This document shows positions 1-32,000 of a stretch of DNA of 32,000 nucleotides, one piece after another. A program made the position numbers and the translations under genes. Each line of letters starts with the position of its first letter. Positions within the stretch are counted from its first letter, which is position 1. Source of the DNA: a bacterium. Its GTDB lineage: Bacteria > UBP7 > UBA6624 > JBBIMK01. The notes under the pieces are model-generated. The model had not been told where the DNA came from and did not search any database. It saw only the letters and a program-made list of their open reading frames with translations. The stretch spans positions 37,497 to 69,496 of the forward strand of contig JBBIMK010000008.1 in NCBI GenBank assembly GCA_037444445.1. Reading direction: 5' to 3'.

Positions 1-347
1 GCGAAGCGTTTCTCTTTTCGGCCTCCAGACAGAAGGACGGCAGCCATACTGGCAGCGAGCCCGACACAAATCGTGGAAACCGCTGGCTTCACAATCTGGA
101 TGGTGTCGTAGATGGCTAATCCCGCCGTGACGCTCCCACCGGGGCTATGGATATACACATCAATATCCCGGCTCGGGTCCTCTTTCTCCAAAAAGAGCAA
201 CTGGGCGACTACCAGGTTCGCCATTTCATCCAGGATGGGACCTGTGATAAATACAATCCGCTCTTTCAGTAAGCGGGAATAGATGTCATAGGCTCGCTCG
301 CCCCGGGCCGTTTGCTCCACCACAATTGGCACCAACTGATTCTTCAT
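1..347 (-). CDS. clpP: ATP-dependent Clp protease proteolytic subunit ClpP (N-terminal part; the gene runs off the left edge)
   Basis: Reverse-complement translation from the ATG at 347 reads [109 protein letters not shown]. This is a typical ClpP N-terminus, with the SPGG motif and the catalytic-Ser context GLAASMA. The start overlaps the tig stop (ATGA). Confidence 0.9.
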
Positions 348-1570
348 CTCACGCCTCCCTTCCGATACTGAATCTCGCCTTTAGAAATCAGGAAATCCAC
401 GGTTTTCTCGCGTAGCACCTGACGCTCCAGGGAGTTTAACCATCCTCTTTTCTCCAGTTTCCGCCGGAGGACATCTTTTTTCAAGCCCTCACGATTTGCC
501 CATCGTTCCAGCCTATGGTCAATTTCTTCCGGATACACTTTCAGCCCTTCCATTTCTGCCACCTCATCCAGAGCCAGGCGGAGGAGGAGGGTCTTCTTTG
601 CTCCCTCTCGTGCAGACTCTTTCCATTTCTCATAACTCCCCCATTTCTGATGGATATAAGCCTCCAACTGGTTTTCATCATCACCGAGAGAGTGGAATAA
701 ATCATGGAAGCGCTCCTCAATTTCTTCCTCCAGAAGGGCTTCTGGCAGGTCTACCTCCACAATTTGACGAAAAAGGGCCTCCAGCACCGCCTGTTCTGTC
801 AGAGATTCCTGCAGTTGCCGGCTTCGCAACTCCAGGGTTTTCTTCACACTCTCTTTCAAAACTTCCATAGAAGGGGCTTCCATTTTTTTCAGTAGTGCAG
901 CGTCATCGGGTAGACTTCGTTCAAATACCTCTTCCACCTTCGCATGCACGGGTTCTTTTCCCTCCACAGGCAGGGAAACTTCATCAGATTTTCTGCGGTT
1001 GACCAGAGGCTCCATAGCCCGATTCCCTTCCTGCAAGAAGAAATGATGTTTTCTGGAATTCTGGGAAACCAGCACCACATCTCCCCAGCGGGATTGTCTT
1101 TCCACAGGGGTGAGGGTGGCAAATTCTTCACGAAAGCGTTGAATCTCCTGCTCCACCATGGTTTCCGTGACGGGTGGAACCTCTTCCACTTCCACCTTTA
1201 AGTGAGCATACGAACGAACCTGAACCTTTGGCACCACTTCTATCAAAGCAGAAATGAGAATGCCTTCTTGGCGTGGAGACACATCCACCTTCGGCTTTTC
1301 CACGGGTTGTAAACGGTAATTTTTTATGGCTTCTCGGAAATGCTTCTGCCAGACATCATCTATGGCACGACGGGTTATCTCTTCATCCGAATAGATATTT
1401 TGCAGGACTTTCACGGGCACCTTACCGGGGCGAAATCCAGGGATGGAAACCTGACGGGATAAGGACTGCAGGGTTTTCTCCTTCTCCTGCTGAATTTCCT
1501 CGGCGGGAATGTCTATCACCACCTGAACCTTTTTGGGCTCAATTTGTTCCACTTTCACCGATGGGCACAT
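344..1570 (-). CDS. tig: Trigger factor (ribosome-associated peptidyl-prolyl isomerase/chaperone)
   Basis: 408-aa ORF in the canonical tig-clpP order. It has the trigger-factor ribosome-binding signature (GFRPGKVP in [16 protein letters not shown]) and a charged helical C-terminal half. The true start may be the GTG at 1558 (VKVEQIE...), which resembles the usual MKV..E N-terminus. No clear SD precedes either start. Confidence 0.85.
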
Positions 1571-1589
1571 TTTTTTCAGGCTTGTGTTA

Positions 1590-1664
1590 TGGAGCGGAAG
1601 ACGGGATTTGAACCCGCGACCTCCTCCTTGGCAAGGAGACGCTCTTCCCCTGAGCTACTTCCGC
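1590..1664 (-). tRNA. tRNA-Gly(GCC): tRNA-Gly (anticodon GCC), CCA encoded
   Basis: The reverse complement folds by hand as GCGGAAG TA GCTC AGGGGAA GAGC G TCTCC TTGCCAA GGAGG AGGTC GCGGG TTCAAAT CCCGT CTTCCGC T CCA. This gives a 7-bp acceptor stem, a T-loop TTCAAAT and an anticodon loop UUGCCAA. Confidence 0.9.
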
Positions 1665-1679
1665 TCCTATCTCCACTAT

Positions 1680-1708
1680 GTTATACCATTCAGGGGAAAA
1701 TTCTGCAA
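1680..1708 (-). promoter_or_regulatory. Candidate internal sigma70-type promoter upstream of tRNA-Gly/tig (TTGCAG-17-TGgTATAAC)
   Basis: The reverse complement of 1680-1708 reads TTGCAG aattttcccctgaatgg TATAAC. It has a 17-nt spacer and a TG at the extended -10 position. The -10 ends about 15 nt upstream of the tRNA-Gly 5' end. Confidence 0.4.
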
Positions 1709-1751
1709 GACTTCTGACCATCAAGATAGCGGGGACATTACTCATCATCCC

Positions 1752-1824
1752 TGGGCCGTGAGGGAGTCGAACCCCCGACCCGCTGATTAAGAGTCAGCTG
1801 CTCTGCCTTCTGAGCTAACGGCCC
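1752..1824 (-). tRNA. tRNA-Lys(CTT): tRNA-Lys (anticodon CTT)
   Basis: Reverse complement: GGGCCGT TA GCTC AGAAGGCA GAGC A GCTGA CTCTTAA TCAGC GGGTC GGGGG TTCGACT CCCTC ACGGCCC A. Full cloverleaf. CCA is not encoded. Confidence 0.9.
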
Positions 1825-1833
1825 CGGGAAGAA

Positions 1834-1907
1834 CGCGCCTGAGAGGACTCGAACCCCCAACCCGCGGATCCGAAGTCCGCTGCTCTGTCCACTTGAGCTA
1901 CAGGCGC
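1834..1907 (-). tRNA. tRNA-Arg(TCG): tRNA-Arg (anticodon TCG)
   Basis: Reverse complement: GCGCCTG TA GCTC AAGTGGACA GAGC A GCGGA CTTCGGA TCCGC GGGTT GGGGG TTCGAGT CCTCT CAGGCGC G. The T-stem has two G-U pairs. It lies only 9 nt from tRNA-Lys. Confidence 0.85.
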
Positions 1908-1971
1908 CCTGCATATTCCCTTTTTCTTCTTTTTCCTGAATCATTCCTCGCAGTCTATTTATTCCATCCAT

Positions 1972-2044
1972 CGCGCCCAGGAGGATTCGAACCTCCGGCC
2001 CGCGGCTTAGAAGGCCGCTGCTCTGTCCCCTGAGCTATGGGCGC
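1972..2044 (-). tRNA. tRNA-Arg(TCT): tRNA-Arg (anticodon TCT)
   Basis: Reverse complement: GCGCCCA TA GCTC AGGGGACA GAGC A GCGGC CTTCTAA GCCGC GGGCC GGAGG TTCGAAT CCTCC TGGGCGC G. Confidence 0.9.
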
Positions 2045-2053
2045 CGGGAGACA

Positions 2054-2127
2054 TCGGGGCGAGTGGACTTGAACCACCGACCCCCTCCTCCCAAGGGAGG
2101 TGCGCTACCAGCCTGCGCTACGCCCCG
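2054..2127 (-). tRNA. tRNA-Pro(TGG): tRNA-Pro (anticodon TGG)
   Basis: Reverse complement: CGGGGCG TA GCGC AGGCTGGTA GCGC A CCTCC CTTGGGA GGAGG GGGTC GGTGG TTCAAGT CCACT CGCCCCG A. Confidence 0.9.
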
Positions 2128-2142
2128 TTCTATACTATCTAT

Positions 2143-2171
2143 ATTATACCTCGTTTCCCGTTCAATGTCCC
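2143..2171 (-). promoter_or_regulatory. Candidate promoter of the tRNA array (GGGACA-17-TATAAT)
   Basis: The reverse complement reads GGGACA ttgaacgggaaacgagg TATAAT. A perfect -10 hexamer lies 15 nt upstream of the tRNA-Pro 5' end. The -35 matches only at the GACA positions. Confidence 0.4.
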
Positions 2172-2188
2172 TTTTGCTCCCGGGTGGC

Positions 2189-2217
2189 TTGCGAAACAGA
2201 TGGGATGGGCATATAAT
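2189..2217 (+). promoter_or_regulatory. Candidate divergent promoter for the 2247 membrane-protein gene (TTGCGA-17-TATAAT)
   Basis: TTGCGA at 2189-2194, a 17-nt spacer and TATAAT at 2212-2217. A GGAGGTGA SD follows, 6 nt before the ATG at 2247. Confidence 0.35.
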
Positions 2218-2246
2218 ACAGAATCAAGTAATGGAGGTGAAGTGGA

Positions 2247-2642
2247 ATGGAAAAACCCGCCGGTGTATGGGTGGTGAGCATTTTATTTTTCATCGGTGGA
2301 GCCCTCGGGGTTCTGGGTGGTTTGATGATGCTCCTTGGCGGTGGAGCCATCGGTGTAATGGGTGGAATGGCAGGAAGAGGAATCTTTAGCGGCGCCATCC
2401 TGGGTTTTGTTGGCTTCGTCACCCTCATCCTTGCCGTTTTTGAACTCATCGTGGGATGGGGAGTTCTGACCTTACAACTCTGGGCTCGCATCGTGGGCAT
2501 TATCCTTGCCATTATCAGCCTTCTGAGTATTCCCATTGGCACGATTATCGGGCTGGTGATTTTATACTTTCTCGTGCTGGATAAAGCCACGGTGGCTGCC
2601 TTTCAGCCTGCTCCACCCCCATCATCACCCCCGCCAGGTTAA
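2247..2642 (+). CDS. Small Gly-rich integral membrane protein, function unknown
   Basis: 131-aa ORF with a strong SD (GGAGGTGA). It has three to four hydrophobic Gly-zipper-like segments (FFIGGALGVLGGLMMLLGGGAIGVMGG...) and a Pro-rich tail (PAPPPSSPPPG). Confidence 0.65.
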   Translation: MEKPAGVWVVSILFFIGGALGVLGGLMMLLGGGAIGVMGGMAGRGIFSGAILGFVGFVTLILAVFELIVGWGVLTLQLWARIVGIILAIISLLSIPIGTIIGLVILYFLVLDKATVAAFQPAPPPSSPPPG

Positions 2643-2741
2643 ATCGCGCTCAGATATAAAATCTTCGGGACGTCTTTTGAACATTCCCTGACGCTGGTCC
2701 TCATTCCTGATTTCCTAACGGGTGAAAGGATATAATTAAGA

Positions 2742-3806
2742 ATGGTAACCCCGATGAGTTCACTGCAGTCAATTTTCCAGAATCGGCGTGGATTGCGATT
2801 TCTATTTACTGGAGGGAAGGGCGGGGTGGGAAAAACTGTCATCGCATCCGCTATGGCGTATCATTTTTCCGAGCAGGGGAAGAAAATACTTCTGGCTTCC
2901 TTGAATCCTGTTCACTCCCTGTCATCCGTGTTCCAGCAAGAGCTTTCCGGCGGCTCTGTGAAGCCTGTGGCAGGCGTCCCGAATCTTTACGCCATAGAAG
3001 TGGAGATTCAGGAAGTGGTTCAACGCTATCGGGAGAACATCGGGAAGCGGGTCCGGGATTTTTTGAAGTGGTCTGACATCCCCCTGGATGCTAAACCCTT
3101 TGTGGACATCGCCGCCACCAACCCTGCTTTTGAGGAATCCGCTATGTTTGACAAAATGATTGACCTCATGCTGACCTGGAGCAGGGAAGTCAACTCCACC
3201 GGAAGAAATGAAAGCAGGGATAGCGGGCAAACCGCCCCCGCATTTGACCTGATTATCTTTGATACTGCTGCAGTTGCCAATGCTATCCGCCTCATCGGAT
3301 TATCCAAAATCTACGGCCTCTGGCTTCAAAGAATGATTGAATCCCGCAAGGAAGCCCTTTCTCTCCGGGTTCAACTCTCTTTCCGGAAGGAGAAAATTAT
3401 GGAGGAAGTGCGAAAGGACCCCCTGCTTGCCGACCTTCTGGATATGAATGAGCGGTATATTCGCGCTCGCGCGCTCCTCACCGACCCTCAAATCACCGCT
3501 TTCTTTTTTGTCACTCTCCCCCTTGCACTTCCCATTGCTGTGGTCACCCGCTTCATCCAGATGGTTCAACAGTATGACATTCCTGTAGGAGGCGTGATTG
3601 TCAACGGGATGATGGATGAATCCATCCTTATGCAGAACCCGGGGGATGAATACCTGCAAAACCGGTGGGAAGAGCAGAAAAGATACCTGGGCATTATCCA
3701 GCGAGATTTAGGGCATCTGGTTTGTGCCCATACCTCTTTATTGCCCGGCGAAGTCGTGGGGCTTGAAGCCCTTGCCACCATCGCTTCTTCCCTCTTCTCT
3801 CCGTGA
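2742..3806 (+). CDS. ArsA/Get3-family (SIMIBI class) ATPase, single-domain, divergent switch II
   Basis: It has the deviant Walker A GGKGGVGKT, a switch-I-like SLNPVHSLSSVF (compare DPAHSLSD in ArsA/Get3) and a Walker B/switch II IIFDTAAVANAIRL. The canonical DTAPTGHT motif is replaced, so the conserved His is absent. Confidence 0.75.
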   Translation: MVTPMSSLQSIFQNRRGLRFLFTGGKGGVGKTVIASAMAYHFSEQGKKILLASLNPVHSLSSVFQQELSGGSVKPVAGVPNLYAIEVEIQEVVQRYRENIGKRVRDFLKWSDIPLDAKPFVDIAATNPAFEESAMFDKMIDLMLTWSREVNSTGRNESRDSGQTAPAFDLIIFDTAAVANAIRLIGLSKIYGLWLQRMIESRKEALSLRVQLSFRKEKIMEEVRKDPLLADLLDMNERYIRARALLTDPQITAFFFVTLPLALPIAVVTRFIQMVQQYDIPVGGVIVNGMMDESILMQNPGDEYLQNRWEEQKRYLGIIQRDLGHLVCAHTSLLPGEVVGLEALATIASSLFSP

Positions 3807-4034
3807 GCCGGGACTGGGGGGGACACCCTGCCACCTGTGCCAAGCACCTTGATGGCTTCAACGATTTATGCACGGCAGAAATTGAAAAGCCTAATTACAA
3901 GCGGCCAGATTATCTATTTCCCTAAAAATCCTTTATGTAAAAAACCGGAATATGTATGCTTTACCCTGGAAAAGTTACTTACCAAGATTTTTGTTACCGG
4001 GTAAGAGAAAGGCGGGTTTTTATTTATGCGTATA

Positions 4035-4062
4035 TTGACAAGGACGGAGCAGGTGGTATAAT
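4035..4062 (+). promoter_or_regulatory. Near-consensus sigma70 promoter with extended -10 (TTGACA-16-TGgTATAAT) and an A/T-rich UP-like tract
   Basis: TTGACA at 4035-4040 and TATAAT at 4057-4062, preceded by TGG (the TGn extended -10). The upstream sequence is GGTTTTTATTTATGCGTATA. It points into a 540-nt tract with no convincing CDS ahead of cusC. Confidence 0.6.
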
Positions 4063-4455
4063 AAGATAGGATGAGCGCACAAAGAAAGGTTGCACTATTT
4101 TTCATCCTTAGCGTTGGGATGTCGTGGATAGGGGTAATGAATTGTTCCTCTACCAGGCTCGAATCTCACCATTCGGGAATGCCCATACCTGCCTCTTCAG
4201 TGCCCTGCCCGAAGTGCAGCCCAACCCAATTGCCTGTTCTTCACATTCTTACCTGCGTTCATCCCAATGCTTCCGTTTTCTTCCCCACTTTTGAGTCAAC
4301 GAGAGCTTTCCAGCCTGCACTGCTCTCTACGCTGAGTGATTTCGTCCATTCCCCGGCAGTATGGCATTCACCGAGTCCAGCAGGTTTTCATCTAAAACCG
4401 CCGAATCAAGTTCCACTTTATCTGTTAAACCTCTCTATTTTATCCTGATTCACTA

Positions 4456-4521
4456 CCCTGATTTCCCCGCATAATTAATCAGGGGACCCTTACAGCCTTC
4501 TCCTAAAAATACCCTGTAAGG
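4456..4521 (+). promoter_or_regulatory. Two adjacent 8-bp inverted repeats in the cusC leader (candidate operator or RNA structure)
   Basis: IR1 is CCCTGATT (4456-4463) / AATCAGGG (4477-4484) with a 13-nt loop. IR2 is CCTTACAG (4488-4495) / CTGTAAGG (4514-4521) with an 18-nt loop. The 3' arm of IR2 overlaps an AAGGAGG. TACCCTG recurs at 4454 and 4510. Confidence 0.4.
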
Positions 4522-4605
4522 AGGTGGTGAATTCTGGAACGAAGGCTCTCACACTTTCTACTTTATTCTTATAGAAAATATACAGCAAGGCTATCGGACT
4601 GGCTG

Positions 4606-5934
4606 ATGGAAAATGCGGGCAATGGATACAGGTTTGCCCGATATAAAAAAGACTGGATACCCATCCTTCTTCTTCTCTTCTGGAGTGGAATCGGATGGGC
4701 GGAGAATCCTGCCATTACACCCATAGAAGCGTTTGTCCGGGAGGCGCCGGAGAAGAACCCGGAAATTCAGGCACTCACTTATCAGTGGGAAGCGATGAAG
4801 GCACGGATTTCTCCCGCGAAAACCCTGCCTGACCCTACCATTGGCATCCGTCTGATGAATATGGGAAACCGCTTGAGCCTCGGGAAGGATATGAACTCTA
4901 TGGTGGGAATCTCTTTCTCACAGATGGTGCCGTATGCGGGCAAACTCCCCCTGATGGGCAAGATTATGGAAGAAGAAGCCAACCAAATGTTTTATATGCT
5001 CCAGGAGAAAAGGTGGATGCTCACCGCGGAAGTTAAAAAAACCTACTACTCTATCTACCACACCGACCGGATGCTGGAAATTCTTCAGGAGAATAAAACC
5101 ATCCTGGAGAATATGGAGAAGTCAATGGAAGCGATGTATCAAGTTGGGGAAGCGCTCCAGCAGGATGTCCTGAAGGCCCAGGTGTCGATTTCTAAGCTTC
5201 TGGAGCAGATGCTGGACCTCCGGAGGCAGAGAAAGGAGTTAGAGGCACGGATGAACCGTCTTCTGGGAAGAAGCGTCACGGCGCCCATCGGAAATCTCCA
5301 GGTGTCTGAGGAGATTTCCCTGCCTTACACGCTGGAGGACTTCAGAGAACTGGCGCTGAAATATTCGCCCACCCTGAGAGTGGAGGAAAAGGGAATCTCC
5401 AGGGCGGAGTATCAAGTGAAACTTGCGGAAAGGGAGTTCAAGCCGGACGCCATGTTCACATACTCTCGTTTCGCTCGTGGAAACTTTGGTCCCGCCTGGG
5501 AAGCCATGATGGAAATCACCGTGCCGTTATACAAGGAGAAAAAGCAGGCTTTTCAACTGATAGAAGCCCGGCAAAAGAAAGAGCAGGCAGAGCAGGCGCT
5601 TCAAGGGAAGAAAAACGAAATTCTCCAGGGGCTGGATGAAATGTTCGCCGCTCTTCAAACCAATGAGGAAATCTATCATCTCCTCGTGGATGGAATCATC
5701 CCACAGGCGGAACTCACTTTTCGGGCATCTATGTCCGCTTATCAAGTGGGAAAGGTGGATTTCCTCACCACCCTGGATAGTCTGATGACTCTTTACGATA
5801 TGAAGATGCGCCTTCACATGACCCTGGAGATGTTTCATAAAGACCTGTCGGATGTGGAGGCAATGATTGGAAAATCCTTAGAGATTCATTCTGGAGGTGA
5901 AACTCATGGAATCAAAACGACTCAAGAAAACTAA
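4606..5934 (+). CDS. cusC: Outer-membrane efflux protein, TolC/OMF family (CusC-like)
   Basis: 442-aa ORF with a hydrophobic N-terminal signal-like segment (WIPILLLLFWSGIGWA). Its long heptad-rich helical repeats are typical of outer-membrane factors. It overlaps the next gene (cusB-like) and is followed by cusA. It has no lipobox Cys. Confidence 0.8.
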   Translation: MENAGNGYRFARYKKDWIPILLLLFWSGIGWAENPAITPIEAFVREAPEKNPEIQALTYQWEAMKARISPAKTLPDPTIGIRLMNMGNRLSLGKDMNSMVGISFSQMVPYAGKLPLMGKIMEEEANQMFYMLQEKRWMLTAEVKKTYYSIYHTDRMLEILQENKTILENMEKSMEAMYQVGEALQQDVLKAQVSISKLLEQMLDLRRQRKELEARMNRLLGRSVTAPIGNLQVSEEISLPYTLEDFRELALKYSPTLRVEEKGISRAEYQVKLAEREFKPDAMFTYSRFARGNFGPAWEAMMEITVPLYKEKKQAFQLIEARQKKEQAEQALQGKKNEILQGLDEMFAALQTNEEIYHLLVDGIIPQAELTFRASMSAYQVGKVDFLTTLDSLMTLYDMKMRLHMTLEMFHKDLSDVEAMIGKSLEIHSGGETHGIKTTQEN

Positions 5935-7330
5935 CTGGTTTATCGGGGCGGGGTTGATACTCACCCTTGTGGGGGGATACACTGCCCATCAGCAAGGCTG
6001 GCTGACCCTGCCTTTCTTTTCCCCAGCTATTACCGCACAACCTATGGAAGGGATGAGCGGAATGGAGATGGGGAAATCAAAAGAGGAGCATGCGGGAATG
6101 GCCGGGATGGAAGGTATGGAGGAAATGGAGGAAGAGGTAGCGCCCAAACGCATTATGATTGACCCGGAAATGCAGCAGATTATCGGCGTCAGAATCCAGA
6201 AGGCCGGATATATGCCCCTCGTGAAAGAAATTCGGACGGTGGGACGAGTGGAATATGACGAAACCCGACTGAAAGCGGTTACAGTTCGGGTGATGGGCTA
6301 CATTACCAAACTTCTTGTGGATTACACAGGGAAAGAGGTAGAAGAAGGCGAACCACTTTTTACCTTTTATTCTCCTGAGCTTGTTTCTGCGCAGCAGGAA
6401 TATCTTCTGGCGTTAAAAGGGGCGAACACTCTTTCCGGTTCCTCCTATTCGGAAATCAGCCAGGGGAGCAAAACCCTGCTGGAATCTGCAAGAAAGCGTC
6501 TTCTCCTCTGGAACTTCACTGAGGAACAAATTCAATCTCTGGAAAATCGTGGAGAGCCAGAGATTGAGTCCTATGTCTATTCCCCGGTTTCTGGGACCGT
6601 GGTAGAAAAGATGGCTCTACAAGGCAAGCAGGTGATGCCCGGGGAAGATTTATACAAAATTGCAGACCTCTCTCAAGTCTGGGTTATTGCCGACCTGTAT
6701 GAGGAGGATGCTCCCCTATTGCGAGTTGGCCAGCATGCTTCCATTCAACTCACCTATTACCCTGGCAAAGCCTTCCACGGCTCTGTGGATTACATCTATC
6801 CCTATTTAGACGAGAAAACGAGAACGATCCGGGTCCGCTTCGCCTTTCGAAACCAGCGAGAAAATGCCCGTGGCGTGAGGGAGGAAACCCGGCACCTGGA
6901 ACACGAAGGAATGGAAGGGATGGAAATGCCTGGAATGCCCGGCATGAATCACACACAGCACCAGGCTCCAAATTCAACCTCTGAAAATTCTTCCGGATGG
7001 CTTCTGAAACCCGGCATGTTCACCAATGTGACAGTGAATGTGAATCTCGGGCAGTATCTTGCGATTCCGGAGGACTCTGTCATAGACACGGGCTTACGTC
7101 AGGTCGTTTTCGTGGACCTGGGGAATGGACATTTCGAGCCCCGGAATGTGGTTCTCGGGCATCGGGTGAACGGCTACTACGCCGTTCTCTCAGGCTTGAA
7201 GCCAGGAGAGCCTATTGTGACCAGCGCCAACTTCCTGCTGGATGCAGAGAGCAAAATCCGCACTGCGATGCCTGCGATGCCGGGAATGGATATGAAAGGG
7301 ATGAAGATGCCCGGACATGCAGGACATTAG
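5906..7330 (+). CDS. cusB: Efflux RND periplasmic adaptor (membrane fusion protein), CusB-like with three Met-rich tracts
   Basis: The adaptor core is recognisable (PLFTFYSPELVSAQQEYL, SPVSGTVVEKM, LYKIADLSQVWVIADLYE, LKPGMFTNVTV, IPEDSVIDTGLRQVVFV). It also has an N-terminal membrane anchor and MxxM-type tracts. I prefer the ATG at 5906 because GGAGG lies 8 nt upstream. The longest ORF starts at the GTG at 5897. Confidence 0.85.
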   Translation: MESKRLKKTNWFIGAGLILTLVGGYTAHQQGWLTLPFFSPAITAQPMEGMSGMEMGKSKEEHAGMAGMEGMEEMEEEVAPKRIMIDPEMQQIIGVRIQKAGYMPLVKEIRTVGRVEYDETRLKAVTVRVMGYITKLLVDYTGKEVEEGEPLFTFYSPELVSAQQEYLLALKGANTLSGSSYSEISQGSKTLLESARKRLLLWNFTEEQIQSLENRGEPEIESYVYSPVSGTVVEKMALQGKQVMPGEDLYKIADLSQVWVIADLYEEDAPLLRVGQHASIQLTYYPGKAFHGSVDYIYPYLDEKTRTIRVRFAFRNQRENARGVREETRHLEHEGMEGMEMPGMPGMNHTQHQAPNSTSENSSGWLLKPGMFTNVTVNVNLGQYLAIPEDSVIDTGLRQVVFVDLGNGHFEPRNVVLGHRVNGYYAVLSGLKPGEPIVTSANFLLDAESKIRTAMPAMPGMDMKGMKMPGHAGH

Positions 7331-7345
7331 AGGTGAAGGCTGGCT

Positions 7346-10300
7346 ATGATTGAACGACTAATAGACTGGTCTGCACGGAATAAATTCCTCGTTCTTCTCG
7401 CCACCTTCTTTGCCATTCTCGGAGGTATCTGGGCGATTAAGAACACTCCGCTGGATGCCATCCCCGACCTCTCCGATGTTCAGGTCATCATCTACACCGA
7501 ATGGATGGGAAGAAATCCCAGAATCATAGAGGACCAGATTACCTATCCCATTTCCACCACTATGCTCTCTGCGCCGAAAGTGAAGGCGGTTCGGGGCATT
7601 TCTGCCTTCGGCTTCTCCTTCATCTATGTCATCTTTCAGGATGGAACGGACATCTACTGGGCGAGGACTCGTGTTCTGGAATATCTGGAAAAAATCAAAG
7701 GGCGTCTCCCGCCCGGCATCACGCCAATCCTCTCCCCGGATGCCACGGGAGTGGGCTGGGTTTATATTTATGCCCTCGCAGATAAAACCGGTCAGAACGA
7801 CCTGGCACAACTTCGGACCATCCAGGACTGGTATCTGAAGTACTATCTGGAAAGCCTGCCTGATGTGGCAGAGGTGGGCACCTTTGGAGGTTTTGTTCGG
7901 GAATATCAGGTGGAAGTTGACCCGAATAAACTTCTTGCCTTCGGCATCCCGTTGAAGATGGTGATGGATGGCATCCGAATGAGCAATCTGGAGGTGGGAG
8001 GTGGAGCCATTGAACTCGCCCAGACGGAATATATGGTGCGAGGGATAGGATATGTGCAAAAAGTGGAGGACCTGAAAAATATCCCTCTGGGCACCAATAT
8101 GATGGGCACGCCGATTTATCTCAAGGATGTGGCGAGAGTGACCCTGGGACCCGATATGAGGAGAGGAGCGGCGGACCTGAATGGAGAGGGCGATGTGGTG
8201 GGAGGCATCGTTGTGATGCGGTATGGAAAAAACGCCCTGCAGGTCATTAACCGGGTGAAGGTGGCGATAGAAGAGTTTCAGAAAACCCGACTCCCCCCCG
8301 GTGTTGAAATCATCCCCGTCTACGACCGTTCCAAACTCATTCTACAATCCATTGCTACCCTTCGCCGAACCCTGATTGAAGAGTCCATCATCGTGATTCT
8401 CGTGTGTCTCATCTTTCTCTTCAGCCTGAGAAGTTCCGGCGTGGTCATCGTCACTCTACCCATTGCCGTGATTCTTTCCTTCATCCCGATGATGTATCTA
8501 CGGCTGACCTCCAACATTATGTCGCTGGGCGGGATTGCCATCGCCATCGGAGCCATGGTTGATGCGGCTATCGTGATGATTGAAAATGTCCACAAGCGGC
8601 TGGAGCATTTTGCACTGGAACATCCTGACTGGGCTCTGACATCAGAGGGTAGAGCCCAGCGAAGTCAAATCCTGATTCACGCCATGCAGGAAGTGGGAAA
8701 ACCCCTCTTCTATTCCCTTCTGGTTATCACGGTCTCCTTCCTCCCGGTATTCACCTTAGAATATCAGGAGGGGAGGCTTTTCAAGCCATTAGCCTTCACG
8801 AAAACCTTCTCCATGTTTTTTGCCTCCTTTCTTTCCATCACCCTGGTGCCTGCCATCATGGGACTATTTATTGAGAAGAAGGTCATCCCGGAGAAGAGAA
8901 ATCCCATCAGCCGATTTCTTATCAGTCTGTATAATCCTGTTGCCCGTTTTGCACTGCGCTGGCGGTTCATCACCATCACCCTCGGTCTTATGGCAACTTT
9001 TCTCGCTTACCCTGCCTATAAAAAACTGGGGAGTGAATTTATGCCACCTCTCTATGAGGGTACCCTTCTATATATGCCAATGACCACACCGGGGATTTCT
9101 ATCTACGAATCCCGGCGGGTTCTGCAAATACAGGATAAACTCCTGAAGCAATTCCCTGAGGTTGACCAGGTGCTGGGGAAAGTGGGGAGAGCCACCACAC
9201 CCACGGACCCTGCTCCCCTGCCCATGGTAGAAACCGTAGTCTCTCTCAAACCTGAACACGAATGGAGGAAAGGGCTGACCTGGGAAAAACTCTTTGACGA
9301 GATGGATAAAGAAATTCAAATCCCCGGATTCGTGAATGTGATGACCATGCCCATCAAAAATCGGGTGGATATGATCACCACGGGGATACGAACACCCGTA
9401 GGAGTGAAGGTCTTCGGGCCGAAACTGGAGGAGGTTCAGGAGATAGCGGAAGAAATTGAACGCATCATTCCACAGGTGGAAGGCACGAGAAGCGCCATTG
9501 CCGAGCGCTCTTTAGGCGGGTTTTACTTGAACATCACCCCCAGGCGGGAAGCTCTGGCTCGCTACGAACTTTCCATTATGGATGTCCAGGATGTGATAGA
9601 AATGGCAATCGGTGGAACTGTCATCTCCACCACGATTGAGGGCCGAGAACGCTACCCCATCAATATCCGGTATCCGAGGGAACTTCGGCTCTCTCCAGCC
9701 CTCCTGAAAAGGGTATTGATTCAAACGCCTATGGGCTACTCCATCCCGATTTCGCAGGTGGCGGATATAGAACTCACTCAGGGTCCGGATATGATACGAA
9801 GTGAGCGGGGACAACTCACTGGCACAGTTTATGTTGATGTGGCTGGCCGGGACATTGGCTCCTATGTGGCGGAAGCCAAAAAACTGGTGGAAGAAAAAAT
9901 CAAACTCCCTCAGGGTTATTCCATCCTCTGGAGCGGGCAATACGAGTATATGCAGAGAGTTACAGAAAAGTTAAAATATATGATTCCCCTTACCCTTTTC
10001 ATCATCTTCCTGCTGATGTATCTCAACTTCGGCTCCGTGGGGAAGACTCTCGTAGTGATGCTTTCCATTCCCTTCGCTCTCACCGGGAGTATGCTGGGAA
10101 TATATTTGATGAATTATAATCTCAGCGTGGCGGTGTGGGTGGGAATCATTGCTCTCGCCGGCGTTGCCGCTGAAACCGGCGTGGTGATGCTGGTGTATAT
10201 TGATGAAGCCTATGAACGATACAAAAAACAGGGGATGATGCGCACCCGCCAGGACCTCTCTGATGCCATCATTGAGGGAGCAGTGCAAAGGGTTCGCCCC

Positions 10301-10513
10301 AAGATGATGACCGTAATGGCTGTCATGATGGGGCTGATTCCCATCCTGTGGAGCCACGGAGCAGGTGCGGATGTGATGCGGAGAATCGCCATGCCGATGA
10401 TTGGCGGTATGGTCACTTCTACCATTCTCACTCTCTTCATCATTCCTTCCATCTTTCACATCTGGAAATCTTTTGAACTCCCTAAACAGAAGCAAACTGG
10501 AGGTGAATCCTGA
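7346..10513 (+). CDS. cusA: Heavy-metal (Cu/Ag) efflux RND inner-membrane pump, CusA family
   Basis: 1055 aa with 12-TM RND architecture and strong resemblance throughout to CusA/SilA (MIERLIDWSARNKFLV..., GVGWVYIYAL, AIGAMVDAAIVMIENVHK). The motifs LLYMP, PLPMVET and VDMITTG correspond, from my memory of E. coli CusA, to the Met573/Met623/Met672 metal-binding triad. Confidence 0.95.
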   Translation: MIERLIDWSARNKFLVLLATFFAILGGIWAIKNTPLDAIPDLSDVQVIIYTEWMGRNPRIIEDQITYPISTTMLSAPKVKAVRGISAFGFSFIYVIFQDGTDIYWARTRVLEYLEKIKGRLPPGITPILSPDATGVGWVYIYALADKTGQNDLAQLRTIQDWYLKYYLESLPDVAEVGTFGGFVREYQVEVDPNKLLAFGIPLKMVMDGIRMSNLEVGGGAIELAQTEYMVRGIGYVQKVEDLKNIPLGTNMMGTPIYLKDVARVTLGPDMRRGAADLNGEGDVVGGIVVMRYGKNALQVINRVKVAIEEFQKTRLPPGVEIIPVYDRSKLILQSIATLRRTLIEESIIVILVCLIFLFSLRSSGVVIVTLPIAVILSFIPMMYLRLTSNIMSLGGIAIAIGAMVDAAIVMIENVHKRLEHFALEHPDWALTSEGRAQRSQILIHAMQEVGKPLFYSLLVITVSFLPVFTLEYQEGRLFKPLAFTKTFSMFFASFLSITLVPAIMGLFIEKKVIPEKRNPISRFLISLYNPVARFALRWRFITITLGLMATFLAYPAYKKLGSEFMPPLYEGTLLYMPMTTPGISIYESRRVLQIQDKLLKQFPEVDQVLGKVGRATTPTDPAPLPMVETVVSLKPEHEWRKGLTWEKLFDEMDKEIQIPGFVNVMTMPIKNRVDMITTGIRTPVGVKVFGPKLEEVQEIAEEIERIIPQVEGTRSAIAERSLGGFYLNITPRREALARYELSIMDVQDVIEMAIGGTVISTTIEGRERYPINIRYPRELRLSPALLKRVLIQTPMGYSIPISQVADIELTQGPDMIRSERGQLTGTVYVDVAGRDIGSYVAEAKKLVEEKIKLPQGYSILWSGQYEYMQRVTEKLKYMIPLTLFIIFLLMYLNFGSVGKTLVVMLSIPFALTGSMLGIYLMNYNLSVAVWVGIIALAGVAAETGVVMLVYIDEAYERYKKQGMMRTRQDLSDAIIEGAVQRVRPKMMTVMAVMMGLIPILWSHGAGADVMRRIAMPMIGGMVTSTILTLFIIPSIFHIWKSFELPKQKQTGGES

Positions 10514-10746
10514 TGAAATTTTTTGACCCTGTTTGCAACGTTTTCCTGGACACGCTGGACGAAGAGTTGCAGGCCCCTCACGGCAACCACATTCACTACT
10601 TCTGCTCTCCCACCTGCCGGAAAATCTATGAGGAAGCACTGGAATACGAGGAGACCATCCGAAATCCACTGGAGTTCCATGCCGGTGGCAGGGAAAAGGA
10701 GCCATACCTTTTCATCAAGAGGGTAGATACAGGGTATGAGGCGTAG
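10513..10746 (+). CDS. Small YHS/TRASH-like protein (degenerate motif DPVCN...HYFCSPTC)
   Basis: 77-aa ORF whose ATG overlaps the cusA stop (TGATG). Its pattern, DPVC-x23-YFCSxxC-xxxY, matches the YHS domain consensus (DPVCGM...YYFCSxxC...F), but the Gly-Met after the first Cys is missing. It has no signal peptide. Confidence 0.6.
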   Translation: MKFFDPVCNVFLDTLDEELQAPHGNHIHYFCSPTCRKIYEEALEYEETIRNPLEFHAGGREKEPYLFIKRVDTGYEA

Positions 10747-10779
10747 AAGAAAAAACTGAACACCTGGAGGTGAGAAAAT

Positions 10780-11268
10780 ATGAAACTTGTATGGGCGGTC
10801 ATTCGGGAAAATAGACTACGAGAAGTTCAAAAAGCCCTGCAAAAAGAAGGCTTTACCGGGGCAACCGTAGTCCATGTTTCCGGTATGGGGGAAGAAGATT
10901 CTCATCCTCCCCTCACCCTTTTTCCCCACATCAAAATGGAAATCATCACTTCGGATAACCTGGCAGAAAAAGCAGTGGAAACGATTATGAATGCTGCCTG
11001 GACGGGCTTGCCAGGAGACGGAGGGATTGCCATCTTACCGGTGGAGAAGGTCTGGAAAATCCGACATAAGGAACGACTCATCACTCTTTTGGAAAAAGTG
11101 ATTGACCCGGTTTGCAAAATGAAGATAGAGAAAATGAAAGCAGCGGGTAAGACAGAGTTTGCAGGAACCAGTTACTACTTCTGTTCTGAAATATGCCTGT
11201 TAAAATTCCAGGAGTCTCCGGAAAAATTTCTCCGGGCAAGCAAGAGCTCTAAAGTAAAGGAGGAATAA
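10780..11268 (+). CDS. PII (GlnB/GlnK)-like domain fused to a C-terminal YHS domain
   Basis: Residues 1-105 align by eye with PII (MKLVWAVIRENRLREVQKALQKEGFTGATVVHVSGMG...IKMEIITSD...AEKAVETIMNAAWTGLPGDGGIAILPVEKVWKIR). The T-loop is shortened and has no Tyr51 equivalent. The C-terminus, IDPVCKMKIEK...TSYYFCSEICLLKFQESPEKF, is a YHS domain. A strong SD (GGAGGTGA) is present. Confidence 0.8.
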   Translation: MKLVWAVIRENRLREVQKALQKEGFTGATVVHVSGMGEEDSHPPLTLFPHIKMEIITSDNLAEKAVETIMNAAWTGLPGDGGIAILPVEKVWKIRHKERLITLLEKVIDPVCKMKIEKMKAAGKTEFAGTSYYFCSEICLLKFQESPEKFLRASKSSKVKEE

Positions 11269-11270
11269 AT

Positions 11271-11564
11271 ATGAAATTGAATCCGGCAGGATTCGCAAGC
11301 GCTCTGGGGATAACCTCAGCCATCCTTTACTTTGTGTGCGGCATCCTTGCCGCGGTCACTCCTCAGTTTCTCCTCTACATTTTCAAGACCTGGTTCCACG
11401 GGATGAATCTGGATGCACTCGTCCCTGCTGACGGACACATTTTCAATCTGACTCTGTTCATCATCGGGCTTATCACCTTCACGGCTACCGGCTGGGGCAG
11501 TGGGTGGTTGGTGGCAATTATTTACAATTTGTGGCAAAAGAAAAGCCCGGAGAAAGGAGAGTGA
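11271..11564 (+). CDS. Small integral membrane protein (2-3 TM), function unknown
   Basis: 97-aa ORF starting 2 nt after the previous stop, with an SD (GGAGGA). Hydrophobic segments: ITSAILYFVCGILAAV and LTLFIIGLITFTATGWGSGWLVAIIY. Confidence 0.6.
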   Translation: MKLNPAGFASALGITSAILYFVCGILAAVTPQFLLYIFKTWFHGMNLDALVPADGHIFNLTLFIIGLITFTATGWGSGWLVAIIYNLWQKKSPEKGE

Positions 11565-11569
11565 TAGAG

Positions 11570-11779
11570 ATGGTAATGGAAATTGACCCCGTGTGCGGTA
11601 TGAGGGTGGATACACGGATTCCTGCTGCTAAATCTGAGCATGAAGGGATTACTTATTTCTTCTGCTCCGTTGGGTGCAAGGGCATCTTTGACCAGGACCC
11701 CGACAAATACAGCCGACTATACTGGAAGAAAAGAGGGATGGATAAACCTGAATCTCCGGAGGTGGAGACTGATGGTTGA
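11570..11779 (+). CDS. YHS domain protein (canonical DPVCGM...YFFCSxGC)
   Basis: MVMEIDPVCGMRVDTRIPAAKSEHEGITYFFCSVGCKGIFDQDPDKY. I chose the ATG at 11570 because the SD AAAGGAGAG lies about 9 nt upstream. The longer ORF from 11504 overlaps the preceding gene. Confidence 0.8.
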   Translation: MVMEIDPVCGMRVDTRIPAAKSEHEGITYFFCSVGCKGIFDQDPDKYSRLYWKKRGMDKPESPEVETDG

Positions 11780-11987
11780 GAAGGACCCGGTATGCGGGAT
11801 GCCGGTAGATACAAAACGGGCAGGCAGTAGCCTTTCCTTTCAGTATAACGGAAGGACCTACTACTTTTGCTCTCACTATTGCCGGGAGCATTTTGAAGCG
11901 GACCCGGAACGATATTACCGGGGAAGGCAGACAGAGATGATGGGCCCACATAAAGAATTCAGGGAAAAAGGAGGTGAAAATGAATGA
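11772..11987 (+). CDS. YHS domain protein (second tandem copy)
   Basis: MVEKDPVCGMPVDTKRAGSSLSFQYNGRTYYFCSHYCREHFEADPERYY. The ATG at 11772 is preceded by GGAGGTGGAG and overlaps the previous gene by 8 nt (ATGGTTGA). Confidence 0.8.
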   Translation: MVEKDPVCGMPVDTKRAGSSLSFQYNGRTYYFCSHYCREHFEADPERYYRGRQTEMMGPHKEFREKGGENE

Positions 11988-12481
11988 AGGGCCGAAATTC
12001 TCTTCACTGGATTCTGGCACTGGCGTTTACAGGGCTTTTTCTCGGTGTGGCAGACGATTCTTCCTCTACGCCTCATGATGAGGGGATGATGGGCGGGATG
12101 ATGCCTATGATGCAGATGTGCCACCAGATGATGTCCCGACAGATGTCGGGAATGGGCGGCGGTATGCATCATCCTATGATGGACATGATGGGGCATGAAC
12201 CGCAACCCATGACCCCCGAGGAGCGGGAAATCGCTAAAATGATGGCGGATGCAGAGGTGAAAGAAGCCCAGCTGCACCGAATGCTTCTGGAAGAGAATGT
12301 GAATCCGGATGCCCTGAAGGGAAAGATACGAGAGATTCATGACCTTCAGGTGGAAATCCAGTTCAGGGAAATCATGACCGCTCGTGCAAAAGCATCGGCT
12401 CAGAAACCTTCCGAAAAGGGAGAAAGCAAGAGTGAGCACGAGATGCATCACATGGGCGGCATGGGCAGGATGGGGAAATAA
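11984..12481 (+). CDS. Met/His-rich periplasmic protein with a Spy/CpxP/ZraP-like helical domain
   Basis: The signal peptide is WILALAFTGLFLGVA. A tract of about 45 aa follows, containing about 17 Met plus His (EGMMGGMMPMMQMCHQMMSRQMSGMGGGMHHPMMDMMGH). Next comes a helical region like periplasmic stress/metal-sensor chaperones (MTPEEREIAKMMADAEVKEAQLHRMLLEENVNPDALKGKIREIHDLQVEIQ). The tail is HEMHHMGGMGRMGK. The start overlaps the previous stop (ATGA). Confidence 0.75.
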   Translation: MKGRNSLHWILALAFTGLFLGVADDSSSTPHDEGMMGGMMPMMQMCHQMMSRQMSGMGGGMHHPMMDMMGHEPQPMTPEEREIAKMMADAEVKEAQLHRMLLEENVNPDALKGKIREIHDLQVEIQFREIMTARAKASAQKPSEKGESKSEHEMHHMGGMGRMGK

Positions 12482-12525
12482 CGGAGGGTGAAGAGGAGGA
12501 ATTGCCCCCTTCCATCAGGAATCGC

Positions 12526-12556
12526 GGGGGGTCCTCTACCTGCTCCGGGACCCCCC
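12526..12556 (+). terminator. GC-rich hairpin in the only sizeable intergenic gap of the module (possible attenuator or weak terminator)
   Basis: GGGGGGTCC (12526-12534) pairs with GGACCCCCC (12548-12556), giving a 9-bp stem and a 13-nt loop. No U-tract follows (CCGATTCCACTTT), so it is not a classical intrinsic terminator. Confidence 0.3.
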
Positions 12557-12583
12557 CCGATTCCACTTTAAGGAGGAATGCAT

Positions 12584-13270
12584 ATGCCTACATGCGCTGT
12601 GTGCTTGATGAAAGTCTCACGCGAGGTTAAATTTCGCACAGAAATTAAGAAGCGAACCTACTATTTTTGCAGTTCCCGCTGTCTGATGCAATTTCAGAAA
12701 ACTCCGGAAAAATATTCTCCTGTGCATATACGAACACCGGCATTTGTGGGAATTCCTTCCCGGGTTCATCTCAGCCAATCCGCCTTTACAGCATTGATTT
12801 TATCCGTGGCGGAGATATTCAAAAAAGAAGCCATGGGCTACCTTCTGGGAAATTGCAAGGGCGAAGTGGTGGAGATAGACCATGCGATACCCTTTCAAAC
12901 GGGTAAAAGAGGTTATACTTACAGTGCAGTTTCTCTCCGGCGGCTGGAGTGGGTTAGAGACCTGACAGAGCGCATCCATCCAGGATTGCAGTGGATTGGA
13001 GATTATCATTCTCACCCTCAGCATGGAAATGTCCTGCGTCTTCACCTTCCCAGCATTCTGGATGTGGAAGATATGGAACCCGGGTATGTTTATTTAGTCA
13101 TTTCAGTGAACGAAGTACAAGTTTGCTTACCCTGGCGCACGAGCAGGAAGAGGGGAACTCTCGCTGGAACTCTGGGAAAATTGCGGATGGAGATTGCGGG
13201 CTACTGTCTTGATAAAGAGCAAAATTTGCGCCGTTTAGAGGTGGATGCCCCCTGGTTGAAAAGAAAATAA
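12584..13270 (+). CDS. TRASH/YHS-type zinc-ribbon domain fused to a JAB/MPN+ (JAMM) metalloprotease domain
   Basis: The N-terminus MPTCAVCLMKV...RTYYFCSSRCLMQFQKTPEKY follows C-x2-C-x21-C-x3-C. The C-terminal domain has the JAMM signature elements: KKEAMGYLLG (Glu), IGDYHSHPQ (HxH) and PSILD (S-x2-D). Spacing between HxH and S is 12 residues, against the usual 7. The ATG at 12584 lies 7 nt after AAGGAGG. The ORF also opens at 12578. Confidence 0.75.
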   Translation: MPTCAVCLMKVSREVKFRTEIKKRTYYFCSSRCLMQFQKTPEKYSPVHIRTPAFVGIPSRVHLSQSAFTALILSVAEIFKKEAMGYLLGNCKGEVVEIDHAIPFQTGKRGYTYSAVSLRRLEWVRDLTERIHPGLQWIGDYHSHPQHGNVLRLHLPSILDVEDMEPGYVYLVISVNEVQVCLPWRTSRKRGTLAGTLGKLRMEIAGYCLDKEQNLRRLEVDAPWLKRK

Positions 13271-13359
13271 AAAAAGCCCTATTTCTTTATGCTTTTTTCA
13301 CGGTAGTCCAGCCAGCACTTCTATGGGCGCACGGGGCAGGGCATCTCTCCACAGAAGAA

Positions 13360-15384
13360 ATGGCTTCGGGACTGGTGGTCGTTGGGCGCTATCAGTTTCT
13401 GCTGGAAAAAGAAGCCACGCCACTCACCCGGGGAAAGACATCATACATTACCGTTCGCATCTTTGATACTTATGCGAAGGCTCTGCTGAAGGGGAAGCGA
13501 GTGCTTATGGCTATCAAACTTCCTCAAGCAGCGATTCCCCCCGGCCAAATCCCGGTACCCACGCTTATACCACCTTCTTCTCAGCACTCTTCTACAGGAA
13601 TAGCAGTGGACAGTCCTGTTTCCTGGACCCCAGAGGGCAACCCGGATGTATCCGACCTACTGCCCACAGAAGAAACTGCGGAGGGAGGGCATTATCGGAT
13701 AAAATTCACTCCTGAAACTTCCGGGGTTCATCTATTGAAACTGGCACTGTTTGTGGACGATGCATCCTCACCTCTTCTAATAGAATTCCCTCTCCAGGTA
13801 AAAAACCCGGCGTTCACGCTCACACGAATCGTATTTTTTACGCTTCTCCTGCTATTCCTCACCGTTATTTCTCTGAGCGTTTTCTCTCTCCGCAGAAGAT
13901 ATGGCTCCTCCGATTCACAGTCTTTGAATCTACTGGAAATTCCATGGTTAAACCGGTTTATTCGCTGGAGATATTTTCAAACAGTTTTTCAAGTTCCCCT
14001 GCTGTTTTTGTTGATTCTCATCATCTTTGCAGGTTTATATGATGCACCTGATGGGAGCAAAAATTTCGCCACGATTCTCACCTGGACAGTGTGGTGGGCG
14101 GGGATTATCTTTACCTTCGTTCTACTGGGAAGAGTCTGGTGTTTTATGTGTCCTGTGGGAGGGCTGGCGGATTGGACGGGGAAATGGGCTCAGCCCCGTC
14201 GCCTTCTACCCAAACTCCTTCGTTCTTTGTGGATTCCCACCGTTCTATTCCTTTTTCTTACCTGGCTGGATGGAGCGGTGGGCATCGTAAACAATCCGCG
14301 CTTGACCGCCTGGGTCCTGATGTCTATTGCCGGGCTTGCAATTCTCATTTCTCTGCTGTTTGCCCGTAGGACTTTTTGCCGGTATATCTGCCCGATTGGA
14401 GGAATGATTGGGTTATATTCTATGTTTTCCCCGGTAGAGTTGAGGGTGAAATCTCATGAAATCTGTCGTTCACACAACCCGAAAACCTGCTATCTGGGTT
14501 CTCCAGATGGGGAAGGATGCCCGATGTTTGAATATCCAGCGGTGATGAATCGCAACAATTACTGTAACTTTTGCGGGGAGTGCGTCAAAACCTGCTCGCC
14601 GAACAATCTTGTCTTGAGATTTCGCCCGTTCGGGACAGACCTTTTTACTCTGGTAAATCCCCGTCTGGATGAGGCATTTTTTGCCCTTACATTAACAGGA
14701 GTAAGCCTGGTGGCGGTAGGGCATATGATTGCTCCCTGGCATTCCTGGATGCTGGGGCTTTCCAGGCTCATCGGATTGGGAAGGCTGGGTATTACCAGCG
14801 AGAAAACCTTAACTGTCATCGGTTTCACCATCACCCTGTTCAGTATATCTGTGGTGATTTTGCCTGCTCTGGTTTACGGTGCAGTGCTCTGGCTTCAAAA
14901 GTTTTCTGTGGGGCAACCCATTCTGGCCGACCGAGGGAACGACGGCAGGGCAGAAAAAGTGGCTCCACATCAAATTTTCAGCCGTTTTGCTTACGCCTTC
15001 ATTCCTGTGGGATTATCCATGCATCTGGCTCACAATATCCAGCATTTATTAACTGAAGGAGCCGTTATCATCCCCGCCACACAAAAATTCCTGAACAACT
15101 ATACTTTCTTTAATCTCGGCATTTCCAACTGGCAGGCTTATTCTTTCCCTCATTCCCCCTATATCACCTGGCTTCAAATCACACTCGTCCTCATATTTTT
15201 GCCCTTTTCTCTGCGAATACTTGATAGGGTGTGGCATCAGTATTTTTCTCCATCAGCCCGATTTCAGTGGGCAATGGCTCCCTTACTCCTTTTGGTTCTC
15301 GTTCTGGTGTGGCTGAATCTCTTCCTTATCCAGCAAGATATGTCTGCCCGGCACACAACCCTGTTGACAGCCATCGCCCGATGA
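13360..15384 (+). CDS. Membrane polyferredoxin (NapH/MauN/CcoG-like 4Fe-4S protein) with an N-terminal periplasmic beta-rich domain
   Basis: It has multiple TM helices, two CxxCP motifs at helix ends (VWCFMCPVGGLADW and TFCRYICPIGGMIG) and a ferredoxin motif (CNFCGECVKTCSP). A further Cys group is CRSHNPKTCYLGSPDGEGCP. The coordinates are from the first ATG. The in-frame upstream sequence (from 13252) encodes a signal-peptide-like KKIKKALFLYAFFTVVQPALLWAHG, so the real start is probably upstream and non-canonical. Confidence 0.75.
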   Translation: MASGLVVVGRYQFLLEKEATPLTRGKTSYITVRIFDTYAKALLKGKRVLMAIKLPQAAIPPGQIPVPTLIPPSSQHSSTGIAVDSPVSWTPEGNPDVSDLLPTEETAEGGHYRIKFTPETSGVHLLKLALFVDDASSPLLIEFPLQVKNPAFTLTRIVFFTLLLLFLTVISLSVFSLRRRYGSSDSQSLNLLEIPWLNRFIRWRYFQTVFQVPLLFLLILIIFAGLYDAPDGSKNFATILTWTVWWAGIIFTFVLLGRVWCFMCPVGGLADWTGKWAQPRRLLPKLLRSLWIPTVLFLFLTWLDGAVGIVNNPRLTAWVLMSIAGLAILISLLFARRTFCRYICPIGGMIGLYSMFSPVELRVKSHEICRSHNPKTCYLGSPDGEGCPMFEYPAVMNRNNYCNFCGECVKTCSPNNLVLRFRPFGTDLFTLVNPRLDEAFFALTLTGVSLVAVGHMIAPWHSWMLGLSRLIGLGRLGITSEKTLTVIGFTITLFSISVVILPALVYGAVLWLQKFSVGQPILADRGNDGRAEKVAPHQIFSRFAYAFIPVGLSMHLAHNIQHLLTEGAVIIPATQKFLNNYTFFNLGISNWQAYSFPHSPYITWLQITLVLIFLPFSLRILDRVWHQYFSPSARFQWAMAPLLLLVLVLVWLNLFLIQQDMSARHTTLLTAIAR

Positions 15385-15439
15385 ATAAACTGGAAATGAA
15401 TGCTTCAAAGGAAATACAGCAATGGAGAGGTGAGGTGAG

Positions 15440-15748
15440 ATGTGTAGATTCATCTGGACGGTAATTTTAGTGGTAACTCTGAGTTCAGCAGGGTTAGCCC
15501 ATACAGGAGAGAAACACGAGAAGTTGCAGGAGTCACCCCCATCTGCGGAAGTTACAACGCCAGAGAAAGAAATGAACCAGGGAGTGGAACACGAGATGAT
15601 GGAAGGAGCATCAGAAACCCGGCCTGCTCCTCAGGTGCCTTTGAATCCGGCGAGAGATGTGGTTTTGCTTGTCATATTCACCGCTGGTGGAATCTGGCTG
15701 GCGATTCGCAACTACCAGCATTTCTCTAAGGGGGCTGCTTCCCGATGA
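15440..15748 (+). CDS. Small exported/anchored protein (signal peptide, acidic His/Met-containing region, C-terminal TM)
   Basis: 102 aa with an SD (GAGGTGAGGTGAG). The N-terminal signal is FIWTVILVVTLSSAGLA followed by HTGEKHEK. The C-terminal TM is VVLLVIFTAGGIWLAI. The stop overlaps the cytochrome b start (ATGA). Confidence 0.55.
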   Translation: MCRFIWTVILVVTLSSAGLAHTGEKHEKLQESPPSAEVTTPEKEMNQGVEHEMMEGASETRPAPQVPLNPARDVVLLVIFTAGGIWLAIRNYQHFSKGAASR

Positions 15749-16740
15749 CCACCTGGCGAGAAAGATTCGGTCTTCACGCGCTGGCGTACCCGGTTCCATC
15801 ACACAGTCACCGATTAGACTATGCCCTCGGAGCTATCGCTCTCTCGGGCTTTCTGATTCTCATTCTCACGGGCATCTGGCTGGGGCTTTTATATCAGGTC
15901 GGTGCCACCAGTGCCTATGAAAGTGTGGAGGCTCTTCAGGGTCTGGACCGGTGGGTGCGAAACCTACATTACTGGTCCGCCCACTTCACCTATCTTACGG
16001 TGCTTCTTCATGTGGTTCGGGTAGGGATTACAGGGGCCTATCGCACTCCGAGAGAAGGAATCTGGTGGTTGGGAGTTTTTCTCCTCGCTACCGTCTCTGC
16101 TATATTCCTCACCGGAACCATCATCAAGTGGGACCAGGAAGGATATGAAGCCTACGCCCATCTGGAAGAAGGCTTCGCATACGCCGGACCTCTTGCCAAT
16201 TTCTTGAAAAGCAGATTTACTGGTTCTGTCGCATTTTCCTCTCTCTTCTTCACCCATACTTCCCTTCTCCCGATTTTAGTTCTTCTTCTGATTGCAGGAC
16301 ATTTACTTCTGATAAAAATCCACGGGATTTCTGAATTACCTGGCGAGACCTCTTCCACTGCACGCATTCCTTTTACGCAGGTTATGAAAACCATTTCCCT
16401 TTATACAGGTGGATTTTTTATTCTGCTGGTGATACTTGCCACTTTCCTCCCAGCCCCATTGGGGCCTAACTTCGTAGAAGGGTTTGAGGTTACTAAACCT
16501 CCGTGGCCCTTCCTCTGGATTTATGCCCTGGAGAACTGGCTTGGAATGATGGGTATGGTATGGGGACCTGCCCTGCTCTTCCTCGGATTATTGGCTATGC
16601 CACTGCTGGACCGGGGGAAAAATCGGCGAGCATGGATTACCCTATTCCTCCTTGTCCTTCTACTTCTGATTGCCCTTGGTTTATATGCTGCCCTCTCTGT
16701 TCCCGTTCCTCATCTGGAAATGCAAACAGGTGAATCCTGA
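15745..16740 (+). CDS. Cytochrome b (b6-type His spacing) with a fused subunit-IV-like C-terminal domain
   Basis: Helix B is NLHYWSAHFTYLTVLLH (H-x13-H). Helix D is FTHTSLLPILVLLLIAGH (H-x14-H, the b6/Firmicutes-type spacing). The C-terminal KPPWPFLWIYALENWLG occupies the position of the PEWY Qo motif. No Rieske or cytochrome c gene is adjacent. Confidence 0.8.
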   Translation: MTTWRERFGLHALAYPVPSHSHRLDYALGAIALSGFLILILTGIWLGLLYQVGATSAYESVEALQGLDRWVRNLHYWSAHFTYLTVLLHVVRVGITGAYRTPREGIWWLGVFLLATVSAIFLTGTIIKWDQEGYEAYAHLEEGFAYAGPLANFLKSRFTGSVAFSSLFFTHTSLLPILVLLLIAGHLLLIKIHGISELPGETSSTARIPFTQVMKTISLYTGGFFILLVILATFLPAPLGPNFVEGFEVTKPPWPFLWIYALENWLGMMGMVWGPALLFLGLLAMPLLDRGKNRRAWITLFLLVLLLLIALGLYAALSVPVPHLEMQTGES

Positions 16741-16799
16741 TGAAAGAAAACGAACCTAATGTGGAAGAAAACGAAAATCTTCAGAGGAGGTAGAGTGAA

Positions 16800-17258
16800 A
16801 TGTCACAGAAGAAAGGCTCAACCAGGGAAGCAGAGAAAGCCAGGTCTTTATCGCGAGTGATAGGGGTGACTGGTTTTCTCGCCCTGGGGCTTGGACTCTT
16901 TTTCACTGTCCGCCTATTTCTTACGGGGAAACCGGTGGAGATAAAAACCAATGGAGAAGCTCCACCTTACAGGCGAGTGGAGACACGCCCTGTTCTTCCC
17001 TCTTCTCTTTTCACTGGTGCTGTGGCAGAAGCCTATCAGGCTGCCCACGATATGCCCGATTTCATTGACCAGTTTTACTGCTACTGCCAGTGCAAGGAAT
17101 ATCACGGGCACAAAACTCTTCTTACCTGTTTTACTGATAAGCACGCCGCTAATTGCGACATTTGTTTATATCAAGCCCTCACTGCTGTCCAGATGAGCAA
17201 AGAAGGAAAGTCTGCGGATGCCATTCGCCATTTCTTCTCCTCCCGTTTCGCCCAGTAA
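16800..17258 (+). CDS. Membrane-anchored CYCxC-motif (PCYCGC-like) Cys/His-rich protein, putative metal-binding
   Basis: The N-terminal TM anchor is VIGVTGFLALGLGLFFTV. The extracytoplasmic domain contains FYCYCQCKEYHGHKTLLTCFTDKHAANCDICLYQAL. As I recall, this resembles the PCYCGC/CYCXC family of unknown function. The SD AGAGGAGG lies 8 nt upstream of the start. Confidence 0.7.
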   Translation: MSQKKGSTREAEKARSLSRVIGVTGFLALGLGLFFTVRLFLTGKPVEIKTNGEAPPYRRVETRPVLPSSLFTGAVAEAYQAAHDMPDFIDQFYCYCQCKEYHGHKTLLTCFTDKHAANCDICLYQALTAVQMSKEGKSADAIRHFFSSRFAQ

Positions 17259-17517
17259 ACCCGGTCCCTGACCCTGGCTCATAGTAATGGTTTCTAAGAA
17301 GATGGACAGCCACCCCTCTGGCTTCTAACTTGTTCAACAGGAAATATCACAGGATGAGTTGATGCGAAATCCTGTTTATGCCGTGACTTTTTAATGTGCT
17401 CTCAATTACTATTTTTAGTTTTCTGATTAGAGAAAGACTCCGCTGAGAAAATTTTATGGATGGGTGTTCTCTGACTTCGGCACCGCTGTTCCGGCGCAAG
17501 CCTTACCACCCTCACTT

Positions 17518-17967
17518 TCACCGGAATAAAACGGGGAGTTCAATGTAAGTGCCGGGAGGGATTCCAAAGGACCAAATTTGAGTGTTGGGAGCACCCGTAA
17601 AATACTGGCGAATCAAACAAATAGGCACAGCATGGGTGACGACGCAGATGGTGCCTTCCGGATTTTGTCGGAGGATACGCCATAGAGAAGACAGGACTCT
17701 TTTACGGATATGGCGGAAAGGTTCACCGTGTGGAGGTGAAAGGTGTTCCGGGTTTTCCCGCCAGCGTGCGAGCCAGTGAGAATAACGGCGTTGGACTTCT
17801 TCCTGGGTCAGCCCTTCCAGTTTGCCCTGATAAATTTCCCTTAACCCCGGAGCCAGGCGAATCGCCAGATGAAGCCTCTGTGAAATGTATTCTGCTGTTT
17901 CAACCGCTCTTTTAAGCGGGCTGGAATACAGACAGCGTATGGATTTTTTAGTGAGTTCCTCTGCCAT
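17518..17967 (-). CDS. Histidine phosphatase (phosphoglycerate-mutase-like) family protein; candidate glucosyl-3-phosphoglycerate phosphatase
   Basis: The ORF from the first ATG contains SSPLKRAVETAE, EGLTQEE and VVTHA. The catalytic N-terminal motif [29 protein letters not shown] is encoded in frame upstream (to about 18072) but without an ATG, GTG or TTG. The real CDS is therefore probably about 17518..18072. Confidence 0.75.
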   Translation of the reverse strand: MAEELTKKSIRCLYSSPLKRAVETAEYISQRLHLAIRLAPGLREIYQGKLEGLTQEEVQRRYSHWLARWRENPEHLSPPHGEPFRHIRKRVLSSLWRILRQNPEGTICVVTHAVPICLIRQYFTGAPNTQIWSFGIPPGTYIELPVLFR

Positions 17968-18088
17968 CAGATAGGCTTGTTGCCTTCCTTGTTCGGTGAG
18001 AGGGATGTCCGTTTGCCCCTGGAATCTCCTCTCACGGTTGTATTGGGTTTCTCCGTGCCGAACGAGGAGCAGTTTATTCGCTTTCCAC

Positions 18089-19909
18089 CTACCTCCTTTG
18101 TAGATATTCCTGGATGCTTATAATCGGAGGTCTTCTGTGTTCTTCTACTACTTGCGTTTCCAGATGAAGTTTTTGGGGCTCGTAAATGATTCGCCTCAAA
18201 ACTGTTGAAGCGGTATCCAGCAGGTAAAGTTTTTTCTTCTCCTCCGCCCTTTTCAGAATAATTTGTTGAAGGGCAAACGACATTCTGGAAAGGGAGGAAA
18301 GGGATTGGTGCCGATGCCGAACCATCTGGACATCCACCTGGGCAACAGAAAACAGACCAAACTCCTCCAGAATATCCAGGAGGTGGCCAATCTCCACACC
18401 GTAACAGGTGTAAAAAGAGAGGTGTTCCAGGATGTTCCTCCTGCCTGCGTAAATGCCGGAAAGTGGCTGTATGATACCGGATAATTCCGGATAGAAAAGG
18501 TTGAGCAAAGGGCGAACAACCAGTTCTGTCACCCTTCCTCCACCGGTGCTGTGGACTACGCCGTCCAGAATCAGAGGCCTTCGGAAATACCCTTTCACAT
18601 ATCCGACCCTGGAATAGTAAAGCAAAGGCCCCAGAACTCCATAAACGAATTTCGGGTGAGGATTCTTAATATCTGTGTCCATCCACGCTATCAGGTCCCC
18701 TTTCAAAATGTGCAGACTCTTCCAGAGTGCTTCTCCTTTCCCCTGAAAAGTTCCATATTTACGGAGAATTTTAGGATGCTGAAACACGGGAATCTTTCTG
18801 GAGCGAGCAATTTCAACAGTTTTATCCTTGCTTCCAGAATCTATGACCACGATCTCATCCAGCAGAGGATATTCATCCATTAGCACAGGTTTGAGCGTAT
18901 CCAAGATATTCGCGAGGGTGGATTCTTCGTTTAGAGCAGGGAGACCAAGACTAATGGTCAAGCCCAGGACTTTTTTTCTTTCCACCAGTTTTTTCAGGTC
19001 GCGGAATTCCCGGAAGTGAAAAGTATTTTCAGCAAACCACTTCTCAATATAGCTTTCTTTCGGCAGAGCGGGTAGGGGAGAAAAGAAAAAGGGTTCTAAC
19101 GGACGGACGGTCCGAACAATCAGAGTGATTCTTCCAGAGGACTCAGCAATCTTGCGGGCCCTCACTCCGGTGGAAAGGGCTGAATTCGGGCCTCTGGCGC
19201 CCATGACGATGATGTGATGGCTTTTAGCCGCTCGGAGCACCTCTTCCACAAGGTTTCCGGATGTGGTAAGAAATTGAGTTACACGAGGGCTCTTGAGAGC
19301 GGAATCCAGCACCATTGCATAGGGACGGTCTGCTTCCAGGTCATAAGCGGGTTCAGTTTCTGGAATCTTATGAAGTAGAGTCACTTCTCCGTCACAGGTG
19401 TTTGCAATTTGCACTGCGATTTTCAGAGCCAATTCTGCGTAGGGACCACCCCGCACTGGAAGTAGAATTCGGCACTTCTTCTGAAGTAGAGGTGAAGAAA
19501 GGGGGAAGCGAACGACCCCTGCATCACAGGGAGGATTTTCCATTAACTGGTCAATGATTCTGCTGTAAAAATTCCGGGTTTTTTTACGGCGCAGTTTCCA
19601 GATGAGCAATAAGAAGTCCGCATTCATTTCCTGAGCATGATGGTGAACTTCTTCATAAGCGTTTTTTGATACCTTCACCACACACTCACAGGATGTGTTC
19701 TCAGGAAGCGAGAAACGGGAGATTTTCTGGTGAAGGAGGGCACGCTTTCTACGGAGGTCAAGAGCCACACGACTCATCTGGTCTATTTTTTTTCGCTCTA
19801 TAACCAGTAAAAACCGAATCAGTAAAGGCTCTTCACCCTTCCAGAAAAGAAGGAAAGGAAGCAGATGATGAGCGTCATCAGGCGATGAAATGGGAACCAG
19901 AATTCTCAT
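18089..19909 (-). CDS. gpgS: Two USP-like domains fused to glucosyl-3-phosphoglycerate synthase (GT81-type)
   Basis: The C-terminal 300 aa closely resemble my recollection of mycobacterial GpgS (LPALNEE, IVVIDSGSKD, QGKGEALWKSL, DTDI, VKGYFRRPL, GGGRVTELVVRPLLNLFYPELSGIIQPLSGIYAGRR, GYGVEIG-like CYGVEIGHLLD). The N-terminal 290 aa look like two universal-stress-protein folds (RILVPIS...ADFLLLIW...; RILLPVRGGPYAELAL...HHIIVMGARG...). Confidence 0.85.
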   Translation of the reverse strand: MRILVPISSPDDAHHLLPFLLFWKGEEPLLIRFLLVIERKKIDQMSRVALDLRRKRALLHQKISRFSLPENTSCECVVKVSKNAYEEVHHHAQEMNADFLLLIWKLRRKKTRNFYSRIIDQLMENPPCDAGVVRFPLSSPLLQKKCRILLPVRGGPYAELALKIAVQIANTCDGEVTLLHKIPETEPAYDLEADRPYAMVLDSALKSPRVTQFLTTSGNLVEEVLRAAKSHHIIVMGARGPNSALSTGVRARKIAESSGRITLIVRTVRPLEPFFFSPLPALPKESYIEKWFAENTFHFREFRDLKKLVERKKVLGLTISLGLPALNEESTLANILDTLKPVLMDEYPLLDEIVVIDSGSKDKTVEIARSRKIPVFQHPKILRKYGTFQGKGEALWKSLHILKGDLIAWMDTDIKNPHPKFVYGVLGPLLYYSRVGYVKGYFRRPLILDGVVHSTGGGRVTELVVRPLLNLFYPELSGIIQPLSGIYAGRRNILEHLSFYTCYGVEIGHLLDILEEFGLFSVAQVDVQMVRHRHQSLSSLSRMSFALQQIILKRAEEKKKLYLLDTASTVLRRIIYEPQKLHLETQVVEEHRRPPIISIQEYLQRR

Positions 19910-20046
19910 TCCTCTGCGTCATCTCCCATATCTTCATTTTATCGTGAATGATAGAAAATCAGAAGCCCTCAGTATGCGGAGGGTTGGCTTGCGGTCGTTC
20001 CCTGAAAGAAGTGTGGTAAGATAGGGTAGCAGGAGGGAGATAAAAT

Positions 20047-22728
20047 ATGTGCTCACCAGGAGGGTTTTTCAAGAGATGGCAGATAGGATGGGTGGTGGCG
20101 TGTTTGATGATTTTTTCCAGTATAGGGGGACGACAGGGCATAGAAGATTTAGAGGATTGGCCCCGAAGGACCAAACGAGCAGAAGAAGAAACGACTTTTG
20201 ATGAACGGGTGAAAGGGGCAGAAGTGCAGAAGGGATTATTCACGCTGTATCGCAGGAAAGACCATTTATACCTGGAGATTCAGCCTTCGCAGCTGGAAAA
20301 AAATTTCATCATGATTCTCACGCTGGAAAAGGGGCTGGGAATTCGCGACCTACTGGGTGGCTTGCCTATAGATGAATATGTACTGACTTTCCGCAGGATG
20401 GAGGATAAAGTGTTGTGGATAAAGCGAAACCCCTATTTTCGTGCGGCGAAAGGAACGCCGGTGGAAAGAGCCGTGGAACATGCTTTCTCGGATTCCATTC
20501 TGACTACCCTTCCTATTGAGGCAGAACATCCAAAGACAGGAGCTCTTCTGATAGATATTCAAAAATATCTGCTGTCGGACATTCCCGCTCTTTCCTTTGC
20601 TCTCCAGCAGGCTCTGGGAGAGGAGTATTCGCTGAATAAAGATGCCAGCCATCTCTCTTATCTCAAAGTATTTCCGGAGAATATAGAATTCGGAGTGCTG
20701 TATAACTATGTGACTTCAAAGCCCAATTACATAGAAGGGCTTCCGGATGCCCGGAGTGTGGAACTGGGGGTTCGTTATAGTGTTTCCGAGTTGCGGGAGA
20801 CGGATTATCGCCCGCGTCTGGCAGACGACCGCGTGGGGTATTTTCTCGTGGCGCTCAAAGATTTTTCCAGCGACAATCCCCGAAGCCCTTTCGTTCGGTA
20901 TATCATTCGCTGGAATCTGCAGAAAGCGGACCCAACCGCCACCATTTCTCCACCGAAAAAGCCCATTGTATTCTGGGTTGAGAACACTGTTCCGGTGGAG
21001 TATCGGGAGGCTGTAAGGGAAGGAATTTTAATGTGGAATAAAGCCTTTGAAAAGGCAGGCTTCAGGGATGCCATCGTGGCGAAAATTCAGCCGGATGATG
21101 CGGACTGGGATGCGGCAGATGTCCGTTACAATACCATCCGCTGGATTACTTCCAGCGATGTCTCCTTCGGTGGAATCGGACCTGCCCGTGTCAATCCCCT
21201 GACGGGGGAGATTCTGGATGCGGACATCCTCATAGAAAATGAAACGGTTCGGGGAATTCGCCAGTATTATCGTCGGATAATTGCACCACGCTCCAGCACT
21301 TTTCCAGCCTTTCCTTTCCAGCCATCGTTTAATTTCTGCGAGTTTGGAAGCGTGCTTCAGACGGAAGCAAGTTTTGCGCTTCTGGCGATGACAGCCCGTG
21401 GGGATTTGCCGCCCGAGGATGTGCCTCCTGAATTTGTCCACGCCTATATTCGGGAACTCGTGGGGCACGAGGTAGGGCATGTGCTGGGGCTACGCCACAA
21501 TTTTAAGGGCAGTTTATTGCATAAATTGGAGGATGTGAACCGCCCGGAATTGACACGACAAACCGGCCTCTCCTCCTCCATTATGGACTATATACCGGTG
21601 AACCTGGCTCCTAAAGACATGCCACAGGGTGAGTATTTCACCAGCACGGTAGGCCCCTGGGATGTATGGATGATTGAGTACGGGTATAAACCCATAGATG
21701 CCCGCACTCCGGAAGAGGAATTGGTAGAACTCCGGAAAATTGCATCCCTGACTGTCCTTCCTGAACATGCTTATGGCACGGATGAAGATACTTTCGGCTG
21801 GTCGGAAGAACCGGTTACACCAGACCCTACTTCCAACTGGAGTGATTTAAGTGATGACCCCATAGCCTGGGCGGAACGAAGAATCCAGATTGCTCAGGAA
21901 GTTTTGCCACGGCTGATTGACCGCTCCATACCGGAAGGGGAAGGATACGAATTGCTTCGTCAGAACTTTCATACTTTGCTGATGATGATACGGAATAATA
22001 CTCAGGTATTTGCTAAATTTATCGGGGGTCAATATATGAGGAGAATGCATAAAGGGGATGGGGAAGGTCTGCTTCCCATGGAAGTCGTGCCTGCAAAGGA
22101 GCAAAGGCGGGCTTTAGAACTATTGAACCGCTATCTCTTTCTGGATACTTTTTTCCAATTCCCACCGGAATTACTGAATCGCCTTTCACCGAGCCGATGG
22201 GCGCACTGGGGAAGCGATACATTTTCTTCCGCTCGTTTAGACTACCCCTTACACGAAGTCATCTTAGAGATGCGAGCCGCGGCTCTGCGGCGTCTTCTCC
22301 ACCCCTATGTCTTGAGCAGAATTCAAGAGGGTGAGAAGAAGATGCTCCAGGGAAAAGAAGCCTACAGTCTTGCAGAACTTTTTGATTTTTTGCGAGCGGC
22401 CATCTGGAGCGAACTTTCTCAAAAGCCTCCGGCTGGAGGATATTCGGAGCAATCTCCTTTCATATCCAGTTTTCGGCGGGAATTTCAAAAGGAATTTATC
22501 CATCAGTTCATTGACCTGATGCTGGCTCCCGCTGAAGGAACTCCTGAGGATGCCCGGACCCTTGCCTGGGCAACTCTGACTCATCTTCAGAACGAAATTC
22601 GGGAGGTCTTGAGTTCAGATGTGGGGAAAGGGCTGGATTTACTCAGTCGGACTCATCTGGAAGAGACGAAGGTGCGAATTCAGCGGGCATTGGAAGCTCG
22701 GTTTCTTGTTCGTGCGGATTCCCTCTAA
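20047..22728 (+). CDS. Large secreted zinc-dependent metalloprotease (met-zincin; HEVGHVLGLRHNF)
   Basis: 893-aa ORF with an SD (AGGAGGGAG) and a hydrophobic N-terminus (IGWVVACLMIFSSIGG). It has the HExxHxxGxxH zincin motif HEVGHVLGLRHNF followed by SIMDY. The overall layout is typical of the large uncharacterised bacterial zinc-dependent metalloprotease family. Confidence 0.85.
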   Translation: MCSPGGFFKRWQIGWVVACLMIFSSIGGRQGIEDLEDWPRRTKRAEEETTFDERVKGAEVQKGLFTLYRRKDHLYLEIQPSQLEKNFIMILTLEKGLGIRDLLGGLPIDEYVLTFRRMEDKVLWIKRNPYFRAAKGTPVERAVEHAFSDSILTTLPIEAEHPKTGALLIDIQKYLLSDIPALSFALQQALGEEYSLNKDASHLSYLKVFPENIEFGVLYNYVTSKPNYIEGLPDARSVELGVRYSVSELRETDYRPRLADDRVGYFLVALKDFSSDNPRSPFVRYIIRWNLQKADPTATISPPKKPIVFWVENTVPVEYREAVREGILMWNKAFEKAGFRDAIVAKIQPDDADWDAADVRYNTIRWITSSDVSFGGIGPARVNPLTGEILDADILIENETVRGIRQYYRRIIAPRSSTFPAFPFQPSFNFCEFGSVLQTEASFALLAMTARGDLPPEDVPPEFVHAYIRELVGHEVGHVLGLRHNFKGSLLHKLEDVNRPELTRQTGLSSSIMDYIPVNLAPKDMPQGEYFTSTVGPWDVWMIEYGYKPIDARTPEEELVELRKIASLTVLPEHAYGTDEDTFGWSEEPVTPDPTSNWSDLSDDPIAWAERRIQIAQEVLPRLIDRSIPEGEGYELLRQNFHTLLMMIRNNTQVFAKFIGGQYMRRMHKGDGEGLLPMEVVPAKEQRRALELLNRYLFLDTFFQFPPELLNRLSPSRWAHWGSDTFSSARLDYPLHEVILEMRAAALRRLLHPYVLSRIQEGEKKMLQGKEAYSLAELFDFLRAAIWSELSQKPPAGGYSEQSPFISSFRREFQKEFIHQFIDLMLAPAEGTPEDARTLAWATLTHLQNEIREVLSSDVGKGLDLLSRTHLEETKVRIQRALEARFLVRADSL

Positions 22729-22861
22729 ACTCACCAGCCTTCCTCTGATTCCACTCACCCGATAAATCAATTCACACTATGGAAGCCAGCGCAAAGTATG
22801 CCCGGCAAATCATAGCACGGTTTTAGAGAGCAGACCCCAAAAAGGTGCGCTGATTTTTATG

Positions 22862-24436
22862 TTAAATGAAGAGGCCCAGTCTACCGAAATAGAAAGAGAG
22901 AGAAGAGTTATATATGTTCGTTAAAAGGCCGGGGAGAACGCCAAAAAGAACGATAAAAAAACTGGGGATGGCAAGGCTGAGCACCTCACGACGGTCCATA
23001 TCTGTCAGATGTTTCCAGGTTTCATTCAGCGGTCCCATGAACATCCGTTGAAGCATCCAGAGAGTATAGCCGGCGGTGATGACGATAGCCGGTGCGGCGC
23101 AGATTGCCAGCAGTCGGAAGGTATAGATTCCGTTCCAGAGGTAGAAGGTGTTTCTGAAGGCCCCCAGATAAGCCAGGGCTTCGCCCCAGAAGCCAGAGAG
23201 CCCGGGCAGAGCCAGGTTTGCCATCCCCACGAGGCCGAAGAAGGCAAAATAAGTGCTCATAACGGCGCCCAGGCCTCCAAACTCGCTCATAATTCGGGTA
23301 TGTGCTCGGTCATAAATCACGCCAGTCAGCAAGAAGAGTGCTCCGGAAACGAATCCATGACTGACCATCACAAACATGCCGGCAGAGGCACCTTCCGGTG
23401 TCTGGGTTGCCAACCCGAATAGCACATATCCCATATGGCTTACACTTGCCATGGCAATCAGAGTTTTCAAATCTGCCTGCGCCATGGCTACCAGAGCGGC
23501 ATACACGATGGAAACCACACCGATGAGGGCAATGAGAATCGCCAGATGCTTCACCGCATCTGGAAAGGTCGGGAAGACAAAACGATAAAACCCATATCCC
23601 CCCGTCTTCAGGAGCAATCCCGCCAGGATAACGCTGATAGGCGTAGGGGCTTCCACATGGGCATCCGGTAGCCAGGTATGAAAAGGCACAATGGGAACTT
23701 TTACACCAAAGCCCAGCAGAAAAAGGAAAAACGCAGTAACCTGGAGAGAAAGGGGTAGTTGATGAGTGGTTCGCGCCAGGACGAACGAATTGAAGGTGAG
23801 TTCTTCCGGCTTCAATCCGCTATGCCAGTAAATGAGCAGAATGCCGAAGAGAAGGGCAATACTTCCCGCGAGTGTAAACAGGAAAAATTTAATAGCGGCA
23901 TAGATTCGCCTCGGCCCTCCCCAGATGCCAATGAGAAAATACATAGGCACCAGCATCAATTCCCACATAATAAAGAAGAGAAAATAATCCATAGATATAA
24001 ACACTCCGATAATGCTCATCTCCAGTAAAAGGAATAAGATGGAATATTCCTTCACCCGGAAATGGATGCTCCAGGAGCCGAGAGCGGCGGCGACGAAAAG
24101 AATGGCAGTGAGCATCACCATAGCCAGGCTGATGCCATCCACCTGCACATGATAATAAGCGCCAATCTGAGGAAACCAGGGAATCATCAGCCCGAATTCT
24201 CTTTGAAATCCTCCCTTCATATAGTCATACAGCGTCATCATATAGCCCACTTCTCCGGCGACTACGAGAGTGACCAGAAGGGTGAAGGTTCGGATGGCTT
24301 TCTCTTTTGCGGGAGGAAAGAAAGTCAGGAGGATAAGACCGATGAGAGGAGTAAAAAGAATCAGGGTAGGTAAATTGGTTATCATCGCACGAAGAATCTC
24401 CACAGCGGGCAGTAAGGTTACCTGTGCTTCTTCCAT
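22862..24436 (-). CDS. nuoM: NADH-quinone oxidoreductase (complex I-like) subunit M
   Basis: 524 aa and polytopic. The signature WELMLVPMYFLIGIWGGPRRIYAAIKFFLFTLAGS and HTWLPDAHVEAPT are typical of NuoM/ND4. Confidence 0.9.
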   Translation of the reverse strand: MEEAQVTLLPAVEILRAMITNLPTLILFTPLIGLILLTFFPPAKEKAIRTFTLLVTLVVAGEVGYMMTLYDYMKGGFQREFGLMIPWFPQIGAYYHVQVDGISLAMVMLTAILFVAAALGSWSIHFRVKEYSILFLLLEMSIIGVFISMDYFLFFIMWELMLVPMYFLIGIWGGPRRIYAAIKFFLFTLAGSIALLFGILLIYWHSGLKPEELTFNSFVLARTTHQLPLSLQVTAFFLFLLGFGVKVPIVPFHTWLPDAHVEAPTPISVILAGLLLKTGGYGFYRFVFPTFPDAVKHLAILIALIGVVSIVYAALVAMAQADLKTLIAMASVSHMGYVLFGLATQTPEGASAGMFVMVSHGFVSGALFLLTGVIYDRAHTRIMSEFGGLGAVMSTYFAFFGLVGMANLALPGLSGFWGEALAYLGAFRNTFYLWNGIYTFRLLAICAAPAIVITAGYTLWMLQRMFMGPLNETWKHLTDMDRREVLSLAIPSFFIVLFGVLPGLLTNIYNSSLSFYFGRLGLFI

Positions 24437-24443
24437 TCTCTAT

Positions 24444-26399
24444 CTATCCTCCTTTGAACAGGAATTTCATGAGAATCAGAATCAGGGCAATGGAAGCCAG
24501 CATGGTAAGGAAATAGTTTGAGACATTGCCAGTTTGAAGGCGTCTGGAAGCGGAGGCCAGTTGCCCGGTTATCCACGCCATAAGGTTGTAAATCCCATCG
24601 ACAATTGATTTATCAAAAAAGCCGATGAAGAAACTCCACCCCACACCCAGATAGCCCATCAGGTTCACAATTCCGTCTATGACCCATTTATCAAACCCTC
24701 CTGCCACATAACTGAGGTGCAAGCCCGGATTAGTAATCAGAGTTTCGTAGGTTTCATCCACAAAGTATTTTTTTCGGAGAGTTCGTTCTAAAAGAGGGTA
24801 CCGCTTTCTCAAAAGATACTTATCCCAAGCACCCACACCATATATCTGATAAGCCACATAGAATCCCAGCAGAGCCATTCCCACGGATAGCCCCATGACC
24901 AGCCAGTTCGGAGCCTCTTCTGAAGGGATTGGATAAGATACAAAGATAAATTCACCGAAGGCTTTATAAAGGAATCCCAGCGTGAGAGAGAAGAAAGCGA
25001 GGATGACAAGGGGAATGGTCATCACCTGTGGGGATTCGTGGGGATGGTGGGAACATCGCGGTTTGCTCCAGAAGGTGAGATAGAGTGCCCGGAACATATA
25101 GAAAGAGGTAAAGAAGACACCCGCAAGGAGAAGGAGGAAAATGAGCCAGTGTCCATGCTCTTTGCCGTAATGAAATGCCGAGGCGAGAATCTCATCTTTG
25201 CTGAAGAAGCCAGCGAATGGGGGAATACCGATGAGGGCGAAGGTGCCGAAGACGAAAGTCCAATGGGTGGTAGGCATCCTGCGGGCCAGCCCACCCATCC
25301 GCCGCATGTCGTTGGTATGGCAGGCATGAATCACACTGCCCGCTCCCAGAAAAAGCAGGGCTTTGAAAAAGGCATGAGTGAACAGGTGGAATACACCCGC
25401 GGCATAGCCTCCTACTCCCAATCCAGCCATCATATAGCCTAACTGGCTGATAGTGGAATAAGCCAGAACCCTTTTAATATCGTGCATCGCCATGCCGATA
25501 GTAGCGGCGAAGAAACCGGTAAAAGCACCAATATAAGCCACCACAAGCAGGGCTTGTGGAGTGGAAGCAAATAGAAAATAAGTTCGCGCCACCAGGTATA
25601 CTCCTGCGGCCACCATTGTAGCGGCATGAATCAGAGCACTCACGGGTGTGGGTCCTTCCATGGCATCCGGTAGCCAGACATGGAGAGGGATTTGCGCCGA
25701 TTTCCCCACCGCTCCCCAGAACACCAGCAAAGCCACTACGGTCCACAAAAAGGCCATATCCGGGTGGTTTACAATGAATATCCTGGCATCGCTTAGAGCA
25801 AAACTGCCGGTGAACCCGAAGAGAGTCAACCAGCCGAGAAGAAATCCAATGTCGCCCGTACGGGTGGTGAGAAAGGCTTTCTTTCCCGCTTTCGCCGCAG
25901 AAGGTTTACGGAACCAGAATCCAATGAGGATGTAAGAAGTGAACCCCACGAGTTCCCAGCAGATATAGAGCAGGAGGAAATTGTCTGCCAGCACCAGTCC
26001 CAGCATGCTGGCGGTAAACAGCGAGAGAAAGCCAAAGTAACGAGGAAATCCCTCATCTCCTGCCATATATCCAGCGGAGTAAATCTGTATGCATGAGCCC
26101 ACAAGGGTTACGACAATGAGCATAACCGTTGTGAGATTATCTATTTGAATACCGATGGGGTAGACCTTATCTCCTATTGTCATAAATTTCCACGACCAGG
26201 AGAACACCCTTTCAATGCCCAGGGGCTGGATTTTAATCCAGAGGATGGCAAGGGAAAAAATCAGAGAGATGAAAACTGAGCCAATGGAAACCCAGGCGCT
26301 GTAAAGTTTTAATTGCCTGCTGAATAGCGCGATGACCCAGAAAGCCAGGAAGGGGAAAACTGGAATGAGATAAGCGTGATTGACCAGCCAGGCTACCAT
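24444..26399 (-). CDS. nuoL: NADH-quinone oxidoreductase subunit L
   Basis: 651 aa with NuoL/ND5 motifs (LLLYICWELVGFTSYILIGFW, HVWLPDAMEGPTPVSALIHAATMV). A long C-terminal extension is consistent with the lateral helix. Confidence 0.9.
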   Translation of the reverse strand: MVAWLVNHAYLIPVFPFLAFWVIALFSRQLKLYSAWVSIGSVFISLIFSLAILWIKIQPLGIERVFSWSWKFMTIGDKVYPIGIQIDNLTTVMLIVVTLVGSCIQIYSAGYMAGDEGFPRYFGFLSLFTASMLGLVLADNFLLLYICWELVGFTSYILIGFWFRKPSAAKAGKKAFLTTRTGDIGFLLGWLTLFGFTGSFALSDARIFIVNHPDMAFLWTVVALLVFWGAVGKSAQIPLHVWLPDAMEGPTPVSALIHAATMVAAGVYLVARTYFLFASTPQALLVVAYIGAFTGFFAATIGMAMHDIKRVLAYSTISQLGYMMAGLGVGGYAAGVFHLFTHAFFKALLFLGAGSVIHACHTNDMRRMGGLARRMPTTHWTFVFGTFALIGIPPFAGFFSKDEILASAFHYGKEHGHWLIFLLLLAGVFFTSFYMFRALYLTFWSKPRCSHHPHESPQVMTIPLVILAFFSLTLGFLYKAFGEFIFVSYPIPSEEAPNWLVMGLSVGMALLGFYVAYQIYGVGAWDKYLLRKRYPLLERTLRKKYFVDETYETLITNPGLHLSYVAGGFDKWVIDGIVNLMGYLGVGWSFFIGFFDKSIVDGIYNLMAWITGQLASASRRLQTGNVSNYFLTMLASIALILILMKFLFKGG

Positions 26400-26740
26400 T
26401 TTAGCCAGTTCACCTCATCAACTTCTGCCGTTTTCAAATGGCGATAAAGGAGAATTATGATGCCCAGGCCTATTCCGGCTTCTGCAACAGCAATCGTGAT
26501 GGAGAAAATCACCATAATCTGCCCGATAGGAGATTGCACATCTCGGGCTTGCATAAAGGCACCGCGGGTGACTTCCAGCCCCCAATTGCGATTAAAAGCC
26601 ACGAGGAGAATATTCACGGCATTCACCATCAACTCCATGCACATCAAAAGCGTGATGAGGTTTCTACGACTCATAAACCCATACGCACCAATTCCAAAAA
26701 GAGCCAGAGCCAGGATGATATAGTGTTCAGTCGGAACCAC
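26393..26740 (-). CDS. nuoK: NADH-quinone oxidoreductase subunit K (with a loop insertion of about 15 aa)
   Basis: VVPTEHYIILALALFGIGAYGFMSRRNLITLLMCMELMVNAVN...AVAEAGIGLGIIILLY, with both conserved Glu contexts (MEL and AEA). I chose the GTG at 26740 because AGGAGG lies 6 nt upstream. The longest ORF extends to 26779. Confidence 0.85.
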   Translation of the reverse strand: MVPTEHYIILALALFGIGAYGFMSRRNLITLLMCMELMVNAVNILLVAFNRNWGLEVTRGAFMQARDVQSPIGQIMVIFSITIAVAEAGIGLGIIILLYRHLKTAEVDEVNWLKW

Positions 26741-27311
26741 TTTCTCCCTCCTCTTTCCTGACATAAATGATGGCACCAATCATAGCCACGAGGAGAATGA
26801 CGGACATCAGTTCAAAAATCATCACATAGGTTCGTGAAAGGGATAAACCAATGACATAGGTGTTAGTTTGAGGCGTTAGCATTTCCTCTCCCCTCGCCTG
26901 AGGAATAATCTGGGAAATCTGGAGGTTATACATAGTTCGTCCTTCTACGGAAGCCACAGGCCACTGAATGCTGGTGAGGATGCGGCCCATAGAAATCATC
27001 AGGACGAGAACAACGAGAAGGGCCCAGGGGCTATGGGGCTGGGTGTTGTACAGGATACCTCCACCCTTTTGCTGGGCCACAATGACGGCAAAAAGTATCA
27101 AAACTGCTATACCACCGATGTAAAGGAGGACCTGAACAGCGGCAAGGAAGGGAGCGGTGAGGAGCACATACAGGGCAGACACGCCAAATAAACTCAAGAT
27201 CAGGGAGAAGGCAGAGTAGATTACGCGACGAGAGAAAACCACACCCAGGCCCCCGACGAGGATGATCCCTCCCCACAAATAGAAGTGAAAAACTTCAGGC
27301 GTGAGAAGCAA
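26727..27311 (-). CDS. nuoJ: NADH-quinone oxidoreductase subunit J
   Basis: Typical NuoJ sequence (VFSRRVIYSAFSLILSLFGVSALYVLLTAPFLAAVQVLLYIGGIAVLILFAVI). I chose the TTG at 27311 because GGAGGG lies 6 nt upstream. The longer ATG ORF would overlap nuoI by 119 nt. Confidence 0.85.
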   Translation of the reverse strand: MLLTPEVFHFYLWGGIILVGGLGVVFSRRVIYSAFSLILSLFGVSALYVLLTAPFLAAVQVLLYIGGIAVLILFAVIVAQQKGGGILYNTQPHSPWALLVVLVLMISMGRILTSIQWPVASVEGRTMYNLQISQIIPQARGEEMLTPQTNTYVIGLSLSRTYVMIFELMSVILLVAMIGAIIYVRKEEGESGSD

Positions 27312-28014
27312 CTTTACCCTCCGATGCTTTGGCTGCGGCGGCGGCCTTCTTCGCAGCCTCTGCTTCCAGATTCTTGTTCCGGGGGCGTCCGTCCGGGTAG
27401 ATGGCATCTTCAAAAATCATCATCTGTGGCAGGGAAATGACATTGGGGCGGTAGGGTTCGTGCTCGTAAGCGTCATTCCGCCAGGGGCTTGCCAGTTCCA
27501 CATCTCTGACCATTTTAATGGCATCCTCCGGGCAAATATCCACGCACAGCCCGCAGAAGATGCAGGCGATCAGGTTCACGGTGAATTTGGCGGGCCTCCG
27601 CTCCTCACCCTTTCCCACACCGAAAACATCTATCACACTGGTGGGGCAAATTTTGGCGCAGAGGGTGCACCCATCACACCGAATCCGCCCCGTATCCTCC
27701 TCCACCACCAGATAATGCCGTCCGCGGTAATACGGAGCCAGGGCTGACCTCTGGAACGGATACTGAATGGTTACCTTCGGCTTGAACAAGTAGCCCAGCG
27801 TCACGAGATGGCCTGCAAAAAGGGCTCTCGCCACCCGAAAAAAGGCTCGGAGCCAGCGGTATAATTTTCGCATCCCCCAGACCACTCCCGCCAGAAGAAC
27901 GAAAAACCCCAGAAGAACATCCACATACAGACTGAAAAGGAAGGCGGTAAATCTGTATAATATCCTGCCTGTTTTCTGGATAAATAAGTTCCATCTATCT
28001 TCCAGTTTTCCCAT
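27295..28014 (-). CDS. nuoI: NADH-quinone oxidoreductase subunit I (2x[4Fe-4S]) with an N-terminal TM extension and an Ala/Lys-rich C-terminal tail
   Basis: It has two ferredoxin motifs (CDGCTLCAKICP and CIFCGLCVDICP) and the conserved KPKVTIQYPF...YRGRH lead-in. I chose the ATG at 28014 because AAGGAG lies 8 nt upstream. Confidence 0.9.
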   Translation of the reverse strand: MGKLEDRWNLFIQKTGRILYRFTAFLFSLYVDVLLGFFVLLAGVVWGMRKLYRWLRAFFRVARALFAGHLVTLGYLFKPKVTIQYPFQRSALAPYYRGRHYLVVEEDTGRIRCDGCTLCAKICPTSVIDVFGVGKGEERRPAKFTVNLIACIFCGLCVDICPEDAIKMVRDVELASPWRNDAYEHEPYRPNVISLPQMMIFEDAIYPDGRPRNKNLEAEAAKKAAAAAKASEGKVASHA

Positions 28015-28030
28015 TGATTTCACTCCTTAA

Positions 28031-29125
28031 TCAGGTTGGGTAAAATAGATTCCATACAATTCCTTCCAATCCCGCAATCACCAGGTTGAGCATAGAAAGG
28101 GGGAGGAGAATCTTCCAGGCGAATCCCATTAACTGGTCTACCCGAAAGCGGGGTAAAGTAGCCCGAACCCAGAAGAGCAAGAAAATGCAGGCGGAGACCT
28201 TCAAGAAGAACCAGAACATAGAATTGAAAAGAAGCAAAGTGGGAAGAAAGGATTTCTCAAGCCCCATATTGGCAAGAACCTGGGTGGTCAGGTTCAGGAG
28301 TGCCTGACTCAGGGGCAAGGGCAAGGGGCTCAGCCACCCACCCAGGTAAAATGCTGTCACGAAGGCAGAAACGATGAACACACTCAAATATTCTGCGGCG
28401 AAAAAGAGCCCGAACCGAATGCCAGAATATTCCGTGGTGAAGCCTGCCACCAGTTCTGACTCTGCCTCTGGTAAATCAAAAGGCGTCCGATTCGTTTCCG
28501 CTATCCCGGTAATCAGAAAAATGAGGAAGCCTAAGAACTGAGGAACAATGAACCAGATGACCTGTTGCTTTTCAATAATTTCGGATACCCGCAAAGAGCC
28601 TGCCAGGGCGGCCACCCCCAGAAGAGCGAAGCCCATGGGCAATTCATAACTCACCAGTTGAGCAATGGACCGCATGGCTCCATAAAGAGAATACTTGTTA
28701 TTGGAGGCCCAGCCCGCCATAAAAATCCCAATCACCGTCAGAGAGGAGACAGCAATCAGGTAGACCAGCCCGATATGCAAATCCCCGGCGATGAGACCTT
28801 TCCCGAATGGCACAATCACGAGGGAAAGGATACCCGAAGTGAATACCACATAAGGAGCGGCACGAAAAAGCACGGCATCTGCCCGAAGGGGAACAATATC
28901 TTCTTTCTGGAGCAATTTCATCAGGTCGGCAATCGGCTGGAGAAGGCCGTATCTGCCCACGCGATTAGGACCGATTCGGGACTGGATGGCGGCAAGAACC
29001 TTCCGCTCAAAATAAGTCAGATAAGCGGCTATTCCACCCGCCACGCCGGATATGATAACAAAAATAATTAGGTATTGAAGCAAAGGAGGAAAGGTTTTCC
29101 AGTATGTTTGCAGGGTTTGTATCAT
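28031..29125 (-). CDS. nuoH: NADH-quinone oxidoreductase subunit H
   Basis: NuoH/ND1 motifs are present (YFERKVLAAIQSRIGPNRVG, GLLQPIADLMKLL, GWASNNKYSLYGAMRSIAQLVSYELP, ETNRTPFDLPEAESELVAGF). The ATG at 29125 overlaps the nuoD stop (ATGA). Confidence 0.9.
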   Translation of the reverse strand: MIQTLQTYWKTFPPLLQYLIIFVIISGVAGGIAAYLTYFERKVLAAIQSRIGPNRVGRYGLLQPIADLMKLLQKEDIVPLRADAVLFRAAPYVVFTSGILSLVIVPFGKGLIAGDLHIGLVYLIAVSSLTVIGIFMAGWASNNKYSLYGAMRSIAQLVSYELPMGFALLGVAALAGSLRVSEIIEKQQVIWFIVPQFLGFLIFLITGIAETNRTPFDLPEAESELVAGFTTEYSGIRFGLFFAAEYLSVFIVSAFVTAFYLGGWLSPLPLPLSQALLNLTTQVLANMGLEKSFLPTLLLFNSMFWFFLKVSACIFLLFWVRATLPRFRVDQLMGFAWKILLPLSMLNLVIAGLEGIVWNLFYPT

Positions 29126-30243
29126 CGGTCTACATCCCCGAATACAGGGTCCAGACTGCCCAGGATAGCCACGCAATCTGCGATTTTCATCCCCTTCACC
29201 AGTTCAGGAACGACACAGAGATTGCAAAAGGAAGCGGCACGAATTTTCAACCGATAGGGTTTTGAGGTTCCATCGCTCACCAGATAGATTCCATATTCCC
29301 CTCGGGCATTTTCTATGGCGGAATATACCTCTCCCTTAGGCACTTTGAAAAACCAGGGAACCTTTGCATTGGTAGGACCTTCGGGTAGCCCATCTAAAGC
29401 CTGCTGAACAATTTTTACACTCTCGTGCATCTCCTTCATACGAACCCTGTAACGGGCATAGCAGTCGCCTTCCGTAGCCACAGCTACCTCAAAGTCAAAA
29501 TCCGAATAGGACGAATAAGGCTGGTTCTTTCGCAAGTCATAGTTCACACCGGAAGCCCGGAGCACCGGTCCACAGGTTCCGTAAGAAATGGCTTTCTCGC
29601 GAGTTAAGATTCCTATGCGTCGGGTTCGCATTTGAAAGATGTCATTATTCCCCAGGAGGTTCTGATACTCATCCAATTTTGAGGGGAAGGTTTGAAGAAA
29701 TTCTCGGCAACGGGGATAAAATTCAGGCAGAAGGTCATCCCGCACTCCGCCGAACTGAATATAATTGTAAGTTAAGCGGGCACCGCTCATCATTTCTAAC
29801 AGTTTGAGAATCTCTTCTCTCTCCCGGAAGCAATACAGGAAAGGAGTCATCACGCCCAGGTCTAATCCCCAGGTTCCCAGCCACACCAGATGGCTGGCAA
29901 TACGATTCAGTTCCACAGCAATCACCCGAAGGTATTGCCCGCGTTTCGGCACTTCAATGCCTGCCAGTTTTTCCACTGCCAGGCAAACGCCCAGATTTCC
30001 GCCCATCGCCGCCAGGTAATCCGTTCGGTCCGTGTATGGCACAATCTGGAAATACATCCGGTTCTCTGCTATCTTTTCCGTCCCCCGATGAAGATACCCA
30101 ATCACAGGCTTGCATTCCGTAATGACCTCTCCATCTAATTTCAAAAGCATCCGGAAAACACCATGAGTGCTGGGATGTTGTGGCCCCATATTCAACCATA
30201 CCTGGTCAGTCTCCTCTTCTCTAACAATCTCCAACGGGCTCAC
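29122..30243 (-). CDS. nuoD: NADH-quinone oxidoreductase subunit D (49-kDa subunit)
   Basis: [34 protein letters not shown] and the C-terminal [14 protein letters not shown] are hallmark NuoD motifs. Confidence 0.92.
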
Positions 30244-30776
30244 TTCTTCTCACCCCCCGCTTCCTTTGCCAGTTTCTTGTATTTCTCTGCGAGGTCATCC
30301 CAGCGGAGAGGAGTTTCCTTCAGCGGACCCTGGATGGGATAATCTTTTCGGAGTGGATGCCCCTCCCAGTCATCGGGTAATAAAATCCGGGTTAGATTGG
30401 GGTGTCCGATGAACTCAATGCCGAAAAGGTCATACACTTCTCGCTCGAGCCAGTTCGCAGAATTCCAGAGGTTACTCACTGTAGTTACAACCGGATATTC
30501 CCGGCTAACTTTGGTTTTCAGAACCAAACGAAAATCGTGAGAAAAAGAATAGAGGACATAGACCATTTCAAAGAAAGTGATGTAATCTACTGCGGTGAGG
30601 TTACGAAGGTAATCAAAAGTCAGTTCCGGGTCGGTGGATAGAATTTTTGCCACTTCCGGGAGGGTGGACCGGCTGACAGAAATCACGACATCACCAAAGT
30701 TAAGGGAGGGTTCGCCCTCCAGATATGAGCCGATTTTCGCCCTGAGTAAATCGATCAGGGTGGAGGAGTTATCCAA
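30240..30776 (-). CDS. nuoC: NADH-quinone oxidoreductase subunit C (30-kDa subunit)
   Basis: 178 aa with NuoC motifs ([40 protein letters not shown]). It is separate from nuoD (4-nt overlap). Confidence 0.9.
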
Positions 30777-31260
30777 TCCCGACCCTCCTCAGTCGGGACT
30801 TCTGGGTGGCAATTTTTTGCTGGAGTTGTATCAGCCCATAAATCAGGGCTTCAGGACGCGGTGAGCACCCGGGCACATACACATCCACGGGAATCACTTT
30901 ATCCACGCCGTTCAGGACGGAATAGACATCCAGGTAAGGGCCGCCGGAGGAAGAGCAAGCGCCCATAGCAATCACATACTTGGGCTCTGCCATCTGGTCA
31001 TATAACCGCTTCACCAGAGGCGCCATCTTATAGGTCACAGTTCCCGACACAATCATCACATCCGCCTGACGGGGAGAGGCGCGAAAAATCATTCCCAGGC
31101 GGTCTATATCATAATTACTCGCCGCCGTAGCCATCATCTCTATGGCGCAGCAAGCCAGGCCGAAACCCAAAGGCCAGAGAGAAGATTTTTGCCCCCATTT
31201 CACCAGGTCTTCAAGCCTTGCTAAATATATCCCCTCCGTAAAGGGTCCGGTTACTGCCAT
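30769..31260 (-). CDS. nuoB: NADH-quinone oxidoreductase subunit B (20-kDa, N2 cluster)
   Basis: [40 protein letters not shown] and [13 protein letters not shown] together give the canonical four-Cys NuoB pattern. Confidence 0.92.
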
Positions 31261-31616
31261 TTTAATACCCCCTTCTGATACGCATAAAGCCAGCCTATGA
31301 AAAGAATGACAAGAAAAATCACCATCTCCCAGAAAGCGGGCCAGTGCATGATTTTGTATAAATCACGAAAGGCATTTGCCCAGGGGAAGAAAAAGATGGC
31401 TTCCACCTCAAAAAGCACGAACAGAATAGCATAGATGTAAAACCGAAAGTTAAAGCGAACCTGGGCATCTCCGATGGGAACCTCTCCACACTCATAGGGA
31501 GAAAGTTTCGTAGGAGCAGGATGTTTGGGGCTGATGAACCACTGGACGAGAAAAAGAAGCCCAACCACCGCCACAGCCCCGAATAAAAATACCGACACTA
31601 CTGCATAATCAGCCAT
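31251..31616 (-). CDS. nuoA: NADH-quinone oxidoreductase subunit A
   Basis: 121 aa with 3 TM and NuoA motifs ([30 protein letters not shown]). It is the first gene of the operon and overlaps nuoB by 10 nt. Confidence 0.88.
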
Positions 31617-31655
31617 CGCAACCCTGTCTGCCTCCTTTTCCTCACCACTTAAAGA

Positions 31656-31684
31656 ATGTTACCAGCCCAAACCTGGTCTGTCAA
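31656..31684 (-). promoter_or_regulatory. Candidate nuo operon promoter (TTGACA-17-TAACAT)
   Basis: The reverse complement of 31656-31684 reads TTGACA gaccaggtttgggctgg TAACAT. It lies about 40 nt upstream of the nuoA ATG, which is preceded by AAAGGAGG. Confidence 0.45.
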
Positions 31685-31766
31685 TCACACTGGACTTTCC
31701 AAAATTTCTCGGTAAAATTTATAGTGTAGCAGACAAGGATGACAAAAATGTGGGAGGGATAAAAAT

Positions 31767-32000
31767 ATGAAGAAAAAGTTCATAGGGCGTTCCTTCCTTC
31801 CGTATCCTCTGGGCTATTTCGCTTCTTTTCGTAGTCTTCCTCTTGCCTGAAATTCTCACATCCTGCGGCGGTGGTTCACCCCCACCCACCCCACCATCCA
31901 CGGGCATCACACCTCCCTCGCCTCCCACACTGCCTGTCAGCCCGCCTTCTATTTCTTCAGCCATCGGTGGCGGTTCACCCGGTGCGGGTGGCATTGGCGA
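31767..32000 (+). CDS. Putative Pro-rich lipoprotein, 5' end, with an apparent +1 frame disruption (partial at the right edge)
   Basis: The ATG at 31767 (SD GGGAGGGA upstream) encodes MKKKFIGRSFLP... and stops at about 31850. The +1 frame from about 31786 is open to the window end and encodes ...RILWAISLLFVVFLLPEILTSCGGGSPPPTPPSTGITPPSPPTLPVSPP. That is a hydrophobic core plus an L-T-S-C lipobox, but it has no start codon of its own. Confidence 0.35.

Follow-up and report, generated by a model that had tools for sequence, protein, structure and literature searches.

The window analysed here, a stretch of 32,000 nucleotides from an uncultured bacterium, encodes a Cus-type tripartite RND pump, and five TRASH/YHS-type domains lie directly 3' of the CusA-type gene, at the positions given in the initial annotation. 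We consider it probable that this pump forms the base of an extended Cu(I)/Ag(I) resistance operon, with accessory proteins, whose functions we infer from their sequences, acting as proposed below. Three lineages share a core set of these accessory genes together with cus genes.

A Cus-type pump followed by an accessory block

The pump and its upstream region comprise the following features.

4035 to 4062, + strand: sigma-70 promoter-like site, candidate operon promoter (TTGACA-16-TATAAT, TG-extended, 12 of 12 consensus positions)
4071 to 4448, + strand: small Cys/His-containing ORF of 125 aa, uncertain as a gene, possibly the first of the operon
4606 to 5934, + strand: outer-membrane factor, CusC-like (PF02321 OEP, 133 bits)
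5897 to 7330, + strand: membrane-fusion protein, CusB-like (HlyD_D23, 252.6 bits)
7346 to 10513, + strand: HME-RND permease, CusA-type (ACR_tran, 742.7 bits)

The closest solved relative of the permease is E. coli CusA (1156 bits, versus 512 for ZneA), and equivalents of the Met triad M573/M623/M672 and of the transmembrane methionines M391/M403/M410/M486/M501 are retained. By these scores and residues the pump is Cus-type, with the metal-binding methionines of CusA. The CusB-like protein, with 27 Met and 12 His, has Met-rich stretches at both termini and internally. The promoter-like site is the best consensus match within 3800–18100. The ORF next to it has a TM-like or signal-like hydrophobic segment (residues 7–26), no match in a Pfam scan, and a C terminus weakly resembling the first ORFs of two related loci described below (L001 and L166).

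The block after cusA (10513–17258) contains 11 ORFs, rather than the 10 genes initially counted, and a hairpin.

10513 to 10746, + strand: TRASH-like protein of 77 aa (TRASH77), start overlapping the cusA stop (C-x22-C-x3-C signature)
10780 to 11268, + strand: PII-like domain (residues 1–98, short T-loop) with C-terminal YHS domain (107–152), PII-YHS (P-II 70.5 bits, YHS 56.4 bits)
11271 to 11564, + strand: DUF5676 membrane protein, two TM (PF18926, 65.9 bits)
11570 to 11779, + strand: stand-alone YHS protein of 69 aa (YHS69; YHS, 52.4 bits)
11772 to 11987, + strand: stand-alone YHS protein of 71 aa (YHS71; YHS, 51.0 bits)
11984 to 12481, + strand: Met/His-rich exported protein (26 Met and 11 His), helical C-terminal half (signal-like N terminus)
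12518 to 12564, + strand: GC-rich intercistronic hairpin, stem of about 17 bp, without a T-run (centroid structure)
12578 to 13270, + strand: TRASH/YHS domain (8–46) with JAMM/MPN+ metalloprotease domain (67–180), TRASH-JAMM (YHS 32.5 bits, Prok-JAB 33.5 bits)
13267 to 15384, + strand: polytopic 4Fe-4S polyferredoxin (NapH/NosR/CcoG superfamily), signal peptide, non-ATG start (two Fer4_5)
15440 to 15748, + strand: p102, 102 aa, signal/anchor, His/Met/Glu-rich middle, C-terminal TM (hydropathy)
15745 to 16740, + strand: dihaem cytochrome b, b6/ExtP-like (Cytochrome_B, 65.1 bits)
16800 to 17258, + strand: PCYCGC-family Cys-rich protein, membrane-anchored (PF13798, 45.8 bits)

Profile searches agree with the P-II, JAB, DUF5676, Fer4_5, cytochrome b and PCYCGC assignments. 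Reading the sequence confirms the junctions reported earlier: TGATG at 10511–10515, a 2-nt gap at 11269–70, an 8-nt overlap at 11772–79 and ATGA at 11984–87; p102 also overlaps the start of the cytochrome b gene (ATGA). Stop/start overlaps are a sign of translational coupling, and the stronger claim that they imply co-translation with the pump does not follow. Nor is the block tightly coupled throughout, as had been proposed: there are gaps of 33 nt (10747–10779), 96 nt (12482–12577), 51 nt (15385–15439) and 59 nt (16741–16799). The 96-nt gap holds the hairpin, which is strong, splits the block in two and is conserved, its counterpart in L001 having a 19-bp stem (z = -4.9) and related arm sequences. 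This division counts against an extended operon, for which one transcript and metal induction are presumed, as does the absence of a regulator: the window ORFs scanned (a few shorter ones lie outside the scan) include no P1B ATPase, HMA protein, CusF, multicopper oxidase or metal regulator, in line with the initial annotation.

YHS and TRASH domain proteins

A six-frame search of the 32 kb window with the Cys signature C-x19-24-[FYHW][FY]C[SC]xxC matches exactly the five named sites and gives 0 matches in 200 shuffles, which excludes chance. Four of the five domains claimed exceed the Pfam YHS cut-off (PF04945, 30.3 bits). The exception is 10513–10746, which has no YHS match in Pfam and scores below threshold for zf-FCS (21.1 bits, cut-off 22.4) and TRASH (14.9 bits); only its Cys signature makes it TRASH-like. 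None of the five proteins has a hydrophobic segment (maximum 19-residue Kyte–Doolittle average ≤1.39), making the cytoplasmic location predicted earlier from their lack of signal peptides reasonable. The contrast then drawn with a pump that clears the periplasm is a weak paradox, because, in an accepted proposal, the CusA methionine ladder runs from cytoplasm to periplasm (review PMC7558416). The statement that YHS domains normally occur singly fails: tandem multi-YHS proteins are common, and the top HMMER matches among 1.84 billion representatives have 2–5 tandem YHS domains and include a five-YHS P1B ATPase. One YHS homologue is possibly a selenoprotein.

Stand-alone proteins of this kind have precedents beside copper and silver exporters. 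The archaeal CopM–CopA system has a stand-alone TRASH chaperone co-transcribed with a Cu exporter (PMC3595675), and in the enterobacterial sil operon a YHS-like domain (the SilP N terminus) lies about 650 nt after silA in >2000 plasmids. Like archaeal CopM or bacterial CopZ, the stand-alone YHS/TRASH proteins would capture Cu(I)/Ag(I) in the cytoplasm and pass it to the cytoplasmic entrance of the CusA methionine ladder; a P1B ATPase encoded elsewhere could be an alternative receiver. Of the "cytoplasmic metal-sensing or buffering layer" proposed earlier, the association with the pump stands, given the recurrence of the core, whereas sensing or buffering is what we infer as its function.

The domains may instead be structural Zn-ribbon (zf-FCS-like) or Fe-binding modules rather than copper sites, the cluster then being a maturation or quality-control set, with JAMM, for membrane redox proteins. 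They would serve protein–protein interaction, assembly of the Fe–S/haem redox unit or its protection from Cu(I). TRASH has a treble-clef-like fold with Pfam cross-matches to zf-FCS, DUF2116 and L24e; that structural zinc ribbons, too, can have a TRASH/zf-FCS fold counts against an extended resistance operon. In favour of this reading, zf-FCS fits the first domain better than YHS does, the set always comes with a protease gene (JAMM or NfeD), and direct YHS metal-binding data are sparse, with one experimental paper found. We nevertheless regard this explanation as improbable, because YHS domains occur overwhelmingly on Cu/Ag P1B ATPases, including SilP, the one YHS domain studied by experiment, in an adenylyl cyclase, behaved as a sensor, probably of Cu (PMC4626032), a sister locus retains a YHS gene immediately after cusA, and one metagenomic locus joins YHS and PII to an HMA/CopZ gene without any redox unit (L149; cusCBA-YHS-PII-MetRich-HMA).

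PII-YHS, TRASH-JAMM and the Met-rich protein

The PII part of PII-YHS aligns with short-T-loop PII-like proteins, so a plug of the GlnK–AmtB type is unlikely, a point against the extended operon. The fusion has one further representative (P0124), and L091, L096, L099 and L149 encode YHS and PII side by side as separate genes. Among 80 PII-like genes in a metagenome census, about 12 directly follow cusA and 4 have an adjacent YHS gene; unrelated lineages repeat the arrangement of a YHS and PII pair immediately 3' of cusA. Sant'Anna 2009, as cited in PMC7726332, reported that PII-NG is linked to czc/HME-RND operons, and PMC7726332 describes it as linked to czc operons and metal-induced. PII-YHS may be the fused form of the YHS and PII gene pair, and would be a trimeric metal-sensing regulator that may act on the trimeric pump.

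The JAMM domain is intact (E...HxH...S..D, aligned to PDB 2kcq and 6fjv), and an orthologue (P0009) is 65% identical with matching gene context. TRASH-JAMM would be a peptidase that responds to metal and either processes a component or turns it over; no ubiquitin-like, ThiS or MoaD substrate was found among the scanned window ORFs, which again weighs against the extended operon. The Met/His-rich protein is a candidate periplasmic Cu(I)/Ag(I) binder by composition, with orthologues at the equivalent operon position in L001, L166 and L149. Its earlier CpxP/Spy assignment is weakly supported: it scores 13.3 bits against Metal_resist (PF13801, cut-off 29.2), a model matched by three of four orthologues at E up to 1 (best 6e-4). 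The DUF5676 gene also occurs in the L166 cus operon and in a Nitrospinota metal island (L004).

The membrane redox unit

The polyferredoxin N terminus lacks an ATG, GTG or TTG start. The apparent 89-nt gap at 13271–13359 codes in frame for IKKALFLYAFFTVVQPALLWA followed by HGAGH, the signal peptide, which is conserved in the sister locus; translation may start at ATA (13267, overlapping the JAMM stop) or CTG (13252). Invariant motifs of this 2x[4Fe-4S]-motif protein are two CxxCP, CxxCxxCxxxC and HLxHNxxH...E. In the AF2 model (pLDDT 85.7), an N-terminal periplasmic Ig-like (YtkA-like) domain resembles H. pylori CrdA, a Cu/Ag-binding protein; some homologues carry a precomputed PF13115 YtkA annotation. 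The protein has weak NapH/NosR matches and shares a superfamily with CcoG, a cupric reductase with 2x[4Fe-4S] (PMC7558416), yet it has no match to the CcoG-specific models TIGR02745, Fer4_18 and FixG_C at E up to 0.01, and its whole-chain fold has no counterpart among solved structures. Both results speak against an extended operon. One family member (P0229) carries a fused CDF divalent-cation transporter. The cytochrome b has H-x13-H and H-x14-H pairs, p102 has no match in a Pfam scan, and the PCYCGC protein is predicted to face outside the cytoplasm.

We propose that the polyferredoxin would act as a CcoG-like cupric reductase, converting periplasmic Cu(II) to Cu(I), the sole form Cus exports, with electrons that the cytochrome b would supply from the quinol pool, and that the PCYCGC and Met-rich proteins would assist. 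The Cu(I) would go to CusB/CusA. That the unit runs in reverse, oxidizing Cu(I) anaerobically, or instead reduces another metal or metalloid (selenite/tellurite, as ExtP, or Ag, Au or Hg) within a broader thiophilic-metal system seems very improbable. The model nearest to the cytochrome b is that of ExtP from selenite/tellurite operons (108.9 bits), and the CDF fusion and the possible selenoprotein point the same way, but that score is far below the cut-off of 290. The pump, moreover, holds the Cu(I)/Ag(I) Met triad, with much lower ZneA-type similarity, the Met-rich proteins and YtkA/CrdA-like domains suggest Cu/Ag, and an estimate of redox potentials favours menaquinol-driven Cu(II) reduction over Cu(I) oxidation to quinone.

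Recurrence of the locus

The block is not a one-off pile-up: the core recurs with cus pump genes in a sister genome and in a third lineage. The sister locus (L001/L002) reads cusCBA-YHS-MetRich-TRASH/JAMM-Fer4_5-PCYCGC, shares a downstream GT2+Usp gene with the window, and has as its sole YHS gene after cusA the YHS71 orthologue (63–74% identity to L001 9152–9358). In L166 (cusC-cusB-DUF5676-NfeD protease-YHS-MetRich-Fer4_5-PCYCGC-cusA) cusB and cusA flank the accessory genes, with the NfeD protease in the slot of TRASH-JAMM. The sister locus lacks TRASH77, PII-YHS, DUF5676, YHS69, p102 and cytochrome b. Thus the "saturation" with YHS/TRASH is lineage-specific, and these 6 of 11 genes, which the closest relative does without, are not needed for the core function. 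Their absence counts against the extended operon.

A GTDB census yielded 80 polyferredoxin loci. PCYCGC lies within 10 kb in 43, cytochrome b homologues within 10 kb in 13, and YHS is present in 12. Four loci (L026, L037, L045 and L070) have a CusA-type gene no more than 10 kb away, all with full cusCBA and L070 with a YtkA-like gene immediately 5' of cusC; two more (L038 and L050) have partial cus genes at a contig end. In several Nitrospirota MAGs the polyferredoxin and PCYCGC, sometimes with cytochrome b, stand beside cus genes, consistent with the proposed wiring of pump and redox unit. Most such pairs elsewhere do not, as in L003, next to unrelated metabolic genes; this argues against that wiring and an extended operon, and suggests that the module may serve copper supply rather than detoxification. 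PII after cusA, YHS and PII pairs, and polyferredoxin and PCYCGC pairs each recur in metagenomes.

The locus could accordingly be a modular metal-resistance island, in which independent pump, chaperone and copper-supply or reduction (cuproenzyme maturation) modules, not wired physically or mechanistically to CusA, were selected for co-inheritance and co-regulation; we think this possible but rather unlikely. Beyond the pairs lacking cus genes, it draws on the variable gene order over the three lineages, the six genes absent from the sister locus, and the hairpin and several 50–96-nt gaps subdividing the block. CtaK-type proteins are oxidase-maturation factors, and YtkA- and CcoG-type proteins are known in that role too. 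Against it, the presence of accessory genes inside the L166 pump operon is difficult to account for unless expression and function are shared, TGATG and ATGA overlaps tie the first genes to cusA, and the PII-YHS fusion and YHS and PII pairs after cusA recur in unrelated lineages.

The architecture had not been recognised as described, which holds only in part, as PII-NG linkage, CopM–CopA, sil and CcoG are published precedents. Because the core recurs in two related genomes, the locus is a real elaboration, as yet unstudied, of a resistance system that is itself known.

Gene organization of the locus

A single long array of same-strand genes occupies approximately 4.0–17.3 kb of the + strand of the window. 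Profile searches show that the components of an OMF–MFP–RND permease trio are encoded together (4606–10513), and that eleven accessory ORFs follow the pump genes, rather than the ten counted in the initial annotation.

Genes of the array, in order (window coordinates, strand, product)
4606–5934, +, outer-membrane factor (OEP profile match)
5897–7330, +, CusB-type adaptor with Met-rich stretches (HlyD_D23/CusB profile match)
7346–10513, +, RND permease (ACR_tran profile match)
10513–10746, +, accessory ORF 1, 77-aa TRASH-like protein
10780–11268, +, accessory ORF 2, PII–YHS fusion
between ORFs 2 and 4, +, accessory ORF 3, DUF5676 two-TM protein
11570–11779, +, accessory ORF 4, stand-alone YHS protein of 69 aa
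11772–11987, +, accessory ORF 5, stand-alone YHS protein of 71 aa
11984–12481, +, accessory ORF 6, 165-aa exported protein with 26 Met and 11 His (Met-rich protein)
12578–13270, +, accessory ORF 7, YHS–JAMM fusion (TRASH–JAMM)
13267–15384, +, accessory ORF 8, polytopic Fer4_5 'polyferredoxin' of about 700 aa
15440–15748, +, accessory ORF 9, 102-aa membrane protein
15745–16740, +, accessory ORF 10, dihaem cytochrome b
16800–17258, +, accessory ORF 11, membrane-anchored PCYCGC protein

The gene junctions previously cited as evidence of tight coupling are correct when read from the sequence, but the coupling is not uniformly tight, with gaps of 33, 96, 51 and 59 nt within the block. The 96-nt gap, between the Met-rich and TRASH–JAMM genes, contains a GC-rich 17-bp hairpin (12518–12564). 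A counterpart with a 19-bp stem and related arm sequences (approximately 9919–9963, z = −4.9) occupies the same gene interval in a sister locus, L001. A T-run is missing from both hairpins, and the window hairpin is not called by a terminator scan, which rules out an intrinsic terminator at this position. The conserved hairpin may instead serve mRNA processing or stability, dividing the operon into two units of expression.

Only 8 nt separate a promoter with a perfect extended sigma-70 consensus from the start codon (ATG) of a 125-aa ORF (promoter and ORF, 4035–4448), and the mRNA would therefore be nearly leaderless. A MerR/CueR-type promoter is ruled out by the 16-nt spacer and by the presence of only one, imperfect, inverted repeat upstream. 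No riboswitch or other known RNA was detected in the 540-nt region before cusC, the five tRNAs being the only Rfam matches in the window. The 125-aa ORF (4071–4448) contains Cys and His residues and an N-terminal hydrophobic segment, and matches no Pfam family. It has no significant BLASTP similarity to the corresponding L001 ORF, and an alignment with the first ORFs of L001 and of a third-lineage locus, L166, reveals a weak C-terminal pattern in common (…SP..PA.F….P.F..NLSLL).

The other window genes encode trigger factor, five tRNAs, an ArsA-like ATPase, a histidine phosphatase, a GT2 plus Usp protein, a met-zincin and the nuo operon. The five tRNAs cluster at 1593–2127 (− strand) between the trigger factor and ArsA-like ATPase genes. 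The nuo operon (22862–31994, − strand) comprises nuoA-B-C-D-H-I-J-K-L and one M/N-type subunit; genes E, F and G are missing from the interval that separates D from H, and the window contains just two antiporter-like subunits.

The pump is a Cus-type exporter

Among proteins of solved structure, the permease is most closely related to Escherichia coli CusA, at 1156 bits; the Zn pump ZneA scores 512 bits. In an alignment to 3t51_A the periplasmic Met triad for Cu(I)/Ag(I) (E. coli M573, M623 and M672) is kept in the window CusA, within the stretches LLYMP, APLPMVET and NRVDMITTG. Five of the six transmembrane Met residues of the proposed cytoplasm-to-periplasm ladder fall within the alignment, and all five (M391, M403, M410, M486 and M501) are kept; the M1009 position lies outside the printed alignment, where the query reads PMIGGM.

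The locus thus shares with E. coli CusCFBA the OMF–MFP–RND trio, the Met triad, the transmembrane Met ladder and a Met-rich CusB, but differs in having eleven extra downstream genes and in lacking CusF and CusRS, domains of neither of which occur among the window ORFs scanned. More generally, the initial annotation's statement that the usual partners are absent is borne out, as no P1B ATPase, HMA protein, CusF, multicopper oxidase or metal regulator is found among these ORFs. A further difference is that a Met-rich, weakly Metal_resist-like exported protein takes the place expected of a periplasmic chaperone.

The Met-rich protein matches Metal_resist (PF13801) weakly, at 13.3 bits against a cut-off of 29.2, and three of four Met-rich orthologues match this family at E up to 1 (best 6e-4). 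Homology to the Metal_resist protein of another locus, L004, was considered and rejected, there being no BLASTP similarity. The Met-rich protein may substitute for CusF.

Five divergent YHS/TRASH domains

Four of the five proposed YHS/TRASH domains score above the gathering threshold of the Pfam YHS family (PF04945; 56.4, 52.4, 51.0 and 32.5 bits against 30.3). The fifth, at 10513–10746, falls below the cut-offs of both zf-FCS (21.1 against 22.4 bits) and TRASH (14.9 against 27), and its assignment relies on the Cys signature C-x(19–24)-C-x3-C that is present at all five sites and here reads C-x22-C-x3-C. A search for this signature in all six frames of the window returned exactly the five named sites, and none in 200 shuffles. 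Because pairwise identity among the domains is only 19–36%, they are not recent duplicates, and recent tandem duplication of the YHS genes is ruled out. Hydropathy analysis detects no hydrophobic segment in any of the five proteins, in agreement with the earlier reading that they lack signal peptides. The statement that YHS domains are normally found singly is wrong: the best matches to the PII–YHS query carry two to five tandem YHS domains, and a P1B ATPase with five is among the top matches in an exhaustive HMMER search.

The archaeal CopM proteins are TRASH proteins of 56–71 aa whose genes overlap and are co-transcribed with that of the CopA exporter, and which are regarded as metallochaperones; TRASH doubles as a sensor domain in archaeal CopT (PMC3595675). 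The window resembles the archaeal copTMA arrangement in that small stand-alone TRASH proteins adjoin a copper exporter and are encoded by overlapping genes. It differs in that the archaeal exporter is a P1B ATPase whereas here it is the RND pump of a diderm bacterium, and in having three stand-alone copies and two fusions. By analogy with CopM, the stand-alone YHS/TRASH proteins could plausibly be cytoplasmic chaperones for the pump. This location poses no paradox, because stepwise movement of Cu(I) from the cytoplasm along the CusA methionine ladder has been proposed (PMC7558416) and the ladder is kept here.

One YHS domain, in an adenylyl cyclase, has been reported to behave as a copper sensor (PMC4626032), which makes notable the recurrence of adenylate/guanylate cyclase genes no more than a few kb from polyferredoxin–PCYCGC modules (L001, 15640–19023; L003, 8743–10029; L005, 16004–19522; L058, 18454–20142).

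A PII–YHS fusion encoded beside the pump

The PII–YHS gene begins 267 nt past the cusA stop codon, and residues 1–98 of its product form a PII fold domain (PF00543, 70.5 bits). Alignment shows a T-loop that falls about 8 residues short of that in PII proteins of canonical length and an altered B-loop, reading TGLPGDGGI. Relative to GlnB, Tyr51 is absent and the PROSITE-type GDGK motif is changed.

A word-index homologue search with PII–YHS retrieved nothing besides the query itself, and only one other PII–YHS fusion, P0124, was present among the best 150 HMMER matches from 1.84 billion cluster representatives. Metagenome loci were scanned with a profile of short-T-loop PII-like proteins, from the alignment of which the divergent P0124 was left out. 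In about 12 of 80 metagenome loci the gene for such a protein immediately follows cusA. In four loci a YHS gene is immediately followed by a PII gene, and in four PCYCGC adjoins PII. Because YHS and PII genes recur side by side in this way, the window protein is best seen as a fusion of recurrent neighbours. L149, one of the four YHS–PII loci, has the order cusCBA–YHS–PII–Met-rich–HMA. Its YHS ORF after cusA (8079–8231) has an in-frame TGA at the first Cys of FCxxxC (YYF*ALGC), making the product a candidate selenocysteine-containing protein; this would fit the NCBIfam model 'YHS domain-containing (seleno)protein'.

Linkage of PII-NG proteins to czc/HME-RND operons was reported by Sant'Anna et al. 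2009, as relayed in PMC7726332, and the Geobacter member GSU2134 is co-induced with czc by cobalt (PMC7726332). On the basis of loops and linkage, the window protein is like PII-NG in its PII fold, short non-canonical T-loop and adjacency to an HME-RND pump gene, and unlike it in bearing a C-terminal YHS domain. We infer that the PII-like domain would be a metal-sensing regulator of the trimeric pump.

A JAMM protease fused to a TRASH domain

TRASH–JAMM matches Prok-JAB at 33.5 bits (cut-off 25). Its JAMM residues E83, H144-S-H146 and S159-x-x-D162 can be aligned with those of 2kcq, allowing for a 5-residue insertion, and are kept in P0009, the L001 orthologue; the catalytic residues are intact. 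The only close relative in a word-index search is 65% identical. Neither the scanned ORFs of the window nor the gene table of L001 includes a ubiquitin-like/ThiS/MoaD partner or an E1/E2-like gene.

A putative periplasmic Cu(II) reduction module

The polyferredoxin contains two Fer4_5 domains by profile search. Its Fe–S motifs lie on predicted cytoplasmic loops, and the invariant motifs are C261xxC264P, C340xxxC344P and C402xxC405xxC408xxxC412 (numbering of the 674-aa ORF). Additional C-terminal helices carry an invariant HLxHNxxH…E motif. The exported N-terminal Ig-like domain is YtkA-like in some homologues and in a confident predicted model (pLDDT 85.7) is structurally similar to the Cu/Ag-binding protein CrdA. 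Only this domain finds matches in fold searches; for the whole chain a cut-off of E up to 0.001 yields none in the PDB.

What looks like an 89-nt gap upstream of the polyferredoxin gene is in fact coding, and specifies a signal peptide (…KKALFLYAFFTVVQPALLWA/HGAGH) common to the sister protein and most family members. Automatic gene calls shorten the protein to 674 aa. Since the conserved signal peptide precedes the first ATG, and no in-frame ATG, GTG or TTG is available for a signal-peptide-bearing start at 13252–13360, another start codon must be used. This is probably ATA at 13267 (ATAA overlap with the JAMM stop) or CTG at 13252, either of which overlaps the JAMM gene. One family member, P0229 (999 aa), is fused at its N terminus to a complete CDF transporter (PF01545 and PF16916).

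The polyferredoxin is like CcoG/FixG in being polytopic, in its Fer4_5 CxxCP and CxxCxxCxxxC motifs, in its periplasmic Ig-like domain and in its copper-homeostasis context. It is unlike them in carrying the Ig-like domain (YtkA/CrdA-like) at the N terminus instead of the C terminus, and in its extra C-terminal helices with HLxHNxxH…E, its location outside a ccoGHIS cluster and its PCYCGC partner. CcoG/FixG-specific models (TIGR02745, Fer4_18 and FixG_C) give no match at E up to 0.01, and matches to NapH/NosR are weak. By analogy, the polyferredoxin would work like the CcoG cupric reductase while lying outside that family.

The most economical role for the polyferredoxin, cytochrome b and PCYCGC protein would be reduction of Cu(II) to Cu(I) in the periplasm and its handover. 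A cytochrome b of quinol-oxidising type and an outward-facing, Cys-rich PCYCGC protein would join the polyferredoxin, and the product, Cu(I), is the form that Cus exports. We found no functional literature for the PCYCGC and DUF5676 families: searches returned nothing on DUF5676 and only a lipoproteome survey on PCYCGC.

The core of the accessory block is conserved

The core of the accessory block is conserved in other genomes and its full form is not. The sister locus is present in two NCBI assemblies (L001 and L002), with a CusA 77% identical to that of the window and the order cusC–cusB–cusA–YHS (68 aa)–Met-rich (183 aa)–TRASH/JAMM–polyferredoxin–PCYCGC. It lacks TRASH77 (the 77-aa TRASH-like protein), PII–YHS, DUF5676, YHS69 (the 69-aa YHS protein), p102 (the 102-aa membrane protein) and cytochrome b. 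Synteny extends to a GT2 glycosyltransferase–Usp fusion that flanks the operon on the opposite strand (window, 18089–19909, −; L001, 13321–15081, −). An HMA–P1B ATPase is encoded 6 kb downstream in the sister locus; the window has a DUF4953 met-zincin instead.

The next-closest polyferredoxin homologue (45% identity) is carried by L166 (1–8344), with the order cusC–cusB–DUF5676–NfeD/SDH serine protease–YHS (59 aa)–Met-rich (159 aa)–polyferredoxin–PCYCGC–cusA. In this lineage the pump operon thus encloses the accessory genes, and a ClpP-like NfeD/SDH serine protease holds the slot taken by TRASH–JAMM in the other two.

The polyferredoxin family numbers 555 loci or more among GTDB species representatives, with hosts including Nitrospinota, Nitrospirota, Methylomirabilota, Rokubacteria, Binatia and Desulfobacterales. 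We surveyed 80 of these loci for homologues of the window proteins within 10 kb. The resulting counts are from tblastn searches with the window proteins (E up to 1e-3), which under-count divergent small proteins, and many contigs are short; the DUF5676 of L004, for example, is visible only in a precomputed Pfam table.

Genes within 10 kb of polyferredoxin in the 80 GTDB loci (tblastn, minimum counts for divergent small proteins)
PCYCGC, 43 loci
Cytochrome b, 13 loci
YHS, 12 loci
CusA-type gene with full cusCBA, 4 loci
Partial cus genes at a contig end, 2 further loci

Among individual loci, L070 has a YtkA-like gene directly before cusC, and L058 has a YHS gene and cytochrome b in one operon.

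Discussion

Every module of the locus has a precedent: Cus pumps, PII-NG proteins by HME-RND pumps, TRASH chaperones by exporters, CcoG-type reductases, and the enterobacterial sil system. In sil (silCFBA–DUF411–silP), found on more than 2000 plasmids, a Cus-type pump is likewise followed, within one operon, first by a small accessory gene of redox type and then by a YHS-like domain located in the cytoplasm. This domain is the SilP N terminus, which lies about 650 nt after silA with the DUF411 gene between. However, the YHS-like domain of sil belongs to a P1B ATPase, whereas those of the window stand alone or are fused to PII or JAMM without an ATPase, and the redox accessory is DUF411/CopG-like there and polyferredoxin/cytochrome b/PCYCGC here. 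We found no description of the conserved set of YHS, Met-rich protein, protease, YtkA-polyferredoxin and PCYCGC within cus operons, or of the PII–YHS and TRASH–JAMM fusions.

The interpretation in the initial annotation, of a multi-component cytoplasmic metal-sensing or buffering layer wired to an RND pump and a membrane redox unit, is partly supported. Domain content and core conservation are shown, and functional statements beyond these are what we infer. The arrangement argues for joint function, with accessory genes placed between cusB and cusA in one case and joined as domain fusions in two.

One rather unlikely explanation of the whole is that the locus represents a hitherto unrecognised class of Cus systems, coupled to redox and sensor functions, in which PII–YHS gating, dedicated Cu(II) reduction and TRASH–JAMM reset act jointly. 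In such a system trimeric PII–YHS would sense cytoplasmic Cu(I) through its YHS domain, dock on trimeric CusA and gate the entrance to the methionine ladder. A quinol-driven polyferredoxin/cytochrome b/PCYCGC complex would turn periplasmic Cu(II) into Cu(I) and supply the pump, and a copper-activated TRASH–JAMM protease would reset the system. PII-NG proteins would then gain a function at last. Should the functions proposed here for the accessory genes not hold, the locus would still be an ordinary metal-resistance operon, though an unusually crowded one.

Cus pumps provide the principal defence of the envelope against Cu(I) and Ag(I). The locus bears on whether they take metal from the cytoplasm, on the role of the PII-like proteins encoded beside HME-RND pumps, a linkage noted in 2009, and on the route of periplasmic Cu(II) reduction under anoxia. 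For these three questions it offers clonable candidates in the stand-alone YHS proteins, the PII–YHS fusion and the CcoG-like polyferredoxin with PCYCGC, and it places the PCYCGC and DUF5676 families, both uncharacterised, in a copper context.

Follow-up and report, generated by a model that had tools for sequence, protein, structure and literature searches.

A PII-like protein with a C-terminal YHS domain in a copper/silver efflux operon, and a putative metal input to PII signalling

The window analysed here, a 32-kb stretch of bacterial DNA, carries a copper/silver efflux operon in which genes for an outer-membrane factor (OEP), a membrane-fusion protein (MFP), a CusA-like RND permease and a 77-residue protein are followed by a gene whose product joins a PII-like domain to a YHS domain (PII::YHS; Table 1). 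The permease scores 1156 bits to E. coli CusA versus 512 bits to ZneA, and the equivalents of the methionine triad M573/M623/M672 are conserved in the alignment; judged from its sequence, the pump is CusA-like and of the Cu(I)/Ag(I) type. The membrane-fusion protein matches the CusB and CzcB NCBIfam models, both under cutoff. The 77-residue protein gives an under-cutoff zf-FCS match (21.1 bits), keeps an Asp and three Cys, and is also called as a gene in a second strain (L010). Together with the genes downstream of PII::YHS, the operon holds five YHS-type domains in 2.2 kb. A preliminary description of the locus had noted that no conventional regulator is present, and none of the HTH, two-component or CsoR type was found among the window ORFs scanned.

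Table 1. Features of the efflux operon and of the PII::YHS gene, in window coordinates
Feature	Position	Strand	Basis and remarks
Candidate operon promoter	4035..4062	+	TTGACA-16 nt-TATAAT, 12/12, TG extension; consensus scan, pattern match only
Outer-membrane factor (CusC-like)	4606..5934	+	PF02321 OEP, E=1.4e-38
Met-rich CusB-like membrane-fusion protein	5897..7330	+	PF16576 HlyD_D23, 252.6 bits
CusA-type Cu(I)/Ag(I) RND permease	7346..10513	+	TIGR00914, 1154 bits against a cutoff of 701
77-aa YHS/TRASH-like protein	10513..10746	+	Start overlaps RND stop by 1 nt; own YHS HMM, 28.4 bits
Shine-Dalgarno GGAGGTG, strong	10766..10772	+	7 nt 5' of the PII::YHS ATG; direct reading of sequence
Complete PII::YHS ORF	10780..11268	+	ATG start, 162 aa plus stop; ORF list
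PII-like domain, residues 1-98	10780..11073	+	PF00543, PDB GlnB-2, AF2, Foldseek
Shortened T-loop, residues 36-50 (MGEEDSHPPLTLFPH)	10885..10929	+	GlnB alignments; E38/E39 for R38/Q39, H50 for K58, Tyr51 absent
B-loop G79-D80-G81-G82 (GDGK in GlnB)	11014..11034	+	K90 equivalent is Gly (G82); alignment
Linker, about 8 residues (RLITLLEK)	11074..11097	+	Domain limits, between Pfam envelopes
YHS domain, residues 107-152	11098..11235	+	PF04945; D109, C112, C135, C139
DUF5676 two-TM protein	11271..11564	+	PF18926, 65.9 bits; starts 2 nt after PII::YHS stop
Stand-alone YHS protein, 69 aa from ATG 11570	11570..11779	+	PF04945, 51.4 bits; 69-aa gene called in L010
Stand-alone YHS protein, 71 aa from ATG 11772	11772..11987	+	PF04945, 50.6 bits; 71-aa gene called in L010
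Met/His-rich protein with N-terminal hydrophobic segment	11984..12481	+	Sequence reading
YHS::JAB/MPN fusion protein	12578..13270	+	PF04945, 32.5 bits; PF14464, 33.5 bits

The N-terminal domain is a true member of the PII family PF00543. Residues 1-98 match the Pfam P-II profile over its whole length (positions 1-102 of 102; E=1.7e-19, 70.5 bits against a cutoff of 25), and the best solved relative by sequence is A. fulgidus GlnB-2/GlnK2 (E=1.5e-17), with which the domain aligns with a single 8-residue gap, in the T-loop. In the AF2 monomer the pLDDT (10-residue block means) is 93-98 for residues 1-30 and 51-90, 89 for residues 91-100 and 67-72 for the T-loop blocks, and the secondary structure (E2-9, H10-22, E29-33, E50-57, H59-73, E82-86, E90-93) is that of a double beta-alpha-beta ferredoxin-like fold; the best PDB matches listed by Foldseek are all GlnK, GlnB or GlnZ (E about 3e-9, target-normalised TM 0.62-0.81). 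Membership of the CutA1 and DUF3240 families was rejected because neither profile matched the protein in the Pfam scan, even at E<=1. Like other PII proteins the window protein is presumably trimeric, and since an N-terminal signal peptide is absent it is probably cytoplasmic.

The T-loop and ligand cleft set this domain apart from the classical PII proteins. From G37 to the K58 equivalent there are 12 residues versus 20 in E. coli GlnB, the Tyr51 column falls in a gap, and residues 36-50 contain no Tyr at any position. Among R38, Q39, K58, K90, R101 and R103, which we take from GlnB, GlnK and S. elongatus PII structures to be the contacts for ATP, Mg and 2-oxoglutarate, the first four are replaced (by E38, E39, H50 and G82, respectively), while the equivalents of R101 and R103 are conservative or retained (K93 and R95) and the Gly-rich loops are also kept. 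The six closest relatives all have E38, E39 and H50. Given the replacement of the canonical contacts, a sensor of ATP, ADP and 2-oxoglutarate plus metal seems unlikely, and metal entering through the YHS domain as the sole input would be more probable. The retained Gly-rich loops and K93/R95 make it conceivable that the domain may still bind some anionic or nucleotide ligand.

The C-terminal part of the protein is a YHS domain by profile (PF04945, residues 107-152; E=2.9e-15, 56.4 bits against a cutoff of 30.3) and scores 69.6 bits with a YHS HMM built for this work. Its putative ligands D109, C112, C135 and C139 (D-x2-C-x22-C-x3-C) align with the DPVC...YYFC...C pattern of other YHS domains. 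By sequence the domain has no significant solved relative, the best being phenol hydroxylase PhN (E=0.19), and AF2 draws residues 101-162 as helices at low confidence (10-residue block means of 46-75), so that the monomer model is uninformative on domain packing. These matches agree with the preliminary description, which had read the ATG-initiated, plus-strand ORF of 162 aa at 10780-11268 as a PII fold over residues 1-105 followed by a YHS domain; of the three profiles it had named (PF00543, DUF3240 and CutA1), the first alone matched. Its observation that the T-loop lacks Tyr51 stands, although the loop is shorter by 8 residues and not about 7 and the shortening is subfamily-wide rather than peculiar to this protein, and the ATP/ADP/2-oxoglutarate sensing that it had given for PII proteins is unlikely here in view of the replaced contacts.

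The short T-loop without Tyr51 is a family trait common to at least 121 relatives, in which the loop has 12-13 residues versus 20. The family alignment holds E38 in 121 of 121 sequences, Y or E at position 39, H at the K58 position in 108, and, in the K90 column, I in 107 sequences, L in 5, V in 5, G in 2 and R in 2. Of 1324 matches to the family profile, the best 120 are, the window protein aside, all stand-alone proteins 100-122 aa long, most of them 108 aa, and in the 13 sequences of a 108-aa branch residues G37, G39, E40, Y41, Y45, D48 and W49 of the T-loop segment are invariant. Stand-alone members of 100-109 aa (P0020, P0053, P0122, P0145, P0151 and others) show 42-49% identity and share with the window protein the 12-13-residue T-loop, G-x-G-E-[EY], the H at the K58 position and G-D-G-[IVLG]. 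With the window protein itself as query, a single-sequence word-index search returned only the self-match and a scan of genome contigs gave no match, while the best match in an alignment-based search of species-representative genomes was only 44% identical. An exhaustive phmmer search was swamped by multi-YHS repeat proteins, and a PII domain was present in only 7 of its best 150 matches. When metagenomes were scanned with an alignment of the fusion, the best 80 loci listed were all canonical PII or YHS genes; none of these was a fusion, and none had PII and YHS genes side by side.

The neighbourhoods of these relatives point repeatedly to metal efflux. An RND gene lies directly upstream of the PII gene in 28 of 67 bacterial loci, the single commonest arrangement, and a CusA/CzcA-like RND lies within 6 kb in 41; of the 26 loci without an RND at this distance, 14 have a CopA-like P-type ATPase instead, and such an ATPase occurs in 33 of the 67 overall. 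The order OEP-MFP-RND-PII is found in L001, L002, L004/5 and L014, and RND-PII on the shorter contig L013; in L001, L002 and L004/5 the stand-alone relative directly follows the RND gene and, unlike the window protein, carries no fused YHS domain. A YHS gene is often close by: 29 of the 67 bacterial loci have a YHS ORF on the same strand within 3 kb, and 9 have one within 600 nt; of 13 archaeal PII loci, none does. The closest unfused relative (L001) has the order RND, PII (105 aa), a 57-nt gap and YHS (58 aa); in L011 and L012 a PII gene (112 aa) is followed after 47 nt by a YHS gene (61 aa), and L011 sets this pair alongside cupredoxin, P-type ATPases and DUF5676 with the RND absent. As the preliminary description had said, PII-like proteins do occur in heavy-metal RND operons, both in these 41 loci and in the published 'PII new group', PII-NG (PMC7726332). 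Its proposal was that PII::YHS is a candidate regulator of the pump or of the neighbouring proteins; the pump is one possible target among several, since many relatives sit beside P-type ATPases without an RND, which is thus not an obligatory partner.

A second PII::YHS fusion is present in Candidatus Aminicenantales. Its members (P0116 and P0266-P0270; 169 aa) have the same two-domain order, and on every contig that extends upstream of it (L006-L009) the fusion gene is immediately preceded by a CusA-like gene; L007 also encodes CsoR and CopA. P0116, the one member inspected, has the Asp plus three-Cys YHS motif of the window protein. The Aminicenantales proteins differ in their full-length T-loop, in a linker of about 20 residues and in a cleft with P38, S39 and M at K90. 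Their PII domain is 83% identical to a stand-alone protein (P0271, 113 aa) and only 36.5% identical to the window PII, and this sequence relationship indicates that the second PII lineage gained its YHS domain in a separate fusion event.

Few signal transducers are as widespread as PII proteins, whose known inputs are small metabolites (ATP/ADP, 2-oxoglutarate, cAMP, c-di-AMP). PII-NG (Sant'Anna et al. 2009) comprises PF00543 proteins encoded in heavy-metal RND operons, among them Geobacter sulfurreducens GSU2134, the first gene of a czc operon; PMC7726332 describes the group as distinct from GlnB/GlnK, leaves its function unassigned and mentions a proposed role as metal sensor. The window PII resembles this group as a PF00543 gene inside a heavy-metal RND efflux operon, apart from GlnB/GlnK, and differs in having a C-terminal YHS domain and in following the RND gene, whereas GSU2134 opens its operon. 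Our best reading, drawn from operon context and sequence, places the window protein in a metal-efflux-associated, PII-NG-like branch. PII-NG has been known since 2009, and to our knowledge no ligand, partner or function has been assigned to it. No PII-NG protein with a C-terminal YHS domain is described in the searchable literature, where the name PII-NG occurs in a single paper and in which we found no relevant paper covering both a PII and a YHS domain and none on DUF3240 with PII.

Precedents for the two halves of a metal-responsive PII module come from other systems. In the class IIIc adenylyl cyclase of Mycobacterium phlei a C-terminal YHS domain on an 8-residue linker is the copper-sensing input, with one Asp and three Cys as proposed ligands and Cu2+ as the ion tested in vitro (PMC4626032). 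The window protein shares the C-terminal YHS domain, a linker of about 8 residues and all four proposed ligands; in the cyclase, the effector domain is a cyclase and not a PII fold. In GlnK-AmtB and SbtB-SbtA, a PII-type trimer docks on the cytoplasmic face of a co-transcribed trimeric transporter, and the window is alike in pairing a small PII-fold gene with a trimeric membrane transporter. Both GlnK-AmtB and SbtB-SbtA have been described as PII proteins sitting on cognate transporters as a 'valve plug' (bioRxiv 10.1101/2023.08.10.552651). GlnK and SbtB sense adenine nucleotides (and 2-oxoglutarate or cAMP) and insert a long T-loop, whereas the window protein has a short T-loop and other residues at the nucleotide and 2-oxoglutarate contacts, and the transporter beside it is of the RND type. 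With the T-loop, the plug in GlnK-AmtB, shortened by 8 residues, GlnK-like plugging of a pore is doubtful. CutA1 and DUF3240, PII-like folds with a link to metal tolerance, are similar in having a ferredoxin-like trimeric fold discussed in connection with copper, and differ in that the window protein belongs to PF00543. The long-assumed metal-tolerance role of CutA has reportedly been questioned (Selim et al., in 2021), which counsels caution in inferring function from genomic context.

Together, the fusion, its independent recurrence in a second PII lineage and the frequent pairing of PII and YHS genes lead to the hypothesis that the PII module receives a Cu(I)/Ag(I) input through its YHS domain. 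We consider it somewhat probable that PII::YHS is a PII-NG-like, metal-efflux-associated protein in which a putative YHS metal input acts, through the PII module, on a membrane efflux component. Binding of Cu(I)/Ag(I) by the YHS domain would take the place of nucleotide and 2-oxoglutarate sensing, metal occupancy could alter the conformation or partner binding of the PII trimer, and the trimer, acting from the cytoplasm, could then modulate the efflux component. On the model of GlnK-AmtB and SbtB-SbtA, we infer that the most likely target would be the trimeric CusA encoded upstream; alternatively, the output might be a hand-over of metal from PII::YHS to the CusA pump. Where the genes are unfused, separate PII and YHS proteins could work as a two-protein complex, of which the fusion would be the 'Rosetta-stone' form.

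Two other readings of the locus can be weighed against this hypothesis. That the ORF is a spurious union of separate PII and YHS genes, through frameshift, loss of a stop codon or chimeric assembly, is suggested by the closest unfused relative, with its two genes 57 nt apart, and the preliminary description had allowed for such a sequencing error at about 11085-11100. This is contradicted by a 96%-identical strain in an independent assembly (P0384/L010, run SRR11582170), which has the same gene order as the window and keeps the 162-codon (489-nt) ORF intact, its protein being 96% identical over 162 aa. The two ORFs differ at 19 nt, in 11 synonymous and 7 non-synonymous codons and with no indels, and the linker region is likewise free of indels, with one adjoining change, V107A. 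The linker of about 8 residues is unlike a read-through of a 57-nt spacer, and the same architecture recurs in an unrelated lineage in six 90%-identity clusters. PII::YHS is a genuine single gene, intact in two strains, and an artefact of any of these kinds is extremely improbable. An ordinary GlnB/GlnK nitrogen regulator with an extra C-terminal domain would fit the significant Pfam P-II match and the NCBI label 'P-II family nitrogen regulator' borne by relatives. The GlnB/GlnK equivalog models fall far short of cutoff, however (NF008111, 54.1 bits against 202; NF007946, 47.6 against 181), R38, Q39, K58 and K90 are replaced, Tyr51 is missing from a T-loop 8 residues shorter, and the 32-kb window lacks amtB, glnA and nif and sets the gene in a cus operon, all of which leaves this identity with hardly any likelihood.

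More serious rivals to a YHS-supplied input to the PII module concern what the module does. Rather than signalling, the PII trimer might only gather three YHS domains into a buffer or chaperone scaffold without regulatory output, which would store cytoplasmic Cu(I)/Ag(I) or deliver it to the pump or the remaining YHS proteins. The five YHS-type domains of the operon do look like a set for metal trafficking or buffering, the protein has lost the classical PII ligand contacts, the T-loop that usually serves as the output element is short, and JAB and HMBD are examples of non-signalling domains to which YHS is also fused. However, conservation of the short T-loop is strong across the 108-aa branch, which implies a defined partner or ligand and not a passive scaffold, and most family members have no fused YHS domain while 38 of the 67 loci have no YHS gene nearby, so that the PII part has a separate function; we regard the scaffold as unlikely, yet deserving of weight. 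Less probable still is that PII::YHS acts on a neighbour other than CusA, be it the DUF5676 membrane protein, the YHS::JAB protein or a P1B-type ATPase encoded elsewhere. The 2-nt spacing between the PII::YHS stop and the DUF5676 start, the recurrence of DUF5676 and P-type ATPases in the RND-less PII plus YHS locus L011, and the CopA-like ATPases in about half of the relatives' loci speak for such a target. Against it, the window DUF5676 protein had no BLAST match in the 67 surveyed loci, an RND gene directly upstream is the commonest arrangement, and both fusion clades stand immediately after a CusA-like gene.

The wider form of the YHS-input hypothesis is more tentative, and we would sooner doubt it than adopt it: PII-NG-type proteins and YHS domains might constitute a widespread, unrecognised two-part cytoplasmic metal-sensing module, present in fused form in the window, in which a Cys3/Asp YHS domain replaces the nucleotide/2-oxoglutarate input and the loaded trimer would dock on the trimeric CusA/CzcA pump at its cytoplasmic face, or on a P1B-ATPase, and switch efflux post-translationally. 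The fused protein offers a testable clue to what an uncharacterised PII subfamily senses. If this wider form is true, the PII/YHS metal module would give PII signalling a new class of input and subject heavy-metal RND pumps to an additional level of control. The YHS-input hypothesis, if it holds, would explain how some Cus/Czc pumps without a nearby transcriptional regulator are controlled, and would bring RND pumps under the 'transporter valve' principle of PII proteins. Should it fail, PII::YHS would still be instructive as a PII scaffold put to new use in handling metal.

Of the remaining features of the operon, the candidate promoter is one of 15 promoter-like sites across the region against 13.7 expected from shuffles, which is no excess; nothing convincing as an operator or inverted repeat was found near it, and terminator-like sites in the operon are no commoner than in shuffled sequence. 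The Met/His-rich protein had no family match in profile searches. Its N-terminal hydrophobic segment, read by eye as a signal peptide, suggests that it is probably periplasmic, and a similar Met/His-rich protein comes after the YHS gene in L001.

Residues 1-98 of PII::YHS, the 162-aa fusion protein, matched the complete P-II profile (PF00543) at 70.5 bits (gathering score 25; E=1.7e-19), and residues 107-152 matched YHS (PF04945) at 56.4 bits (gathering score 30.3; E=2.9e-15). Both Pfam matches are significant and do not overlap, which bears out the two domains named in the preliminary description; CutA1 and DUF3240, two families it had mentioned alongside P-II, gave no match even at E<=1, and membership of either is ruled out. 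Among solved structures, 41 PII chains match the N-terminal part; the best, Archaeoglobus fulgidus GlnB-2 (E=1.5e-17), aligns with one 8-residue gap, which falls within the T-loop. Modelled with AlphaFold2 from 58 sequences, the PII domain shows its expected beta-alpha-beta-beta-alpha-beta secondary structure, with mean pLDDT of 93-98 in the 10-residue blocks of residues 1-30 and 51-90 and 89 in residues 91-100. The YHS half of the model is not reliable (block means 46-75 over residues 101-162); in the alignment with other YHS domains, D109, C112, C135 and C139 fall on the Asp and three Cys of the DPVC...YYFC...C motif. The start codon is preceded at 7 nt by a Shine-Dalgarno sequence, GGAGGTG. 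Because the protein begins with beta-strand 1 of the PII fold, it has no signal peptide and should therefore be cytoplasmic. The best Foldseek hits listed for the model are all GlnK, GlnB or GlnZ structures. The GlnB and GlnK equivalog models scored 54 and 48 bits, their cutoffs being 202 and 181, which is far too low for an ordinary GlnB/K; we therefore reject that identity as having next to no probability.

From G37 to the position of GlnB K58 the T-loop has 12 residues against 20 in E. coli GlnB, so that the shortening described earlier is real but amounts to 8 residues rather than about 7, and alignment with GlnB places no Tyr in the loop, in line with the reported absence of the Tyr51 position. 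In an exhaustive phmmer search, stand-alone relatives of 100-109 aa aligned without a T-loop gap (P0020, at 49% identity, then P0053, P0122 and P0145). A profile built from stand-alone relatives matched 1324 proteins, of which the best 120, the window protein itself excepted, are single-domain and 100-122 aa long (mostly 108). Judged from these alignments, the window protein shares its short T-loop with the family as a whole.

Structures of GlnB, GlnK and S. elongatus PII hold the ATP phosphates through R38, K90, R101 and R103, and Mg and 2-oxoglutarate through Q39 and K58. When 121 relatives were aligned with E. coli GlnB, G35, G37, G84 and G87-D88-G89 were invariant and R103 was retained in 119, whereas R38 is E in all 121, Q39 is Y in 111 and E in 10, K58 is H in 108 and Y in 11, K90 is I, L, V or G in 119, and Y51 is a gap throughout. 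Among the six closest sequences, E38, E39, H50, K52 and R95 are invariant. At the level of aligned residues, the family has thus preserved the glycine-rich cleft architecture and exchanged four of the six charged contacts, which makes canonical ATP/2-oxoglutarate sensing unlikely and its loss probable. The remodelled cleft may accept another ligand, conceivably a metal coordinated by Glu and His.

A second strain bears directly on whether the fusion is real. The other member of the 90% cluster, P0384, comes from an independent public run (SRR11582170), is likewise 162 aa long and is 96% identical; the 489-nt ORFs of the two strains show 19 nucleotide differences, spread over 18 codons (11 synonymous, 7 non-synonymous), and no indel, and V107A is the only change near the domain junction. 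Gene order from the ArsA-like through the NapH-like gene is the same in the window and in the 13.8-kb contig of P0384, and the linker of about 8 residues is not a read-through intergenic spacer. The possibility raised earlier that a sequencing error had joined two genes is therefore set aside as extremely improbable. PII::YHS is a conserved, real gene whose product joins an intact YHS motif to a PII fold with a short T-loop and remodelled cleft.

Features of the window around PII::YHS
Feature	Position	Strand	Remarks
Trigger factor	344-1570	-	
Five tRNA genes	1593-2127	-	
Sigma-70 promoter	4035-4062	+	TTGACA-16 nt-TATAAT, 12 of 12 plus TG extension; consensus pattern match only
Promoter with 125-aa ORF directly after	4035-4448	+	ORF with N-terminal hydrophobic segment, several Cys
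OEP	4606-5934	+	
CusB-like adaptor	5897-7330	+	Met-rich
RND permease	7346-10513	+	
YHS/TRASH-like ORF, 77 aa	10513-10746	+	Under Pfam threshold; Asp and three Cys kept
PII::YHS	10780-11268	+	ATG start, 162 aa
DUF5676 protein	11271-11564	+	Two TM; starts 2 nt after PII::YHS stop
Met/His-rich protein	11984-12481	+	N-terminal hydrophobic segment (signal peptide by eye)
YHS::JAB fusion	12578-13270	+	Prokaryotic JAB/MPN domain PF14464; conserved in contig of second strain
Redox-looking membrane set	13360-17258	+	Directly downstream of cus/YHS genes
nuo (complex I) operon	22862-31994	-	

The operon genes overlap or stand close together, and a terminator scan found no convincing terminator after the promoter until well beyond the region. 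The promoter is given as a pattern match because such sites are no commoner over the whole region than in shuffles (15 found, 13.7 expected). The RND permease scored 1154 bits on the CusA/CzcA model and 1156 bits against E. coli CusA, compared with 512 against ZneA, and in the alignment methionines stand opposite M573, M623 and M672, the Met triad of CusA, so that the pump is of the Cu(I)/Ag(I) type. The adaptor is rich in Met at its N-terminus, in a mid-protein insertion (HEGMEGMEMPGMPGMNH) and at its C-terminus. Behind the 77-aa ORF follow PII::YHS, DUF5676, two stand-alone YHS genes, the Met/His-rich protein and YHS::JAB. Five YHS/TRASH-type domains thereby lie within about 2.2 kb (10525-12715, + strand), in the 77-aa ORF, the fusion, the two stand-alone proteins (69-71 aa) and YHS::JAB, which is an unusual concentration of putative cytoplasmic metal-binding modules behind a single pump. 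YHS::JAB itself pairs a metal-binding module with a deubiquitinase-like metalloprotease fold, which is an odd combination. The Met/His-rich protein had no family match in profile scans and may be a CusF-like periplasmic metal binder. As noted earlier, no conventional regulator is apparent: the scanned window ORFs, with those below 90 aa partly covered, include no recognisable transcription factor or two-component protein.

The genes of unfused relatives place the PII domain in similar company. P0020, P0145 and P0154, all stand-alone, are each encoded immediately downstream of an OEP-MFP-RND operon. At the locus of the closest unfused relative (L001), a 57-nt gap separates the PII gene (105 aa) from a distinct downstream YHS gene (58 aa), and a Met/His-rich protein (8508-9092) similar to that of the window comes next; this is the unfused version of the window arrangement. 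In Rhodocaloribacter (L011/L012), a PII protein (112 aa) of a different subfamily, with a full-length T-loop, precedes a YHS gene (61 aa) by 47 nt among cupredoxin, P-type ATPase and DUF5676 genes (the last at L011 1581-1874), with no RND at this locus.

The six closest PII domains, scanned against 185,579 species-representative genomes, returned 80 loci (67 bacterial), with at most 44% identity to the window protein. An ORF and HMM survey of the bacterial loci found a CusA/CzcA-like RND directly upstream (within 700 nt) in 28 of 67 and farther upstream, within 3 kb, in 5 more, 11 loci being truncated upstream. Within 6 kb, an RND occurs in 41 and a CopA-like P-type ATPase in 33, including 14 of the 26 without RND. 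With about half of the loci carrying such an ATPase, the short-T-loop family is tied to metal efflux generally and not to RND pumps only. A same-strand YHS ORF lies within 3 kb in 29 of 67 and a YHS ORF within 600 nt in 9; PII is fused to YHS in none, and the 13 archaeal (Methanoregula) loci have no YHS. The window DUF5676 protein has no BLAST match in any of the 67. The family occurs in Gammaproteobacteria (Thiotrichaceae, Sedimenticola, Ectothiorhodospiraceae), Zetaproteobacteria, Deltaproteobacteria, Binatia, Acidobacteriota, Planctomycetales and WOR-3 (L015-L094).

A profile of the window protein and P0116 recovered 169-aa PII::YHS proteins in six clusters at 90% identity (P0116, P0266-P0270), named Candidatus Aminicenantales at NCBI. 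Their gene lies directly after a CusA-like RND gene wherever the contig extends upstream and is followed by a YHS+HMBD protein; one locus (L007) adds CsoR, CopA, cupredoxin and a CcmH-like gene. The PII domain has a full-length T-loop and is 83% identical to unfused P0271 (113 aa) and 66-72% to the next nine unfused proteins of the BLAST list (112-113 aa), but only 36.5% to the window PII domain, below its identity to a canonical GlnB-like protein. The architecture therefore arose at least two separate times, from different metal-locus PII lineages. No fusion appeared outside the two clades among the best 150 hits from 1.84 billion representatives, the 67 genome loci and the best 80 metagenome loci. 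The fused architecture is rare and the underlying gene partnership common, and both neighbourhood and fusion recur across lineages.

We propose that the YHS domain would bind Cu(I)/Ag(I), that metal occupancy would be the input to the PII trimer, and that the trimer would act on a membrane efflux component. The one functional precedent found for a copper-binding YHS is the M. phlei adenylyl cyclase, which copper switches on through a C-terminal YHS domain behind an 8-residue linker (PMC4626032). Since PII-type trimers dock on co-transcribed trimeric transporters, as in GlnK-AmtB and the SbtB-SbtA 'valve plug' (bioRxiv 10.1101/2023.08.10.552651), the CusA trimer, encoded three genes upstream, would be an attractive target. 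The model is weakened by the T-loop, which plugs AmtB in GlnK-AmtB but is 8 residues shorter here, by the good fraction of relatives near a P-type ATPase rather than an RND, and by the low reliability of the AlphaFold2 prediction over the YHS half. A target other than CusA is given little weight. PII::YHS, as one of the putative metal-binding modules behind the pump, could instead be a non-signalling chaperone or buffer scaffold; we consider this rather unlikely, and lean modestly towards a metal sensor or accessory protein.

PII proteins of heavy-metal RND operons are classed as PII-NG (Sant'Anna et al. 2009, cited in PMC7726332), and a metal-sensing role has been suggested, without biochemical evidence, for Geobacter GSU2134 (PMC7726332). 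Its gene context makes the window protein a candidate member of this group; databases label such proteins 'P-II family nitrogen regulator'. Our literature search found no relevant paper on PII together with a YHS domain, and the PII-YHS combination is therefore new relative to the literature found. The preliminary interpretation holds for domains, context and reality of the fusion, and is revised in that the short T-loop belongs to the family and nucleotide/2-oxoglutarate sensing has probably been lost. The single fusion matters less than the recurrent PII-YHS partnership it reveals, which provides the first concrete, testable input candidate for an orphan PII branch.

Since housekeeping genes surround it, the locus is chromosomal and not obviously a mobile element. 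The redox-looking set comprises a 674-aa NapH/MauN-like Fer4_5 protein, a 102-aa ORF, a cytochrome b (331 aa) and a PCYCGC-motif protein, and might serve copper oxidation or reduction at the membrane. The 125-aa ORF after the promoter matches no family and is intact in the second strain at 88.8% amino-acid identity, where it has no gene call; L001, L002 and L004 carry unrelated small Cys-containing ORFs with hydrophobic N-termini in the same place before the OEP gene.

Follow-up and report, generated by a model that had tools for sequence, protein, structure and literature searches.

A TRASH–JAMM fusion protein encoded in a bacterial copper-efflux island, a possible metal-responsive peptidase

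Within the 32 kb stretch of DNA analysed here (the window), one open reading frame on the forward strand (12578/12584..13270) encodes a soluble protein of 228–230 aa in which a four-Cys TRASH/YHS module is joined to a JAMM/MPN+ (JAB) domain, and it does so inside an island of CusCBA copper/silver-efflux genes. The fusion is very rare, being confined to one uncultured lineage in which it occurs in four independent assemblies at 65–94% identity. TRASH/YHS modules are known as copper sensors or chaperones. JAMM/MPN+ enzymes are, to our knowledge, almost only isopeptidases of ubiquitin or ubiquitin-like proteins (Ubls), or else components of phages and defence systems. A conserved and selected fusion of the two in a Cus island suggests that proteolysis can be wired directly to copper status or, as a weaker alternative, that a JAMM enzyme at least has a client among copper-handling proteins. 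Our preferred but tentative reading is that an active JAMM peptidase was recruited to the Cus island, where its TRASH module couples its activity to Cu(I)/Ag(I) status.

The gene has two possible ATG start codons. Since an AGGAGG motif stands 7 nt 5’ of the second (12584) but 1 nt from the first (12578), the second is likely to be the true start, placing the gene at 12584..13270 with a product of 228 rather than 230 aa; the public gene call (P0001) is identical to the fusion protein and is also 228 aa. The protein contains no TM-like segment (maximum KD19 = 1.39). Both halves exceed their Pfam gathering scores: YHS (PF04945) matches residues 8–46 (32.5 bits vs a cutoff of 30.3; E 8.5e-8) and Prok-JAB matches residues 67–180 (33.5 bits vs 25; E 4e-8). 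The frame and the two-domain architecture proposed in the first-pass annotation therefore stand.

The N-terminal module (residues 1–46; 12584..12721, forward strand) carries C-x2-C-x21-C-x3-C, built from Cys4, Cys7, Cys29 and Cys33, the codons of which start at 12593, 12602, 12668 and 12680. With its 21-residue gap this agrees with the TRASH pattern C-x2-C-x19–22-C-x3-C, and the pattern is kept in all four homologues. The ligand set of YHS domains has been described as Asp plus three Cys (PMC4626032). The modules of neighbouring operon proteins have this composition and all six non-fused YHS modules in our alignment retain D-P-V-C, whereas in every fusion the Asp of the Asp-x2-Cys pair is replaced by Cys (Cys4); we therefore assign the module to the four-Cys TRASH type. 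A custom HMM made from the operon YHS modules scores 49–69 bits on the fusions, and a profile of the module finds its best PDB matches in the YHS region of phenol hydroxylase (E 2.6e-7) and in a MYM zinc finger. The predicted model contains strands at residues 18–21 and 24–27 followed by a helix at 31–39 (pLDDT 84–95), which may be the hairpin and helix of a treble clef (knuckle, beta-hairpin, helix). A linker follows (residues 47–60; 12722..12763, forward strand), with pLDDT falling to 66 over residues 41–50; standalone relatives of the JAB half begin just past it.

The remainder of the protein (residues 61–228; 12764..13267, forward strand) is a JAB/MPN+ domain with a complete catalytic motif of Glu, HxH and Ser-x2-Asp. 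Its elements are E82 (12827–12829), H142 (13007–13009), H144 (13013–13015), S157 (13052–13054) and D160 (13061–13063), all located where they had first been placed. None of them varies among the four fusions or across a 56-sequence family alignment, and sequence alignments pair them with their catalytic counterparts in 2kcq and 6fjv; the four Cys are likewise kept in all four fusions once the true starts are used. The MPN+ fold, which the first-pass annotation had proposed to check by modelling, was recovered: the AF2 model of the fusion protein (pLDDT 90, pTM 0.78) had as its top Foldseek matches active JAMMs of the deubiquitinase type, namely 6fnn, Rpn11, CSN5 and BRCC36 at E 6e-10 to 1e-7, and also the bacterial Ubl-DUB 8tyx. 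At E<=1e-3 the PDB yielded 212 matches, of which 50 were listed, every one an entry containing MPN-domain JAMM enzymes. Searching the PDB sequences with the family profile led to the same Rpn11/CSN5/BRCC36-type enzymes. Compared with Rpn11-type JAMMs (the Caldiarchaeum subterraneum Rpn11 homologue 6FNN/6FJV; Rpn11, CSN5 and BRCC36; 8TYX), the fold is the same (Foldseek E 6e-10, TM 0.77–0.80 on target) and the N-terminal helix, E-x2-G-x-L-x-G, HSH and S-x2-D all align, but the fusion is only ~20% identical, has a 12-residue HxH-to-Ser spacer where theirs has 7, carries an N-terminal TRASH module and lies in a bacterial copper-efflux operon without a nearby ubiquitin-like partner or E1/E2. Superposition of the fold and alignment of the residues lend indirect support to a single predicted Zn site formed by the two His and the Asp, with Glu placed as general base. 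The motif and the predicted fold indicate that the JAB half is probably a catalytically competent JAMM/MPN+ zinc metallopeptidase, in a protein that would be cytoplasmic.

The gene is part of a co-directional cluster (4071–17258, forward strand) preceded by a sigma-70-type consensus promoter (TTGACA-16-TATAAT with an extended TG; 4035..4062, forward strand). This promoter is the sole 12/12 match in the region, where total promoter counts are not above those of shuffles, and no convincing terminator was found between it and 17258. The features that follow are all on the forward strand. Upstream of the fusion lie CusC (4606–5934), CusB (5897–7330) and CusA (7346–10513), which make up a heavy-metal RND efflux system (4606..10513; Pfam OEP, HlyD_D23/CusB and ACR_tran). 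Between CusA and the next conserved gene is a strain-specific insert (10513..11779, by Pfam) whose genes are absent from the homologous loci L001 and L009: a YHS-like ORF of 77 aa (10513–10746), a P-II+YHS fusion (10780–11268), a DUF5676 protein with two TM segments (11271–11564) and a YHS protein (about 11570–11779). Next comes a conserved small YHS protein (11769..11987; the ORF opens at 11640, with a likely start, MVEKDPVCGM, at ~11769) with YHS orthologues of 68–71 aa in L001 and L009. It is followed by a Met/His-rich protein of 165 aa (11984..12481) that has a signal-like N-terminus, weakly matches Metal_resist of the CpxP/Spy type and is always found immediately 5’ of the fusion (55% identity in L001, 79% in L009). 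On the 3’ side are a polytopic Fer4_5 membrane iron-sulfur protein of the NapH/NosR/CcoG type (13360..15384; Pfam Fer4_5 4e-12, a weak NCBIfam NapH match, ~9 TM-like segments), a small His/Met-rich membrane-anchored protein (15440–15748), a cytochrome b (15745–16740) and a CYCXC/PCYCGC protein (16800–17258).

The order CusC-CusB-CusA, small YHS, Met/His-rich protein, fusion is conserved and co-directional in three loci, namely the window, L001/L002/L015 and L009, at 65–86% identity. The genes 3’ of the fusion differ between loci. In L001 the Fer4_5 gene starts before the fusion gene has ended; the Fer4_5 gene is absent from L009, where the small His/Met-rich protein and cytochrome b genes follow directly with a 4-nt overlap. 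The fusion is translationally coupled to its downstream gene in both L001 and L009. The operon encodes no recognisable transcriptional copper sensor. Base composition gives no sign of a foreign island (GC 0.48–0.52 throughout), and Rfam found only five tRNAs as RNA elements.

By sequence, the JAB half belongs over its full length to a standalone JAB family of ~175 aa proteins (about 165–200 aa; e.g. RKX71435.1 of candidate division WOR-3; P0003–P0151), which form at least 256 clusters when grouped at 50% identity. The family profile aligns to the JAB half over residues 60–225 with E 1e-38 to 1e-10. Family and fusion share the x12 spacer, an AIPFQ(T/S)A motif and a C-terminal G-T-(L/V)-G beta extension; unlike the TRASH-bearing fusion, the standalone proteins lack any N-terminal domain. 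Their genomic contexts are not metal-related (JAB-methyltransferase-MJ0043_C-HIT, gltX-JAB, DUF302-JAB and Fer4/CCG-JAB), and no YHS gene was found near them in the neighbourhoods examined. This indicates that TRASH was added specifically in the copper island. A literature search on DUF302 with copper gave nothing useful. Whether 5.8 billion proteins were searched by word index or 1.84 billion representatives exhaustively, the fusion itself turned up in a single clade only. It was absent from GTDB species genomes, in which the lineage is not represented, in both single-sequence and alignment scans. The trigger factor, searched in order to place the lineage, has a metagenome copy at 90% identity, beyond which the best named hits share 25–29%. 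No plasmid encoded it by tblastn; only its TRASH part was matched, in the YHS regions of Cupriavidus P-type ATPases. The first-pass annotation knew of no link between JAMM proteins and TRASH domains or copper, and our full-text searches agree, as they found no paper joining JAMM with “TRASH domain” or “YHS domain” with JAB; the TRASH-JAMM architecture appears to be undescribed so far.

How might such a protein work? We propose that in one uncultured lineage a JAB copy descended from the widespread ~175-aa standalone family, and residing inside the CusCBA island, gained at its N-terminus a four-Cys TRASH module, a relative of the YHS modules in which the island abounds. The TRASH module would take Cu(I)/Ag(I) directly, or receive it from the adjacent small YHS chaperones, and once loaded it would switch or target the peptidase through the short linker. 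Rising copper would then lead to cleavage of a cytoplasmic protein or peptide other than a nearby-encoded ubiquitin-like tag. A metal-gated peptidase, one of two options first suggested for this gene, is plausible by analogy with two known systems. The Mycobacterium phlei YHS-adenylyl cyclase is activated by 1–10 uM Cu2+ while its isolated catalytic domain is not (PMC4626032). Both proteins consist of a YHS/TRASH-class module, a short linker and a catalytic domain, and since copper switching of the cyclase requires the module, a functional analogy may extend to the fusion. The two differ in that the cyclase module is C-terminal and uses Asp plus three Cys while that of the fusion is N-terminal with four Cys, and in that the effector is a cyclase in one case and a predicted peptidase in the other. 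The second system is that of the archaeal regulators CopR/CopT (HTH + TRASH) and the TRASH chaperone CopM, with which the fusion shares C-x2-C-x19–22-C-x3-C and a setting in a copper-resistance cluster (PMC7830388; Ettema et al. 2003, cited there). CopR responds less strongly to Cu once its TRASH domain is deleted (PMC7830388). There, TRASH is the Cu-responsive element on a fused DNA-binding effector; the systems are archaeal and involve no protease.

The boldest form of this proposal, which we regard as rather unlikely, is that the protein would be the first metal-gated JAMM, in which Cu(I)/Ag(I)-loaded TRASH turns on an Rpn11-like peptidase controlling a component or regulator of the copper island. 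If true, it would provide a ubiquitin-independent tie between JAMM proteolysis and metal homeostasis. The finding also brings to light the sizeable standalone bacterial JAB family, which has an x12 loop at the active site and lacks a Ubl partner, and the fusion is one of few contextual clues to that family’s substrate.

The alternative that fares best keeps the active peptidase but takes TRASH to be a structural Zn(II) treble-clef finger that docks JAB onto a partner, with no copper sensing or gating. It is possible, though on balance we doubt it, and for the four-Cys module such a structural or docking role is nearly as likely as metal gating. The Asp-to-Cys change creates a classical C4 site, unlike the sites of the neighbouring YHS modules. 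Within the TRASH treble-clef family, members with four Cys (L24e, YacG, FCS/MYM fingers) are classed as zinc fingers, and TRASH is placed among the Zn-binding treble clefs through which contacts with proteins or nucleic acids are made (PMC4999995). Taken with the PDB matches to the phenol hydroxylase YHS region and the MYM finger, this means that the module could be a docking Zn finger rather than a Cu sensor. The translational coupling of the fusion to whichever membrane-protein gene comes next is consistent with docking too. Candidate partners would be, for example, the YHS chaperones, the P-II-YHS protein and the membrane Fer4_5/cytochrome b proteins. Against docking, the same Cys pattern is described as the Cu-responsive element of archaeal CopR (PMC7830388), and TRASH was gained only in the copper island.

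A classical Ubl-deconjugating or Ubl-maturing JAMM of the desampylase, Mec+ or QbsD type, with its Ubl and E1 encoded elsewhere in the genome and TRASH as an accessory, is a further alternative that we consider improbable. The best fold and sequence matches are indeed ubiquitin/Ubl-specific JAMMs, including the ubiquitin-bound archaeal Rpn11 homologue and the bacterial Ubl-DUB, and there is a weak match to the NCBIfam desampylase model; this match, however, reaches 16.8 bits vs a cutoff of 130. Mec+/CysO, QbsD/QbsE and the HvJAMM1 desampylase are defined by the beta-grasp Ubl and E1-like gene next to them, and the CBASS protein Cap3 lies beside a CD-NTase and an E1-E2 (Cap2) gene. The fusion has the same catalytic motif as these prokaryotic JAMMs (Mec+, QbsD, HvJAMM1, Cap3), which carry it in a single-domain JAMM, but its locus lacks a beta-grasp Ubl, an E1-like gene and a CD-NTase. 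Neither a Pfam scan of ORFs in the 32 kb window nor the precomputed annotations of genes in L001 and L009 revealed a ThiS/MoaD/Ubl- or ThiF/E1-type domain, and no Ubl or E1 gene was seen beside the nine standalone relatives examined. Several operon proteins do end in GG-x(2–6), and as possible JAMM substrates we considered, and rejected, three GG-containing tails, those of CusA, the small YHS protein and the Met-rich protein. Two of these tails are encoded by the GGAGGTGA ribosome-binding site of the following gene; the remaining one lacks conservation in L001. Since the GG codons are the Shine-Dalgarno sequence of the next gene, the initial observation that no beta-grasp or GG-tailed ORF is nearby holds. 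A role as a CBASS/defence JAB (Cap3) was rejected: PADLOC JAB matches are weak and partial (residues 77–148, <=29.5 bits) and the window contains no CBASS genes.

A more distant alternative, and the other option first suggested, is that the JAB fold now serves, without catalysis, as a site that binds or buffers metal, making the protein a two-site metallochaperone. The fusion is surrounded by His-rich and Met-rich metal-binding proteins, and in this clade there is His in the loop beside the metal site. This loop, the HxH-to-Ser spacer (PQHGNVLRLHLP; 13016..13051, forward strand), has 12 residues, an insertion of five relative to PDB 2kcq in a HMMER alignment. JAMM proteins canonically have H-x-H-x7-S-x2-D, a spacing that the fusion departs from with x12. 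Among 131 listed motif-bearing relatives x12 occurs in 82 and x7 in 25; as x12 is the majority form and x7 is also present within the same family, x12 is a subfamily trait and not a defect. The 12-residue length first reported is thus correct, but it neither distinguishes the fusion nor suggests a role in metal binding. The two “extra” His pointed out in the loop are not conserved: at the position of the first, the homologue with 65% identity has Arg, so that the loop His is not kept even in the closest homologue, His is found in 3 of 83 sequences across the family, and the corresponding family positions are mostly aromatic and Pro. The loop sequence VLRLHLPS resembles the ubiquitin tail (LVLRLRGG); the resemblance is confined to the fusion clade and is probably due to chance. 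The catalytic Glu and Ser of JAMM enzymes are required for catalysis and dispensable for mere metal binding. Because Glu82, the general base, and Ser157 are invariant in all fusions and the whole standalone family, and because JAB has a dN/dS of only ~0.14, a divergence no greater than expected for an enzyme, a re-purposed metal site is disfavoured and in our view very improbable.

The weakest alternative, an assembly or frameshift error merging two separate genes, draws on the JAB half usually being a standalone gene, but its probability is negligible, since the fusion recurs in four independent assemblies and dN/dS is ~0.1 in both domains. The homologue search suggested at the outset recovered the same domain order in all four and a conserved cus neighbourhood in three loci, and no standalone JAB relative has an upstream YHS gene. 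The ORF is continuous, with identities of 65–100%, in a MAG contig from NCBI, an SRA assembly from Logan, a metagenome from JGI and two metagenome assemblies from ENA/NCBI. Both halves of the protein are under purifying selection, with dN/dS values against L009 of 0.09 for TRASH and 0.14 for JAB, and of 0.58 for the linker.

The TRASH-JAB open reading frame proposed at 12578..13270(+) is present in both the ORF list and the sequence. Because an AGGAGG lies 7 nt ahead of the second ATG (12584), and only 1 nt from the first, the protein is most likely 228 aa long, as in the identical public gene call P0001. In this numbering the ligand cysteines are C4, C7, C29 and C33 (C-x2-C-x21-C-x3-C), and the JAMM elements E82, H142-x-H144 and S157-x2-D160 fall at the nucleotide positions read in the first-pass annotation. 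In Pfam, residues 8-46 match YHS (32.5 bits, cutoff 30.3), bearing out the four-Cys TRASH/YHS module, and residues 67-180 match Prok-JAB (33.5 bits, cutoff 25). No TM-like segment or signal peptide was found in the protein, which is therefore cytoplasmic.

The concern that an artefact or frameshift had joined two genes can be set aside. Unbroken fusion ORFs were found on the NCBI contig (P0001), in a Logan assembly (P0185, 94% identity), in a JGI metagenome (L009, 86%) and in two related metagenome assemblies (L001/L002, retrieved also as L015; 65%). Two of the fusion gene calls were too short, and upstream translation gave back the first Cys pair (MRKCPVCLMKV, MNMPTCAVCLMKI). None of the four Cys or the five JAMM residues varied across fusions. 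Against L009, dN/dS (Nei-Gojobori) was 0.09 (TRASH), 0.14 (JAB) and 0.58 (linker), showing purifying selection on both halves; together with the independent assemblies, this excludes an artefact and shows that the C4 TRASH module is intact and under selection.

To characterize the JAB half, we searched 1.84 billion representative proteins exhaustively with an HMMER profile of this region, matching 256 clusters at E<=1e-3, of which 96 reached E<=1e-10. Of the 150 relatives listed, almost all were standalone proteins of 165-200 aa, aligning from about fusion residue 60 through the C-terminus. HxH...S-x2-D was present in 131 of the 150 (P0002-P0151); among these, 82 had an HxH-to-Ser spacer of 12 residues and 25 the canonical spacer of 7. 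The fusion, which has a 5-residue insertion here relative to PDB 2kcq (HMMER alignment), thus has the 12-residue spacer reported for it, but so do most of its JAB family, and the length is not distinctive. Nor are the two extra His conserved, as these positions are mostly aromatic and Pro in relatives (His in 3/83) and Arg takes the place of the first in the homologue at 65% identity. The insertion thus belongs to the family at large and is no specialised metal-binding feature. A 56-sequence family alignment showed E, G, H, H, S and D to be invariant. An AlphaFold2 model of the fusion (33-row alignment; mean pLDDT 90, pTM 0.78) gave as top Foldseek PDB match 6fnn, the ubiquitin-bound Caldiarchaeum Rpn11 homologue (E 6e-10, TM 0.77-0.80 on target), followed by Rpn11, CSN5, BRCC36 and a bacterial Ubl-deubiquitinase, and the family profile recovered the same Rpn11-type enzymes by sequence (E about 1e-8), confirming the MPN fold, whose absence the first-pass annotation had named as a refutation. 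The fusion protein is thus soluble, its JAMM catalytic set is intact and under selection, and its predicted fold is Rpn11-like; apart from the spacing, it has the fold and residues of a JAMM/MPN+ enzyme.

To characterize the TRASH half, YHS-like modules from the window, L001 and L009 were aligned. Every non-fused module and the P-II-fused module had D-P-V-C...FCSxxC, Asp plus three Cys being the ligand set described for YHS (PMC4626032). The JAB-fused module alone has Cys for Asp (C-x2-C), giving a four-Cys TRASH motif that matches the YHS profile and lacks the YHS Asp signature. For its C-terminal half (YYFCSSRCLMQFQKTPEKY) the nearest match was the P-II-fused module (YYFCSEICLLKFQESPEKF), at 38-40% identity, a resemblance consistent with an origin inside the island. 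Against the PDB, the profile of YHS-like modules matched the phenol hydroxylase YHS region (E 2.6e-7) and an MYM zinc finger (E 7e-4).

The fusion is restricted to a single uncultured lineage: two fusion-based scans of GTDB species representatives found none, PF04945 occurred only in the fusion clade among proteins from indexed searches, as did the TRASH motif among the 151 sequences kept from the exhaustive search, and 15 of 16 loci in a metagenome scan aligned solely to fusion residues ~56-224. An HMM of the operon's YHS modules scored in fusion loci only, and found no YHS ORF in 23 loci of standalone relatives. The two halves thus do not normally occur as separate neighbouring genes, a possibility that the first-pass annotation had allowed; a standalone JAB acquired its TRASH module within the fusion lineage.

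Contigs could be assigned to nine standalone relatives. A conserved operon of JAB, SAM-dependent methyltransferase, MJ0043_C-domain protein (~419 aa) and HIT hydrolase holds three of them. The four-gene arrangement is seen at loci L003 7001-10022, L004 7001-10150, L005 274-3423 and L006 3622-6677, some from WOR-3-like bacteria, and may be an uncharacterised pathway holding a clue to the substrate of the JAB family. In two independent lineages ~20 nt at the 3' end of gltX (glutamyl-tRNA synthetase) are shared with the JAB gene (L012 4632-6537, L013 3069-4974, L014 4536-6594), suggesting translational coupling to a housekeeping gene. The remaining relatives come after DUF302, come after a Fer4 and CCG pair, or sit between an aldehyde dehydrogenase and a beta-eliminating lyase. 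No ubiquitin-like or E1 neighbour was seen beside any of the nine.

In the window the fusion belongs to a co-directional cluster of uniform GC, flanked by tig and a tRNA cluster and by nuo genes, with no convincing terminator inside it. An extended sigma-70 consensus promoter (4035-4062(+); TTGACA, 16 nt, TG-TATAAT), the sole 12/12 match in 13.8 kb, directly precedes a 125-aa Cys/Pro/His-rich ORF without family match (4071-4448), itself ahead of CusC, CusB and CusA. Then come a YHS-like ORF, a P-II+YHS fusion, DUF5676, two YHS proteins, a Met/His-rich CpxP/Spy-like protein and the TRASH-JAB gene. The four YHS-type modules ahead of TRASH-JAB (10513-11987(+)) all carry D-P-V-C plus FCSxxC; listed ORFs 11504 and 11640 overlap, and likely starts at ~11570 and ~11769 leave the YHS genes tightly packed. 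The P-II (GlnB-like) protein with C-terminal YHS (10780-11268(+), directly after CusA; Pfam P-II 1.7e-19, YHS 2.9e-15) is a second unusual architecture of YHS with a signalling/effector domain in this operon, and might regulate the RND pump in response to Cu; it is specific to this strain, L001 and L009 lacking it. No recognisable copper-responsive transcription factor was found among the Pfam-scanned window ORFs. Downstream of TRASH-JAB lies a 674-aa polytopic protein (13360-15384(+)) with two Fer4_5 motifs (NapH/NosR/CcoG-like) and a soluble N-terminal domain of ~150 aa without family match; within the island it may act as a metal reductase or as a quinol-linked redox module. The copper cluster then closes with a small His/Met-rich anchored protein, cytochrome b and, at its end, a CYCXC/PCYCGC protein (16800-17258(+); NCBIfam 106 vs 90-bit cutoff, family described as '(seleno)protein').

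The invariant core of the three fusion loci is CusCBA, small YHS, Met/His-rich protein and TRASH-JAB, with the fusion obligatorily linked to a YHS-rich Cus efflux island. Genes downstream of it differ: Fer4_5 and PCYCGC genes are shared by the window and L001, the small protein and cytochrome b by the window and L009, and in L001 and L009 the next gene, whichever it is, starts within the fusion gene. The L009 strain, at about 86-90% protein identity, shares the chromosomal site (tig ... cus ... nuo); missing from it are the window's P-II-YHS, DUF5676, extra YHS, Fer4_5, PCYCGC, phosphatase and GT2-Usp genes. The island is modular and evolves fast. The host lineage is deep-branching and uncultured; its trigger factor (regions 344-1570(-) and 1590-2127(-), taken with the adjoining cluster of five tRNA genes) has no named relative above 29% identity, the sole close match being a 90%-identical JGI metagenome copy.

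Our best explanation, held tentatively, is that the TRASH module signals Cu(I)/Ag(I) status to the JAMM peptidase, which would then cleave a cytoplasmic protein or peptide. Two precedents come closest: the M. phlei YHS-adenylyl cyclase, activated by 1-10 uM Cu2+ in a YHS-dependent manner (PMC4626032), and archaeal CopR, in which TRASH deletion weakens the Cu response (PMC7830388). The main rival, only a little less likely, takes the C4 module for a structural Zn finger that does no more than dock the enzyme on a partner: the TRASH family is classed among treble-clef zinc fingers, with L24e, YacG and FCS fingers (PMC4999995), so that a C4 TRASH can serve purely as a structural Zn site. A classical Ubl-deconjugase with a remotely encoded partner is improbable despite the Rpn11-like fold, since Ubl/E1 genes are absent from the window, the homologous loci and the surroundings of all nine relatives; the neighbourhoods typical of Ubl-linked JAMMs and CBASS Cap3 are likewise missing. 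The diglycine ends of CusA (...TGGES, 10495-10513(+)) and a small YHS protein (...KGGENE, 11968-11987(+)) were rejected as ubiquitin-like tails, their codons being the Shine-Dalgarno sequence (GGAGGTGA) of the next gene, in agreement with the earlier failure to see a beta-grasp or diglycine ORF nearby. A non-catalytic metal site, the re-purposing once proposed, is very improbable given the invariant Glu and Ser.

As in the first-pass annotation, which knew of no JAMM-TRASH link, none of the papers searchable in full text paired JAMM with 'TRASH domain', and none paired 'YHS domain' with JAB. The domain architecture and genomic context appear new; the enzyme fold is known. The fusion is genuine and conserved and hints at a mechanism, yet it is limited to one uncultured lineage. 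Finally, a clade-specific loop adjoining the active site (VLRLHLPS, 13031-13054(+)), kept in the four fusions and not in the wider JAB family, resembles the ubiquitin C-terminal tail LVLRLRGG; the likeness is probably chance, and an auto-inhibitory pseudo-substrate loop is conceivable.

Follow-up and report, generated by a model that had tools for sequence, protein, structure and literature searches.

Two two-gene membrane redox modules set side by side at the end of a CusCBA-type copper-efflux operon

Results

Gene cluster and genomic setting

ORF calling on the 32,000-nucleotide stretch of DNA analyzed here (the window) placed four genes, G1 to G4, on the forward strand in one direction, with intergenic gaps of 55, -4, and 59 nt (Table 1). 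They lie at the 3' end of an operon of the CusCBA type that contains many YHS/TRASH and Met/His genes. The copper-efflux surroundings described in the sequence-only reading were recovered, as OEP, CusB-like, CusA, YHS/TRASH, and Met/His genes all lie upstream. CusA scored 1154 bits against TIGR00914 (cut-off 701) and carries the TM4 motif GIAIAIGAMVDAAIV. Five YHS/TRASH-type genes precede G1, together with a Met/His-rich protein containing 26 Met and 11 His. The four genes of that reading are each present, as judged by ORFs, Pfam/NCBIfam matches, and motifs, and chance is not at issue for G1-G4 because they are backed by homology. The promoter-like site at the G1/G2 boundary is only suggestive, since the regional total of such sites showed no excess over shuffles.

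Table 1. Features of the G1-G4 region, in window positions
Feature	Position	Strand	Basis or remark
OEP, CusB-like, and CusA-type heavy-metal RND efflux genes	4606..10513	+	context, same direction as G1-G4
Small metal-handling genes: zf-FCS/TRASH-like, P-II+YHS, DUF5676, two YHS, Met/His-rich protein, YHS+JAB	10513..13270	+	
G1 exported polyferredoxin	13252..15384	+	ORF; 710 aa from CTG 13252, 674 aa from ATG 13360
G1 signal peptide	13252..13329	+	translation; predicted cleavage between LWA and HG, first mature residue His
G1 periplasmic Ig-like (YtkA-like) domain, ~residues 40-185	13369..13806	+	AF2 beta strands; Pfam YtkA
G1 NapH/CcoG-type core: TM helices and cytoplasmic ferredoxin-like domain	13816..14646	+	invariant columns
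G1 C-terminal five-helix membrane domain	14647..15384	+	family alignment and AF2 model
Promoter-like site TTGACA-16-TAAACT (10 of 12), just 5' of G2	15364..15391	+	only suggestive
G2 exported, C-terminally anchored protein, 102 aa	15440..15748	+	signal peptide, C-terminal TM helix
G3 seven-helix dihaem cytochrome b, b6-like N-terminal half	15745..16740	+	Pfam PF00033, PF13631
G4 N-terminally anchored periplasmic CYCXC protein	16800..17258	+	NF041379, PF13798
G4 CYCQC	17079-17093	+	
G4 CDIC	17154-17165	+	

The polyferredoxin G1

The in-frame sequence 5' of the earliest G1 ATG reads KKALFLYAFFTVVQPALLWA followed by HG, which is a signal peptide shared with all 29 of 29 aligned homologues. Because this upstream signal peptide is common to the homologues, the start at 13252 given in the sequence-only reading is right; its CTG is preceded by GAGGTGGA at 13238-13245. 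The public 674-aa gene call is probably N-terminally truncated. The junction of Ala with His-Gly occurs in about 13 of 30 aligned homologues, and a mature N-terminal His is limited to these. The family comprises more than 500 full-length homologues with identities of 35-45%.

The AF2 model of G1 (pLDDT 80, pTM 0.78) gives the N-terminal domain of about 150 aa a beta-rich structure, and Pfam YtkA matched this domain in six of 30 family members, in agreement with the periplasmic beta-rich domain proposed earlier. Foldseek returned weak Ig-like matches, including the copper-binding CrdA, FtrA-P19, and PmoD (E 0.02-0.1), and no metal ligand is conserved across the whole Ig domain in the family alignment.

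In the core, the earlier claim of two CxxCP motifs was correct for CFMCP and slightly inexact for the second motif, which is CxxxCP (CRYICP). The ferredoxin motif was found as CNFCGECVKTCSP. The ferredoxin-like domain holds C405, C413, C423, C438, C441, C444, and C448; the motif Cys and the first three of these are invariant across 30 sequences, and the seven could ligate as many as two [4Fe-4S] clusters. Kinship with the NapH/MauN/CcoG superfamily was upheld by the shared Cys motifs, by Fer4_5 matches in 30/30 family members, and by two weak matches, one to NCBIfam NapH/MauN (35.7 bits, far under the cut-off of 213) and one to E. coli yccM (tblastn, 27.6% identity over residues 372-494).

G1 has ten membrane helices, and its C-terminal membrane domain is His/Met-lined and specific to the G1 family. 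Invariant residues of this domain are M492, W496, H591, H594, N595, H598, E602, and the PMxxRH tail (M697, R700, H701). The spacing of its His (i, i+3, i+7) does not resemble that of a bis-His dihaem site. This domain matched no Pfam or NCBIfam family, and an exhaustive HMMER search collected 109 representatives. From ten members scanned, seven have the domain C-terminal to the Fer4_5 core; one of the seven, P0222, harbors a GltD-like NAD(P)H flavoprotein insert between the two, which was counted for outward electron flow.

The G2 protein and the cytochrome b G3

A signal peptide and a C-terminal TM helix were predicted for G2, as expected of the 102-aa exported and anchored protein. The predicted cleavage between GLA and HTGE leaves the mature N-terminus HTGEKHEK, and a HEMMEG stretch lies within the protein. 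No Pfam or NCBIfam family matched G2. An orthologue with 72% identity is present in the close relative L082. Additionally, 30 or more of 73 loci have a partner of G2 architecture, mostly with an Ala-His junction, upstream of the cytochrome b; for most of these partners sequence homology to G2 is not detectable, and the likeness is one of architecture.

G3 overlaps G2 by ATGA, as first read. Its assignment as a dihaem cytochrome b was confirmed by PF00033 and PF13631 and by four invariant haem-ligand His, H75 and H89 in helix B and H171 and H186 in helix D. The family-specific residues are E132, H139, K251, P252, E263, and H323, and KPPWPFLW stands where PEWY is expected, in a modified Qo-side loop. 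A PDB profile search retrieved cytochrome b6 and bc1 cytochrome b (E 1e-51 to 1e-30), whereas the best NCBIfam match, ExtP of a selenite/tellurite reduction operon, reached 109 bits against a cut-off of 290. The earlier statement that G3 has no Rieske or cytochrome c partner also held: a Rieske-like or CxxCH pattern is absent from every ORF in the 32-kb window, and a Rieske protein occurs near the G3 family in two of 84 loci, never adjacent.

These properties bear on a reversed role for G2 and G3 (module B below), in which they would act as an oxygen-independent Cu(I) oxidase in place of a multicopper oxidase, with electrons moving from G2-bound Cu(I) by way of the haems to quinone. No multicopper oxidase was found among the window ORFs scanned, G3 is of the quinone-reactive cytochrome b type, and it has conserved His and Glu on the periplasmic side. 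However, the operon exports Cu(I), so that Cu(II) production beside CusCBA would be counter-productive, and low-potential menaquinone makes for poor thermodynamics. We consider this reversal very improbable.

The CYCXC protein G4

G4 exceeded the cut-offs of NCBIfam NF041379, CYCXC (seleno)protein (106 bits, cut-off 90), and of PF13798, PCYCGC (45.8 bits, cut-off 25). With its N-terminal TM anchor, it is the membrane-anchored CYCxC protein first described, and its periplasmic part is a Cys/His-rich helical domain. In 32 of 45 homologues neighboring G1, a TGA stands at the position of Cys119, and the CxxC is there a UxxC (selenocysteine). The homologues keep the reading frame past the TGA, and the hairpin that lies 3' of it shows lineage-compensating changes. 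By these comparisons, G4 is the Cys form of the selenoprotein family OS_HP4, which is catalogued as a UxxC selenoprotein without assigned function (PMC13188914). In most relatives the CxxC of G4 is thus a UxxC with selenocysteine, which was taken to mark the protein as redox-active.

The UxxC/CxxC motif lies at a helix N-terminus, and Foldseek ranked the periplasmic CxxC domain of CcmH first for the G4 model, in a weak and not significant match (E 1.6, TM 0.51). Both features suit a reading of the modules as envelope thiol/selenol-disulfide reductases, similar in function to DsbD/CcdA with TlpA or CcmH, which would repair Cys mis-oxidized by copper or keep copper chaperones reduced, copper itself not being the acceptor. 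TlpA-like thioredoxins adjoin six G1 loci and six G3 loci, and periplasmic copper catalyses non-native disulfides. Set against this, the CYCxC with its conserved His and the N-terminal His of G1 and G2 are more like metal sites than like relays made of thiols alone. In addition, CcoG, the closest characterized relative, reduces Cu(II) directly (PMC7558416). On balance, thiol/selenol reduction with copper excluded as acceptor appears unlikely.

Conservation of gene order

The four genes had been taken for a self-contained unit, and this was not borne out, since relatives carry either half alone. In L081/L168 (72% G1 identity), G4 starts 6 nt after G1, and G2 and G3 are absent. In L082, a closer relative, G2 comes directly after YHS-JAB, and G3 and the 5' portion of G4 come next; G1 is absent, as window positions 13266-15420 are cleanly missing (a 2.1-kb indel) between flanks of 81-84% nucleotide identity. 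Synteny of the quartet therefore fails in these genomes. The pairing of cytochrome b with the polyferredoxin fares no better, as none of the other loci among 80 G1 loci has an adjacent G3-type cytochrome b. A cytochrome b lies 4-6 kb from G1 in eight of the 80; one of these loci was inspected (L030), and its cytochrome b is part of a bc complex with a Rieske protein.

The conserved pairs are G1 with G4 (module A) and G2 with G3 (module B). G4 is beside G1 in 41/80 loci, always on the same strand, separated by a median of about 110 nt when upstream and 290 nt when downstream; among loci where both flanks extend 1.5 kb or more, the count is 29/52. About half of the G1 loci are without G4. Marine loci show the order CYCXC protein, TlpA-like thioredoxin, G2-like protein, and cytochrome b, an arrangement likewise counted for outward electron flow. 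The membership of G4 in module A is not exclusive here because G4 pairs with G1 or with the cytochrome b, depending on the genome.

That double pairing means G4 could bridge both halves, and it speaks for one complex of four products. In such a complex G1 would work together with G3, and G2 and G4 would supply the periplasmic subunits. The shared direction and short gaps of G1-G4 point the same way, as does a 97%-identical strain that retains at least G2-G3-G4 in unchanged order. Nevertheless, close relatives manage with either half in the same genomic slot, G1 lacks an adjacent cytochrome b of this type elsewhere, and the promoter-like site falls between G1 and G2. A single complex is thus improbable. 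Both modules are widespread, uncharacterized two-gene membrane electron-transfer modules set side by side, and we found no published description of either in the literature.

Copper genes around both families

Among loci of at least 9 kb, copper-type neighbors (P1B ATPases, CsoR, YtkA-like, HMA, cupredoxin, or CusCBA) were found in 29 of 59 for G1 and in 19 of 28 for G3. P1B ATPases with YHS or HMBD domains are near G1 in 17/80 loci and near G3 in 26/84, and a Meiothermus locus has the cytochrome b inside a CopA/CsoR/cupredoxin island. The copper link is firmer than it first seemed, as each family recurs beside copper genes in other bacteria. About half of the G1 loci have no recognizable copper gene in the flanking sequence examined.

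In NC10/Rokubacteria, the pair of G1 and G4 adjoins a respiratory bc and multihaem cluster, not efflux genes. This placement, the ExtP match of G3, and the binding of Hg and other soft metals by Sec and Cys would fit modules unrelated to copper, with respiratory or chalcogen/mercury redox roles, that hitch-hike in metal islands. However, the copper-type neighbors of both families recur across several phyla, and no mer, ars-reductase, or chalcogen genes turned up in the window. Such a copper-free role is very unlikely in our estimate.

Discussion

Proposed function

Genomic context and motifs suggest that two independent accessory redox modules have been placed on a Cu(I)/Ag(I) efflux operon for periplasm-directed reduction of copper or of thiols/selenols, a proposal to which we give about an even chance. 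Both modules would pass electrons outward to periplasmic acceptors, module A from cytoplasmic Fe-S or NAD(P)H-type donors and module B from the quinol pool. Copper bound at N-terminal-His or Cys/Sec sites may be the acceptor, or the Cys/Sec pairs may themselves accept the electrons. As a result, Cu(II) would be converted to Cu(I), the form exported by CusCBA, and copper-binding thiols would be kept reduced under copper stress. CcoG, of the same superfamily as G1, sets a precedent for the copper reading of G1: it reduces Cu(II) specifically, holds two [4Fe-4S] clusters, and confers higher copper tolerance when overproduced (PMC7558416).

Comparison with known systems

Like G1, CcoG/FixG (the Rhodobacter capsulatus cupric reductase) and its short homologue YccM are membrane polyferredoxins of the NapH/MauN/CcoG superfamily with membrane-proximal Fer4_5 Cys motifs. 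G1 and CcoG each have a Cys-rich ferredoxin-like domain in the cytoplasm and a single Ig-like domain in the periplasm, and they share a copper link. However, the Ig-like domain is N-terminal, after the signal peptide, and YtkA-like in G1, whereas it is the C-terminal FixG_C in CcoG; only G1 has the extra five-helix His/Met-lined C-terminal domain, and its first ferredoxin motif is atypical (C-x7-C-x9-C). G1 lacks a ccoNOQP/ccoHIS context, its usual partner is a CYCXC (seleno)protein, and no NCBIfam CcoG model matched it at an E of 0.01 or better. With the quinol-linked polyferredoxins NapH/MauN/NosR-NirI, G1 shares CX2-3CP motifs and CxxCxxCxxxCP, although it reached 17.6 bits against NCBIfam NosR, far under the cut-off of 1000. 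It has no NapG/NapC, FMN_bind domain, or nos, nir, or mau genes, and the terminal domains differ.

Within the CYCXC/OS_HP4 family (PF13798, NF041379), the CDIC of G4, as a Cys form, aligns with the family UxxC. A link of this family to polyferredoxin, cytochrome b, or copper loci is absent from the reviews of the family that were consulted.

The bc1/b6f cytochromes b share with G3 the four haem-ligand His, the WDQ segment, and the PEWY-equivalent loop, and seven of the eight helices in solved cytochrome b and b6 structures align with it. Unlike them, G3 has no Rieske, cytochrome c/f, or subunit IV partner in the window or family; its partner is a small tail-anchored protein with a mature N-terminal His. 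G3 also has PPWP for PEWY with an invariant Lys before it, family-specific E132, H139, E263, and H323 on the periplasmic side, and Ala where b6 has the haem cn-binding Cys.

For module B only, an analogy can be drawn with haem-b metal reductases of the outer face, the eukaryotic Dcytb/Fre/Steap and the bacterial PepSY_TM/FoxB-type proteins (PMC7558416, PMC13038864), in that a transmembrane dihaem b protein could hand electrons to a metal bound on the outer side. Their fold is unrelated to that of the bc-type G3, which would take electrons from quinol at a Qi- or Qo-type site instead of from ascorbate or NADPH.

Arrangement of the four genes in relatives

The window carries four plus-strand genes as the sequence-only reading had described them: an exported polyferredoxin (G1), a 102-aa exported and C-terminally anchored protein (G2), a dihaem cytochrome b (G3), and an anchored CYCXC protein (G4). 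That reading had joined them into one self-contained membrane redox unit inside a copper-efflux operon and had named a lack of synteny in other genomes as a result that would refute it. For the comparison, 80 genomic loci with relatives of G1 were fetched and searched with all window proteins; a further 80 metagenomic loci were fetched for G3, so that 84 loci of its family were compared in total. G4 was found in 41 of the 80 G1 loci; its strand never differed from that of G1, and in most cases the two lay 0-300 nt apart. G2 was found in none, and a cytochrome b in eight, 4-6 kb off. Across the 80 G1 and 84 G3 loci, the four genes stood together only in the window's own species. Of the cytochrome b genes in these eight Rokubacteria/NC10 loci, the one inspected (L030) is no G3 relative; it is part of a standard bc complex that includes a Rieske protein and stands with multihaem cytochromes.

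The closest G1 relative (72% identity, L081/L168) lies in the same kind of operon, in the order CusCBA, YHS, a 183-aa gene, YHS, G1, and G4 (6 bases on), with the same convergent Usp/GT2 gene and with neither G2 nor G3. In the closest G3 relative (82% identity, L082), the operon and the downstream neighbours are those of the window, and the flanking proteins are 63-95% identical. There, YHS-JAB is directly followed by G2 and G3 and then by the 5' part of G4, which runs into an assembly gap; nucleotide alignment showed that the segment corresponding to G1 is cleanly absent. A 97%-identical strain has G2-G3-G4 arranged as in the window. The gap in L082 is a run of N inside the CYCXC gene, and it leaves no judgement on whether the His-phosphatase and Usp/GT2 genes are missing there.

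One genomic slot holds three arrangements, G1-G4, G2-G3-G4, and G1-G2-G3-G4; by the refuting criterion of the sequence-only reading, the four-gene unit fails and the pairs stand. A true complex of four subunits, an unlikely rival reading, could be read from the contiguous quartet of the window, and it has to be weighed against relatives in which G1-G4 or G2-G3-G4 occur without the rest. We consider the reading as two modules, G1+G4 (module A) and G2+G3 (module B), probable. The promoter and terminator scan gave counts no higher than those of shuffled sequences, so it does not fix the operon boundaries.

Features of the window and of related loci
Sequence	Positions	Strand	Feature
Window	2742-3806		GET3/ArsA-type ATPase gene
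Window	4035-4062		perfect sigma-70 consensus (TTGACA, 16 nt, TG, TATAAT)
Window	4071-4448		ORF, 125-aa product
Window	10513-13270	+	five YHS/TRASH-type genes in a row, same direction as G1
Window	within 10513-13270		DUF5676 membrane protein
Window	10780-11268		P-II+YHS fusion
Window	11984-12481		165-aa protein, 26 Met and 11 His
Window	12578-13270		YHS+JAB/MPN fusion
Window	13238-13245		Shine-Dalgarno sequence GAGGTGGA
Window	13252/13360-15384	+	G1, polyferredoxin (CTG 13252; public call from ATG 13360)
Window	13266-15420		segment (= G1) absent from L082
Window	15440-15748	+	G2, exported and anchored protein
Window	15745-16740	+	G3, cytochrome b
Window	16800-17258	+	G4, CYCXC protein
Window	17154-17165		CDIC motif of G4
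Window	22862-31616	-	ORFs including counterparts of complex I (nuo) genes
L030 (NC10)	8540-19701		co-directional cluster with G1 homologue
L030	9390-9887		CYCXC gene encoding selenocysteine
L071	8535-8843		CYCXC gene encoding selenocysteine
L082	569-1624		GET3/ArsA-type ATPase gene
L082	~11210-11340		run of N (scaffold gap)
L106	2446-3000		exported Ig-like protein 3' of orphan cytochrome b

The polyferredoxin G1

The public call of G1 gives a protein of 674 aa. The in-frame sequence upstream of its ATG, KKALFLYAFFTVVQPALLWA followed by HG, is a signal peptide that stands at the same place in 29 of 29 aligned homologues, and a CTG codon lies 7 bases 3' of the Shine-Dalgarno sequence. Because of this conserved signal peptide, we place the start at the CTG, in agreement with the sequence-only reading. 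It is most likely the true start, and the public call is probably N-terminally truncated, omitting the signal peptide. The CTG overlaps the 3' end of the YHS-JAB gene.

The cysteines of the motifs CFMCP, CRYICP, and CNFCGECVKTCSP, together with C405, C413, and C423, are invariant in the alignment of 30 sequences. The conserved set comprises both CX2-3CP motifs and one CxxCxxCxxxCP motif, with seven cysteines in the ferredoxin-like part, not eight; a second cluster would be held by C405, C413, C423, and a further, fourth ligand. The AlphaFold2 model (pLDDT 80, pTM 0.78) runs from the signal peptide through an Ig-like beta domain (residues ~40-185) to ten membrane helices, and a small ferredoxin-like domain (residues 395-465) is inserted between helices 5 and 6. 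Since the N-terminus is outside, the modelled helix order would place both Cys motifs and the ferredoxin-like domain on the cytoplasmic side, which is the layout reported for NapH.

The last five helices belong to no Pfam or NCBIfam family. In this C-terminal domain, M492, W496, H591, H594, N595, H598, E602, and the terminal PMxxRH are invariant in the 30-sequence alignment. Used as a query in an exhaustive HMMER search, the domain returned 109 representatives, and in seven of ten proteins scanned it was positioned after the Fer4_5 core; in one of these seven, P0222, a GltD-like NAD(P)H flavoprotein is located between the two. In another relative, P0072, a CDF metal transporter is joined on, and short, seemingly stand-alone forms (~250 aa) of the His-rich membrane domain also exist. 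The relatives that represent these other architectures are P0222, P0072, and P0204. No solved structure matched the membrane part in PDB sequence and fold searches, which returned only weak Ig-domain matches. The Ig domain has a Pfam YtkA match in six of 30 family members, and the fold search found it weakly similar to copper-binding Ig-like proteins. For a ~200-aa protein upstream of G1 in 20 loci, an FMN_bind assignment was tried and rejected, with no Pfam match at E <= 0.01.

The CYCXC protein G4

G4 is assigned to the known CYCXC selenoprotein family, in its Cys form, with 106.1 bits against NF041379 ('CYCXC family (seleno)protein', cut-off 90) and 45.8 bits against PF13798 (cut-off 25). 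The alignment was built from 45 homologues out of the fetched loci because a word-indexed search yielded only four matches. At least 98% of the 46 sequences share C94, C96, C98, H104, C110, and H115. In 32 of the 45 homologues the ORF ends exactly at window Cys119 (C119-D-I-C122), the stop is always TGA, and the frame past it reads xxC-x-EAL. A hairpin lies 17-21 nt 3' of the TGA, and from one lineage to another its stem differs by compensatory changes, which would suit a bacterial SECIS element. Most CYCXC genes adjoining G1 homologues (L001-L080) encode selenocysteine, their in-frame TGA standing at the position of the first Cys of the window CDIC motif.

A CxxC motif that holds a Sec/Cys pair argues for redox chemistry over a purely structural role. 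The domain is predicted to be periplasmic by the positive-inside rule. The structure model is confident only in the C-terminal helical part (90 residues); in a Foldseek search it came closest to the CxxC domain of CcmH, a match short of significance. PCYCGC proteins were called unassigned in a 2026 lipoproteome paper.

The cytochrome b G3 and its partner G2

G3 overlaps G2 by ATGA and matches PF00033 and PF13631 with 65.1 and 63.9 bits (cut-offs about 27). The haem-ligand histidines H75, H89, H171, and H186, in helices B and D, are invariant in 29 family sequences, and a profile built from 29 members aligns over seven helices with the solved structures of cytochrome b6 and of bc1 cytochrome b. 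The family shares the WDQ segment with b6 but has Ala in place of the haem-cn Cys and PPWP, after an invariant Lys, in place of PEWY; E132, H139, E263, and H323 are additional invariant residues facing the periplasm. In some members the C-terminal tail is His-rich. Against ExtP (NF040969), G3 scored 108.9 bits (cut-off 290), with the match confined to the N-terminal half. No ORF with a Rieske pattern or CxxCH was found in the 32-kb window, and among the 84 family loci a Rieske protein occurs in two, never adjacent, and CxxCH patterns in two. By its profile matches and gene neighbourhoods, G3 is a genuine cytochrome b outside any bc1/b6f-type complex.

G2 has a signal peptide with predicted cleavage between GLA and HTGE, a C-terminal TM helix, and no family match in Pfam or NCBIfam. 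A G2-like protein is encoded directly upstream of the G3-type cytochrome b, often overlapping it, in at least 30 of 73 loci. Like G2, these partners begin with a signal peptide and end in a TM helix, with a periplasmic stretch in between, and most have a predicted cleavage between A and H (forms AHGEG, AHKGK, AHEEE, and AHTGE). The resemblance is architectural since sequence similarity among the partner groups is mostly undetectable. In 20 loci (L086-L165), a ~200-aa exported Ig-like protein with an HG junction after A or G, a C-terminal anchor, and no Pfam family is encoded within ~60 nt 3' of the orphan cytochrome b.

Copper-efflux operon and copper neighbours

Upstream of G1 and in the same direction are genes for an OEP, a CusB-like adaptor, and CusA. 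The CusA scored 1154 bits against TIGR00914 (cut-off 701) and has Met at 577, 627, and 676; its TM4 motif, GIAIAIGAMVDAAIV, we take to be of the Cu/Ag (monovalent) type, after the Nies classification and E. coli CusA. The sigma-70 site ends 9 bases before the ORF for the 125-aa product, which has no family match, and may be the operon promoter. Just 5' of the efflux operon, the GET3/ArsA-type ATPase gene is kept in both relatives; the protein weakly matches a 'tail anchor-mediating ATPase' model, and several operon proteins are anchored by a single terminal helix. The minus-strand ORFs include same-sized counterparts of the complex I genes annotated in syntenic L082 and L167. The window as a whole has no genes for a bc complex that oxidises quinol.

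Near G1 homologues, P1B ATPases occur in 17 loci, small YtkA-like proteins in ten, CusCBA in five to seven, and TlpA-like genes in six; a copper-type neighbour is present in 29 of the 59 G1 loci of at least 9 kb. In the G3 family, 26-31 of the 84 loci have a heavy-metal P1B ATPase nearby, in many cases one with YHS or HMBD domains; genes for CsoR, HMA, and cupredoxin as well as two-component systems recur, and of the 28 loci that span at least 9 kb, 19 show a copper-type neighbour. In Meiothermus, the G3-type gene lies within a CopA/cupredoxin/HMA/CsoR island. These proportions speak against an unlikely rival reading, a function with no copper connection. L030 is a respiratory rather than an efflux setting for module A, and the homologue on a Deinococcus ficus plasmid has no informative context. 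The L030 cluster contains a P19-like protein, a Sec-form CYCXC, the G1 homologue, an EB_dh-like haem protein, multihaem c-type cytochromes, and, as a group, a Rieske protein, a cytochrome b, and a cytochrome c. In another seven loci, from Rokubacteria/Methylomirabilota, G1 has a cytochrome b at a distance of 4-6 kb.

Five marine loci have the order CYCXC, TlpA-like thioredoxin, G2-like protein, and cytochrome b. A DsbD/TlpA-like thiol repair system is a less likely rival reading, with which the six TlpA-like neighbours of G1 would agree.

Proposed function and significance

The comparison shows two modular gene pairs and their cofactor motifs, a Sec/Cys site of redox type, and copper neighbourhoods that recur; from sequence and neighbourhood we infer the functions that follow. 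Both modules would pass electrons outward to acceptors in the periplasm. Module A would be fed by cytoplasmic donors, to which the Fe-S domain on that side of the membrane and the fusion with an NAD(P)H flavoprotein both point, and module B by quinol via the cytochrome b. Electrons would be accepted by copper at N-terminal-His or Cys/Sec sites, or else by the Cys/Sec pairs directly; Cu(I) would be supplied to CusCBA and copper-binding thiols kept reduced. In CopC and YcnI, the ligand of the 'histidine brace' Cu(II) site is a mature N-terminal His, a comparison that serves as a lead only. For module B, a Cu(I) oxidase running in reverse is an unlikely rival to this outward flow.

We lean somewhat towards a periplasmic redox role related to copper; that this is Cu(II) reduction serving Cus in particular seems possible but doubtful. 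It is unlikely, taken as a whole, that module B is a new quinol:copper oxidoreductase, that module A is an Fe-S to selenol relay, and that both are interchangeable electron suppliers to CYCXC. On that proposal, copper on the partner's N-terminal His and the periplasmic-face His/Glu of the cytochrome b would replace the Rieske cluster and accept electrons at the remodelled Qo site of module B; module A would relay them across the membrane, and the CYCXC selenoprotein would act as a periplasmic cupric or disulfide reductase. Such an interchangeable supply would explain why relatives have G1-G4, G2-G3-G4, or all four.

In place of the single complex, the analysis suggests two widespread, uncharacterised, copper-linked redox modules. 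Collection scans found relatedness to G1 in 557 genome stretches and to G3 in 549 metagenome stretches, with named examples in Nitrospirota, Nitrospinota, Methylomirabilota, Desulfobacterota, Deinococcota, and Gemmatimonadota. No description of either pairing was found in the literature. Hardly any bacterial cupric reductases are known, and for the conversion of periplasmic Cu(II) to the Cu(I) handled by Cus pumps and chaperones the two modules are concrete candidates of wide occurrence. For the CYCXC/OS_HP4 selenoprotein family, they offer a partner that can be tested, a physiological setting, and a first functional context. A bc-type cytochrome b operating without Rieske or cytochrome c would, if true, be of bioenergetic interest, and the three natural arrangements in near-identical slots are a comparative experiment already set up.

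Comparison with known systems

In the NCBIfam scan (E <= 0.01), G1 matched only NapH/MauN, NapH, and NosR, each far under its cut-off (35.7 bits against 213.05 for NapH/MauN, TIGR02163; 17.6 against 1000 for NosR, NF046105), and had no match to the CcoG model. It has no match to the FMN_bind domain. The Ig-like domain of CcoG/FixG is C-terminal (FixG_C), whereas that of G1 is N-terminal and YtkA-like; Pfam found no FixG_C in 30 of 30 family members. No cco or fix genes (the ccoNOQP-ccoGHIS context) are in the window, the neighbours being Cus, YHS, and nuo genes. By curated models and defining domains, G1 is not CcoG, NapH/MauN, or NosR, and it represents a separate architecture inside the NapH/MauN/CcoG superfamily. 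CcoG, from the same superfamily, was described in a 2020 review as the first specific cupric reductase; it acts on Cu(II) via two [4Fe-4S] clusters, its overproduction raises copper tolerance, and it is the precedent for the proposed Cu(II) reduction (PMC7558416).
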